Shown here: positions 1 to 26,604 of the stretch, one piece after another
How positions within the stretch are numbered: the first letter of the stretch is position 1
Layout of the letters: the number at the start of each line of letters is the position of its first letter
Source of the DNA: an archaeon
GTDB taxonomy: Archaea > Nanobdellota > Nanobdellia > Pacearchaeales > GW2011-AR1
DNA: 26,604 nt
NCBI GenBank assembly: GCA_043810775.1
Contig: JBDRNU010000022.1
Span: 1 to 26,604, forward strand
Reading direction: 5' to 3'
The notes under the pieces: model-generated
The model's input: only the letters and a program-made list of their open reading frames with translations
Told to the model about the DNA's origin: nothing
Database searches by the model: none
Position numbers and translations under genes: made by a program

Positions 1-118
1 TCAAAAATCAAAGATTTTTGATGACTATCAGGAATTTTCATTCCTGAAGCTTTAGGATGTGGATGAGCATTTCTGAGCATCCTAAAGTTCCAACAAACCA
101 CACCTTTTAAGGTGTGGT
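1..118. ncRNA. Candidate structured RNA or stem-loop array, possibly truncated by the window edge
   Basis: Four back-to-back hairpins: 1-21 (9 bp, loop AAA), 28-47 (8 bp, loop TTTC), 50-87 (10-bp stem enclosing GAUGA...CUGA) and 97-118 (8 bp). No convincing ORF covers them. Strand is unresolved. Confidence 0.3.
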
Positions 119-161
119 AAACTCAAGGAACTTTTTGATATATAAATATCCTAAATAAAAA

Positions 162-188
162 ATCAGATTATTTGGAAAGGTTTAAAAT
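162..188 (+). promoter_or_regulatory. BRE/TATA-like promoter module for the methyltransferase gene
   Basis: ATCAGATTATTTGGAAAGGTTTAAAAT lies about 30 nt upstream of the ATG at 219. The same module recurs at 984-1015 and 1478-1500. Confidence 0.45.
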
Positions 189-218
189 TATTGATTTCTT
201 ATTTTTATTATTAAAAAG

Positions 219-980
219 ATGAAAAAAGATGAATTAGAAGCCAGAAAGAGGTATAATGTTGTGGGTGAACATTATGTTAATTGGAGGAGTAAATTAAATC
301 CCAAGGGATGGATATACAACGAACATTTAGAAATGCCTACAACATTTAAATTATTAGGTAATATTAAGGGAAAAAGAGTTCTAGATTTTGGATGTGGAGC
401 TGGAATTTATGCAAAAAAACTCACTGGAAAAGGAGCAAAAGTCAAAGGATTTGATATTAGCCCTGTTATGTTAAAACTTGCTAAAGAGAAAAATCCAAAA
501 TTAGATTTACGACTTGGATCAGGTTATAAAATTCCTTTTAAAGAAAAATTTGATGTTGTAGTGGCTCCACTAGTAATTGGGTACTTAGAAAATTGGGATA
601 AAGTCTTCAAAGAAGTCTCAAGAATTCTAAAAAAAAGGGGATATTTTATATTTTCTATAGGAAACCCTGTAACAGAAGTTGCAATAAAGATTGATTGGGA
701 TAAACCTTATGAAAGAATGTTTGGAAATTATTTCAAAGAAAATAAAATTTATAGTTACTGGAGAAACATTCTCCACAAAAAGAAGGTAAAAGATATAAAA
801 ATGCACACTTACCACAAAACTTATGAAACATTAATAAAGACCATCCTAAAGAATAATTTTGAAATAGTTGACTATAAAGATTGTTTTCCACTTAAAAAAT
901 CTAAAAGATTATTTCCAAAGGAATATGCCTTTGTATCAAGAGTTCCATTCTTTTGTGTTTGGAAGGTAAGGAAAAAATAA
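219..980 (+). CDS. Class I SAM-dependent methyltransferase
   Basis: 253-aa ORF with ATG start. Motif I VLDFGCGAGIYAKKL, followed by acidic KGFDIS and DVVVAPLV, matches the Rossmann-fold MTase pattern. Confidence 0.8.
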   Translation: MKKDELEARKRYNVVGEHYVNWRSKLNPKGWIYNEHLEMPTTFKLLGNIKGKRVLDFGCGAGIYAKKLTGKGAKVKGFDISPVMLKLAKEKNPKLDLRLGSGYKIPFKEKFDVVVAPLVIGYLENWDKVFKEVSRILKKRGYFIFSIGNPVTEVAIKIDWDKPYERMFGNYFKENKIYSYWRNILHKKKVKDIKMHTYHKTYETLIKTILKNNFEIVDYKDCFPLKKSKRLFPKEYAFVSRVPFFCVWKVRKK

Positions 981-983
981 ATA

Positions 984-1015
984 ATCTGATGATTATTTGG
1001 AAAAGTTTAAGTATA
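984..1015 (+). promoter_or_regulatory. BRE/TATA-like promoter module (second copy)
   Basis: ATCTGATGATTATTTGGAAAAGTTTAAGTATA lies about 20-25 nt upstream of the ATG at 1035. Confidence 0.45.
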
Positions 1016-1034
1016 GATAAATTATGCCTTATAC

Positions 1035-1421
1035 ATGGGTTTAGATAATTTAAAGGGAAGATTACAAGAAACCTGGTGGGTGATGAAAGATGCCATTTAT
1101 TTCGGAAATCCAAAGCATTTCGCCATAAGATGGGCTTACATGGGATTAATTAAATTAGGTAAAAGGGATACGGCTGAGAATCTTTCAAGAGCTAATGAAT
1201 GGTTACCTAATGATCTATTTTTTAAGAGATATAATGAGTATGTTCGTAAAGGCAAGGATGAAAAAGCAGAAAATTTCTTTAATAAATTAGACCCATATAC
1301 TAGGCAAAAATTATGGGATGTGCGAGAAGGAGAACAAATGATGCATAATTTTTTTGGAATGTTAAAACAATCCCCAGAAGAAAATGAAGCTTTGGAAAGG
1401 ATGTTAGATGAAGAAGAATAA
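1035..1421 (+). CDS. Hypothetical protein, 128 aa, acidic C-terminus
   Basis: ATG start preceded by a promoter module. Charged, helical-looking composition with no recognisable domain. Confidence 0.6.
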   Translation: MGLDNLKGRLQETWWVMKDAIYFGNPKHFAIRWAYMGLIKLGKRDTAENLSRANEWLPNDLFFKRYNEYVRKGKDEKAENFFNKLDPYTRQKLWDVREGEQMMHNFFGMLKQSPEENEALERMLDEEE

Positions 1422-1477
1422 TCTCCCTAATAAAAAATCAAGTAATTATTTAGTCCTAAAAGTAAACAATCAATTAA

Positions 1478-1500
1478 TTATTTGGAAAGATTTTTAAAAG
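1478..1500 (+). promoter_or_regulatory. BRE/TATA-like promoter module (third copy)
   Basis: TTATTTGGAAAGATTTTTAAAAG ends about 20 nt upstream of the ATG at 1520. Confidence 0.4.
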
Positions 1501-1519
1501 ATATTTTGTATAATCTAAT

Positions 1520-1696
1520 ATGGGAAAAATTATCGATAAGAGACGTTTCTTGATTGGGGCTATTGGAGGAGCCATTGGAGGTGCTATAAGTTTTTGGTTA
1601 GTTTCTGCACAGAATTTTAATCTTTGGAAACTTTCATTATTTGGAGCTATTTTTGGAATAATTATTGCCTGGATAGTAAGATATATTAAAAAATAA
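1520..1696 (+). CDS. Small membrane protein, 58 aa, glycine-zipper type (missed by the ORF track)
   Basis: Hand translation: MGKIIDKRRFLIGAIGGAIGGAISFWLVSAQNFNLWKLSLFGAIFGIIIAWIVRYIKK*. It shows two hydrophobic segments. It has its own copy of the promoter module used by the two upstream genes. The 76-aa minus-strand ORF 1474..1704 looks like its antisense shadow. Confidence 0.6.
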   Translation: MGKIIDKRRFLIGAIGGAIGGAISFWLVSAQNFNLWKLSLFGAIFGIIIAWIVRYIKK

Positions 1697-1700
1697 ATAA

Positions 1701-2540
1701 TCAAGATACTCCTGCTTTATTCTCTTTGATAGCTCTGACAACTTCTGGACGCTCAAATTTTTCCCAAAAAGCCCAGTCTGCCTCTTCCCTTAAAGGAGTA
1801 ATTCTATCGTGAAGTGATTCTGGAAGATACTCACGAAGGCGAGCTTCTCCTTTTTTAATTTCTTCATTTGTTTCAGCTCTTCCGAACCTTAAACCCACTA
1901 TACCTTTCATAACTCGATTAAGAAATAGAGGATTTGCAGCTTTGGCATATTCTTCACCAAAAGGAGTAAAGTCATTTCTTAAAATTGCATAAGCTACTAA
2001 AAAATCACTATGAACTAGTCTTGGATTAAATAGCCCGTCAGGAGTCATGATTTTTTCCTGCAGTTCATAAAATTCATCTACATCTTTCCATAAATGCTGT
2101 TCATCGCGCAAACCCGGCCAGTATAATGGGCTGCAGATTCCAATATCAGAAAGTAAAAGTGGCTCGCGAATATTAGGTGTGTGCACTAGATTTGCAATAT
2201 CATACCTGTATTTATCTAAAACTCCAAGAACTTGCTTTAAGGCTGAATCTTTTTGGTCCCGGGTATACCAGGGATAGGCTGCTCCGACAATATCAAAAAG
2301 AGGTTTAGTAAATGCTTCTGAAGGGCCCCCAGCATAAACATTTACATATGCTTGTTCTGTATTACCCATTGCTTCATTAACTGCCGCATCATAAGCTTGA
2401 TTTATTTTAGGAATTGCTTCATCTGGCTTTGAAAGAAGCAGTGAACGAAGAGGTTCAATATGCATTAGAGCTGCAATTTCCTGGCCTGCACAGATTCTCT
2501 CAAGCTCAGTCATGAAGTTATCCACATTAAATTCAGCCAT
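1701..2540 (-). CDS. Hypothetical protein, 279 aa
   Basis: Long ORF with ATG start and a CTTTAAATAG box about 25 nt upstream on the minus strand. Visibly less AT-rich than its neighbours. No domain recognised. Confidence 0.7.
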   Translation of the reverse strand: MAEFNVDNFMTELERICAGQEIAALMHIEPLRSLLLSKPDEAIPKINQAYDAAVNEAMGNTEQAYVNVYAGGPSEAFTKPLFDIVGAAYPWYTRDQKDSALKQVLGVLDKYRYDIANLVHTPNIREPLLLSDIGICSPLYWPGLRDEQHLWKDVDEFYELQEKIMTPDGLFNPRLVHSDFLVAYAILRNDFTPFGEEYAKAANPLFLNRVMKGIVGLRFGRAETNEEIKKGEARLREYLPESLHDRITPLREEADWAFWEKFERPEVVRAIKENKAGVS

Positions 2541-2590
2541 ATTAATTAAAATTAAAAGAACTATTTAAAGAATATTGAGCTTGAAAATAT

Positions 2591-2664
2591 ATTTTAAAAA
2601 ACTGAAAAGCGAGCCGGCCTCGCCGCTGAAGCCGGCTCATCATCTCAGCCTAAGTTGAGATGAT
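2591..2664 (-). terminator. GC-rich double hairpin followed by a T-run; terminator-like or a small RNA
   Basis: Stem GAGCCGGC/GCCGGCTC (2611-2618/2631-2638) and stem ATCATCTCA/TGAGATGAT (2639-2647/2656-2664). On the minus strand they are followed by GCTTTTCAGTTTTTT. The element lies between the stop at 2673 and the promoter of the 2540 gene. Confidence 0.4.
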
Positions 2665-2672
2665 TATGATGG

Positions 2673-2870
2673 TTAGGGTTGATATTCAACTATTTCTTGA
2701 GCAGCTCGATAGGCTTGCTGCATTCCAAATTTTATTTCTTGCAATTGGGAGTCTAGTGCAGTAGGAACTGGAGTCATAGCTGCACATAAGTATACTCCCA
2801 GCATTGAGTATACTGCACTTGAAAATACACTCCATACTTCATCTCTGAAGCTTTCTTCTAGTTCTCTCAT
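2673..2870 (-). CDS. Hypothetical small protein, 65 aa (the track shows an 85-aa version starting at 2930)
   Basis: The ATG at 2870..2868 overlaps the TGA of the upstream gene as ATGA (plus strand reads tcat at 2867-2870). The longer start would overlap the upstream gene by 64 nt. Confidence 0.5.
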   Translation of the reverse strand: MRELEESFRDEVWSVFSSAVYSMLGVYLCAAMTPVPTALDSQLQEIKFGMQQAYRAAQEIVEYQP

Positions 2871-3199
2871 GGAATTTGAAGATTTAAAGTGATATTTAAG
2901 TCTTCTGCTTGTGATTTCAGCTCTGAACATAAAGAAGCATTATCTGCGCACCACTCACTACAAACTTTTGTGTTTATTTCTAATTGATGCTGGCAAAAAT
3001 ACAAGCAAGAAATTCCTTCGCACCAGTAGCCATTGCTTGAAGGAATTTTAACCTGATTTACTGCAGAGATATCAACTGAACTTTGCTGAAGAAGATTTCT
3101 TGCATTTAAAATTACTGGATAATTAGAATAAACAATGACTAATAAAACTACTATTACAGCTATAAATAAAATTATTACCAAGATACTTAATTTTTTCAT
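2867..3199 (-). CDS. Membrane-anchored Cys-rich protein, 110 aa
   Basis: N-terminal hydrophobic anchor MKKLSILVIILFIAVIVVLLVIV, then seven Cys including CSEWC. ATG start with a TATA-like box upstream. Confidence 0.65.
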   Translation of the reverse strand: MKKLSILVIILFIAVIVVLLVIVYSNYPVILNARNLLQQSSVDISAVNQVKIPSSNGYWCEGISCLYFCQHQLEINTKVCSEWCADNASLCSELKSQAEDLNITLNLQIP

Positions 3200-3266
3200 A
3201 CAGAACTAAGATAATTTTAGTATAAAAAACTTATCAAAAACTCTCTAATTTTATTTTTCTGACATA

Positions 3267-3749
3267 TCAAGTAACTGAAAGGGTGACATAAACTTCACTA
3301 TCTTCTGCAGCCCCTAATATATTCCTGATAACTGAATTTGTTGGTGTAGAAGATACTGGAAATCCTTTCCCTTCTTTTACAAAGTTGAATAAACCCTGGA
3401 AATCCTTTCTTTCATATATTTCAGACAAATATGCCAAACAGACACAATAATTATTAAATCTGGTAAGAGTTTGATTTAATTCGCTTATTTCTGGTGAGCT
3501 TTTCATATCAGAGAAAATAAGACCTCTTGACACAGGGCCTCCTGCTGAAGGGGTTGCTTGTTCTGTGCCTAGATAAAGCTCAAACTTATAAGGATAGTTT
3601 GTTTCTTGCGGATTAGCTCTCCTTTCAGCTTCTAATAGTGATTCTACAGCCTTAATCTTATCAGATGTGTATTTTAGAAATGCTTTTCTTTCATCTTCAG
3701 TCCTAATTAGGTGCTTTTCATTTGCTATGCTAACTAATTGGCTTTCCAT
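3267..3749 (-). CDS. Hypothetical protein, 160 aa
   Basis: ATG start, with TTTTATATAT about 25 nt upstream on the minus strand. No domain recognised. Confidence 0.65.
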   Translation of the reverse strand: MESQLVSIANEKHLIRTEDERKAFLKYTSDKIKAVESLLEAERRANPQETNYPYKFELYLGTEQATPSAGGPVSRGLIFSDMKSSPEISELNQTLTRFNNYCVCLAYLSEIYERKDFQGLFNFVKEGKGFPVSSTPTNSVIRNILGAAEDSEVYVTLSVT

Positions 3750-3825
3750 TTTGTAAATATCATATATAAAATTCGTATTTAAAGCTTTGCATTTTATTAC
3801 TACTTTATAATGTCAGAAAAATAAT

Positions 3826-3975
3826 TTACTTTTTTTCAAGTAGCTCGTAAGCAGTTACTAGCACTAGTTCATTAGTTCTTTGCAGAATTTTAAGATATTT
3901 TTGCCAGCCTTTAATTTTAGCTTCAACTAGCCTAGCATAAAGAAGGTTATTATTTTTTTGCTTAAATAATCCCAT
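3826..3975 (-). CDS. Possible small ORF, 49 aa (not in the track)
   Basis: Hand translation: MGLFKQKNNNLLYARLVEAKIKGWQKYLKILQRTNELVLVTAYELLEKK*. A CTTAAATATT box lies about 27 nt upstream on the minus strand. It fills an otherwise empty 360-nt gap. Confidence 0.35.
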   Translation of the reverse strand: MGLFKQKNNNLLYARLVEAKIKGWQKYLKILQRTNELVLVTAYELLEKK

Positions 3976-4080
3976 TGCTAAAGAATCTTGAATAGTAAAT
4001 ATTTAAGGTTTTTATTAAAATAAAATATATAATGACTTCTAATAATAAATATAAGCGTAAGAATTTTGAAGTAGTATTGG

Positions 4081-4096
4081 GAAAATTTATTTAAAG
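4081..4096 (+). promoter_or_regulatory. BRE/TATA-like promoter
   Basis: GAAAATTTATTTAAAG ends about 21 nt before the ATG at 4117. Confidence 0.4.
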
Positions 4097-4116
4097 GGGC
4101 TATTATTAGACATTTA

Positions 4117-4929
4117 ATGAAAAAAGAGGAAATTATTGCGTTAACTGTAGTAGTGATATTACTAATTGGTTTTGTATTGGGGTTTAAAAAAATTACAGGA
4201 CTTGTTATTGGTGAAGAAGTTAGAGGAATCCCTGAAGAAGAGCAAAAATGCATGCAAAGTTGTGTTGCTATTGGATGTAATTCTGGAGATGTAGATTGTA
4301 TGACTAAAAATGGGGATAAATGCATGGCTCAATGTAATGCTGGACCTCCTGAATCTGAGAGTGAAGATGAGGGTATAGGATGCATGAAGGATTGTATTGA
4401 TAAACTTTGTACTCAAGGACCTAGTTATGCTGAATGTAACAATAATAATCTTAAAAAATGTGAAGAAGAGTGTGATATGAAAGGAGACGCTCCTGATGAA
4501 AGTGAGATGGGTGCTGAACAATTATGCCTTACTAATTGTGTAGCTGAAATTGACCCAAGTATTATATGTGGGAATAGTGTTGAAGGAGAAACTGGAAATG
4601 AAGTTTGCCAGAGATGTGCACAAGAATGTGTGCATTTATATGAAGGTCCTTGTTTAAATGATGAACAAGCCAAGGAAAAACAAAAGGCGTGTGAAACTTG
4701 TACACATTGCTATGGTGAGCCTGTTATGGGGGATAGTGGGGAAGGGTGGGAGTGTATTGTTGATGTAAGCTGTGAAGATGCTTCTTCTGAATGGGGAGAT
4801 GACCCTGGAAGCGGACCTGGAATTGGACAAGAAGGATATGTGGCTCCTGATGAAAATAGTGAAGGAATAGTTGGAAGTATAATGGGAGGAATTAATGATT
4901 TTTTTTCTGGGCTTTTTGGTGGTGAATAG
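4117..4929 (+). CDS. Membrane-anchored, acidic, Cys-rich (24 Cys) surface or secreted protein
   Basis: N-terminal anchor IIALTVVVILLIGFVLGF. Three successive six-Cys modules built around CxxxC pairs, then a Gly-rich hydrophobic tail GSIMGGINDFFSGLFGGE. Confidence 0.75.
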   Translation: MKKEEIIALTVVVILLIGFVLGFKKITGLVIGEEVRGIPEEEQKCMQSCVAIGCNSGDVDCMTKNGDKCMAQCNAGPPESESEDEGIGCMKDCIDKLCTQGPSYAECNNNNLKKCEEECDMKGDAPDESEMGAEQLCLTNCVAEIDPSIICGNSVEGETGNEVCQRCAQECVHLYEGPCLNDEQAKEKQKACETCTHCYGEPVMGDSGEGWECIVDVSCEDASSEWGDDPGSGPGIGQEGYVAPDENSEGIVGSIMGGINDFFSGLFGGE

Positions 4930-4946
4930 AAAATCATAGAATTAAT

Positions 4947-5777
4947 TTAGGTATGGATTAGGCCTTCCTGCCAGTGCTTGAGAATTCTACGAGCCGTTCT
5001 ATCTGTATCAATTTCTCCACCTTTTCTTAAAAATCCCCATTTTTTCCCCAATTCATCTAGAAGTATTTCAGAGTCTTCATTTTCTTGAAGAGTATAGTAC
5101 TTTTCAATTGCTCCTGGAAACTCTTTCATCAGATTTGCGATAATCATTTCAGGGTCTTTAACTTGGCTGTAACTTCTTGCACCTACTTTTGTATGCTGGG
5201 TAATTTGCTTGTAGTGAATGCTTGAATACTCTTTTTTTGGAATCACTCCAGGACTATCTAATAACAAGATGCCTGGACTAAGCTTTAGTTTTTGTATTCC
5301 TTTTGTAAATCCAGGCTCTGCGCCTGTTTTTGCAGAACTTCTTCCAATAAGAATATTGATTACAGAAGATTTTCCAGTATTAGGGTAGCCTATAACTCCT
5401 ACTGTTACTTTTTCCTGCTCAGGATTTTTTATTCTTTTAGCTTCTATTTTAATTCTTTCTCTTAATATTTGGATTCCTTTTCTTTCCTTGCACGAAACTG
5501 ATATGTAAGGATTAAGGTCTGCTAACTCACATTCCTTTAACTTACCAACTAAGTCTGACTTGTTTAAAACATAAATTAGGTGCTTTCCTTGCTGAAGAAT
5601 TTCTTTTTCTAGCTCAGTATTTCTTGTTGAAGAAATAAATCTTGAGTCTAAAACTTCAAGGATAATATCTGAATTTTGGACTACATCCCGGACTAGTGCT
5701 GGAAATTTGCCCTTTTGCTTTCTAATTTTTTTTGTATGCCTTGTTCTTCTGGATGAAAAACTATATCTAACTCTCAT
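4947..5777 (-). CDS. Circularly permuted GTPase (YlqF/YawG/Nog2-type ribosome-biogenesis GTPase)
   Basis: Motif order is G4 NKSD, then G1 GYPNTGKSS, then G3 DSPG. The GYPNxGKSS P-loop is the archaeal/eukaryal flavour. Confidence 0.85.
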   Translation of the reverse strand: MRVRYSFSSRRTRHTKKIRKQKGKFPALVRDVVQNSDIILEVLDSRFISSTRNTELEKEILQQGKHLIYVLNKSDLVGKLKECELADLNPYISVSCKERKGIQILRERIKIEAKRIKNPEQEKVTVGVIGYPNTGKSSVINILIGRSSAKTGAEPGFTKGIQKLKLSPGILLLDSPGVIPKKEYSSIHYKQITQHTKVGARSYSQVKDPEMIIANLMKEFPGAIEKYYTLQENEDSEILLDELGKKWGFLRKGGEIDTDRTARRILKHWQEGLIHT

Positions 5778-5811
5778 ATACTAAGAAAAAGATTGAGGTT
5801 TATAAAGCTCT

Positions 5812-6216
5812 TTACCTTCCCCAATAGGTTCTTTTAAAAGTGACGTCTGCGCCTATTTTGTGCTCTTCTATTTTTTTCAGCTTGTGCATTAGTTCAGCTG
5901 AAGGTTCTGGCTCCTTTTTTTGAATTATTATTTTTTCTACCTTCTCCGGCTCTGGAATTAAAATTGATTTTAAAATTTCTTCATTAGTACGGCCGTGCAG
6001 GAAATCATGTTCAAATTTAGTCATAATCTGCAGGTTCTCAGGAGCATTATTTTCCTTATTCCTATCAATATGATGAACTATGTAGAATTTGAAAGGAAGG
6101 GGGTATTTTGCCCTGTTTTTTTTATAGATTGTCTCGTAGGCAATATTTCTATGAGCTAGGTTTGACCTTAGATAGCCACTCTTGTCCTTGTAAGGCTCTT
6201 TTTTATGCTGAATCAT
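5812..6216 (-). CDS. HNH endonuclease-domain protein, 134 aa
   Basis: HHIDRNKENNAPENLQIMTKFEHDFLH matches the HNH (H-N-H) spacing. Free-standing small gene. Confidence 0.7.
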   Translation of the reverse strand: MIQHKKEPYKDKSGYLRSNLAHRNIAYETIYKKNRAKYPLPFKFYIVHHIDRNKENNAPENLQIMTKFEHDFLHGRTNEEILKSILIPEPEKVEKIIIQKKEPEPSAELMHKLKKIEEHKIGADVTFKRTYWGR

Positions 6217-6260
6217 GATGAATTGAGAAAATTCCTGTTTTTAAATTTATCTTTTTAAAT

Positions 6261-6276
6261 AAAAGTTTATAAATAC
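6261..6276 (+). promoter_or_regulatory. TATA-like promoter
   Basis: AAAAGTTTATAAATAC ends about 21 nt before the ATG at 6297, with no SD, so the mRNA is probably leaderless or short-leader. Confidence 0.45.
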
Positions 6277-6296
6277 TTTAAAATTAGATATACTCA

Positions 6297-6878
6297 ATGG
6301 CGCATCAAGGAAGAGTTCATATTATAAGCACAGCAGCTGAGGAAATAAGCAAGATAATTTTAAATAGAATTCCAAGAGATAAGCTGAAAGTTAAAAAAGG
6401 ATTAGGTTTGCGAAGACCTCTTTGGTTTAAAATAGAATTCCAAGATACTGCTGAAGAAAGAGCTTATTTAAGAGGTGTTGCTGAAAGGTATAACTCTCAA
6501 AATTCTCCTGAAAACCACTTAATAGTTCATGGAACACAAGATTGCTCTTCATTATGCCAGATTCTTTTAGATGGGAAATTAAAGCATAATAAAGGTATTG
6601 AAAATTATGGAAGCCTCGCTGCAAAATATGATGAAAGTGTTATCGCGGGAGGATATTGGGATCATGGATGGGGTATATTCGTGACAACTCCAAAGATAAT
6701 TGATACTAATTATGAACTTTCTGAAAGAAATAATTACTTAGTTGTGCCTGTGAAAGATCTTAAAGGGGTATTATTTCCCCACCATCTTGTTGAAGTAGTT
6801 AGGTATGAATTTCCTAAACACTCTAGTTTATTAAAAAGTTATGGACAATTTGCTCAAGAATTGGAAAAGCATTTTTAA
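6297..6878 (+). CDS. Hypothetical protein, 193 aa
   Basis: ATG start with a promoter box. Its stop overlaps the stop of the convergent cyclophilin gene (TTAA at 6875-6878). No domain recognised. Confidence 0.65.
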   Translation: MAHQGRVHIISTAAEEISKIILNRIPRDKLKVKKGLGLRRPLWFKIEFQDTAEERAYLRGVAERYNSQNSPENHLIVHGTQDCSSLCQILLDGKLKHNKGIENYGSLAAKYDESVIAGGYWDHGWGIFVTTPKIIDTNYELSERNNYLVVPVKDLKGVLFPHHLVEVVRYEFPKHSSLLKSYGQFAQELEKHF

Positions 6879-7420
6879 ATTATACTGGCTTTGATTATCT
6901 TAACTTCTTCGATAGGCCTATCTGAAGAATCAGTTTCTACTTTTGCGATTGCATCTATTACATCCATGCCTTGAATTACTTTGCCAAATGCTGGATGCTT
7001 ATCATCAAGAAAATTATTGTTGACTAGGTTAATGAAAAACTGGCTTCCCCCTGTATTTGGACCTGCATTTGCCATTGAAATTGTGCCTCGATTATTTTTA
7101 TTTCCACCTTTATGGGTGAATTCGTCTTTTATAGTGTATCCTGGCCCACCCATTCCTGTTCCTTGAGGGTCGCCGCCCTGAATCATAAAACTGGCAATTA
7201 TTCTATGGAAAATTACCCCATCATAAAATCCCTGATTAACCAGTTTCTCAAAATTTCCAGCTGTAACTGGCATGTCATCATACAGTTCAATTACTACATC
7301 TCCCATACTGGTTTCAAGTTTTACTTTGGTAGATTGAGACATTTTACAATATACTCCTGAAATAACTAAAATTAGAGCTATTATAAATATTCCTAAAATA
7401 ATTTTTTTCTGTTTTTTCAT
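6875..7420 (-). CDS. Cyclophilin-type peptidyl-prolyl cis-trans isomerase with N-terminal membrane anchor
   Basis: Cyclophilin signatures FHRIIASFMIQGGDP and GTISMANAGPNTGGSQFFI. N-terminus KKIILGIFIIALILVISGVY is hydrophobic. ATGA overlap with the upstream topoisomerase gene. Confidence 0.9.
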   Translation of the reverse strand: MKKQKKIILGIFIIALILVISGVYCKMSQSTKVKLETSMGDVVIELYDDMPVTAGNFEKLVNQGFYDGVIFHRIIASFMIQGGDPQGTGMGGPGYTIKDEFTHKGGNKNNRGTISMANAGPNTGGSQFFINLVNNNFLDDKHPAFGKVIQGMDVIDAIAKVETDSSDRPIEEVKIIKASII

Positions 7421-8472
7421 TGGACTAGTGACTTTATTTTATCTACCAGCTCTGGTTGAATATAGTGATGAATAGTAACATTATAATTTTCTTCCCAGGT
7501 ATGATCTTTTTTATTAAATCGCCTATGACCTAGTTTTTCTGCAATTGACAGGAAAAGCTCCTGAACTTGCTGTTTTGATGCTGATTTATGGGAAGATATG
7601 AATTCTTTAGCTTTTTTAGTGGCATAATATGAGCGGACTATGTGGGGATAAAATTCTTTTCCACAGCATTTTAAAAATTCTTCCTTGAACTGCTTGTCTT
7701 GAAGTGGATGATGTGTTAAGGGGTTGGTAAATACGAACTCTGATTTTTTCAGAGGTTTTAGAGTTTCTTTTAGTCTTTTTATGTACAATGGATGGAATTT
7801 TGAGGTTGTTTTTATTGGAACTCCGTCTTTTGCCAGATAGTTAAAAGTAACTTCCTGACCTTTAATTGAAATGTCATTTTTCTTTAAAGTAGTAAGACCT
7901 TTATGTTTATGCTGCTTGTAATAAATTTCGTTTCCCACCCTCATATAGGTTTTAAGCAGGGTGTACATTGGGAGAGCCATGTTATCTTCTTTATCGCTGA
8001 GGGAAGATGTGATTTTTTTTGTAAGTAGTGGATAGGATTTTTCAAATTCTTTTACTGCCTGATATTTTTTAATTATGTAAGATTTTCTTTTTTCTAGAGT
8101 GTATAGATATGCAAACTTACCATTTGGATTTTGATAAATTAGGTCCCAGTGGCTATGGGAAGATTCATCATGGATAGTCAGGTTTTTTGCAAATAAAGAA
8201 TAGGCTTTGTCAAGAACTTGGCCGTCTGGAAGGATATTTATTCTAGAACCCTGACATTTGCCTTCTGGAGAGAGCTGTCCTTTTATGAATTTAGGGTTTT
8301 TTTTATCCAATAGTAACTTGAAATTCTTGTGAGCTTTGAATAGTTTTATAACTTGCATTGCTTGTGGAAGAGTTTTAGAAGATTTTTTCCAAGAATTTTT
8401 AGTTTTCTCGTATACTTGAAGGTCTTTGGATATTCTTAGAGTTCCTAGACTTGTTTTTTCCTGAGTTTTCAT
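7417..8472 (-). CDS. DNA topoisomerase IB (short pox/bacterial-type)
   Basis: Core motifs YMRVGNEIY, KGLTTLKK, FNYLAKDGV, PHIVRSYYATK, LGHRRF and C-terminal TIHHYIQP (candidate catalytic Tyr). The 351-aa length fits the small TopIB group. Confidence 0.75.
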   Translation of the reverse strand: MKTQEKTSLGTLRISKDLQVYEKTKNSWKKSSKTLPQAMQVIKLFKAHKNFKLLLDKKNPKFIKGQLSPEGKCQGSRINILPDGQVLDKAYSLFAKNLTIHDESSHSHWDLIYQNPNGKFAYLYTLEKRKSYIIKKYQAVKEFEKSYPLLTKKITSSLSDKEDNMALPMYTLLKTYMRVGNEIYYKQHKHKGLTTLKKNDISIKGQEVTFNYLAKDGVPIKTTSKFHPLYIKRLKETLKPLKKSEFVFTNPLTHHPLQDKQFKEEFLKCCGKEFYPHIVRSYYATKKAKEFISSHKSASKQQVQELFLSIAEKLGHRRFNKKDHTWEENYNVTIHHYIQPELVDKIKSLVQ

Positions 8473-8508
8473 TAATTCAAGAATAATACAGAGTATTAAA
8501 ATATTGCT

Positions 8509-8907
8509 TTAGTTTTTAGAAGCAAGAATTTCCTGCAAGCCTGAAGTGGCGTATTCTATTAGCTCTTTTTCTTGTAAAGAAATATTATTTTTAGCAATAT
8601 ATGCTTCTAAATCTTGCACCAGTCTTGGAAGAACATGCGGAGCCCTGCAATGGACAAATCTTAGGCAATTGTATACTGGCTTGCCTTGACTAACCCTAAA
8701 GTTTGCAATTTCTGTCTGCATTTCCCCTAGCTCAGGCTTTTCAACAATTCTTCCTATTGGAAGAGGATTTGTGCATTTTGAAAGTTTATGCTGCAAGCAG
8801 TCCAGAGCTACATCTACATCTTCTTGCAGTATCTTGCGCTGATATTCCAGAGTAATTTCAAGCACTGGAAATTCCAGTTCTATTTTTGACGAGTATTTTT
8901 CTGCCAT
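8509..8907 (-). CDS. Hypothetical protein, 132 aa (the track version starts at a TTG at 8919)
   Basis: The ATG at 8907 lies 1 nt after the TAA of the upstream gene (TAAaATG), which suggests coupling. No domain recognised. Confidence 0.6.
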   Translation of the reverse strand: MAEKYSSKIELEFPVLEITLEYQRKILQEDVDVALDCLQHKLSKCTNPLPIGRIVEKPELGEMQTEIANFRVSQGKPVYNCLRFVHCRAPHVLPRLVQDLEAYIAKNNISLQEKELIEYATSGLQEILASKN

Positions 8908-8908
8908 T

Positions 8909-9754
8909 TTATTTTTCAAATTCTTTTTCTGACTTATTTTTTACTACTCCATAAAAAAAAGGTCTAATTGAAGAATCCATTGTTACATATTCAAGCTTTT
9001 CTAATTCAGTTTCAAGACAAACTTGCACCAACATGGCTTCTGGAGGGTTTTTAGGGAATGAACCAAGAAAGTAATAGTTACTCCAAAAATCAAATTCTTT
9101 TTTTCTACTGGAATAATATTGTTTAATATCAAACTTGGGATTAAGGTCACATTCTTTTCTTTTTAAAATTTTTTCAAGATTTTTACTATCATCAAAATGC
9201 TCCAAGGCTTTACCAAAACTTTCAGTAGCTAAAGCTTTCTGAGGGATAAAACTGATATCATTGTAACCTTCTTCAAAACCATTTCTTAATACATAAACTC
9301 CTTCTTTTAGTTCAGAATTTAATTTAATCTTAGATATTGTTTTTTTAATTTCATCAATGCCTTTACCAATAATTTTTTTTGGAGGGTTTATTAAAGTGCC
9401 TTTATCAGTTACTAATGCCAGACCCAATCCAAAGCGGTGGGATGTTAAGGAAGATGGAGCCCAGTCAAGATTACATGAGGAAAATTCCCCTCTAATTGCA
9501 GAAAGAAATGACAAAGATTCAGGAGTTGTAGGAACCCTATAATCTTCATGCTCAAACTTTTTTAGATTATATACAAATAATTTCCTACGAAATATTAGTG
9601 GAGCTCCATTATGCACTACCTGTACATGAGGAATTAGTTTATCAAATTCAATGAGAGCCATATCTCCTTCAAAGTAGTTGCCAATTTCACTTAATCCCAT
9701 TCTCTGTTTGGTTCTAAGGTAAACTATTTCATATTCTTGTTCTTGTTCTGCCAT
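8909..9754 (-). CDS. Hypothetical protein, 281 aa; first gene of the topoisomerase IB operon
   Basis: ATG start and long ORF, co-directional and tightly packed with the three downstream genes. No domain recognised. Confidence 0.65.
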   Translation of the reverse strand: MAEQEQEYEIVYLRTKQRMGLSEIGNYFEGDMALIEFDKLIPHVQVVHNGAPLIFRRKLFVYNLKKFEHEDYRVPTTPESLSFLSAIRGEFSSCNLDWAPSSLTSHRFGLGLALVTDKGTLINPPKKIIGKGIDEIKKTISKIKLNSELKEGVYVLRNGFEEGYNDISFIPQKALATESFGKALEHFDDSKNLEKILKRKECDLNPKFDIKQYYSSRKKEFDFWSNYYFLGSFPKNPPEAMLVQVCLETELEKLEYVTMDSSIRPFFYGVVKNKSEKEFEK

Positions 9755-9855
9755 ACCTCACCTAAATACCTCTAGTAATTAAACTTTTATAGCTAATTTC
9801 TTGTAAAATAGAAATATTTATAAGCTATATATTCTAGTATACAATATTGATAAAA

Positions 9856-10794
9856 ATGAATAAAACAGACGAAAAACTAATAGCTGAACTTGACAAGAAT
9901 CCCAGAATTGCAATTTCCAGACTAGCCAGGAAGCTGAGAATTTCACAGCAGGTAGCTGACTATAGACTGAAGAAACTTCAGAAGCAGGAAGTAATTTCCA
10001 AGCTTGGAGCAATAATTAATCTCAAGTCTCTTGGATTAGAGCATTATAGGGTATTTTTTTCTTTTAACTCGAGAAAGGAGTATTCAGATGAAAAGATTTT
10101 CAGCTATCTGAAAAATAAGAAAGGAGTTTATTGGGGGGCGAGGATTGGGGGCAGGTATGACCTGCATCTAGCATTGCTAGTTAAGGATTTTCAGGAGTTA
10201 GATGAGTTTATTGATGATTTTAATTCTAGCTTTCCAGGGCTGATTAAAGATTATACCAGCTGTTATTCAATTGAGCATATAATATTTAGACATAAGTATC
10301 TTAGCAAGGATTATTCTGAAATAAGCTATGGGTATAATGATAGGCTAAAGAAAACTGACAAACTTGACAGAGAAATACTTGAAAAACTAAAAGATAATTG
10401 CAGGATTTCATCGCTAGAGCTGGCTAAAGGCAAGAATATATCTTATAAAACTATTATAAACAGGATAAAGAGTCTTGAGAAAAACAAAATAATCCTAGGA
10501 TATAGATTATTTATTAAATCACAAGAAAAAAAGCCGTTTATTATACTTTTCTCGTTTAAGGATTATTCTAAGAAAGAGGAAAAAAATCTTATTTCATATC
10601 TTAGCAGAACAGACAGCACTACACAGCTGATAAGGTTATTTGGAAGCTGGAATTTATTTATTCATGCCAGGATTGAAGATAATGAAAAGCTGCAGAAACT
10701 AATAATTGATTTAAGAGATAAATTTGAGATAATTGATAATTTTGAAATTATCCCTGTATTTGAGGATATTGCTATTAATTTGTTTCCTGAATAA
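9856..10794 (+). CDS. Lrp/AsnC-family transcriptional regulator, tandem (double-length) form
   Basis: Two wHTH segments (EKLIAELDKNPRIAISRLARKLRISQQVADYRLKKL and ILEKLKDNCRISSLELAKGKNISYKTIINRIKSL), each followed by a roughly 80-aa RAM-like region. The ATG at 9856 is preferred over the TTG at 9847. Confidence 0.75.
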   Translation: MNKTDEKLIAELDKNPRIAISRLARKLRISQQVADYRLKKLQKQEVISKLGAIINLKSLGLEHYRVFFSFNSRKEYSDEKIFSYLKNKKGVYWGARIGGRYDLHLALLVKDFQELDEFIDDFNSSFPGLIKDYTSCYSIEHIIFRHKYLSKDYSEISYGYNDRLKKTDKLDREILEKLKDNCRISSLELAKGKNISYKTIINRIKSLEKNKIILGYRLFIKSQEKKPFIILFSFKDYSKKEEKNLISYLSRTDSTTQLIRLFGSWNLFIHARIEDNEKLQKLIIDLRDKFEIIDNFEIIPVFEDIAINLFPE

Positions 10795-10795
10795 G

Positions 10796-10891
10796 CTACC
10801 TTATCTTAACAAATGAGCGGAATACAAAATATACTATTGCTCCAATTGACCAGCATATTGGGCAGAAAATTAAATTCCCTCTTTTCTCCAT
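10796..10891 (-). CDS. Possible micro-ORF, 31 aa, hydrophobic (not in the track)
   Basis: Hand translation: MEKRGNLIFCPICWSIGAIVYFVFRSFVKIR*. The ATG lies 1 nt after the TAA of the upstream gene and is preceded by GGAGGAGG. Confidence 0.35.
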   Translation of the reverse strand: MEKRGNLIFCPICWSIGAIVYFVFRSFVKIR

Positions 10892-10892
10892 A

Positions 10893-11408
10893 TTAACCTC
10901 CTCCTTGGTCCTCCCTAGTCATATTTCTGAAATCACTTAACTTTATTCCCCCACATGCTATCAAACGATTATTTGCTTCTTCAACATCTACACCAAATCT
11001 TACAGCATATGCTTCTGGAGAAATATAATCACTACATTCATCACCATCAGGTGCTCCCACTTCATAACTTCTTTGCATAGGAGTACTAGTAGTTTGAATT
11101 TCAAGATTTTGAGCTCTGGCATAAAAAGAGTCTTCTCTCAATTTATCTGTAGCTTTAAGAATGCCTGCAACTACACCACCTAATCCTGTAATTGCATAAG
11201 AGGCAATAGCACCTGTAAGAATAGGACCTAAATTATGAGATTCGAAAAAATTTTGAAAATGAGGGTAAACCCATACTTTAGATATGATTACAGCAGGTAC
11301 AACCACGGCTGTTCCATAGTAAGCTGAAAATAAAATTCCCATCCCAATACTATTTCCAACTATTTTAGCTATGTTTTCTAAATTATATTTAATAGGAATA
11401 TCACCCAT
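10893..11408 (-). CDS. Membrane protein, 171 aa, with soluble acidic C-terminal half
   Basis: Three hydrophobic segments in the first roughly 85 aa. ATG start, with GTTTAAATTT about 28 nt upstream on the minus strand. Confidence 0.65.
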   Translation of the reverse strand: MGDIPIKYNLENIAKIVGNSIGMGILFSAYYGTAVVVPAVIISKVWVYPHFQNFFESHNLGPILTGAIASYAITGLGGVVAGILKATDKLREDSFYARAQNLEIQTTSTPMQRSYEVGAPDGDECSDYISPEAYAVRFGVDVEEANNRLIACGGIKLSDFRNMTREDQGGG

Positions 11409-11520
11409 ATCCTAACTTAGAATTTAGTAAATTTAAACTTTACTGTAAGGCTCTTGTAGCCCTGATTATTTTCTTGGGATTTAGAGTTAAGTTTAAATAT
11501 AGATTATTATAAAAAGAATT

Positions 11521-11898
11521 ATGGAATATTTGCTTGTTGATGATGATAAAAATGATATAGCTATGGTGAGGCCCAGACTAGAACATTTAGGGTTTAATGT
11601 TTCTGTCCGCATGATTGTTGATTTTGATGGGTTAAATAAGCTGAATAAAGAAAGAAAGCCAGAAGTAATCCAACTTGATGGGTTAGATGGTAAATGCTTT
11701 GAATTATATGATATATTTAAATCAGGGAATCCTGAATCAAATATTTTCATTTGTTCTGGAGATGATGATATTGGAAGAAAATCCAAAGAAATGAATATAC
11801 ATTTTATACATAAGGGTATGAATTATGTTGATGATATTGTGGATTATGTAACTCCTTTTATTGAAAAAAAGAGGGCTTTAAACGGGCAGGCAGTCTAA
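11521..11898 (+). CDS. Stand-alone CheY-like receiver domain protein
   Basis: LLVDDD acidic pocket, candidate phospho-acceptor in VIQLDGLDG, S in IFICSGDD and K in FIHKG at receiver-like spacing. Confidence 0.6.
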   Translation: MEYLLVDDDKNDIAMVRPRLEHLGFNVSVRMIVDFDGLNKLNKERKPEVIQLDGLDGKCFELYDIFKSGNPESNIFICSGDDDIGRKSKEMNIHFIHKGMNYVDDIVDYVTPFIEKKRALNGQAV

Positions 11899-11906
11899 GA
11901 AATAAC

Positions 11907-12410
11907 TTAGTCCATAAAAGTCTCTGAAAACCTATAGTTTCCATTGCCAAAAGCCAGCTCGCTGGCTCTGTCATATATTTCTGGCTTTAATTCAAATCCA
12001 GATTTTATGCTTCTTAGTATTACTGGAGAGGCTCTTATCTGCCTCCCAACCCATTCTGCAATTCTATTATTAATTATTTCCTCATGAGAGTGCATGCTAG
12101 TTATATGGTCGGGCAGAAAATCATAAACTGCGTGCACTACCTCGTGGCATAACTCCTTATCAGTTGTATAAGAATCTGCGTCATATACTAGGGTTATTAA
12201 TTTAGAATCAGGCAGGCAGTGAGATGAGGCGAGGGGAAAGACAAACCATCCAGAGTCTACTAATCCTCTTACTGATTTTGCAGTTATTGGCTCTGTAATT
12301 ATCTTATATAGCTTTTCCATATGAGGAGTCCTATGCAGTTTAGAAATTTCAAGCTGTAATTCAGCCCAGCTCATCTTCCAGCTTCCCTTATAATTCCCTG
12401 AATTTTCCAT
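11907..12410 (-). CDS. HExxH metallopeptidase-like protein (the track version starts at a TTG at 12458)
   Basis: Contains ELCHEVVHAVYDF. The ATG at 12410 has ATTTATAAAC about 25-30 nt upstream on the minus strand, and the longer TTG version would translate that box. Confidence 0.55.
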   Translation of the reverse strand: MENSGNYKGSWKMSWAELQLEISKLHRTPHMEKLYKIITEPITAKSVRGLVDSGWFVFPLASSHCLPDSKLITLVYDADSYTTDKELCHEVVHAVYDFLPDHITSMHSHEEIINNRIAEWVGRQIRASPVILRSIKSGFELKPEIYDRASELAFGNGNYRFSETFMD

Positions 12411-12464
12411 TAATTTTTGCAGATTTAGGAGTTTATAAATTTTAGTTAAAATCAGCAATATAAA

Positions 12465-12482
12465 CGAAAAGATTATAAATAT
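12465..12482 (+). promoter_or_regulatory. BRE/TATA-like promoter
   Basis: CGAAAAGATTATAAATAT ends about 20 nt before the ATG at 12502. Confidence 0.45.
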
Positions 12483-12501
12483 ATTATTTACTATATGTTA
12501 A

Positions 12502-13500
12502 ATGTTAGAAGAAAAACTACAGCCTATTCTTACAATATTAAGAGCAGATGAAAGAGATTTTGAGAGAGAGTATGAAATTATTAAAAACTGGTTTCAAGAG
12601 CATAAAGAAAATTTAGCTGATAATTTGTCAGATTTAACATTTTTATGTGAATTGCCAAATGAGGATAGATACCTTTTAACTTATCCTGTTATTGGAAATT
12701 GGGTTTTAGAGCAAATGAAAGCATTTGAGCCCCAGACAGAACATCAGAAAAAAGTATATGAATTAATGAAGAAGGTAGTTGCAGAAACTAGATTTAATAA
12801 CCATCATATGAAGAATATTTATGATGACCCTATTGCATTTACAAGAATGAAAGATGAGCTATGTACTACAATGCTTTCAAATCCTGAAGAATCTATGCCT
12901 ATTCATAAATTCATGCGTGAAATTGAAGAAAGAGTAGATAGTTTAATAGTGGATGAAACCTTGCCTATCAAAGAGACATACACAACTGATTTAGGCCATG
13001 GACTGCTTTCTCCAGTGTCAGGTTTAACATATTATGTTGCAAGACCATTTGAGAGACTAGTTAAAAATAATAGAGCTGGGTCAATTGGACTGACAATAAT
13101 GGTTGTGGATGATGAAAATCCTGAAGAATGGTATAATAGATTGCTGTCAGCAGGGTTTGAAGAAATAAAGGGACAACAAGGGATATTTTATGATTGTGAA
13201 ACTGCTCTTGAAGCACTTGAAAGAGGAAGATATGATGTTATACTAACTGATTTGGAATTGGGGGAAGGAAAGATGGATGGAATTACTTTTGTTGAAAAGG
13301 CGTATGAAGTTCAAATAAAAAAAGGCATTAAACCAGCAATTTCAGTTTTTTCTTTTAATAAAGAAAAACTAAGTGAAGCAGATGACAGATTACGTAAGAG
13401 CAAAGGTGAGCAAAAAGTTTTTCATCAGGTGGATTATAATTATAAAAGCAGGTGGACAGCAACTGGTTTTAAAGAAGCTGTAATAAATGCTTTGAGATAG
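12502..13500 (+). CDS. Protein with an unknown N-terminal domain (about 195 aa) and a C-terminal receiver domain
   Basis: The C-terminal part (TIMVVDDENPEEW ... YDVILTDLELGEGKMDGITFVEK ... PAISVFSFN) follows the CheY pattern. The N-terminal part is unrecognised. Confidence 0.65.
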   Translation: MLEEKLQPILTILRADERDFEREYEIIKNWFQEHKENLADNLSDLTFLCELPNEDRYLLTYPVIGNWVLEQMKAFEPQTEHQKKVYELMKKVVAETRFNNHHMKNIYDDPIAFTRMKDELCTTMLSNPEESMPIHKFMREIEERVDSLIVDETLPIKETYTTDLGHGLLSPVSGLTYYVARPFERLVKNNRAGSIGLTIMVVDDENPEEWYNRLLSAGFEEIKGQQGIFYDCETALEALERGRYDVILTDLELGEGKMDGITFVEKAYEVQIKKGIKPAISVFSFNKEKLSEADDRLRKSKGEQKVFHQVDYNYKSRWTATGFKEAVINALR

Positions 13501-13579
13501 TTCTTAGCAGTGAGATTATATTATAACTAAAAAATTCAATAAAAGAAATGTTAATAAACTGAAAATACTATTTTCTTTT

Positions 13580-14749
13580 ATGAGTATTGAATTATTAGCT
13601 CCTGTGGGAAATTTTAAGTGCTTAAATGCAGCAATTAAAGCTGGCTGTGATGCTGTATATTTTGGGCTGCAAGACTTTAATATGAGGGACAATGCACAGA
13701 ATTTCAGCTTAAAAGATTTAGATAAGTTAAGCAAGATTTGCAGGGAAAATAAAATCAGGGCTTACCTTACTTTAAATACTATTATTTTTGATTCTGAATT
13801 AAAGAAAATTGAGAGGATTATTAAAAAAGTCAGGGGAAAGATAGATGCAATTATATGCTGGGACCTTGCTGTCATAAGCCTGTGCAAGAAGTATAAGATT
13901 CCGTTTCATATTTCTACCCAGGCATCAATTGCAAATTCTAAAGCAGCTGAATTTTACAAGAAGCTTGGAGCTGAAAGAGTGATTCTTGCTAGAGAGCTTG
14001 ACTTAAAGCAGATAAAGAAGGTTTCTAAGATACTGCCAGTTGAGATTTTTATTCACGGGGCAATGTGCCTAGCTATTAGCGGGAGATGCTTAACTTCCCA
14101 GTTTTTGAACAAAAAGAGCGCTAATAGAGGCAGATGCACGCATCCGTGCAGGAAATCTTATATTGTAAGAGATGAAGAAGGCAGGGAGCTGAAAGTTGAG
14201 AATAATAAGATTTTTTCAGCTAAAGATTTATGCACTTTGCCTTTTATTGAAAAGCTAAAGAAATCTGGAGCTAGAGGATTTAAAATTGAGGGAAGAAGCA
14301 GAGAGCCTGAATATGTTTATGCAGTTACAAGAGCTTACAGGAAGGCTTTAGATAAAAAACTAAATCAAAAAGAGATTAATAAGCTTACAGAAGAGCTAAG
14401 GGAAGTTTATAACAGGGGTTTTTCAGAAGGATTTTATTTTTGCGCGCCCACAAGTGATGATTTATCAAGGAAGGATCATGGAGAGGCTAAGAAGACTAAG
14501 AAGTTTATTGGCAAGGTATTTAATTACTGGAAAAAACAGGGGGTGGCGGGGGTAAAGCTTAGTGCTGGAAAGTTAAAGATAGGGGATGAAATTATAGTTG
14601 TAGGAGAGAATACTTTTTTTAAGACTAAAATTAAAAGTATGGAAAAAGAGCATAAAAAAGTAAAAATAGCTGAAAAGGGTGGAAAGGTTGGAATTAGGGT
14701 GGGGAAGTGCAGAGGTGGTGATGAGGTTTATCTTGTAGTGGGGAAGTAA
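13580..14749 (+). CDS. Peptidase U32 family protein
   Basis: N-terminus ELLAPVGNFKCLNAAIKAGCDAVYFG. EIFIHGAMCLAISGRCLTS nearly matches the U32 signature E-x-F-x2-G-[SA]-[LIVM]-C-x4-G-x-C. Confidence 0.85.
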   Translation: MSIELLAPVGNFKCLNAAIKAGCDAVYFGLQDFNMRDNAQNFSLKDLDKLSKICRENKIRAYLTLNTIIFDSELKKIERIIKKVRGKIDAIICWDLAVISLCKKYKIPFHISTQASIANSKAAEFYKKLGAERVILARELDLKQIKKVSKILPVEIFIHGAMCLAISGRCLTSQFLNKKSANRGRCTHPCRKSYIVRDEEGRELKVENNKIFSAKDLCTLPFIEKLKKSGARGFKIEGRSREPEYVYAVTRAYRKALDKKLNQKEINKLTEELREVYNRGFSEGFYFCAPTSDDLSRKDHGEAKKTKKFIGKVFNYWKKQGVAGVKLSAGKLKIGDEIIVVGENTFFKTKIKSMEKEHKKVKIAEKGGKVGIRVGKCRGGDEVYLVVGK

Positions 14750-14886
14750 AGCTCTCGCTGATTAAGGTAGATCATGACTAGAGCTCCGATTATAAACAGC
14801 CAGTCTACTAGATAAGTTAAAGCCAGAAACCCCAAGGCAATTAGGGAATATACTATTACTTTATAATTTATTTTTTTCTTTTTCAT
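14728..14886 (-). CDS. Possible small two-TM membrane protein, 52 aa (not in the track)
   Basis: Hand translation: MKKKKINYKVIVYSLIALGFLALTYLVDWLFIIGALVMIYLNQRELYFPTTR*. The ATG overlaps, as ATGA, the stop of an 8-codon relic MNWRKYKI*. Its 3' end overlaps the convergent U32 gene by 22 nt. Confidence 0.4.
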   Translation of the reverse strand: MKKKKINYKVIVYSLIALGFLALTYLVDWLFIIGALVMIYLNQRELYFPTTR

Positions 14887-14909
14887 ATTTTATATTTTCT
14901 CCAGTTCAT
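14885..14909. repeat. 25-nt exact direct repeat, copy 1
   Basis: ATATTTTATATTTTCTCCAGTTCAT is identical to 15578-15602. On the minus strand it encodes MNWRKYKI. Confidence 0.9.
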
Positions 14910-14937
14910 ACTTGAAGTTTTATTCTTTTCTGCATCT

Positions 14938-15483
14938 TTAATTAAAGAAAGTGTTAAGAATCTCTTTTGTAATTTCTAGAGATTTATCACAAAAATTCTT
15001 TAAATTTCTTGAAGAGCTGTTTTTAAAGTAAACATTTTCAACTATCTTATCTTTGTTTCTAACAGAACGCACTGCTGGAACAAAATCACCATCTCCTGAT
15101 ACTAAAATTGCAATATCAAAATTATTATCACAAGCATTCTCCACCATATCAACAGCCATATTTATGTCATCTTCTTTTATAATATAATAAAATTTATTTG
15201 TTCCGGTTATATTTCTTTTTAATAATTTACATAGGACAAGGTGAAAATTAGGTATTTGCTTTAATTTCTCAAAAAATTCTTTTTGACTTTTGTATTTTTT
15301 AGGATTACGCTCTATGTCAAGAAGGGCATTGTAGTAATAGATTGCAACAACTTTATTTTTACCAGCTAAAAATTGAGCAAATTTTTCAAAATTAAACTTC
15401 TTTAAGCTTTTATTCTGACCGTATAATTTCCTTAAACCAAAATAAAAATTATTTCCATCAATAAAAACAGCAACTCTTTTCAT
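14938..15483 (-). CDS. NYN/LabA-like domain protein (predicted RNase)
   Basis: N-terminal RVAVFIDGNNFYFGL and ILVSGDGDFVPAVRSVR match the NYN/LabA acidic motifs. Confidence 0.8.
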   Translation of the reverse strand: MKRVAVFIDGNNFYFGLRKLYGQNKSLKKFNFEKFAQFLAGKNKVVAIYYYNALLDIERNPKKYKSQKEFFEKLKQIPNFHLVLCKLLKRNITGTNKFYYIIKEDDINMAVDMVENACDNNFDIAILVSGDGDFVPAVRSVRNKDKIVENVYFKNSSSRNLKNFCDKSLEITKEILNTFFN

Positions 15484-15490
15484 ATGAAAT

Positions 15491-15519
15491 GCCCATCCCT
15501 TGCCGAAGCAAGGATGAGC
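15491..15519 (-). promoter_or_regulatory. 5'-proximal stem-loop with a UUCG tetraloop, upstream of the NYN gene
   Basis: The minus strand reads GCUCAUCCUUGC-UUCG-GCAAGGGAUGGGC: 6 bp closed by C(UUCG)G, extended by further pairs past a 1-nt bulge. It ends 7 nt before the ATG. Confidence 0.45.
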
Positions 15520-15575
15520 GTATATGATTATTTCAGGCAGTTGAAGTTTAAAAGTCTTTTGTTGTGTAAATTTTA

Positions 15576-16265
15576 CTATATTTTATATTTTCTCCAGTTC
15601 ATGCTTTTCCCCAATCCCTTCGCCACCCTGACTGCATCTTTAATCAAGTATCTTGGAAGATTTCTAAGTTCAGCCGGAGTAATGAATATACAGGGGATTT
15701 TATACTTTTTGTACAGCTTGTTTTTTTCAACTTTTTTTTTCCAGGATTTAGGATGCCCACCATAATACTCAATGAATACATTATAGCGGGGAAGGTAAAA
15801 GTCTGGGACGCATATCCAGGCATCAAGCTTCAATGCACTGGATTCATAGCTTGCCTTAATTTTCCTGTCATAAAGAAAATTAGCTATTTGCTGTTCGCCT
15901 TTACTCCTAACTTTGAACTTGAACTTAGTTTTTTGCTTAAGTTCATTGAAATTCCTGCCTCCTGACAGGAATTTTTTCCATGCTTCTGGATGTTCAGCAT
16001 AGTATTTTTTCATTTCTTGAGATTTCTGCTTTCTTACATTTGGATGGTCGCGCCACCATTGAGTCATTATTTTATCGAGCTTGGCCTTATGACTTGGAGA
16101 TAGGTGCTTGCCTTTAGTTGGACTAATTAGCCTCCCTTCTTTATAAGCTCGCTTTAAACCTTTAGAAATATTTTTCTTCATACTGGCTGGAAGCTTTTTC
16201 CCGTGCCAGTATCCTTGCTTTCCAAGCCAATAATATCCTCTACCTGTTTTTTTGTTTTCTGACAT
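15576..16265 (-). CDS. Homing-endonuclease-like protein: NUMOD3-type DNA-binding repeats plus a PD-(D/E)xK-fold nuclease domain
   Basis: Two NUMOD3-like motifs (HGKKLPASMKKNISKGLKRAY and KGKHLSPSHKAKLDKIM). The C-terminus SKGEQQIANFLYDRKIKASYE ... PDFYLPRYNVFIEYYGG resembles restriction-endonuclease-fold domains. Confidence 0.55.
   Translation of the reverse strand: MSENKKTGRGYYWLGKQGYWHGKKLPASMKKNISKGLKRAYKEGRLISPTKGKHLSPSHKAKLDKIMTQWWRDHPNVRKQKSQEMKKYYAEHPEAWKKFLSGGRNFNELKQKTKFKFKVRSKGEQQIANFLYDRKIKASYESSALKLDAWICVPDFYLPRYNVFIEYYGGHPKSWKKKVEKNKLYKKYKIPCIFITPAELRNLPRYLIKDAVRVAKGLGKSMNWRKYKI
15578..15602. repeat. 25-nt exact direct repeat, copy 2
   Basis: Identical to 14885-14909. Here it forms the last eight sense codons of the 229-aa nuclease gene. 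Confidence 0.9.
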
Positions 16266-16674
16266 TCTTTAACTTAAGTTTTTTAATTAGCCACAGGATT
16301 AAAACTACAATTAAGGATATAATTGCAATCAATACTATAATTAAAAATAAGAAAGGAAGATAATAAACCTTAAGATTCATGTTTCTTATTTCTTTACTCC
16401 AGTATTCTCTTATTGAATCGCATTGGTCATAGGTAATATTTAACCCTTCACAAGCTTGGTTCATTGTTGCTTCAGCATGACTTATTCCTAGCAAGGCAGT
16501 GCATTCTTCAATACTTCTATTGCCACATAGCTCTTTTTGCTCTTCAATATGCTGATTAAAACTTTCCATAGCACTGCAACACATTACATCTCTGGGCATT
16601 TCATAGGAGAAAGAGCTAACTAAAGGAATTACTGCCAGAAAAATAATGCAACTAATAATCGCCCCTATTTTCAT
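16240..16674 (-). CDS. Cys-rich protein with N-terminal signal/anchor and C-terminal TM anchor, 144 aa
   Basis: N-terminus MKIGAIISCIIFLAVIPLVSS, eight further Cys after the signal/anchor region, and a C-terminal TM YYLPFLFLIIVLIAIISLIVVLILWLI followed by a basic tail. Overlaps the downstream nuclease gene by 26 nt. Confidence 0.7.
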   Translation of the reverse strand: MKIGAIISCIIFLAVIPLVSSFSYEMPRDVMCCSAMESFNQHIEEQKELCGNRSIEECTALLGISHAEATMNQACEGLNITYDQCDSIREYWSKEIRNMNLKVYYLPFLFLIIVLIAIISLIVVLILWLIKKLKLKNVRKQKNR

Positions 16675-16788
16675 ATTCTAGATTAGAAATCTGGGAATTT
16701 AAGCTTTATGGCTGAGTGGGGAATTATTAAGTAAATCCCAACTAAACACTATAATAATATTTAAAAAGAGTGCAAGGAAAGAATATTT

Positions 16789-17772
16789 ATGGCAAATAAG
16801 GGAATTTCCAGAAGAGATTTCTTAAAATTAGCAGCAGTAACAGGACTAGCTGTTCCAAGTTCAGGATGTGGTTTAAAGGAGTTTATTTTTCCTAAAAAAC
16901 CTGCATATATTCCTAATCCAGAATTTGCAAAGCTTTTACCTACCTTAAAAGAGATAATACTAGAAGAAGGAGAAGAATATTTTTCATTTCCAGAAGATTT
17001 TCCTGATAGGATAGATTCAATTGAGGAAATTAATCAGACTTTATATCCTGAGGTTCAAAATTCAATTGATATTTTTCTTGAAAAAAAGAACACTTATCCA
17101 GAACTGCATAAGCTTTCTGCAATTAATATTAAATCATTGCTTTATGCAGCTGCTGGTGTTGGATTTTTTAAGACTGCAAGCTGGGGCCAGAAATTCTTTG
17201 GAAAAACTAAATTTGACAGATTTCAAGCAAGTGCTGTTAAATATCTTCTCACTAGTATGTTTGCTCTGCATACACTAGCAGCAGCGTTTGGTTCAAAAGG
17301 ACAATACTCTCATATTACTAAAGACATAAGTGTAGATTTGGGAAATTCTAGAAGCTCAACAAAAAAGTTTGTGGGGCATGAAGCTTTTCATTATTTATAT
17401 TTTAAAAGTGTTAAAAAAAGAGAGCCTATTTGGGTAGTTGAAGGTTTTGCTGATGCAGCTATTTTGAGTGCTTTAGATAATAATGGACTTTTAGAAAAAA
17501 CTAAAAATGAAGTTAGGAGGGAGTCATTAGAAGATATGATTGCTATTTATAATTCAGTAAGAAATAAAGAAGATGCTTCTACTGAACTTCCAAAAGAGTT
17601 TCAGGAATTTTCTTCTAAATTTATGAGTGGAGTTGGGAATTACTCTTTTGGCTATAGTTTTTTTAGAATACGGGAAAGGCAATTAGGAAAAGGCATTTAT
17701 GCATCTATTTTAGAAGAAGGGAGCTTGAAACCTGTTGAGCCCTTGACTAGTTTAAATATTAAGAACAAATAA
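16789..17772 (+). CDS. Tat-signal lipoprotein with a peptidase-MA-like (HExxH ... WxxEGxA) domain
   Basis: Twin-arginine motif SRRDFLKLAAVTGLAV followed by a lipobox-like SSGC. GHEAFHYLYF ... IWVVEGFADAA fits the gluzincin pattern. Confidence 0.65.
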   Translation: MANKGISRRDFLKLAAVTGLAVPSSGCGLKEFIFPKKPAYIPNPEFAKLLPTLKEIILEEGEEYFSFPEDFPDRIDSIEEINQTLYPEVQNSIDIFLEKKNTYPELHKLSAINIKSLLYAAAGVGFFKTASWGQKFFGKTKFDRFQASAVKYLLTSMFALHTLAAAFGSKGQYSHITKDISVDLGNSRSSTKKFVGHEAFHYLYFKSVKKREPIWVVEGFADAAILSALDNNGLLEKTKNEVRRESLEDMIAIYNSVRNKEDASTELPKEFQEFSSKFMSGVGNYSFGYSFFRIRERQLGKGIYASILEEGSLKPVEPLTSLNIKNK

Positions 17773-17790
17773 TCTTAATTTAATTTTTTA
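17761..17790. repeat. 30-nt exact direct repeat, copy 1
   Basis: AAGAACAAATAATCTTAATTTAATTTTTTA is identical to 21755-21784. It covers K-N-K-stop of the gene at 16789..17772 plus 18 nt of spacer. Confidence 0.9.
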
Positions 17791-17928
17791 TTATCGAATA
17801 ACTTTTTTTACTTTTCCACACCTTAGACACTTGAATTTCTGGGCAAATTTCCCATTGCCAGCATTTTCCGGACCCATAAACTTGGTCCAGTGATGAAAAC
17901 CAAATAGACATTTAATATTCTTTGCCAT
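17791..17928 (-). CDS. Small zinc-ribbon-like protein, 45 aa (not in the track)
   Basis: Hand translation: MAKNIKCLFGFHHWTKFMGPENAGNGKFAQKFKCLRCGKVKKVIR*. The pattern C-x4-H-H ... C-x2-C resembles small phage-type proteins (DUF1660-like), recalled from memory. Confidence 0.45.
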   Translation of the reverse strand: MAKNIKCLFGFHHWTKFMGPENAGNGKFAQKFKCLRCGKVKKVIR

Positions 17929-17965
17929 AGTTTAAACTTGATAAGAGTATTTATTTAATTTTCTA

Positions 17966-18724
17966 TTAGAAATCATAACTAACACCAGCTAAAGCCCTAA
18001 TTGAATTAATTTCTCCAAAACTAGCCTCCATGCTTTGATAACCTATTGATAAATTGACAGTGACATCGTCTGCTAAATTATATTCAATTCCTAAACTACC
18101 ACTAATGCCAATTGGATTATCACTTTCACTAGTTACACTTTCAAATTCCCCATATCTATCATGACCTGATTCAACTTCAGCATCAATCATTAGAGGCAAG
18201 CCAATTTTCCCTACTAATCCAATACTTTCAGAACTTATTCTTCCACCAACATATGGCTCTAACGTAACTAGGCCTGGCACAAACTGAGTATAGACAAAAG
18301 AGGCATTATCTCCAGGACGCCTATCAGATGATTGTTTTTTTACATCATACATACCTTCCCTATATCCATCTGCGAAAAAACCAGAATTAATAATAGCATC
18401 AGCTCCAAATAAAAACCTTAGAACATCAGTGCCATATGAACCTTCAACACCTAATCTTAATCCAATATCTTCTCCACTATTAAGATTAGTATCAGTAGTT
18501 CCTGATAAAAAACCAGCATCATCAGGATGTACATCAACTGTCTGTACATCATCATTTATCTTAAGATTATAAAAATTAAAGTCTAAACCAAAGTTTCCCC
18601 TAGTCTCAAAATATTTATCTCGGCTTTTTGAATCTGAATCACTTGATGCAAATGCTGGAACTGGAATAAGAGGCAGTAAAGTAGTGAGTAGAATAGCTGC
18701 AATTTTTGAAAATCTTTTAGCCAT
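17966..18724 (-). CDS. Secreted protein resembling a bacterial outer-membrane beta-barrel
   Basis: Signal peptide ending PAFA-SS. Repeated amphipathic beta-strand-like segments (GLRLGVEGSYG, GISGSLGIEYNL, VTVNLSIGYQSM). C-terminus ALAGVSYDF ends in an aromatic residue, like an OMP beta-signal. Confidence 0.55.
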   Translation of the reverse strand: MAKRFSKIAAILLTTLLPLIPVPAFASSDSDSKSRDKYFETRGNFGLDFNFYNLKINDDVQTVDVHPDDAGFLSGTTDTNLNSGEDIGLRLGVEGSYGTDVLRFLFGADAIINSGFFADGYREGMYDVKKQSSDRRPGDNASFVYTQFVPGLVTLEPYVGGRISSESIGLVGKIGLPLMIDAEVESGHDRYGEFESVTSESDNPIGISGSLGIEYNLADDVTVNLSIGYQSMEASFGEINSIRALAGVSYDF

Positions 18725-18841
18725 ATTATATCAGAGGTATTGGGATATTTAAATTTATATTCATTTTAAAATATATATTTACTTTCCCTGCCACCCTACT
18801 AATATCAAAACTTATATAAACATTAATTTTAGAGGATTTTT

Positions 18842-19318
18842 ATGAATAAAATAAAATTATCTAAAAAATTAGTTATAGCAGTACAAAATACTAATAATAA
18901 GTATGATAATTTTCAAGGAATAGTCCTATTCGGCAGTTTTGCAAACCCAGAAGTTAAAAAACCAAGAGATGTAGATTTTATTCCAGTCCTAAATAAATAT
19001 GATGGTTGTTGGCAGTTTTCAACAGATGATGAGGGAGATTATGATGAAGCATATCATGGTTTTAAAGAAATGGAAGAATTCTTTGGAACCCACTTCCCAG
19101 AGTTTGCTGAAGAGTATGATGTGTTATTTAAAACCCGTTGGAAAAGAAAAGCATTATTCCATGTTGAATCACTGGTGGCTATTGATAATCTTCCTGAGTT
19201 ACAATCATCGTTAGTCCACTACAGAACAAACCCTGAAAATTTTATTGGAACAAAAAAAGCTGCTCAAATAATATCTGAGTTTTATAAAAGTTTAAGAAAT
19301 CCTCTAGTCCCTTGTTAA
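18842..19318 (+). CDS. Nucleotidyltransferase-fold (Pol-beta/MNT-like) protein, 158 aa
   Basis: GIVLFGSFANPEVKKPRDVDFIPV matches the G-S-x(n)-D-x-D motif of minimal nucleotidyltransferases. Confidence 0.6.
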   Translation: MNKIKLSKKLVIAVQNTNNKYDNFQGIVLFGSFANPEVKKPRDVDFIPVLNKYDGCWQFSTDDEGDYDEAYHGFKEMEEFFGTHFPEFAEEYDVLFKTRWKRKALFHVESLVAIDNLPELQSSLVHYRTNPENFIGTKKAAQIISEFYKSLRNPLVPC

Positions 19319-19347
19319 TTAAAATATCAGGCTTTCCACACCTGACT

Positions 19348-20964
19348 TTATTTTGACTTTATGATTTCTACCTTATCTCCAGGAGATAGGTTAAAATCTT
19401 CCCATTTTTCTTCAGAAATAACTTCCCCATTAACTCTTACCAATGGTATTCCTTCAATTTTATATCTTTGAAGCATTGATTCAATTGATGTATATATACA
19501 AATAAATGGCTCTCCTTCCCTTATTATAACTTCTGCAGATTTTTCATTCATTAGAGTTTGGGAAAGCTCCAATAATTTCCTGATTTTTTCACTGCCCTCT
19601 TCTCTAATAAGAGTCTTATTTTCAATTAAAGTATTTAAATCATTAATTACAGTAAAAACTTGATTTAAAACAGGATCATAATCAGGATGGTCTTCTAGTA
19701 TAACTTGATAAGTATTCTTTGACCACTGCCTAAATCCTTTATTTCGGTCATCTTGGGTTGCTTCCTTTTTTCCAGTTAAAATGAGATTAATAACTTCTGC
19801 AACATAGTAATCAAACTCACTTACTTTTTTAGGATCAAGATATTTACTTTCTGCCATTGCTTGCATTCTGTCATAAGGATGAACTGCACCCTGGATTTTG
19901 AGTTCAACTTCTTCATCTGTTAGTCCTACTAGTGATTCTAGACTTGGTTCTTTTCCTTCTTTTCTGGCTTTTCTTGCAGCTGCTTTTTCAAATTTTTCCT
20001 GAAATCTGGAATCTACTTCTTTATCTTTTTCTTTTTGAGCTGCCTGTTCTTTTAGTTTTTCTTCAATTGAAATGCTTTTATAACATTGATATAAGGTAGA
20101 ATGATAACTTCCTAATTCTCTTAGTCCCCGCTCTATAATTTCATGATTTGCTGTATGCTCTTCAATATGCTTTCTTAATAAAGAAACATATAGCCTAGCT
20201 GCTTTCTCACTCGAATTTAAAGTTGTTTTAATATTATTTCTTCTAAGAACTCGGTTAACTCCTTTAAACTGTCCGTCTAATTCTGGATCAAAAATAATAT
20301 TAACTGCTTTATATAACATTCCCAAGGATTCAGCCACTTTATCTCTTTTTTTACCTACTTCAATAATTGCTGTTACATTTTCTTCATTAGTTAGAAGTTT
20401 ATGGGCATAGGAAATACATTTCACATTTTCCCAGTTGCTTCCTGGATAGCTAGTTGGAGTGTCATATCCTTTTGGGCCTGGTAAAGCTAGTCTCTGGCTT
20501 GTTGGAGCTGCTGCTATTTCTTTTAATCTTCCAGCTGTTTCTCCCAATCCTCCAAGAAGTAATTTAAGCCTATATAGAGGATCTTGACTAAGTTCAGTTA
20601 CCACTAAATCTTTGATTCTGCTATTTTTATCAACATCATTAAGCCCATGAAGAATTAATTCCAGATTATCAGGGTGTCTTCTTACATAATCTGACATTAA
20701 AACAGCAACTCTTGGAACTATATCTTTTTGAGTTCCTAATTCCATCATCACTTTCCAATAAATATTATAAATACCTCTTAAATGAGTATGTAACTTGGTT
20801 ATCTCTTTTTTTTCGCAGATAAATTCTATCCCCTTATGTAGAAATTCAACATACTCTGAATGCTTAAGGAACTTATTTACATTTGGGCTTTTTTTCCCTG
20901 TTCTAGGCCAAATATTATAAACTGCTTCAAAAATCTTGCCAGTGTTTAGGTATTGCTCTCCCAT
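19348..20964 (-). CDS. Large orphan protein, 538 aa, with a C-terminal ThiS/MoaD-like beta-grasp domain lacking a GG terminus
   Basis: The last roughly 65 aa (EVIIREGEPFICIYTSIESMLQRYKIEGIPLVRVNGEVISEEKWEDFNLSPGDKVEIIKSK) reproduce the ThiS spacing N-x8-W-x7-GD. The helical, Lys/Glu-rich N-terminal 470 aa are unrecognised. Confidence 0.7.
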   Translation of the reverse strand: MGEQYLNTGKIFEAVYNIWPRTGKKSPNVNKFLKHSEYVEFLHKGIEFICEKKEITKLHTHLRGIYNIYWKVMMELGTQKDIVPRVAVLMSDYVRRHPDNLELILHGLNDVDKNSRIKDLVVTELSQDPLYRLKLLLGGLGETAGRLKEIAAAPTSQRLALPGPKGYDTPTSYPGSNWENVKCISYAHKLLTNEENVTAIIEVGKKRDKVAESLGMLYKAVNIIFDPELDGQFKGVNRVLRRNNIKTTLNSSEKAARLYVSLLRKHIEEHTANHEIIERGLRELGSYHSTLYQCYKSISIEEKLKEQAAQKEKDKEVDSRFQEKFEKAAARKARKEGKEPSLESLVGLTDEEVELKIQGAVHPYDRMQAMAESKYLDPKKVSEFDYYVAEVINLILTGKKEATQDDRNKGFRQWSKNTYQVILEDHPDYDPVLNQVFTVINDLNTLIENKTLIREEGSEKIRKLLELSQTLMNEKSAEVIIREGEPFICIYTSIESMLQRYKIEGIPLVRVNGEVISEEKWEDFNLSPGDKVEIIKSK

Positions 20965-21091
20965 CTAAAATTTGCAATAAAGGATAATTTTTAAATAAAT
21001 CTATACTGGAAAATAGACTTTTCCTCCACCTGCCACTCTCTTTAGCTGATAACAATAAATTTTATATATACTAAAATTACAGATAATTACA

Positions 21092-21766
21092 ATGAAAGTA
21101 GGGAAATATGAAATTGATGAAGATAGAGTAGCTATATTAAACTCAAGTATGGGTCCGAGTTCAGAGAGTGCTTTTTTAACTTTATTTGAAAAATATATTG
21201 AAGACCGTGAAAAACCATTAATGATTGTTCTTAATACTACTGGAGGTTTGGCATTATCGCCAATGAATCTAGTAAATTTATGCCATTATGGGCATCCTAA
21301 ACCTAATTTAATAACATATGCTTTTGAAAAGTGCATGTCTGCAGGAGTAATAGCTATGCAGTTTGGCACTAGGAGAATTTCTGACCCAGACACAAAATTT
21401 ATGTTTCACCCGATTCGCAATATGCTTACAGGTGAAATCGCTAAACCAGACTCTTTAACATGGAGAATTGATAAATCAATTTACAAATCACTTGCAGACA
21501 GATGCGGAGTAAGTGTTGAACAATTGCGGGATGATTTTCCCAATGATGTATATCTTAGTGCTCAAGAAGCTATGATTTATGGAAAAAAAGGACTAATTGA
21601 CGAAATTGTGCAGGCACCTCCTGAATTAAGAGACAAAGTTAAGAATGGACTAAGAAGTGATATAAGCATGGAGGAGCTTGAAAAGTTAATTAATAGAATA
21701 AGTGAGATTACACTGCAATTAGCTGAAGAGCATATGAAAAGAGTTCGTTCTGAAAAGAACAAATAA
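21092..21766 (+). CDS. ClpP-family (S14-like) serine protease homologue with a coiled-coil-like C-terminal tail
   Basis: Aligns by eye with E. coli ClpP: MIVLNTTGG vs LYINSPGG, EKCMSAGV vs QAASMGA (Ser), KFMFHPI vs RVMIHQP (His), VYLSAQEAMIYG..IDEI vs RFLSAPEAVEYGLVDSI. Confidence 0.7.
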   Translation: MKVGKYEIDEDRVAILNSSMGPSSESAFLTLFEKYIEDREKPLMIVLNTTGGLALSPMNLVNLCHYGHPKPNLITYAFEKCMSAGVIAMQFGTRRISDPDTKFMFHPIRNMLTGEIAKPDSLTWRIDKSIYKSLADRCGVSVEQLRDDFPNDVYLSAQEAMIYGKKGLIDEIVQAPPELRDKVKNGLRSDISMEELEKLINRISEITLQLAEEHMKRVRSEKNK

Positions 21767-21784
21767 TCTTAATTTAATTTTTTA
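21755..21784. repeat. 30-nt exact direct repeat, copy 2
   Basis: Identical to 17761-17790. It covers K-N-K-stop of the ClpP-like gene plus the spacer and 3' end of the convergent exonuclease gene. Confidence 0.9.
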
Positions 21785-22370
21785 ATGAGTTTAATACTTG
21801 CTCAAATTCTTTGGCTTGAATAATAGCATCTTCTAGGGCGTTATGTTTTAGATCGGAACCTCTTAGGCCAAGCTGAGCTATGTGTGCATTAATATCGCGA
21901 ACAGCTCCACGATACATAGAATTAATATCTTCCCCACTATGCCCAAAAGGATTCTGACCTTGATAAAAATTATCAAAATACCAGGCAGTGAACATTCCGT
22001 CAAATTTTATTGGAGCTGCTGCTTCAACTGGCTTAAATCCTTTAGTATTAGATGAAACCCATTCTGCGTAATCTTTCATTACTTTTTCAGGAGATTCGCC
22101 TTTTTCTGCCAGAATATCAAGAATTTTATGAGGATTGAAACTTGGACTTTTAGGATTAAATTCATCAAGATGCCTTAAATCTGACAAGCATCTTAATCCT
22201 ATAGAACTTACTTTCATTGCCTCAAGAATAAAATTTCTAGAAATTGGCTTAATCTCACGATAAAACTGAATTGAGGTATCTCCTACAATACAAGCTCCTA
22301 AAGAAAGCATTGAGTATTTTCCCGGAGTTCGACCTGAAGATTCAATATCAACTGATACGTATTTTTTCAT
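21774..22370 (-). CDS. DEDDh 3'-5' exonuclease (DnaQ/RNase T-like)
   Basis: Exo I motif VSVDIESSG and Exo III motif HNALEDAIIQA (H-x4-D), in a 198-aa protein. Confidence 0.75.
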   Translation of the reverse strand: MKKYVSVDIESSGRTPGKYSMLSLGACIVGDTSIQFYREIKPISRNFILEAMKVSSIGLRCLSDLRHLDEFNPKSPSFNPHKILDILAEKGESPEKVMKDYAEWVSSNTKGFKPVEAAAPIKFDGMFTAWYFDNFYQGQNPFGHSGEDINSMYRGAVRDINAHIAQLGLRGSDLKHNALEDAIIQAKEFEQVLNSLKN

Positions 22371-22794
22371 AATATTTTTTTGGATTTAGTTGAGTTTCAA
22401 GTGAATTAATAGTATTCCTAAATTTATCTGATGAAGCTAGCCTTCCTAAAGCAAAAGCTGTTGCTGAACCTGCCCAAAAAGCAGCTATGTCTTTTAAATC
22501 GTAGGTGCCTGGCCAAATATGGGCTTTTTGCAAGAGCTCTACAGCTGTCCAGTAGATTGATATAAGAAATGCACCTTTTAGATGAGATTTTATATCATCT
22601 TGGTCTTCATCTCCATTAAACCAGGTAGTTAAGGCAAGAGATGTACCAAAGTCTCCAAACTGCCCAGAAACAAAGGAATAAGGAATTAAATGTGCAACCT
22701 GAAGAGCTTGTGCAGTTAATCCAGTTGCAGCTATTCCAATGCCTACTTTATTAGCTGTTTTATTCATGAAATCATAAAATGATTGTTTATTCAT
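22348..22794 (-). CDS. Hypothetical membrane protein, 148 aa
   Basis: Several hydrophobic segments. Its 3' end overlaps the exonuclease start by 23 nt, implying co-transcription. Confidence 0.6.
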   Translation of the reverse strand: MNKQSFYDFMNKTANKVGIGIAATGLTAQALQVAHLIPYSFVSGQFGDFGTSLALTTWFNGDEDQDDIKSHLKGAFLISIYWTAVELLQKAHIWPGTYDLKDIAAFWAGSATAFALGRLASSDKFRNTINSLETQLNPKKYYEKIRIS

Positions 22795-22882
22795 ATTCGT
22801 GCATTTAAAACCAGCTTTTTAGACTTTTCTATGCACCCCAAGCTTTAAATAGGGCTATTTATATTAAAGTGAGGAGAAATAA

Positions 22883-22996
22883 ATGAACGCTAGGAATGAA
22901 TTGGAAGGTATTGATTCTGTAATATGTCAGAAATGTTTATGGAGATTCACATTTCTGAGCATAGTCAAAAACTCTAAGTTTTTGATATTTTTATAA
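22883..22996 (+). CDS. Possible small ORF, 37 aa, with CxxC (not in the track)
   Basis: Hand translation: MNARNELEGIDSVICQKCLWRFTFLSIVKNSKFLIFL*. CTTTAAATAG lies about 30 nt upstream and GAGGAG about 6 nt upstream. It may instead be a structured non-coding leader. Confidence 0.25.
   Translation: MNARNELEGIDSVICQKCLWRFTFLSIVKNSKFLIFL
22965..22985. repeat. Second copy of the 9-bp/3-nt-loop hairpin seen at 1-21
   Basis: TCAAAAACT-CTA-AGTTTTTGA versus TCAAAAATC-AAA-GATTTTTGA at 1-21. The two stem differences are compensated on the opposite arm. Confidence 0.5.
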
Positions 22997-23013
22997 ATTG
23001 CAAGGAGGAAAAA

Positions 23014-23325
23014 ATGAAGTTACATGTAGGAAATTTGGCTTATTCTGTGAACGAAGCTGCTTTGAAGAAACTTTTCGCTGCTTATGAAGTGCAAGAAGTT
23101 ATAATCATTTCAGACAAGTTTTCAGGAAGGTCTAAAGGATTTGGTTTTGTGACAATTGAAGACGATGAAGCTGCCAAGAAGGCAATTTCAGAGCTTAATG
23201 GCAAGGAAGTTGACGGCCGTGAGCTTAAAGTTTCAGAAGCCAAGCCAATGGAAGAACGCCCTAGAAGAGATTTTGGAAGAAGAGAACATAGTGGCGGTGG
23301 TTTTAATCAGAGACGAAGATATTAG
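23014..23325 (+). CDS. RRM-type RNA-binding protein with an Arg/Gly-rich tail
   Basis: RNP-2 LHVGNL and RNP-1 KGFGFVTI. C-terminal RPRRDFGRREHSGGGFNQRRRY. Strong AGGAGG 5 nt upstream of the ATG. Confidence 0.9.
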   Translation: MKLHVGNLAYSVNEAALKKLFAAYEVQEVIIISDKFSGRSKGFGFVTIEDDEAAKKAISELNGKEVDGRELKVSEAKPMEERPRRDFGRREHSGGGFNQRRRY

Positions 23326-23379
23326 TTTTTGATTAGAATAATTTTTTATTTTATTTTTTTGATTTTTTAATTTTTCTAT

Positions 23380-23751
23380 TCATCCAAAAAGAGGAGAATT
23401 CCCATGGTGAACTGCATAATCACAAATATGCTCCCAAGGAATATTATATCCCAGGCCTGTATGACTATTTCCGTTTGAGAGATATACTGAAAATGGGCTG
23501 AGCCTTGGGCCAATATTTAAGTCCCATACAGGCAGCAGCCAGCCGACAAAATCCTCCAGAGGCCAGTTGTGAGGAAAGTCAGGCTTGTCAGTTAGCTGAC
23601 CGGTTCTTGTATCCCAGTAAATTTCCCTGTCTAGCAGGAGATGAATTACTGAGCCTGGATATGCTTCTGATAAAAAACGCTGCTTTAGCTCATCCAAAAA
23701 TTCTTGTCTTTTCTGCTCTCTAAACTCAGAAAAACTTGCCAGTTCTCCCAT
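23380..23751 (-). CDS. Hypothetical protein, 123 aa, Trp/Pro-rich
   Basis: ATG start, visibly less AT-rich than its surroundings. No domain recognised. Confidence 0.6.
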   Translation of the reverse strand: MGELASFSEFREQKRQEFLDELKQRFLSEAYPGSVIHLLLDREIYWDTRTGQLTDKPDFPHNWPLEDFVGWLLPVWDLNIGPRLSPFSVYLSNGNSHTGLGYNIPWEHICDYAVHHGNSPLFG

Positions 23752-23876
23752 AGTTAAGCTAGAGATAATGATTTTTTAAGCATTATTGCAGTGGATAATA
23801 GGATTTTAGAATTATTTTTTATTCTCGTATTCTCTTCGATTTCTTCTTCTCTGCTTTTTTCTAGAATTTGCCATTT

Positions 23877-24251
23877 TTATTCAATCTTCAGTGCTTTCAT
23901 AATTTTATCAAGCTTTACATTGATTTTGTCAAGCTGTTCTGAACTAGCTGAACCTCTTGAACTATCACTTTTACCAAAACACTCGTTACAGTAGATTGGC
24001 TTGCCTTTAGTTGGCTTAAATGGAACTTCACATTTTTTACCACACTCATCACATATAACTTTGTGCATTTCAGGTGGCCCTCTTCTTGAACTTCTGAAGT
24101 CTCTGTCTCTCCCACCGAATCCTCTATTGCTTCCTCTATCTCGAAAACTTCTATCACTAGAATCAGAGTCTCTATCTCTAAAGCTTCTTCCTCCTGATCT
24201 TCCGCTAAATCTGCCTCCCCCGCCCCTGTTATCTTTTCTATAGCCTGCCAT
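23877..24251 (-). CDS. CxxC-x17-CxxC zinc-ribbon protein with an RGG/RS-like repetitive N-terminal region (the track version starts at a TTG at 24341)
   Basis: CDECGKKCEVPFKPTKGKPIYCNEC has exactly 17 residues between the CxxC pairs. The ATG at 24251 has TTTTATATA about 30 nt upstream on the minus strand. N-terminus: GGGGRFSGRSGGRSFRDRDSDSSDRSFRDRGSNRGFGGRDRDF. Confidence 0.75.
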   Translation of the reverse strand: MAGYRKDNRGGGGRFSGRSGGRSFRDRDSDSSDRSFRDRGSNRGFGGRDRDFRSSRRGPPEMHKVICDECGKKCEVPFKPTKGKPIYCNECFGKSDSSRGSASSEQLDKINVKLDKIMKALKIE

Positions 24252-24399
24252 GTTTGTATATTTATGAGGTAAATGTCTGTATATAAAAGTATGTTCTTGA
24301 TGAAAAATTACAGTAAAACTAGAGATTTTAGTGATTTCCAATAACCTTAATTATTTCTGCTTTGAAGAATATTTTAACTGAAACATATCCTAGCAAGAC

Positions 24400-25023
24400 T
24401 TAAAAATAAACTAGGTAATTTATCTGGTTTTTTGGAAAATCAAAATGAATTCCAGAAGCTTCAAAAATACGCGGAAGTGTTGGAGAAAATGGATAATATT
24501 CCCTAGCTTTTTTTCTTGCTTCTTCTCTAGATGAAAAATCTCCGATTTTCATAAATTTATCCACAGTAGCCTCTTCAATGTGATCATTAAGTTGGAGAAA
24601 ATTAGGAATTTCTATCCCTTTATGCTCTGCAATTGCTAAAGATGTAGCAGCAATAATTTCTTTATGAGCAATAAAGAAACCATATTCTGCAGACTTATAT
24701 TTCTCAAGCAAGGCAATATTTTCTTTTCCGTATTGTAAAAGCTTGTCTAAAGCAGTACCAGGCATACTCCTTGTCTGATAAATAAGAGGTTCTTCTTGAA
24801 TTTGAAGTTCTCTGCCAGATTTTTTCTTAAGCATGGGCTTTAACATCCTTGCAGTTTCAATTGCTCTGCCACTTTCAGAAGCTACAAGAACACAATCAAG
24901 ATTATCAGGCAACAAATCTCCCAATTTTTGAGACAATTTTTCAACTTGCTCTTCACCAATGGGAGTTAACTCTTCATTAATATAATCTGCATTTCCATGC
25001 CTAATAAAATACACTTGTTCCAT
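24400..25023 (-). CDS. Histidine phosphatase (phosphoglycerate-mutase superfamily); a GTG at 25059 is an alternative start
   Basis: MEQVYFIRHGNADY carries the RHG catalytic motif at the usual N-terminal position, with a second His in FFIAHKEII. Confidence 0.75.
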   Translation of the reverse strand: MEQVYFIRHGNADYINEELTPIGEEQVEKLSQKLGDLLPDNLDCVLVASESGRAIETARMLKPMLKKKSGRELQIQEEPLIYQTRSMPGTALDKLLQYGKENIALLEKYKSAEYGFFIAHKEIIAATSLAIAEHKGIEIPNFLQLNDHIEEATVDKFMKIGDFSSREEARKKAREYYPFSPTLPRIFEASGIHFDFPKNQINYLVYF

Positions 25024-25134
25024 TTTATTATCCCAGAATTCAGTCTGAGGTGATAGCACCTCTTAAATTGAAGAGTGTAAGGGTTTTTAAAGTTTTCTTT
25101 AAAAAATATGTCCTCATCCAAAGTTAAGGTTATT

Positions 25135-26604
25135 TTATTTCAATTTCTCTGCAAATTCTCTGGCTTCTTGTTCTGTTGCTCTGTATACTCTTCCATCTAA
25201 ACCATCAGCTACTATATGAATATAAGGACCAACTTCTTCAAGAGGTATGTTAAAATGAGGGGGTTTAGCTACATCCAGCCCAATAAAAGTCCCCATAACT
25301 GCAATATTGTGTTTATGATGTTTATCACCTTCGTCATCTCTTCTAAATTTATTACCAGCTAAACAAAGAATATTTCTTTCATTTGCAATAGTTAATGCAT
25401 GAATTCCGCAGCCACATTTATCAGTTATGACTATTGCTTTTTTATTTGGTGTAAATTCATCATAATCTAAATGATCATATTTTTTAGTTTTATCATAACT
25501 ACTAAAAGTTTTAAGAAAACTAAAACTTGATGGATTGAGTTTTTCCAATACTGCTGCGACATATGCATAATTCTCTGGTTCATTCCATTCTCCCCCAGAG
25601 TTAAGAGATGCATAAATCTGCTGAGGAGTTACCCATTTTCCAATATATTCTCCAGCCCCCATACAAAATCTAGATTCAAATATAGGTTTTTTATCTGGAA
25701 ATTTTATTTTTTTATTTTGCACATTAGTAAGAGGCCTTATTTGAAGTAAATGAATTTTTTCATCAAGAGCTGAGGGTTTTTTAGTATATTTTTTTCCACA
25801 TACATCCTCAAAATCAATTGTAAATTCTAATTCGAAATCTCTCCCATATCTTTTTCGTAACTTTTCTATTAATGGCAATAAACTTTCCTCAAGTAATTCT
25901 TCTTCCATATCAAGAGGCATATTTTCTTTCATAAATATCATCCTATATCTTCCAATACCTTTTCCCCCCTTATCAATATGGTAAAAAACAGCATTAATAT
26001 TATCTTTTTTTGAACCTTTACTACCCTGAACAGCAGCTCCCCTATCATAAGACCACCATATTGGAATCACTCCTTCCCTAGCAGGTAATCTTGACATTGC
26101 AACACCATTATCTCCTTCTACAGCTTCTTGGATAACAACAGCCATTTTTTCATCTTGAATTGCTGCTTTTTCCCTATATTTAACTGCCTCATCTGAATGG
26201 ACAGAAGCATAAACTTCAAGAACAGCTTCTAAAAGATTTTTAGTAAATACACTATTTCCCTTTAAAAATACTGTATTATATATACCTGCTCCTGAAAATT
26301 TATCACTATCTTCAGAAAGTAAAGCAGAACTTCTAACAGCAATTTCTCTTCCTCTAAATTGTTTACTCAGGGCTCTACATTTTTCTTCTAACCTAGCTGG
26401 AATATTCCATCTACCAACAAAATTATCTTCTGGATTAACTATATTATGTAAAAGAGAAGATAATTGTGCTAATTTTTGCTGTTTTAATAATTCTTCATAA
26501 TAAGAACTATCAATAACTTCAAACTCTGGCACAGTGTAACCTATATCTGAATTCTCTGCTAACCAGACTAAACCTTGTCCCTTGCATCCTAATCTTGATG
26601 TCAT
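25135..26604 (-). CDS. PEP-synthase/PPDK-like enzyme: N-terminal ATP-grasp (PPDK_N) plus C-terminal swivel phospho-His domain, with no PEP/pyruvate TIM barrel
   Basis: LGCKGQGLVWLAE..GYTVPEFEVI and IAVRSSALLSEDSDKFSGAGIYNT match PPDK_N hallmarks. AIVITDKCGCGIHALTIANERNILCLAG matches the mobile His domain (GGxTSHAAIvAR..iP.vvG). The ATG is the last 3 nt of the window, so upstream context is unseen. Confidence 0.7.
   Translation of the reverse strand: MTSRLGCKGQGLVWLAENSDIGYTVPEFEVIDSSYYEELLKQQKLAQLSSLLHNIVNPEDNFVGRWNIPARLEEKCRALSKQFRGREIAVRSSALLSEDSDKFSGAGIYNTVFLKGNSVFTKNLLEAVLEVYASVHSDEAVKYREKAAIQDEKMAVVIQEAVEGDNGVAMSRLPAREGVIPIWWSYDRGAAVQGSKGSKKDNINAVFYHIDKGGKGIGRYRMIFMKENMPLDMEEELLEESLLPLIEKLRKRYGRDFELEFTIDFEDVCGKKYTKKPSALDEKIHLLQIRPLTNVQNKKIKFPDKKPIFESRFCMGAGEYIGKWVTPQQIYASLNSGGEWNEPENYAYVAAVLEKLNPSSFSFLKTFSSYDKTKKYDHLDYDEFTPNKKAIVITDKCGCGIHALTIANERNILCLAGNKFRRDDEGDKHHKHNIAVMGTFIGLDVAKPPHFNIPLEEVGPYIHIVADGLDGRVYRATEQEAREFAEKLK

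Follow-up and report, generated by a model that had tools for sequence, protein, structure and literature searches.

A NYN ribonuclease cassette between two copies of a nuclease gene tail in a Pacearchaeota-like archaeon: a candidate case of recombinational insertion-duplication

Genes and features of the locus

The host is an uncultured DPANN archaeon, Pacearchaeota-like, and the window is the whole stretch of its DNA that was analysed, 26,604 nt in length. The source genome (G000) is a metagenome bin of 80% completeness, and comparison within the genus rests on two genomes, this one and its sister G001. Along the minus strand a nuclease gene is followed by a gene for a NYN/LabA-like ribonuclease with its own promoter and leader hairpin, by a stub that repeats the 3' end of the nuclease gene, and by the small membrane protein gene tm52 (Table 1).

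Table 1. Positions of the genes, repeats and signals of the locus within the window
Feature	Positions	Strand	Remarks
tm52, small membrane protein, 52 aa	14728..14886	minus	conserved, single-copy; two hydrophobic segments; converges on a U32 peptidase gene
Nuclease 3' stub, ~59 nt, IKDAEKNKTSSMNWRKYKI and stop (19 codons + stop)	14884..14942	minus	"type-2" tail; matches the G001 syntenic nuclease and the paralogue on contig C12
R', left repeat copy	14885..14909	minus	end of the dead nuclease-tail stub; GGAG at -16 of tm52; ATGA stop/start overlap
NYN/LabA-like ribonuclease gene, 181 aa	14938..15483	minus	PF01936; GC 22-29% vs 35-40% in flanks
C(UUCG)G-capped 5' leader hairpin of the NYN mRNA	15491..15519	minus	conserved, with compensatory changes, upstream of NYN homologues
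Archaeal BRE/TATA-like promoter of the NYN unit, CAAAAGACTTTTAAAC	15546..15561	minus	hairpin begins 33 nt past the start of the TATA element
Nuclease, 229 aa	15576..16265	minus	N-terminal NUMOD3-like KKIS repeats; C-terminal PD-(D/E)xK-type core (E124, PDF154-156, E166, K178/K181 invariant)
R, right repeat copy	15578..15602	minus	final 8 codons of the intact nuclease gene; base 15576 completes the TAG stop
G+C-rich 29-nt middle of the live tail (VRVAKGLGKS)	15603..15631	minus	unrelated to the 20-nt middle of the stub; resembles the tail of the nuclease fragment on G001:C6
Second direct repeat, 13 nt, ATTAAAGATGCAG (codons IKDA), live-gene copy	15632..15644	minus	partner 14930-14942, spacing 702 nt

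The 229-aa nuclease has no Pfam match and belongs to a family without a Pfam model. It matches the PADLOC profile PDC-S69 (2.7e-15), a PD-DEXK model (1e-10) and a PHROG Holliday-junction resolvase (1.8e-6), with weak structural matches to T7 endonuclease I (E=0.02) and, in Foldseek, to I-Bth0305I (probability 0.89 but E=0.07) and Bax1 (also E>0.01). The family is patchy and multi-copy, being found in 9 of 151 genomes with up to 4-6 matches per genome, and comparison of paralogous tails in these genomes shows 6-9 differences in 25 positions. In G032 a full nuclease gene is followed by cargo genes and then, 2.8 kb downstream, by a decayed 3' stub of ~70 codons, and contig C6 of G001 carries a 133-aa 3' fragment; isolated 5' fragments were not seen. 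A viral origin of the nuclease or the NYN gene was rejected, as no relatives of either were found in IMG/VR.

The NYN protein is a member of PF01936 (E=6e-27, 95.4 bits against a cut-off of 24.2, residues 3-170), has the acidic motifs FIDGNNF and SGDGDF and matches PADLOC HEC-09 at 5.6e-27. The BRE/TATA element and the hairpin also stand ahead of NYN homologues at no fewer than 24 loci in unrelated contexts, which supports the view of the original prediction that gene and hairpin leader form one unit. The hairpin pairs at 86%, shuffles at 65%; its covariation score of 0.53, compared with 0.18, was reached by none of 500 shuffles. The NYN unit of promoter, covarying 5' hairpin and ORF is autonomous and self-contained. 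A search of Rfam 15 with the hairpin gave no meaningful score, and on this result its assignment to a known RNA family was rejected. NYN homologues in G035 (contig C43) and G012 lack nuclease-tail relics, so a link to the nuclease is not intrinsic to the cassette. The search for further copies of the cassette in this genome, proposed as a check, found none.

The duplicated tail and its relatives

The NYN gene is the sole ORF between the two copies of a 25-nt direct repeat, R and R'. An exact search with the plus-strand pattern ATATTTTATATTTTCTCCAGTTCAT confirmed the two copies first described, with an offset of 693 nt; on the minus strand the repeat is ATGAACTGGAGAAAATATAAAATAT, coding for MNWRKYKI as originally read, and extending it gives identity at 28 of 29 nt. 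Two matches occurred in 0 of 100 dinucleotide shuffles. The repeat has no dyad symmetry on inspection and no third copy in the genome (26 contigs, 995 kb). Its 20-nt core gave 31 matches, all unrelated, in a metagenome collection of 241 million records (the figure in the tool description), and a scan of 301 genomes of the order returned chance-level matches only, so the idea that R is a dispersed repeat was rejected. One of the 31 matches is the end of a CysRS gene. The idea that R is a conserved signal upstream of tm52 was also discarded, since tm52 homologues in 8 other genomes have unrelated upstream DNA.

The right copy had been taken as the genuine C-terminus of the nuclease, and this is supported by the endings of a paralogue (...FSWRRFRI and stop) and of the G001 ortholog (...SMKWQKYKI and stop, in a shifted frame). 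The left copy had been described as an orphan relic of eight codons; a relic it is, but a longer one, in frame for 19 codons, and its TGA does overlap the start of the 52-aa ORF as ATGA. Collinear with R is the second exact block, whose length of 13 nt was reached in 0 of 5000 shuffles. The duplicated segment of ~59 nt is a mosaic, in which 13 nt are exact, 20 nt face 29 unrelated nt, and 25-29 nt are again exact. The NYN stop codon, TAA at 14938-14940, lies inside the first codons of the stub (the LIK codons) and not at the junction of nuclease and tm52.

An alignment of 49 nt links the stub to the tail of the syntenic G001 nuclease (p<0.002); the middle of the live tail gives no such alignment, and because of the match the stub is probably the original tail of the locus. 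The middle of the live tail has an identity of 0.33-0.44 with the syntenic nuclease, against 0.76-0.87 for the gene body just upstream; as it resembles the tail of the C6 fragment and not the middle of the stub, the live tail is itself a mosaic. The proposal of an original direct junction between the nuclease gene and the small membrane ORF gains support from the alignment of the stub, from tm51 in G001, which retains TGGAG...TAAAATATGA upstream, and from the paralogue on C12, which is ATGA-coupled to a 39-aa membrane ORF. Leaderless genes predominate in this genome, which has an SD-like peak at -16 to -9; GGAG stands within this range at tm52 and at -15 of tm51 in G001. The stub remains joined to tm52 and still supplies the gene with its SD-like GGAG and its ATGA start context; the displaced tail may survive because the translation signals of the following gene lie within it.

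The corresponding locus of the sister genome also has a NYN gene. There, a decayed R (AACTGGAGAG-TAAATATAG) lies upstream, one more gene (113 aa) is present, and tm51 is preceded by a weak remnant. A relative with the NYN gene at this position and no flanking repeats had been named as evidence that would tell against the original prediction; G001 has the gene, and its repeats are decayed with remnants that persist. Between the two genomes dS is 0.60 for the NYN gene and 1.3-2.3 for the flanking genes. Since G001 holds the gene with a decayed R, and since the dS of NYN is 0.6, a single old insertion cannot explain the 25 of 25 identity in G000. The exact identity would imply recent homogenisation or re-insertion; a single ancestral insertion would need later gene conversion, and the alternative would be a second, independent insertion.

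In the array of G001, R-like remnants at block borders are relics of a coding tail. It was also considered that the C-termini of a 194-aa (YdeI/OmdA) and a 185-aa (HD) protein in G001 are fused nuclease-tail relics with a shared LIK breakpoint. This was rejected, as the OmdA profile spans the 194-aa protein to residue 188 of 194 and the HD homologue in G006 ends in ...LLIKNMKQYF and stop, so both tails belong to their own proteins and no breakpoint recurs. The U32 peptidases next in similarity (69-71% identity) lie on contigs that have no synteny with the locus and therefore provide no outgroup; a contig scan with the nuclease for an outgroup or an empty site found nothing. No circular form, donor locus or empty site was found, and the metagenome and order-wide searches with R returned chance matches only.

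Direct repeats also flank NYN cassettes elsewhere: of 25 further NYN loci, 4 have comparable repeats, whereas among control ORFs the count is 5 of 591 (p=2e-4). In G035 the 16-nt 3' end of a tRNA is repeated 3 nt past the NYN stop; in G017 a repeat of 14-21 nt has the geometry seen in G000; in G027 a secreted-protein gene has left a 5' stub upstream and stands intact downstream, with a 38-nt exact block; and in G006 a 27-nt repeat flanks the NYN gene. Tandem paralogous genes could be an alternative source of the repeats in G027 and G006. At each repeat-flanked locus an intact gene lies on one flank and a stub on the opposite flank. Repeat length varies by locus (14, 16, 25, 27 and 38 nt or more), and no end motif is common to the five cassettes with flanking repeats. 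In G037 a related NYN cassette abuts a tRNA. A 13-nt flanking word at G035:C43 was taken as chance, as it lies within the coding regions of both neighbours and has a different geometry.

Origin of the duplication

With moderate confidence we read the bracketed NYN cassette and the duplicated nuclease tail as the product of a recombinational insertion-duplication and not of a transposase-type target duplication. It would seem most improbable that the repeat instead arose by chance or through a chimeric assembly. The AT-richness and low complexity of the sequence would favour such an origin, as would its source in an incomplete metagenome bin; against this stand the absence of a second copy in all 100 shuffles and the few, unrelated metagenome matches to the core. 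Contig ends share overlaps of 141 nt, which point to assembly at k=141, so a 25-nt repeat cannot collapse at this word size, and both outer junctions of the locus are corroborated by the sister genome. An exact look-up of the 181-aa NYN protein returned no other assembly, and no independent assembly of the locus is on record.

Taken literally, the original prediction has the NYN gene inserted precisely at the junction with a duplication of exactly 25 nt, by a mechanism that may also have produced a 30-nt exact pair (17761/21755) 2 kb away. The exact bracketing of the gene and the three terminal codons within the 30-nt pair speak for this model, but it is very unlikely: the duplication is a ~59-nt mosaic with an unrelated middle, the NYN stop lies within the stub, and G001 already has the gene at this site with decayed repeats. 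The 30-nt pair consists of 3 codons and 18 intergenic nt, without further homology, and has neither sequence nor anatomy in common with R; the stretch 16300-23000 of the window, which contains it, has no match in G001, so the pair cannot be polarised. Somewhat less improbable, though still unlikely, is that the stub is the remnant of a second complete nuclease copy, formerly located between NYN and tm52 and since deleted; the repeat would then be conserved paralogous sequence of a selfish, homing-endonuclease-like family that leaves 3' stubs. The patchy, multi-copy distribution, the gene-cargo-stub order in G032 and the C6 fragment, with no isolated 5' fragments seen, all suit such a history; the divergence of paralogous tails means, however, that identity at 25 of 25 positions still needs a recent event, and the live gene, orthologous in its body to the G001 gene as far as the 13-nt block, is better explained as one gene whose tail was swapped than as two. 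Site-specific integration is the strongest of the alternatives whilst remaining doubtful. On this reading the att core would be R (25-29 nt); the NYN cassette, itself integrase-less and cis-mobilisable, would depend on a tyrosine recombinase acting in trans and would carry a copy of the 3' end of its target gene, as tRNA-targeting integrative elements do. Exact direct repeats that include a gene's 3' end would be expected of it, as would the cassettes at tRNAs in G035 and G037, and the genome does encode two tyrosine recombinases (PF00589), both outside the window on contigs C6 and C26, one of them presumably the housekeeping XerA. Yet no recombinase lies in or beside any cassette examined, the cassette ends have no conserved motif, and the repeats differ in sequence and length from locus to locus, one of them duplicating a 5' part.

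For the insertion-duplication that we favour, we infer a single-crossover mechanism, a circular intermediate and a recent event. Looped-out or circular DNA, carrying the NYN unit and a fragment of a nuclease tail, would have recombined with the chromosomal tail in one crossover of the Campbell type, so that one flank would keep an intact gene and the opposite flank a stub. The exact blocks of 13 nt and 25-29 nt would be the stretches that were identical between the partners, or would have been homogenised later by gene conversion; the unrelated middle (29 against 20 nt) shows that the tails differ in origin, having come from separate alleles or from paralogues.

A broader and rather doubtful extension, offered tentatively, is that hairpin-RNA/NYN units form a family of integrase-less mobile cassettes in DPANN archaea and perhaps also in other groups. 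Insertion-duplication at gene ends would carry them from one genome to a related one; the sites would include tRNA 3' ends, the tail of a selfish PD-(D/E)xK nuclease gene and the 5' ends of secreted-protein genes. They might last as minimal cassettes flanked by repeats because the pair of RNA and RNase is addictive or defensive. In this genus the nuclease tail, with its SD/ATGA coupling signal, would then be a reusable landing pad, and cargo would build up in blocks after the nuclease with tail relics between them, as in G001. Little of the mobile-element biology of DPANN archaea has been charted, and for most accessory genes in these organisms no route of movement is known; the present locus shows base by base how a one-gene cassette entered a gene end with both neighbours left intact. 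The signature of intact gene plus stub, at a tRNA, an intergenic site and a secreted-protein gene, makes it a testable claim that RNA-plus-RNase cassettes move by recombination at gene ends, and for annotation it offers the rule that short exact repeats of terminal codons flag cassette borders. Should the recurrence fail, the locus would be an ordinary insertion scar.

Comparison with known systems

Neither a transposase nor terminal inverted repeats were found at the cassette ends, and in place of a duplication of fixed short length, as transposons leave, there are lengths from 14 to 38 nt and more, plus the second 13-nt block 20/29 nt away. Integron cassettes would have an attC-type inverted repeat and an adjacent IntI and attI; no such inverted repeat and no adjacent tyrosine recombinase was found here. 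CIMEs (integrase-less islands with att borders) and integrative elements that target tRNAs and restore the 3' end of the target gene resemble the cassette in that their direct repeats include the 3' end of a target that stays intact. Identical border repeats with a gene 3' end are present both here (25 of 25) and in G035, where the cassette sits at the 3' end of a tRNA. The NYN cassette differs from them in being a single gene of ~0.65 kb with no integrase nearby, in the second block and unrelated middle of its repeat, and in targets that vary between loci; neither a cognate integrase nor a related integrase-bearing element with the same att site was found, R being absent elsewhere in the genome and at chance level in the 301 genomes.

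Type III toxin-antitoxin systems (ToxIN, CptIN, TenpIN) share with the NYN unit the order of promoter, small structured RNA, often followed by a U-run, and a gene of an endoribonuclease family, and like them the module is small, apparently mobile and compositionally distinct. The NYN leader, however, is a single hairpin and not a set of tandem repeats, and the protein is NYN/LabA-like and not of the ToxN/AbiQ fold. HEC-09, the PADLOC model nearest to the NYN protein, was tested for phage defence and showed none (bioRxiv 10.1101/2024.01.29.577857).

Free-standing homing endonuclease genes of T4-like phages (seg/mob) mobilise the DNA that flanks them (PMC2790892, PMC2988022). The 229-aa nuclease resembles these in its predicted combination of a nuclease core with NUMOD3-like repeats, and in being patchy, multi-copy and beside variable cargo. 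It differs in being archaeal and chromosomal, with no viral relatives found, and is a putative homing enzyme known from sequence.

Finally, Campbell-type insertion-duplication differs from what is seen in G000 in that no circular intermediate, donor locus or plasmid backbone is visible at the locus. Exact blocks of 13 and 25-29 nt are at the low end for homologous recombination, by a yardstick that comes from bacteria and may not hold in DPANN archaea. In other respects the likeness is close: as in G000 and G027, direct duplications of the homologous fragment flank the insert, the intact gene lies on the side where the fragment had the gene end with the stub opposite (in G027 it is the 5' end that is duplicated), and the duplication may be of any length and becomes a mosaic when donor and recipient differ, as it is in G000.

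Repeat copies and a remnant nuclease tail

The 25-mer ATATTTTATATTTTCTCCAGTTCAT has exactly two copies in the window, 693 nt apart, with a match that extends to 28 of 29 nt; none of 100 dinucleotide-preserving shuffles held two copies, and the 25-mer is absent elsewhere in the genome bin G000 (995 kb, 26 contigs, 80% completeness), of which the window is contig C22. On the minus strand it reads MNWRKYKI, the right copy being the end of the nuclease ORF whilst in the left copy the terminal TGA overlaps the ATG of tm52, a small membrane ORF. Copy number, shuffles and reading frames thus bear out the original prediction of an exact repeat around the NYN ribonuclease gene (NYN181) that duplicates the C-terminal codons of the nuclease. 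The contig ends of G000 overlap by 141 nt, which indicates assembly at k=141, and at such a word size repeat collapse at 25 nt is impossible.

Positions of features in the window and in other genomes (Gxxx:Cn, genome and contig)
Feature	Position	Strand	Remarks
25-nt repeat	14885-14909; 15578-15602		left; right copy
13-nt block	14930-14942; 15632-15644		in stub; in live nuclease
Stub	14884-14942	minus	contains left copy
Nuclease	15576-16265	minus	229 aa
Promoter-hairpin span	15491-15561	minus	
C(UUCG)G hairpin	15491-15519	minus	in 92-nt spacer
NYN181	14938-15483	minus	181 aa; PF01936, 6e-27; stop TAA at 14938-14940
tm52	14728-14886	minus	52 aa, two hydrophobic segments; converges on U32 peptidase gene
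30-nt direct repeat	17761-17790; 21755-21784		exact
19-nt inverted repeat	15477-15495; 16593-16611		NYN start/hairpin foot; inside tm144 gene
21-nt direct repeat (19/21)	16106-16126; 23999-24019		NUMOD3-like region of nuclease; ORF 23877-24341
Nuclease paralog	G000:C12 1300-2120		234 aa, 57-63% identical
NYN cassette	G035:C35 2560-3333		last 16 nt of intron-containing tRNA gene (Rfam tRNA match, 50 bits) recur 3 nt past NYN stop
NYN cassette	G017:C4 1369-2074		intergenic repeat, 14-21 nt; geometry -126/+32 (G000, -120/+31)
NYN cassette	G027:C4 2113-3230		upstream 5' stub of secreted-protein gene (signal peptide and ~25 codons), intact gene downstream; 38 nt exact, ~80 nt nearly exact
NYN cassette	G006:C41 198-1153		27-nt repeat, same kind
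R1	G001, in nuclease tail		19/25 match, frame-shifted in A-run
R2	G001, before isochorismatase gene		22/25 match, ATGA-coupled
R3	G001, directly before NYN promoter		AACTGGAGAG-TAAATATAG
R4	G001, before tm51		weak remnant
End of nuclease ortholog	G001:C20 10868-10920		
Nuclease homolog	G032:C7 3317-4207		full length
Its 3' stub, decayed	G032:C7 ~6983-7273	same as homolog	2.8 kb downstream, just upstream of xseA; last ~70 codons through stop, 74% nt identity

The left copy had been taken for a relic of eight codons, and it is indeed a relic of a nuclease tail, but a longer one: translation in frame upstream of it gives IKDAEKNKTSSMNWRKYKI and a stop, and a second exact block of 13 nt, ATTAAAGATGCAG, a length reached by none of 5000 shuffles, is common to this stub of ~59 nt and the live nuclease. 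Between the two blocks stub and live gene are unrelated, the live middle being 29 nt long, G+C-rich and encoding VRVAKGLGKS, and that of the stub 20 nt and A+T-rich. Tails of the stub type are also found in the C12 paralog, which ends in LIKDAEKNKSKNFSWRRFRI and a stop, and in the syntenic nuclease of the same-genus sister genome G001 (49-nt alignment, p<0.002). The live nuclease body is orthologous to that G001 gene up to the 13-nt block, with an identity of 0.76-0.87, past which identity is only 0.33-0.44 and the tail resembles that of a nuclease fragment on G001:C6. The shared tail type and the drop in identity make the stub most probably the original tail of the locus, and the live tail is a mosaic. 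Furthermore, the NYN stop falls among the first stub codons; NYN thus adjoins the LIK codons of this former tail and not the nuclease/tm52 junction, where an exact insertion had been proposed.

The genome has a GC content of 33%, and the homologs found for its genes bear the labels Pacearchaeota, Nanoarchaeota or "archaeon". Genome-wide, TATA-like hexamers peak sharply between -31 and -26 relative to start codons, a sign that archaeal transcription is here mostly leaderless, and GGAG has a minor peak at -16 to -9 that probably marks operon-internal genes. At tm52 a GGAG from the W-R codons of the stub lies at -16, and stub stop and tm52 start overlap as ATGA; the G001 counterpart, tm51, retains TGGAG at -15 plus TAAAATATGA. 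The end of the C12 paralog, TGGAGGAGATTTAGGATATGA, overlaps as ATGA an unannotated 39-aa membrane ORF beginning MKTNWKKVFVIIV, and the start of this paralog overlaps a TrmB-like regulator gene in the same way. Within the family, 14 of 24 genomes have one copy of a tm52 homolog, and outside the genus the sequence upstream of the homologs is unrelated. We infer that within the genus the nuclease tail also serves the following gene for translation initiation, which would account for the retention of the stub after insertion.

The nuclease (AlphaFold2 model, pLDDT 83), whose NUMOD3-like KKIS repeats vary while its E...PDF...E...K core is invariant, is a restriction-fold nuclease, and it may be a homing endonuclease. 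It matches PDC-S69 (2.7e-15) and a PD-DEXK model (1e-10) of PADLOC, the PHROG "Holliday junction resolvase" (1.8e-6) and, weakly, T7 endonuclease I (0.02); Foldseek gave Bax1 and I-Bth0305I at a probability of 0.9-0.98 but E>0.01. The 21-nt repeat between its NUMOD3-like region and the gene of a 154-aa protein with a CxxC-x17-CxxC domain (TIGR04272, 1e-16) may reflect a DNA-binding motif common to both, or be a trace of recombination. NYN181 matches PADLOC HEC-09 (5.6e-27), a candidate that conferred no protection from the phages it was tested on (bioRxiv 10.1101/2024.01.29.577857).

The NYN unit and its flanking repeats in other genomes

At no fewer than 24 loci, from many genera and in unrelated gene contexts, NYN homologs are preceded by an archaeal BRE/TATA element and, ~25-30 nt further on, by a hairpin of 10-12 bp, often with a U-run after it, with which the transcript begins at its very 5' end. 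Folding energies are -12 to -20 kcal/mol (z-scores -2 to -6), the stems carry compensatory changes, and the hairpin has no match in Rfam 15. In a covariance-model alignment, which is fitted to the model and favours pairing, 86% of cells are paired (shuffles, 65%), the covariation score is 0.53 (shuffles, 0.18; none of 500 as high), and pairing falls to 30-55% once the partners are slid. The NYN unit is autonomous. The 19-nt inverted repeat at the hairpin foot (89% complementary, 1.1 kb apart) may be chance.

Exact flanking words of at least 14 nt were found at four of 25 other NYN loci and at five of 591 control ORFs of similar size, all from G000 (Fisher p=2e-4). These repeats vary in sequence and length between loci, and the repeat-flanked cassettes have no terminal inverted repeats or common end motifs. 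In G035 a second promoter-like copy follows the repeated tRNA end, and the NYN gene of G017 has an in-frame stop.

The 30-nt pair, which had been tentatively ascribed to the same mechanism, consists of three terminal codons, a stop and 18 T-rich intergenic nt, and is carried by two unrelated genes, one for a TAT-signal protein of 327 aa and the other for a ClpP-like protein of 224 aa. The copies are not homologous outside these 30 nt, and the interior of the pair has no DNA match in G001.

The locus in the sister genome

Contig C20 of G001 is syntenic with the window locus, in the order U32, an extra HD gene, tm51, a 113-aa gene, NYN, HD, DinB-like, isochorismatase, YdeI and nuclease, and its NYN protein is 91% identical to NYN181, with the same promoter and hairpin. 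Remnants like the 25-mer (R1 to R4) sit there at block borders, and since R3 lies beside the NYN promoter, nuclease tail and NYN promoter are neighbours in both genomes. Synonymous divergence between the two is 0.60 for NYN, 1.30 for U32 and >2 for tm52 and the nuclease. Between orthologous copies of the repeat 3-6 of 25 positions differ, with indels in addition. The two in G000, by contrast, are identical, and this requires a recent event or gene conversion; a single old insertion followed by drift cannot explain it.

The C-termini of the YdeI and HD proteins of G001 were considered as fused nuclease-tail relics and rejected, both being native. The G001 nuclease ortholog ends early, in KQKV and a stop, through a 1-nt length difference in an A-run, and the SMKWQKYKI C-terminus of the family (before its stop) continues in the next frame, ATGA-overlapping a start of the YdeI-like gene that follows; the cause is either a true frameshift or an assembly error in the homopolymer.

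Origin of the scar

The original interpretation is partly supported: the locus bears the scar of an insertion, with a mobile NYN cassette in it, but the clean 25-nt duplication gives way to one that is longer, mosaic and apparently recombinational, its exactness probably being recent. In the simplest version for G000, a molecule carrying nuclease tail fragment, promoter, hairpin and NYN would have crossed over with the resident tail, and the exact blocks of 13 and 25-29 nt would be stretches in which the partners were already identical or were homogenised later.

The main rival is that a site-specific recombinase acting in trans moved the cassette; G000 does have two tyrosine recombinase genes elsewhere in the genome, though nothing links them to the repeat. 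It would fit less well that the stub is the remnant of a deleted second nuclease copy. The behaviour of the nuclease family speaks for it, since the family is patchy and multi-copy (9 of 151 genomes), a 3' nuclease fragment lies on G001:C6, and in G032 a complete gene is followed by cargo and a 3' stub, yet such a deletion agrees less well with the orthology of the live gene body with G001. The genes between the G032 nuclease and its stub are HEPN/nucleotidyltransferase-like and AbrB-like.

One scar alone is ordinary; what merits a systematic survey is that the signature recurs at other NYN-hairpin cassettes and that tail relics recur at block borders in G001. An intact gene is paired with a stub, every duplicated piece contains a gene end, lengths vary and the copies are mosaic, features which point to insertion-duplication by a single crossover, in which a circular or looped molecule carrying a target fragment would recombine with the chromosome. 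This signature differs from the target duplication of transposase type, and it is like that of Campbell-type integration, long established in genetics, in which the insert comes to lie between an intact gene and a stub.

Follow-up and report, generated by a model that had tools for sequence, protein, structure and literature searches.

DPANN archaea have tiny and tightly packed genomes in which gene order is very poorly conserved, and how genes are gained by these organisms is not well understood. Elsewhere, cis-mobilizable elements (CIMEs) and other integrase-less islands flanked by att sites form by accretion next to integrative elements, as in the ICESt-type elements of Streptococcus. Elements that rely on a tyrosine recombinase target the 3' ends of genes and bring a replacement end with them, which is the case for tRNA-targeting islands and for archaeal elements of the SSV and pTN3 type. 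Integron gene cassettes (attC) have been reported in Nanoarchaeota and other archaea (PMC9668308), and Xer/dif-dependent elements (IMEX, pdif modules) have been reported in the context of the IS1202 family (PMC10132070).

We analyzed a 26.6-kb stretch of DNA (26,604 nucleotides, hereafter the window) from an uncultured DPANN archaeon. It contains an exact 30-nt direct repeat on the plus strand, AAGAACAAATAATCTTAATTTAATTTTTTA, whose two copies at 17761-17790 and 21755-21784 bracket 3964 bp of DNA, that is, a five-gene block of about 4 kb. Judging from sequence comparison, we favor with moderate confidence that the two 30-mers are attL/attR-like junctions of an insertion of about 4 kb between the convergent genes for a 327-aa protein and an exonuclease. 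The features of the block are as follows.

16789..17772, plus strand: left flank gene, 327 aa, with a TAT signal and an HEAFH motif
17761..17790, plus strand: left 30-nt copy with the K-N-K-TAA end of the 327-aa gene, then 7 nt of spacer and 11 nt of non-functional exonuclease 3' end
17791..17928, minus strand: small Cys/His ORF, 45 aa, stop codon adjoining the left repeat, apparently without NCBI annotation
17966..18724, minus strand: OMP-like protein, 252 aa, with a signal peptide, an outer-membrane beta-barrel-like domain and a C-terminal YDF
18842..19318, plus strand: nucleotidyltransferase, 158 aa, weak Pol-beta type
19348..20964, minus strand: beta-grasp protein, 538 aa, mostly helical, with a C-terminal ThiS-like beta-grasp that lacks the GG end; rare family
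21092..21766, plus strand: ClpP-family serine protease, 224 aa, with a 50-aa C-terminal extension and its last four codons in the right repeat
21755..21784, plus strand: right 30-nt copy, in which K-N-K-TAA serves the ClpP-like gene and 7 nt of spacer separate it from the true exonuclease 3' end (L-K-N-stop, minus strand)
21774..22370, minus strand: right flank gene, 198-aa DEDD-type 3'-5' exonuclease with its natural C-terminus inside the right repeat

The identity of the two copies, described in a first-pass annotation as beyond chance, was confirmed by exact search, mismatch search and shuffling: the window holds no third copy at up to 3 mismatches, and 100 dinucleotide shuffles gave no match, so that none is expected by chance. 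The 30-mer is the longest exact repeat of the window, followed by one of 25 nt, while all remaining ones are 17 nt or shorter. At either end of it the neighboring bases differ between the copies, and local alignment of the 200-nt flanks of both copies gave scores that were reached by shuffles in fractions of 0.07 and 0.31. The repeat thus has sharp edges, and longer hidden homology around it can be ruled out. In both copies the first 12 nt encode K-N-K-TAA of a plus-strand gene (ORFs 16789..17772 and 21092..21766), as the annotation had it. Its assignment of the remaining 18 nt to a spacer abutting a minus-strand gene, however, needs revision at the right copy. A minus-strand ORF indeed adjoins the left copy, whereas the last 11 nt of the right copy belong to the exonuclease gene 21774..22370(-), comprising its stop codon, the codons for N and K and two bases of that for L, which leaves a real spacer of 7 nt. 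The 30-mer therefore contains the last codons of three genes, namely those of the 327-aa protein, the ClpP-like protease and, on the opposite strand, the exonuclease (L-K-N-stop).

The exonuclease matches an exonuclease effector of PADLOC (2.9e-35), and 10 relatives (59-75% identical) all end at the same position with a like tail, which is VL plus 5-6 residues in the nearest and up to 11 in the remotest ones. Based on these 10 tails, L-K-N-stop is native to the exonuclease, and the 11-nt copy at 17780-17790 is accordingly a duplicate without a gene. The neighbors of the relatives are unrelated to this locus, and no empty site could be obtained from them. The 327-aa protein is an orphan: its sole match among 5.8 billion proteins is itself, and a scan of one genome per species returned no relative. 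Exact look-ups of the flank proteins gave no record. The flank and cargo genes are singletons in the 5.8 billion proteins, and no empty site was found in the databases searched because the left flank and cargo genes have no close relatives there. As the left flank gene is just as orphan as the cargo, the repeats do not separate a core from an accessory part. Additionally, a scan with the neighboring U32 peptidase yielded 80 DPANN loci, none of which was syntenic around the repeat-bracketed block.

A compositional contrast between the DNA inside and outside the repeats, a proposed check on the insertion, is absent: GC content and tetranucleotide usage do not differ and are typical of the contig. 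A generic junction or terminator motif, which the first-pass annotation had named as a refuting outcome, is not what the 30-mer appears to be; it has no further copy in the window, none was detected in 1.36 Mb of DNA from related DPANN archaea even when up to 6 mismatches were allowed, and JGI metagenome contigs and IMG/VR lack it as well.

Among the five cargo genes, the 45-aa ORF matches no family significantly (its best Pfam hit, with an E-value of 0.061, is below cut-off); it is apparently missing from the NCBI annotation, since the consecutive NCBI protein accessions leave no gap for it. The 252-aa protein is named opacity family porin by NCBI and matches OMP_b-brl above cut-off (4e-07), with no PDB sequence match. 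The 158-aa protein is related to Polbeta below cut-off (1.6e-4) and weakly to PDC-S09 of PADLOC (2.2e-4), the only match, and a weak one, of the five genes to any known anti-phage defense system in PADLOC. For the 538-aa protein, a single-sequence AlphaFold model was unusable (pLDDT 44.8); its relatives, where contigs are long enough to show neighbors, stand alone among housekeeping genes. Both this protein and the ClpP-like protease are absent from IMG/VR and have no or only distant matches in deposited phages. The five genes are split over at least three or four transcription units. With no known defense system matched and the neighborhood of the 538-aa relatives not conserved, the idea of one accessory system is unsupported, and the five genes are no conserved system.

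The absence of a recombinase in or beside the segment was borne out and extends to the whole window. Profile scans with Pfam, PHROGs, NCBIfam and PADLOC of all window ORFs of at least 90 aa, plus the two short ORFs beside the repeats, detected no integrase, transposase, Cas1 or other recombinase in the 26.6 kb. The only relative of the recombinase fold, a topoisomerase IB gene 9 kb off (7417..8472), resembles a tyrosine recombinase by motif; it was discarded as a candidate because Pfam assigns it to Topoisom_I, and a CCCTT near it was judged to be a chance occurrence.

With CIMEs, the block shares cargo held between two identical short direct repeats that resemble att copies, and the lack of any recombination module; CIMEs presumably move via a recombinase acting in trans. 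The neighboring locus (see below) also shows tandem cassette accretion at one gene end. The block is thus probably a recombinase-less, att-flanked island of a known kind. It differs from CIMEs in that it resides in a DPANN host with no known cognate integrase or parent element, that it sits in a 7-nt gap separating two convergent protein genes, not at a tRNA or at the end of one gene, and that its mobility is putative. With integrative elements that encode their own tyrosine recombinase, it shares the att core, being exactly 30 nt long with sharp edges and spanning the ends of both flank genes, and the direct repeats hold the terminal codons of the target gene so that the gene is rebuilt after insertion. 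In contrast to these elements, there is no integrase in the segment, beside it or on the contig. Integron cassettes are similar in being small, promoter-poor units of one to few genes that lie side by side and have no recombinase of their own. Here, however, the genes run in both directions, no IntI or attI lies nearby, Rfam recognizes no family, and no hairpin-forming attC is evident, the DNA folds of both junctions on both strands scoring z -0.66 to +0.67 relative to shuffles. Xer/dif modules are recombinase-less as well and are moved by a host enzyme between repeats of about 28 bp, but the 30-mer does not have their 11-6-11 palindromic layout; its best arm match of 8/11 is reached by 17% of random 50-nt windows. 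A DDE transposon, an insertion sequence or a casposon was rejected in view of the lack of terminal inverted repeats at the insert ends and of a transposase or Cas1. Diversity-generating retroelements, which also place repeats at gene 3' ends, require a reverse transcriptase together with two repeats of about 60-150 nt whose differences fall at adenines; no reverse transcriptase is present, the 30-nt pair is identical and the differences in the second pair described below are not at adenines.

A second gene-end repeat pair lies 2 kb away (14885-14913 and 15578-15606; 29 nt with one mismatch) and brackets a single NYN gene. Its features are given below.

14728..14886, minus strand: membrane ORF, 52 aa
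14883..14948, minus strand: downstream copy of the second scar, a displaced 3' end of a 229-like gene that reads SLIKDAEKNKTSSMNWRKYKI-stop and includes repeat 14885-14913
14938..15483, minus strand: NYN-domain gene, a single-gene cassette inside the second repeat pair
15484..15520, minus strand: GC-rich UUCG-loop hairpin that immediately precedes the NYN gene and is conserved in the sister genome
15576..15647, minus strand: upstream copy of the second scar, where the 3' end of the 229-aa gene is intact, LIKDAVRVAKGLGKSMNWRKYKI-stop, including repeat 15578-15606
15576..16265, minus strand: 229-aa nuclease-like gene of the PD-(D/E)xK type; the second insertion targeted its 3' end

The second pair is a duplicated gene end of roughly 66-72 nt, whose copies differ by a block with an indel. 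The downstream copy is a 21-codon remnant that represents a different allele of the 3' end of the 229-like gene; L091, the syntenic sister genome, carries this allele as the resident one. The TGA of the remnant overlaps the ATG of the 52-aa ORF, which was probably once coupled to the 229-like gene via this ATGA stop/start overlap. The surroundings of the NYN cassette differ in L091, where it is joined to another displaced end of the 229 type. The NYN protein is 91% identical to the sister copy compared to 61-87% for the neighboring genes; same-codon identity at conserved residues is 0.76 in the cassette versus 0.51-0.61 in the flanks, and third-position identity 0.75 versus 0.50-0.57. Based on these codon and third-position values, the flanks are older than the cassette, in which the spacer and hairpin upstream of the NYN gene are included. 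Neither the hairpin nor the NYN protein was found in IMG/VR. The sister-genome comparison supports the view that the second pair is an older scar of the same type as the 30-nt pair; it has the form of a classic displaced 3' end, as known from tyrosine-recombinase elements.

The gene order of the window is scrambled at single-gene scale relative to the sister genome. The locus can be regarded as a hot spot at which NYN, PD-(D/E)xK nuclease and exonuclease genes turn over, some of which are defense-like. For the 229-aa nuclease-like gene there are over 100 homologues, with two copies in each MAG; that it is a multi-copy mobile gene is unsupported, as the identical protein on many contigs reflects one locus in many samples.

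Another related genome, L053, carries a single gene enclosed by an exact 23-nt repeat of the gene-end type. A Phage_integrase gene, which encodes a tyrosine recombinase, begins or ends 9 nt away from this repeat. The arrangement likewise resembles tyrosine-recombinase elements and is the one observation that speaks for a putative cognate integrase of the block. The isolated repeats surveyed in related genomes are mixed, and some bracket housekeeping genes or are small paralogues. Since not all of them are insertion scars, we do not claim a general rule.

Taken together, the exact, sharp-edged repeat far beyond chance, the exonuclease-end copy without a gene at the left junction, the second gene-end pair with its younger NYN cassette, the L053 repeat beside a Phage_integrase and the rarity of the 30-mer argue for an insertion. 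The initial reading of the repeats as att-type scars is thereby partly upheld, by the junction duplication that keeps both flank genes intact, the lack of a recombinase on the contig and the second scar; the proposed check of composition gave no support. Besides the typical composition, we count against an insertion the lack of a recombinase in the window, the orphan left flank gene, which blurs the distinction of chromosome versus island, the fact that neither an empty site nor a free circular form was seen in the databases searched, the absence of sequence common to the two repeat pairs and the occurrence in related genomes of isolated repeats other than insertion scars. According to the insertion model, about 4 kb of DNA would have entered the 7-nt gap between two convergent genes, and the duplicated 30 nt, by carrying both gene ends, would have kept both flank genes intact. 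The ClpP-like gene, the last of the cargo, would end in the spare copy of K-N-K-stop, and at the left junction the spare exonuclease end would have remained without use. As the most probable route we envisage a single Campbell-type crossover between a circular DNA of about 3994 bp and the chromosome at a shared 30-bp core. The catalyst would be a recombinase, probably of the tyrosine type, whose gene lies elsewhere in the genome, or possibly host homologous recombination on short identity. Because the two repeat pairs share no sequence, one sequence-specific recombinase cannot explain both.

That the pairs have no common sequence would suit a target-site duplication, a mechanism blind to sequence in which an integrase or transposase cuts with a stagger of about 30 bp, 17791-21754 is ligated in and gap filling duplicates the 30 bp, akin to CRISPR repeat duplication or casposon insertion on a different scale. 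The sharp edges and the near-equal lengths of the two pairs in the window (30 nt and 25-29 nt) also agree with it. However, the insert ends lack terminal inverted repeats, no transposase, Cas1 or integrase was found, the incoming ClpP-like gene would have lacked a stop codon, and a clean duplication cannot yield a second pair consisting of a gene end of about 66-72 nt with a different allele; we thus consider this mechanism unlikely. A history without a dedicated mobile element is also rather unlikely; the repeat would then be a by-product of illegitimate recombination, either through homology-facilitated or template-switch insertion from a relative or through a tandem duplication of the block and a later deletion of all but the last 30 nt of its first copy, which became fused to the 327-aa gene. 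The single-gene-scale scrambling, the native composition of the block and the messy gene-end remnants of the region are compatible with such events, but two events with arbitrary ends, or re-priming over 30 nt, would be required to keep both frames, and one integration is more economical.

Two further explanations do without an insertion into the chromosome. An assembler of the de Bruijn type with a small k (31 or less) might have joined an empty site and a free circular replicon of about 3994 bp that both carry the 30-mer. By reasoning, a k of 31 would give k-1 = 30 nt, and the linear output of a circle has its overlap at both ends. We hold this to be improbable, given that contig names of related MAGs with k141 or SPAdes NODE labels suggest a large final k that resolves a 30-nt repeat, and that the mismatch in the second pair excludes a k-mer artefact there; a 30-mer common to circle and chromosome would still be an att pair, leaving the biology unchanged. 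Even less credible, and in our opinion very improbable, is a functional module made of a shared tail and a bidirectional terminator, copied by gene conversion or kept by selection. A T6 run does follow both plus-strand genes, and a weaker look-alike, ATTTAATTTTCTA, is present at 17953-17965. Yet there is no flanking homology to drive conversion, no secondary structure is given by the folds, which are within shuffle range, and at the left copy the part that corresponds to the exonuclease end serves no function. Enrichment of the short motif is not clear (6 matches versus 2.3 expected, two of the six being the repeat itself), and the module is absent from the other convergent junctions of the window as well as from the 1.36 Mb of DNA of related genomes.

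A more speculative thought, which we regard as doubtful, is that this DPANN group adds cassettes at gene-end junctions in an undescribed way that duplicates about 25-30 bp over the stop codons of the neighbors. Packed flank genes would survive, and the last gene of a cassette would borrow the spare stop codon. In place of an element-encoded recombinase, short-homology crossover of excised circles or a trans-acting enzyme with a ruler of about 30 bp might operate, and one process would have given rise to both scars of the window, to the younger NYN cassette that the sister genome shares and to the brackets around single genes in related genomes.

As it stands, the block would be one more integrase-less island, perhaps a mobile one, and its insertion an ordinary kind of event. 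Scars that spare both neighboring genes would nevertheless offer a concrete and testable view of gene gain in these archaea at the resolution of a single junction. If a trans-acting recombinase or a short-homology route proves true, part of the mosaic gene content of these lineages would be explained.

The 30-mer AAGAACAAATAATCTTAATTTAATTTTTTA is present as two exact copies, at positions 17761-17790 and 21755-21784, as the first-pass annotation had stated, and no third copy with up to three mismatches was found in the window. The claim that this identity is not due to chance was confirmed, with 0 matches in 100 dinucleotide-preserving shuffles. A full listing of the maximal exact repeats of the window revealed the 30-mer as the longest, followed by a 25-nt pair; all remaining repeats are at most 17 nt long, which corresponds to noise level. 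Because the neighbouring bases on both sides differ between the copies and a local alignment of 200 nt per side gave no homology better than that of shuffled controls, the 30-mer is an isolated, sharp-edged block and not the best-preserved piece of a longer duplication. In addition, searches of 1.36 Mb of related DPANN DNA (up to six substitutions), of JGI metagenome contigs, and of IMG/VR did not yield any copy. With zero additional copies in these collections and in the window, there is no evidence that the 30-mer is a generic junction motif, the reading that the annotation had named as a refutation of its own.

The first 12 nt of the repeat read K-N-K-TAA, as described before, and terminate a different gene in each copy: on the left the 327-aa ORF 16789..17772, on the right the ClpP-like ORF 21092..21766. 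The remaining 18 nt had been described as spacer, which does not hold at the right copy. There, the last 11 nt belong to the exonuclease gene 21774..22370 on the opposite strand, of which they comprise the stop codon, the codons for N and K, and two bases of the L codon, so that only 7 nt separate the ClpP-like gene from the exonuclease gene. Ten exonuclease relatives taken from metagenomes (59-75% identical) all have the same end point and the same type of tail, in which a conserved VL precedes 5-6 residues in the closest and up to 11 residues in the most distant relatives; their total length is 195-204 aa compared to 198 aa here. Since these relatives end alike, L-K-N-stop in the repeat is the end proper to the exonuclease gene. 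The copy of this end at 17780-17790 only closes a 43-aa shadow ORF, which overlaps the 45-aa ORF in another frame. It serves no credible gene and is a functionless duplicate, that is, the remnant expected of a junction duplication.

The five genes enclosed by the repeats are accessory genes, among them the following two:

17966-18724, minus strand: beta-barrel protein, OMP_b-brl 4e-07 (above the Pfam cut-off), with a signal peptide and a C-terminal YDF
19348-20964, minus strand: 538-aa helical protein with a C-terminal ThiS-like beta-grasp without GG end

The assignment of the protease to the ClpP family (CLP_protease 6.5e-13) appears sound, with Ser, His, and Asp motifs seen in the sequence, and that of the nucleotidyltransferase is weak and below the cut-off. 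The beta-barrel protein carries the NCBI name "opacity family porin" and has no sequence match in the PDB. An outer-membrane-type beta-barrel is unusual in an archaeon and suggests a foreign source; the gene may be of bacterial descent. For the 538-aa protein, only five remote relatives were detected among 1.84 billion representative proteins. One of them is located alone between leucyl-tRNA synthetase (LeuRS) and UvrA on a 958-kb contig, and no ClpP-like or nucleotidyltransferase gene was found beside the relatives on the two contigs fetched (including positions 6001-7728 of the fetched locus L105). The cargo genes run in alternating directions (-, -, +, -, +) with two divergent promoter regions, and PADLOC did not identify a defence system among them. 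Of the proposed insertion scar of a cargo island, the scar is likely, and the suggestion that the enclosed genes form one accessory system is unsupported, given the mixed directions and the PADLOC result; nothing shows that the five work jointly.

The annotation had also remarked that no integrase, transposase, or other recombinase lies in or beside the segment. This was borne out by a scan of all window ORFs of at least 90 aa and of the two short ORFs beside the repeats (45 aa and 52 aa), among which no recombinase gene was found. The scan included the following genes:

7417..8472, minus strand: type IB topoisomerase, 351 aa, Topoisom_I 1.8e-15, with tyrosine-recombinase-like motifs
5812..6216: free-standing HNH_3 gene, from the profile scan

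The topoisomerase is the sole enzyme of the contig with a recombinase-related fold. We also observed a 32-nt direct repeat of marginal significance (88% identity, 17 nt exact) at 8037-8068 and 8911-8942, one copy of which forms the last codons of a 281-aa gene (..KEFEK-stop), the other being located inside the topoisomerase gene (..KEFEKS..).

The contig, 26,836 bp long in the NCBI record, belongs to a metagenome-assembled genome with the locus tags ABIH72_. The U32 peptidase encoded on the contig is up to 71% identical to proteins of Pacearchaeota, Woesearchaeota, and Nanoarchaeota genomes, which identifies the source as a DPANN archaeon. Neither tRNA genes nor Rfam families were found in the window. 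In a search of 5.8 billion proteins, both the 327-aa protein of the flank and the 538-aa protein of the cargo matched only themselves. At 90% identity, five further proteins encoded at 17.9-23.7 kb are singletons, and so is the NYN protein encoded at 14.9 kb. None of 80 related genomes found via the U32 gene shares the gene order of the repeat region, and the neighbours of the exonuclease relatives are unrelated to those here. A comparison of composition inside and outside the repeats, as had been proposed, showed no difference: the GC content is flat across the window (0.30-0.34), and when all stretches of its length are ranked by their tetranucleotide distance from the remaining sequence, the segment falls in the middle (fraction 0.435).

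The second repeat pair (25 nt exact, 29 nt with one mismatch) is located at 14885-14913 and 15578-15606 and brackets a single gene, which encodes an NYN-domain protein (14938-15483, minus); the insert measures 693 bp. Its upstream copy (15576-15647, minus) is the end of a 229-aa PD-(D/E)xK-type nuclease-like gene, reading LIKDAVRVAKGLGKSMNWRKYKI before the stop codon. The downstream copy (14883-14948, minus) lies within a longer remnant, SLIKDAEKNKTSSMNWRKYKI and a stop codon, whose TGA overlaps the ATG of a 52-aa ORF. Beyond a divergent, indel-bearing stretch, the pair shares an extra homology block (15 of 16 nt), which is significant compared to shuffles. The downstream remnant represents another allele of this gene end and not a copy of the resident one. 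This allele sits in its proper place, at the end of the 229-like gene, in a sister genome (GCA_043815245.1), whose locus L091 shares synteny with the window at 4-16 kb; the gene ends there with LIKDAEKTKQK..SMKWQKYKI-stop, and an ATGA overlap with the next gene is found there, too.

Between the window and L091, the NYN gene is 91% identical at the protein and 88.7% at the DNA level, compared to 61-87% protein identity for six neighbouring genes. Use of the same codon at conserved residues (0.76 versus 0.51-0.61) and third-position identity (0.75 versus 0.50-0.57) are likewise higher, and the 92-nt spacer 5' of NYN, which contains a stable UUCG-loop hairpin, is approximately 90% identical. By these values, the NYN cassette is younger than its surroundings. 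In L091 (1-3900), the cassette occurs in another context, behind four extra genes, the last of which, an HD-domain gene, runs into a displaced 229-type end (KYDAVNLIIKSMKKYM and a stop codon). This arrangement is most simply explained by recurrent insertions at the 3' end of the 229-like gene, whereby each incoming piece would carry a new gene end and shift the old end downstream, resembling tandem accretion at att sites.

Several further observations concern this neighbourhood. The 229-aa protein (15576-16265, minus) combines lysine-rich N-terminal motifs with a PD-(D/E)xK-type nuclease domain (PADLOC PDC-S69 2.7e-15) and is represented by over 100 homologues in DPANN metagenomes, with two copies each in the source MAG and the sister MAG; it may be related to homing endonucleases, and the 3' end of its gene is a recurrent insertion point. 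At L091 481-548, the 229-like gene is frameshifted in an A run, reading RFLIKDAEKTKQKV and a stop codon in frame, with the conserved tail KSMKWQKYKI-stop in another frame, which may reflect a sequencing error, a pseudogene, or a slippery site. The UUCG-loop hairpin (15484-15520, minus; L091 2770-2812; z = -3.3) is GC-rich, conserved in both genomes, and located immediately 5' of the NYN start codon; it corresponds to no Rfam family and was found neither in 101 other fetched loci nor in IMG/VR. Another very stable, GC-rich hairpin (2601-2644, minus; -24.3 kcal/mol for 44 nt) is located in an AT-rich intergenic region 3' of a 279-aa gene. Gene order is scrambled at single-gene scale between the sister genomes (window 4117-12458, L091 7645-9948): the 270-aa and GTPase genes are convergent in the window and divergent in L091, and the fetched 10.5 kb of L091 lack the genes located at 5.8-11.9 kb of the window (HNH, cyclophilin, topoisomerase IB, Lrp, and others).

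We surveyed 94 DPANN sequences (1.36 Mb) for isolated exact direct-repeat pairs of at least 20 nt at a spacing of 0.3-15 kb and obtained 16 pairs, representing approximately 10 independent cases, two of them in this 26.6-kb window. A useful positive control is L053 from a Woesearchaeota MAG (region 4951-7403), in which an exact 23-nt repeat (6240-6262 and 6801-6823) brackets a single SUKH-family (SUKH-1) gene. The repeat contains the last eight codons of this gene and also comes after the stop codon of the gene before it, and the start of a Phage_integrase gene is only 9 nt away from one of the copies, a layout that is integron-like or accretion-like. As other surveyed pairs enclose housekeeping genes or sit within small paralogues, we do not claim a general rule. 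Exact direct repeats with sharp edges (52, 24, and 51 nt) were also observed in L009 (13958-14881), L038 (4763-5547), and L034 (1789-2357), loci from related genomes; each brackets one small gene, one of which encodes a methyltransferase.

Regarding known systems, the repeat anatomy fits best to a CIME-like island, which is flanked by att sites and lacks an integrase of its own, or to an integrative element targeting a gene 3' end. The recombinase that defines such elements is absent from the contig here. Integron cassettes have been reported in Nanoarchaeota (PMC9668308). An integron cassette was ruled out because the repeats show no attC fold, and a Xer/dif module because the 30-mer has no 11-6-11 palindrome. 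Neither terminal inverted repeats nor the respective enzymes were found, which rules out a transposon or casposon, and a diversity-generating retroelement was excluded since there is no reverse transcriptase and no adenine-specific differences occur.

It is reasonably probable that the 30-mer pair arose from single-crossover integration of circular DNA. A circle of approximately 3994 bp would have entered the 7 nt that separate the 327-aa gene from the exonuclease gene by crossover across the shared 30-bp core, catalysed by a recombinase encoded elsewhere and acting in trans or by host recombination on short identity. On the circle, the ClpP-like gene would be convergent with the 45-aa gene and both would be complete; the same would hold for the two flank genes at the empty site. 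Illegitimate recombination, or a tandem duplication followed by deletion, we consider unlikely. Duplication of a target of approximately 30 bp by a staggered cut is quite unlikely, as neither terminal inverted repeats nor an enzyme were found and the second scar carries a different allele. That the assembly threaded a free circle and an empty site together is very unlikely and would, if true, leave the biology unchanged. Even less credence is due to a functional module of shared tail plus terminator, against which speak the lack of structure in the 30-mer, the lack of homology in the flanks, and the lack of further copies.

The more novel notion that cassettes insert at gene-end junctions in DPANN archaea in a recombinase-free or ruler-type manner is unlikely. 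While the same is not thereby proved for the 30-mer pair, the second scar shows that cassette gain with gene-end duplication occurs in this neighbourhood.

Follow-up and report, generated by a model that had tools for sequence, protein, structure and literature searches.

A putative co-chaperone combining a J-like domain with a ThiS-type fold, and a divergent cysteine-bearing ClpP homologue, encoded by neighbouring genes on an archaeal-type contig

Two divergently oriented genes on an archaeal-type contig raise the question of whether they work together or merely lie side by side. The window analysed here is the whole 26,604-nt stretch of DNA. In the initial annotation, one gene was described as encoding an orphan 538-aa protein that ends in a ThiS-like beta-grasp domain, and the other as encoding a ClpP-like protease, and the two were proposed to share a promoter region and to form a module. 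Both reading frames and the 127-nt gap between them (20965-21091) were borne out by the ORF coordinates. The main elements of the locus are as follows.

19326..19346, minus strand: terminator-like hairpin and T-run found by consensus scan, directly 3' of the 538-aa gene
19348..20964, minus strand: gene of the 538-aa protein (ORF call and full-length-aligned relatives), encoding a helical N-terminal region, a J-like domain and a ThiS-type beta-grasp domain
20985..21001, minus strand: TATA-box-like element GATTTATTTAAAAATTA, ending about 21 nt 5' of the ATG of the 538-aa gene
21056..21071, plus strand: TATA-box-like element TAAATTTTATATATAC, ending about 21 nt 5' of the ATG of the ClpP-like gene
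21092..21766, plus strand: gene of the 224-aa ClpP-superfamily protein (ORF call, Pfam, NCBIfam and PDB match)

Separate archaeal-type TATA boxes precede the two genes, in each case about 29 nt 5' of the ATG. The same arrangement was seen across the window, where 22 of the 33 genes carried a TATA-like element at -36..-26, compared to 2.7 +/- 1.6 at random positions, and the TATA-like hexamers of these genes peaked sharply at -29. The promoters are archaeal-type and leaderless, and this architecture supports the premise that the contig is archaeal. Scans of the region for sigma-70 promoters and terminators gave background levels only. The terminator-like hairpin behind the 538-aa gene is weak evidence because such sites are not above shuffled expectation in the region; the gene appears to be monocistronic. 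With a TATA box for each gene and a terminator-like site at the 538-aa gene, the divergent promoter region said to be shared comes down to a common intergenic spacer.

The relatives of the 538-aa protein were searched at several levels. An exhaustive HMMER search yielded five relatives and contig scans one more, and relatives P0003-P0007 were aligned over their full length with E values from 7e-15 to 5e-7. The label "orphan" therefore does not hold, since about six relatives exist, at 17-25% identity in full-length alignment. All but one of the named relatives were found in Patescibacteria MAGs. The name "sulfur carrier protein ThiS" given by NCBI to relative P0004 is a database over-annotation. 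Neither the 538-aa protein nor the family alignment retrieved anything but itself when 5.8 billion proteins were searched by word index, and no relatives of the family were found in viral contigs, phage records or plasmids. The PHROG and PADLOC profiles did not match the 538-aa protein either. The family, whose members measure about 550 aa, is undescribed and very rare, and almost all members known apart from the 538-aa protein come from Patescibacteria/CPR. An AlphaFold model built on the six-sequence MSA reached a mean pLDDT of 65.7 (moderate confidence); a single-sequence model was discarded at a pLDDT of 44.8. The domains and motifs placed on the protein are as follows.

19351..19539, minus strand: ThiS/MoaD-like beta-grasp domain, residues 476-538, lacking a Gly-Gly tail (Pfam, TIGR01683, PDB profile, AlphaFold/Foldseek)
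19615..19815, minus strand: J-like domain, residues about 384-450 (family alignment, PDB profile, hhalign, model)
19681-19689, minus strand: HPD motif, residues 426-428 (alignment and model)
19915..20964, minus strand: N-terminal helical region, residues 1-350, with an L-x-G-P...Y-P-G motif within it (model)

The C-terminal domain was examined by profile and by structure. Pfam ThiS (PF02597) scored 23.5 bits, exceeding its cut-off of 22.5; the TIGR01683 match had an E value of 2e-6 and 27.9 bits, below its equivalog cut-off of 37.45. The family profile searched against PDB retrieved ThiS 2k5p at E 4.5e-4, together with 1tyg_B, 1f0z, SAMP2 and PF1061 (range 4.5e-4 to 0.24). The profile alignment to 1f0z confirmed the E. 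coli ThiS spacing that had been noticed in the sequence (VNGEVISEEKW-x7-GD versus INQQIVPREQW-x7-GD). AlphaFold with Foldseek likewise returned a beta-grasp for this domain: the model had the topology beta-beta-alpha-beta-beta-beta and superposed on 1zud_2 (TM 0.73), 3cwi (0.67) and TtuB (0.62) with a probability of 1.0. With Pfam, TIGR01683, the PDB profile and AlphaFold/Foldseek in agreement, the ThiS-like character of the C-terminus is more than a chance resemblance.

The last 63 residues share with ThiS, MoaD, TtuB and SAMP both the fold and the signature NG-x-[IV]...W/F-x7-GD-x-[IV]E. However, those are small stand-alone proteins with a flexible Gly-Gly tail, whereas here the domain forms the fused C-terminal end of a long protein, lacks the tail, and has no ThiF/MoeB, ThiG or MoaE nearby. 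Pfam scans of 35 window ORFs gave no match to ThiF, MoeB, ThiG or MoaE. As previously stated, the 538-aa protein ends in ...GDKVEIIKSK and lacks the terminal GG. The relatives end in VIF, VTF, IFH or LIK, none has Gly-Gly, and every family member stops 2-4 residues past the final beta-strand. Because the flexible tail is absent, the domain cannot be adenylated, thiocarboxylated or conjugated. The description of a fused, non-conjugatable ThiS-type fold is therefore supported, and it extends to the whole family, from which a role of the beta-grasp as an interaction module may reasonably be inferred.

The N-terminal part of about 470 aa had been considered to hold no recognisable features; a J-like domain with an HPD motif is present within it. 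In the alignment, FDYY...GF..W...HPD of the 538-aa protein corresponded to YDxY...GY..WQKLVHPDK of the relatives. When the family profile was compared to PDB, 37 hits were listed; 29 of these were J-domain proteins, with a best E of 0.005, and in the four alignments displayed the HPD was in register. Furthermore, hhalign against canonical J-domains gave a probability of 91% at E 1e-6. In the AlphaFold model, which rests on six sequences and has a pLDDT of 57-76 in this region, HPD sits in the loop joining the helices 404-425 and 431-448. In established J-domains, Hsp70 is activated through the HPD loop that connects helices II and III. Pfam DnaJ did not match the 538-aa protein and gave only sub-threshold matches at E<=1 on two of the six members (best 0.018). 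The His and Asp of HPD are invariant in the family, the Pro is replaced in two of the six members (HLD or HTD), and helix II of the 538-aa protein carries a 7-residue insertion relative to the relatives. A second HPD at residues 97-99 was dismissed, as it is not conserved in the family.

Compared to J-domain proteins of the Hsp40/DnaJ type, the 538-aa protein has the helix II - HPD - helix III hairpin and the G/A-aromatic and F...I..I..L helix patterns, but it lacks the G/F region, the zinc finger and the DnaJ C-terminal domain. No dnaK was found among the ORFs scanned in the 26.6-kb window, and many DPANN-type archaea lack Hsp70; both points weigh against an Hsp70-linked role. Some eukaryotic proteins pair a Ubl with an Hsp70-cofactor domain, as in sacsin/DNAJC29 (Ubl and J) and BAG1 (Ubl and BAG). 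These are probably the closest in architecture, with a Ubl-type fold and an Hsp70-cofactor domain in one polypeptide; the 538-aa protein differs in that its Ubl is ThiS-type rather than ubiquitin-type, is C-terminal and stands in a prokaryotic context, and the comparison does not imply homology outside those domains. Literature searches on the J-domain with beta-grasp and on the J-domain in Patescibacteria returned nothing relevant.

The helical region at the N-terminus gave no sequence match in Pfam, PHROG, PADLOC or PDB, and Foldseek of the helical part returned generic helical repeats only, at TM below 0.2. Its conserved L-x-G-P...Y-P-G motif (residues 161-175) lies in a low-confidence loop of the model, and L161, G163, P164, Y173, P174 and G175 are invariant columns of the family alignment.

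The 224-aa protein encoded on the other strand was compared to ClpP (MEROPS S14), using HMMER and a MAFFT alignment to the E. coli and B. subtilis ClpP. Three positions that align with the ClpP catalytic residues were located.

21332-21334, plus strand: Cys81, at the nucleophile position (alignment to ClpP Ser97)
21407-21409, plus strand: His106, aligned with the ClpP catalytic His
21545-21547, plus strand: Asp152, aligned with the ClpP catalytic Asp

The homology to ClpP asserted at the outset was upheld. Pfam CLP_protease (PF00574) matched residues 31-174 at 49.4 bits (E 6.5e-13, cut-off 20.2), and ClpP structures in PDB were retrieved at a best E of 5e-11, with 92 chains at E below 0.01. 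NCBIfam clpP (TIGR00493) scored 44.6 bits against an equivalog cut-off of 308.6, and other ClpP models were likewise far below theirs. Of the candidate Ser, His and Asp residues, His106 and Asp152 were found aligned as claimed, but the proposed Ser83 was not: it lies two residues downstream of Cys81 (EKC-M-SAG), and Cys81 occupies the Ser97 column. The register of Cys81 with the catalytic Ser is fixed because the span from Gly-Gly to the His motif is ungapped in both HMMER and MAFFT. The protein is a singleton: it retrieved only itself in the word-indexed search of 5.8 billion proteins and had no relatives in metagenome contigs or in viral contigs (IMG/VR).

The likeness to ClpP covers the core fold, the oxyanion Gly-Gly, the Met after the nucleophile, the His and the Asp, all aligned without gaps, and a handle region of nearly the same length. 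In contrast, the 224-aa protein has Cys in place of the catalytic Ser, lacks the axial loops and carries a 50-aa C-terminal tail. The N-terminal axial loops of ClpP gate the pore and contact ClpX/ClpA. About 16 N-terminal residues are absent compared to mature E. coli ClpP, and the alignment begins at about ClpP residue 26. A further difference is the setting, an archaeal-looking contig lacking a Clp ATPase among the scanned window ORFs; family scans of these ORFs found no Clp/AAA+ ATPase, which confirmed what had been reported. Together with ClpP itself, its atypical relatives (inactive ClpR paralogues, B. subtilis TepA and phage ClpP-like prohead proteases) are the closest known proteins. 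Literature searches on ClpP in DPANN and on a Cys-His-Asp ClpP returned nothing relevant. The alignments place the 224-aa protein in the ClpP superfamily as a highly divergent, S14-like homologue. Most likely it is either a peptidase that works independently of an ATPase and uses a thiol nucleophile, or a ClpP-like scaffold that has lost catalytic activity; the ATPase independence is proposed because the N-terminal segment is missing.

Several explanations were weighed for the two genes. That they encode a two-gene quality-control or conflict module, in which the fused Ubl would be an adaptor or recognition module working with the divergent ClpP-like protease, is distinctly unlikely. In its favour are the divergent arrangement of two neighbouring genes 127 nt apart, the place of both a J-domain protein and a protease in proteostasis, and the palindrome GGAAAA-N5-TTTTCC, which lies between the TATA boxes and might act as a joint operator, although 0.3 such palindromes are expected by chance per window. 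Divergent neighbours, however, are common in a compact genome with alternating strands. Each gene has its own TATA box, so a "Ubl plus protease module" is unsupported by the promoters, and no co-evolution signal is available for the pair because the ClpP-like gene is a singleton. The neighbourhoods of the relatives also argue against a module. When every window protein was compared by tblastn to +/-10 kb of the relatives' loci, only the 538-aa homologue was found; the ClpP-like, nucleotidyltransferase and exonuclease genes were all absent within 10 kb of the relatives' genes. In this sample, limited to 5-6 loci that all belong to another domain of life than the window does, the 538-aa family was never beside a ClpP-like gene, and the proposed module is accordingly not supported. 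What adjoins the 538-aa homologue at all 5-6 distinct relatives' loci is leuS. This synteny bears on a doubtful alternative for the 538-aa protein itself, according to which it would not be an Hsp70 cofactor: the beta-grasp would be a TGS-like RNA/tRNA-binding or translation-linked module and the HPD hairpin a degenerate J-like scaffold. TGS-type beta-grasp domains do bind tRNA, which fits the conserved position by the leucyl-tRNA synthetase gene in Patescibacteria, and the change of HPD to HLD or HTD in two members and the helix II insertion in the 538-aa protein are consistent with a degenerate J-domain. But leuS is convergent in 4-5 relatives, an orientation that excludes co-transcription; its conserved position may be no more than a consequence of the MAGs being related to each other, and no leuS lies near the window copy. 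Moreover, Pfam, the PDB profile and Foldseek pointed to ThiS, MoaD, SAMP and TtuB, not to TGS.

For the ClpP-like gene, an origin as the remnant of a viral head-maturation protease, ClpP-related and with a scaffold-like helical tail, left by an integrated archaeal virus, was considered and set aside on the profile scores and phage tblastn; we regard it as improbable. PHROG head-maturation protease families did match the protein (E 3e-9 and 2e-8), one of these alignments reached into the C-terminal tail (residues 84-214), and missing axial loops with an added helical tail are typical of prohead proteases. Cellular ClpP models nevertheless scored higher (Pfam 49.4 bits, PDB E 5e-11), and the NCBIfam Clp_rel_HeadMat match was weak, at 20.6 bits for NF045542 against a cut-off of 120. 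The phage tblastn matches were 24-31% identical with a best E of 6e-6, the 16 window proteins that were scanned did not match any structural PHROG such as portal, capsid or terminase, and the ClpP-like protein had no relative in IMG/VR. A wider reading takes the region from about 14.9 to 22.8 kb as an archaeal defence island, in which the nucleotidyltransferase, the J/Ubl protein, the Cys-ClpP-like protease, the Cap18-like exonuclease and the small hydrophobic protein would make up a new CBASS-like or Ubl-linked immune system. Two flanking features are relevant to it.

15576-16265: PD-(D/E)xK protein, matching PDC-S69
21774-22370: DEDDh exonuclease, Cap18 homologue (PADLOC and sequence comparison)

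E. coli Cap18 (PDB 7t2s), which belongs to a type III CBASS operon, shares 35% identity with the exonuclease (E 9e-30), and the PADLOC Effector/Exonuclease model matched the exonuclease at E 3e-35. The gene upstream of the exonuclease gene, which overlaps it, encodes a 148-aa protein of Cap19 size in which three segments are weakly hydrophobic. Cap19 of E. coli, a 3-TM protein, comes after Cap18 (10.1101/2022.01.04.474952). The assignment of the 148-aa protein as Cap19 was rejected for lack of detectable similarity, so the likeness to the Cap18 pair ends at a small hydrophobic partner of the same size. The locus also differs from Cap18 CBASS in lacking a CD-NTase, HORMA and TRIP13, and from Ubl-conjugation defence (type II CBASS Cap2/Cap3, Bil-like) in lacking E1/E2 and JAB/DUB and in having a Ubl devoid of Gly-Gly. 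No CD-NTase-sized cyclase, HORMA/TRIP13, E1/E2 or JAB was found in Pfam or PADLOC scans, and E1, E2, JAB, ThiF and ThiG had no match among the window ORFs scanned. The minimal nucleotidyltransferase, of only 158 aa, matched the candidate system PDC-S09 weakly, with matches below cut-offs. PADLOC did not match the 538-aa or the ClpP-like protein, gene orientation alternates along the region, those genes that were scanned each have a promoter of their own, and the 538-aa relatives stand in a housekeeping context beside leuS and uvrA. A weak form of the defence-island reading remains because the downstream exonuclease is a homologue of Cap18 from CBASS, but it is very unlikely.

We therefore favour, at about even probability, two independently transcribed genes without a demonstrated link, one for a putative co-chaperone with a J-like domain and a ThiS-type fold and the other for a divergent Cys-bearing ClpP homologue. 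The 538-aa protein would most likely act as a specialised Hsp70 co-chaperone or adaptor. As J-domain biology suggests, a DnaK-type ATPase would be bound and activated by its J-like domain, and clients or partners would be bound by the helical region and the non-conjugatable beta-grasp, a mechanism analogous to that of eukaryotic proteins combining a Ubl with an Hsp70-cofactor domain. Both genes were probably acquired by transfer from bacteria, because the contig carries archaeal-type promoters. The most speculative possibility, which we hold to be highly improbable, unites the J-like/ThiS-fold protein, the Cys-bearing gate-less ClpP homologue, the Cap18-like exonuclease with its small hydrophobic partner and the minimal nucleotidyltransferase in a new archaeal conflict or proteostasis module built from bacterial (CPR-derived) parts; the non-conjugatable Ubl and the J-domain would then feed or regulate an ATPase-independent thiol ClpP-like chamber.

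The J-like and ThiS-fold architecture and the Cys-bearing ClpP homologue are modestly novel. Both proteins are curiosities rather than answers to a long-standing question, and the neighbourhood data do not support a "Ubl plus protease system". If the domain assignments hold, an Hsp70-recruiting J-domain and a ubiquitin-like fold would be united in one prokaryotic protein, a combination otherwise known from eukaryotic proteostasis adaptors. It is restricted to a handful of CPR bacteria and one archaeal-type contig, a distribution that speaks for gene exchange between the two groups of ultra-small cells. In an archaeal setting, a ClpP homologue that has Cys at the nucleophile position and lacks the gating loops would be a natural thiol variant of a textbook serine protease, or else a pseudo-protease.

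Both genes of the divergent pair were borne out by the ORF list, which together with the sequence gave the 127 nt between them. The window is AT-rich (G+C ~33%) and contains no tRNA genes.

19348..20964, minus strand: ORF of the 538-aa protein
21092..21766, plus strand: ORF of the 224-aa ClpP-like protein

The C-terminal domain of the 538-aa protein is assigned as a ThiS-type beta-grasp on sequence profiles and a predicted structure. Pfam ThiS matched residues 508-535 at 23.5 bits, just over the curated cut-off of 22.5 bits, and TIGR01683 (thiS) matched residues 494-535 (E 2e-6, below its equivalog cut-off). Against the PDB, the isolated domain weakly matched B. subtilis ThiS, and a profile made from the final 68 columns of the aligned family retrieved Geobacter ThiS (E 4.5e-4), with B. 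subtilis ThiS, E. coli ThiS, SAMP2, and PF1061 among the other top matches. An AlphaFold model was built from the six-sequence family alignment (mean pLDDT 65.7; 54-82 within the beta-grasp domain), and it placed strands at 476-481 and 487-490, a helix at 494-500, and strands at 508-511, 514-516, and 531-535. In Foldseek, the modelled domain matched ThiS 3cwi (TM 0.67), 1zud_2, which is ThiS in the ThiS-ThiF complex (TM 0.73), TtuB, and 2lek, all four with a probability of 0.99-1.0. These searches and the model agree with the ThiS-like C-terminus proposed in the initial annotation. In every family member the stop follows the last strand within two to four residues, and Gly-Gly is absent from all C-termini, including VNGEVISEEKWEDFNLSPGDKVEIIKSK at the end of the 538-aa protein. 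Therefore, the proposal that the fused Ubl fold is non-conjugatable stands.

The 538-aa protein had been described as an orphan, and a word-indexed protein search indeed returned only the protein itself. Exhaustive HMMER analysis of 1.84 billion representatives recovered five relatives (545-600 aa, E 7e-15 to 5e-7) that align with it essentially end to end, and a further member of 551 aa and two fragments came from contig scans, so that orphan status no longer applies. The named records belong to Candidatus Buchananbacteria, "Patescibacteria group bacterium" MAGs, and one MAG labelled Gammaproteobacteria. One 575-aa relative, P0004 (NCBI MFA5124944.1; locus L003, 10001-11728), carries the NCBI name "sulfur carrier protein ThiS", which is an over-annotation driven by the C-terminal domain alone.

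The rest of the protein, regarded earlier as a featureless helical region, contains a J-like domain with HPD at residues 426-428. The consensus of the relatives (YDxYAREVLSLILCGK..P..EEL..GY..WQKLVHPDK.PD) shows the order typical of a J-domain: helix I / helix II / HPD / helix III. The corresponding stretch of the window protein (FDYYVAEVINLILTGKK...GFRQW-SKNTYQV-ILEDHPDYDP) has seven extra residues in helix II relative to the relatives. Pfam DnaJ gave no match on the window protein and reached E<=1 in two of six family members (best 0.018). When the J-region profile was searched against the PDB, J-domain proteins accounted for 29 of 37 among the matches listed (best E 0.005), including DNAJC5, DNAJA1, DnaJ2, Sis1, and E. 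coli DnaJ, with HPD in register in all four alignments shown. Comparison by hhalign with eight canonical J-domains gave 91% probability and E 1e-6, a result qualified by the manual entry of those eight sequences. In the AlphaFold model, HPD lies in a loop between helices 404-425 and 431-448. A divergent J-domain is well supported for the family and is probable in the window protein. The N-terminal 350 residues had no match in a sequence search of the PDB, and Foldseek returned only generic helical-repeat noise for them. An L-x-G-P...Y-P-G motif invariant in the family (residues 161-175; window 20440-20484, minus strand) falls in a modelled loop with pLDDT below 50; it is a candidate linear binding motif, or else part of an active-site loop that the model does not capture.

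The loci of the relatives were compared with the window. At four to five distinct loci the family gene runs convergently with that of a leucyl-tRNA synthetase; uvrA, ankyrin-repeat and ABC-transporter genes, and small genes of unknown function also lie nearby. When all 34 window proteins were searched by tblastn against each of the loci retrieved (up to +/-10 kb), the 538-aa homologue was the sole match, and no ClpP-like, nucleotidyltransferase, or exonuclease gene was found there. Thus, by the test that the initial annotation itself set, the functional pair proposed for the 538-aa and ClpP-like proteins is contradicted in the small sample available. In the Patescibacteria relatives the convergent arrangement is consistent (L003, L004, and L005, 11779-14643; L006, 12667-15570; L010), and a NUDIX-domain match was seen inside these synthetases. 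Runs of small unannotated ORFs precede the family gene in the Patescibacteria relatives.

The ClpP-like protein was matched by Pfam CLP_protease over its cut-off (residues 31-174, E 6.5e-13) and by 92 ClpP chains in the PDB (best E 5e-11). NCBIfam ClpP equivalogs scored 20-45 bits against cut-offs of 230-360, and it is therefore not an orthologue. In alignments to H. pylori ClpP (HMMER) and to E. coli and B. subtilis ClpP (MAFFT), no gap interrupts the stretch between the oxyanion Gly-Gly (G51-G52) and the His motif. The catalytic Ser is aligned with Cys81 and the conserved Met with Met82, while the His and Asp of ClpP fall opposite His106 and Asp152. The proposed triad was thus upheld for His and Asp, but Ser83 lies two residues past the nucleophile position, which Cys81, a candidate thiol nucleophile, occupies. 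The protein lacks about 16 residues found at the N-terminus of mature ClpP, where they make up the axial loops for pore gating and ATPase contact. It also carries an additional charged C-terminal tail of 50 residues. The protein was a singleton in a word search of 5.8 billion proteins and in scans of metagenome and viral contigs. Neither phage ClpP-like nor prohead proteases were any closer (24-31% identity; PHROG match, E 3e-9; Clp_rel_HeadMat, 20.6 bits with the cut-off at 120), and no viral structural genes were detected in the 16 window proteins scanned.

A AAAGTTTAAATAC-type motif occurs upstream of window genes, ending ~21 nt before ATG. TATA-like hexamers start at -36 to -26 in 22 of 33 window genes with a sharp peak at -29, compared to 2.7 +/- 1.6 at random positions, and a Shine-Dalgarno-like tetramer was seen at only four genes. 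Such a combination is the archaeal one of BRE/TATA promoters and leaderless mRNAs, which makes the archaeal premise of the initial annotation reasonable. The window has no universal marker gene confirming an archaeal host; the contig is probably archaeal and DPANN-like despite the bacterial affinities of several genes. Since the 538-aa relatives come from bacteria (CPR), which are also the typical carriers of ClpP and Cap18, the stretch with the 538-aa, ClpP-like, and Cap18-like exonuclease genes resembles a set of bacterial genes that became naturalised in an archaeal genome.

20985-21001, minus strand: TATA element (upstream motif) of the 538-aa gene
21056-21071, plus strand: TATA element (upstream motif) of the ClpP-like gene

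As each gene has its own TATA element, the two share a spacer and not the divergent promoter suggested earlier. A terminator-like hairpin lies directly 3' of the 538-aa gene. Between the back-to-back TATA boxes, a perfect palindrome (GGAAAA-N5-TTTTCC) was found at 21008-21024, with a second copy at 7646-7662 bearing one mismatch; the chance expectation is 0.3 per window, and the site at 21008-21024 may reflect chance or a regulator.

Several other window genes were observed. A 252-aa protein (17966-18724, minus strand) that has a signal peptide and ends in ...SYDF matched Pfam OMP_b-brl (30.8 bits, cut-off 28.7) and an Opacity porin model, an outer-membrane-type beta-barrel being unexpected on a contig with archaeal promoters. 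The gene at 23014-23325 (plus strand) encodes an RRM-type RNA-binding protein and is among the few in the window with a strong AAGGAGG Shine-Dalgarno sequence; an RGG-rich protein that has a treble-clef zinc finger (CxxC-x17-CxxC) is encoded nearby (23877-24341, minus strand). A 351-aa protein (7417-8472, minus strand) matched the catalytic core of eukaryotic-type topoisomerase IB (Pfam E 2e-15), a gene uncommon in prokaryotes.

The likeness to a conflict module was examined through the flanking genes.

14938-15483, minus strand: NYN-domain nuclease
15576-16265, minus strand: PD-(D/E)xK-type protein, adjoining the NYN gene
21774-22370, minus strand: Cap18-like DEDDh exonuclease (PDB 7t2s, E 4e-22), convergent with and downstream of the ClpP-like gene
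22348-22794, minus strand: 148-aa protein with three weakly hydrophobic segments, its gene overlapping and upstream of the exonuclease gene

By sequence comparison, the exonuclease is clearly homologous to CBASS Cap18: it shares 35% identity (E 9e-30) with the E. coli Cap18 encoded in a type III CBASS operon, a protein that also matches PDB 7t2s, and it fits the PADLOC Effector/Exonuclease model (E 3e-35). Cap18-type enzymes have been reported to cut 2'-5'-linked cGAS intermediates (10.1101/2025.03.04.641389). The 3-TM protein Cap19 comes directly after Cap18 in E. coli (10.1101/2022.01.04.474952). The 148-aa protein has the size of Cap19 and was rejected as its relative, no similarity being detectable between the two small proteins. 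The PD-(D/E)xK protein matched PDC-S69, a model of a candidate defence system (E 3e-15), as well as HEAT_CxxC_PD-DEXK, and the 158-aa nucleotidyltransferase stayed under Pfam and PADLOC thresholds. Together with the NYN and Cap18-like genes, they suggest a loose cluster of nucleic-acid conflict genes. The conflict-module likeness gains some context from the flanking Cap18 homologue, but no cyclase, HORMA, TRIP13, E1, E2, or JAB gene occurs in the window and gene orientations alternate. A defence island is a possible but weak reading, and a very improbable one. An archaeal module combining the 538-aa, ClpP-like, and neighbouring genes appears similarly remote.

The analysis shows the domain architecture, which residues stand at the catalytic positions, separate promoters, and no conserved neighbourhood; the roles of the two proteins are inferred. 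The most likely one for the 538-aa protein is that of a specialised Hsp70 cofactor or adaptor. The HPD hairpin of its J-like domain would dock on a DnaK-type ATPase, itself putative in the host, and the helical region and tail-less beta-grasp would serve as binding modules. The ClpP-like protein would act as an ATPase-independent chamber or pseudo-protease. The main weaknesses of this mechanism are the sub-threshold J signal, the helix II insertion in the window copy, and the singleton state of the ClpP-like protein. The observations of the initial annotation were largely right apart from the nucleophile and the J-like domain; its reading of the Ubl fold held, but the pairing with the protease is unsupported. 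What is new here is a rare architecture of J-like domain and ThiS fold, and a Cys-bearing, gate-less ClpP homologue, both variants of known proteins.
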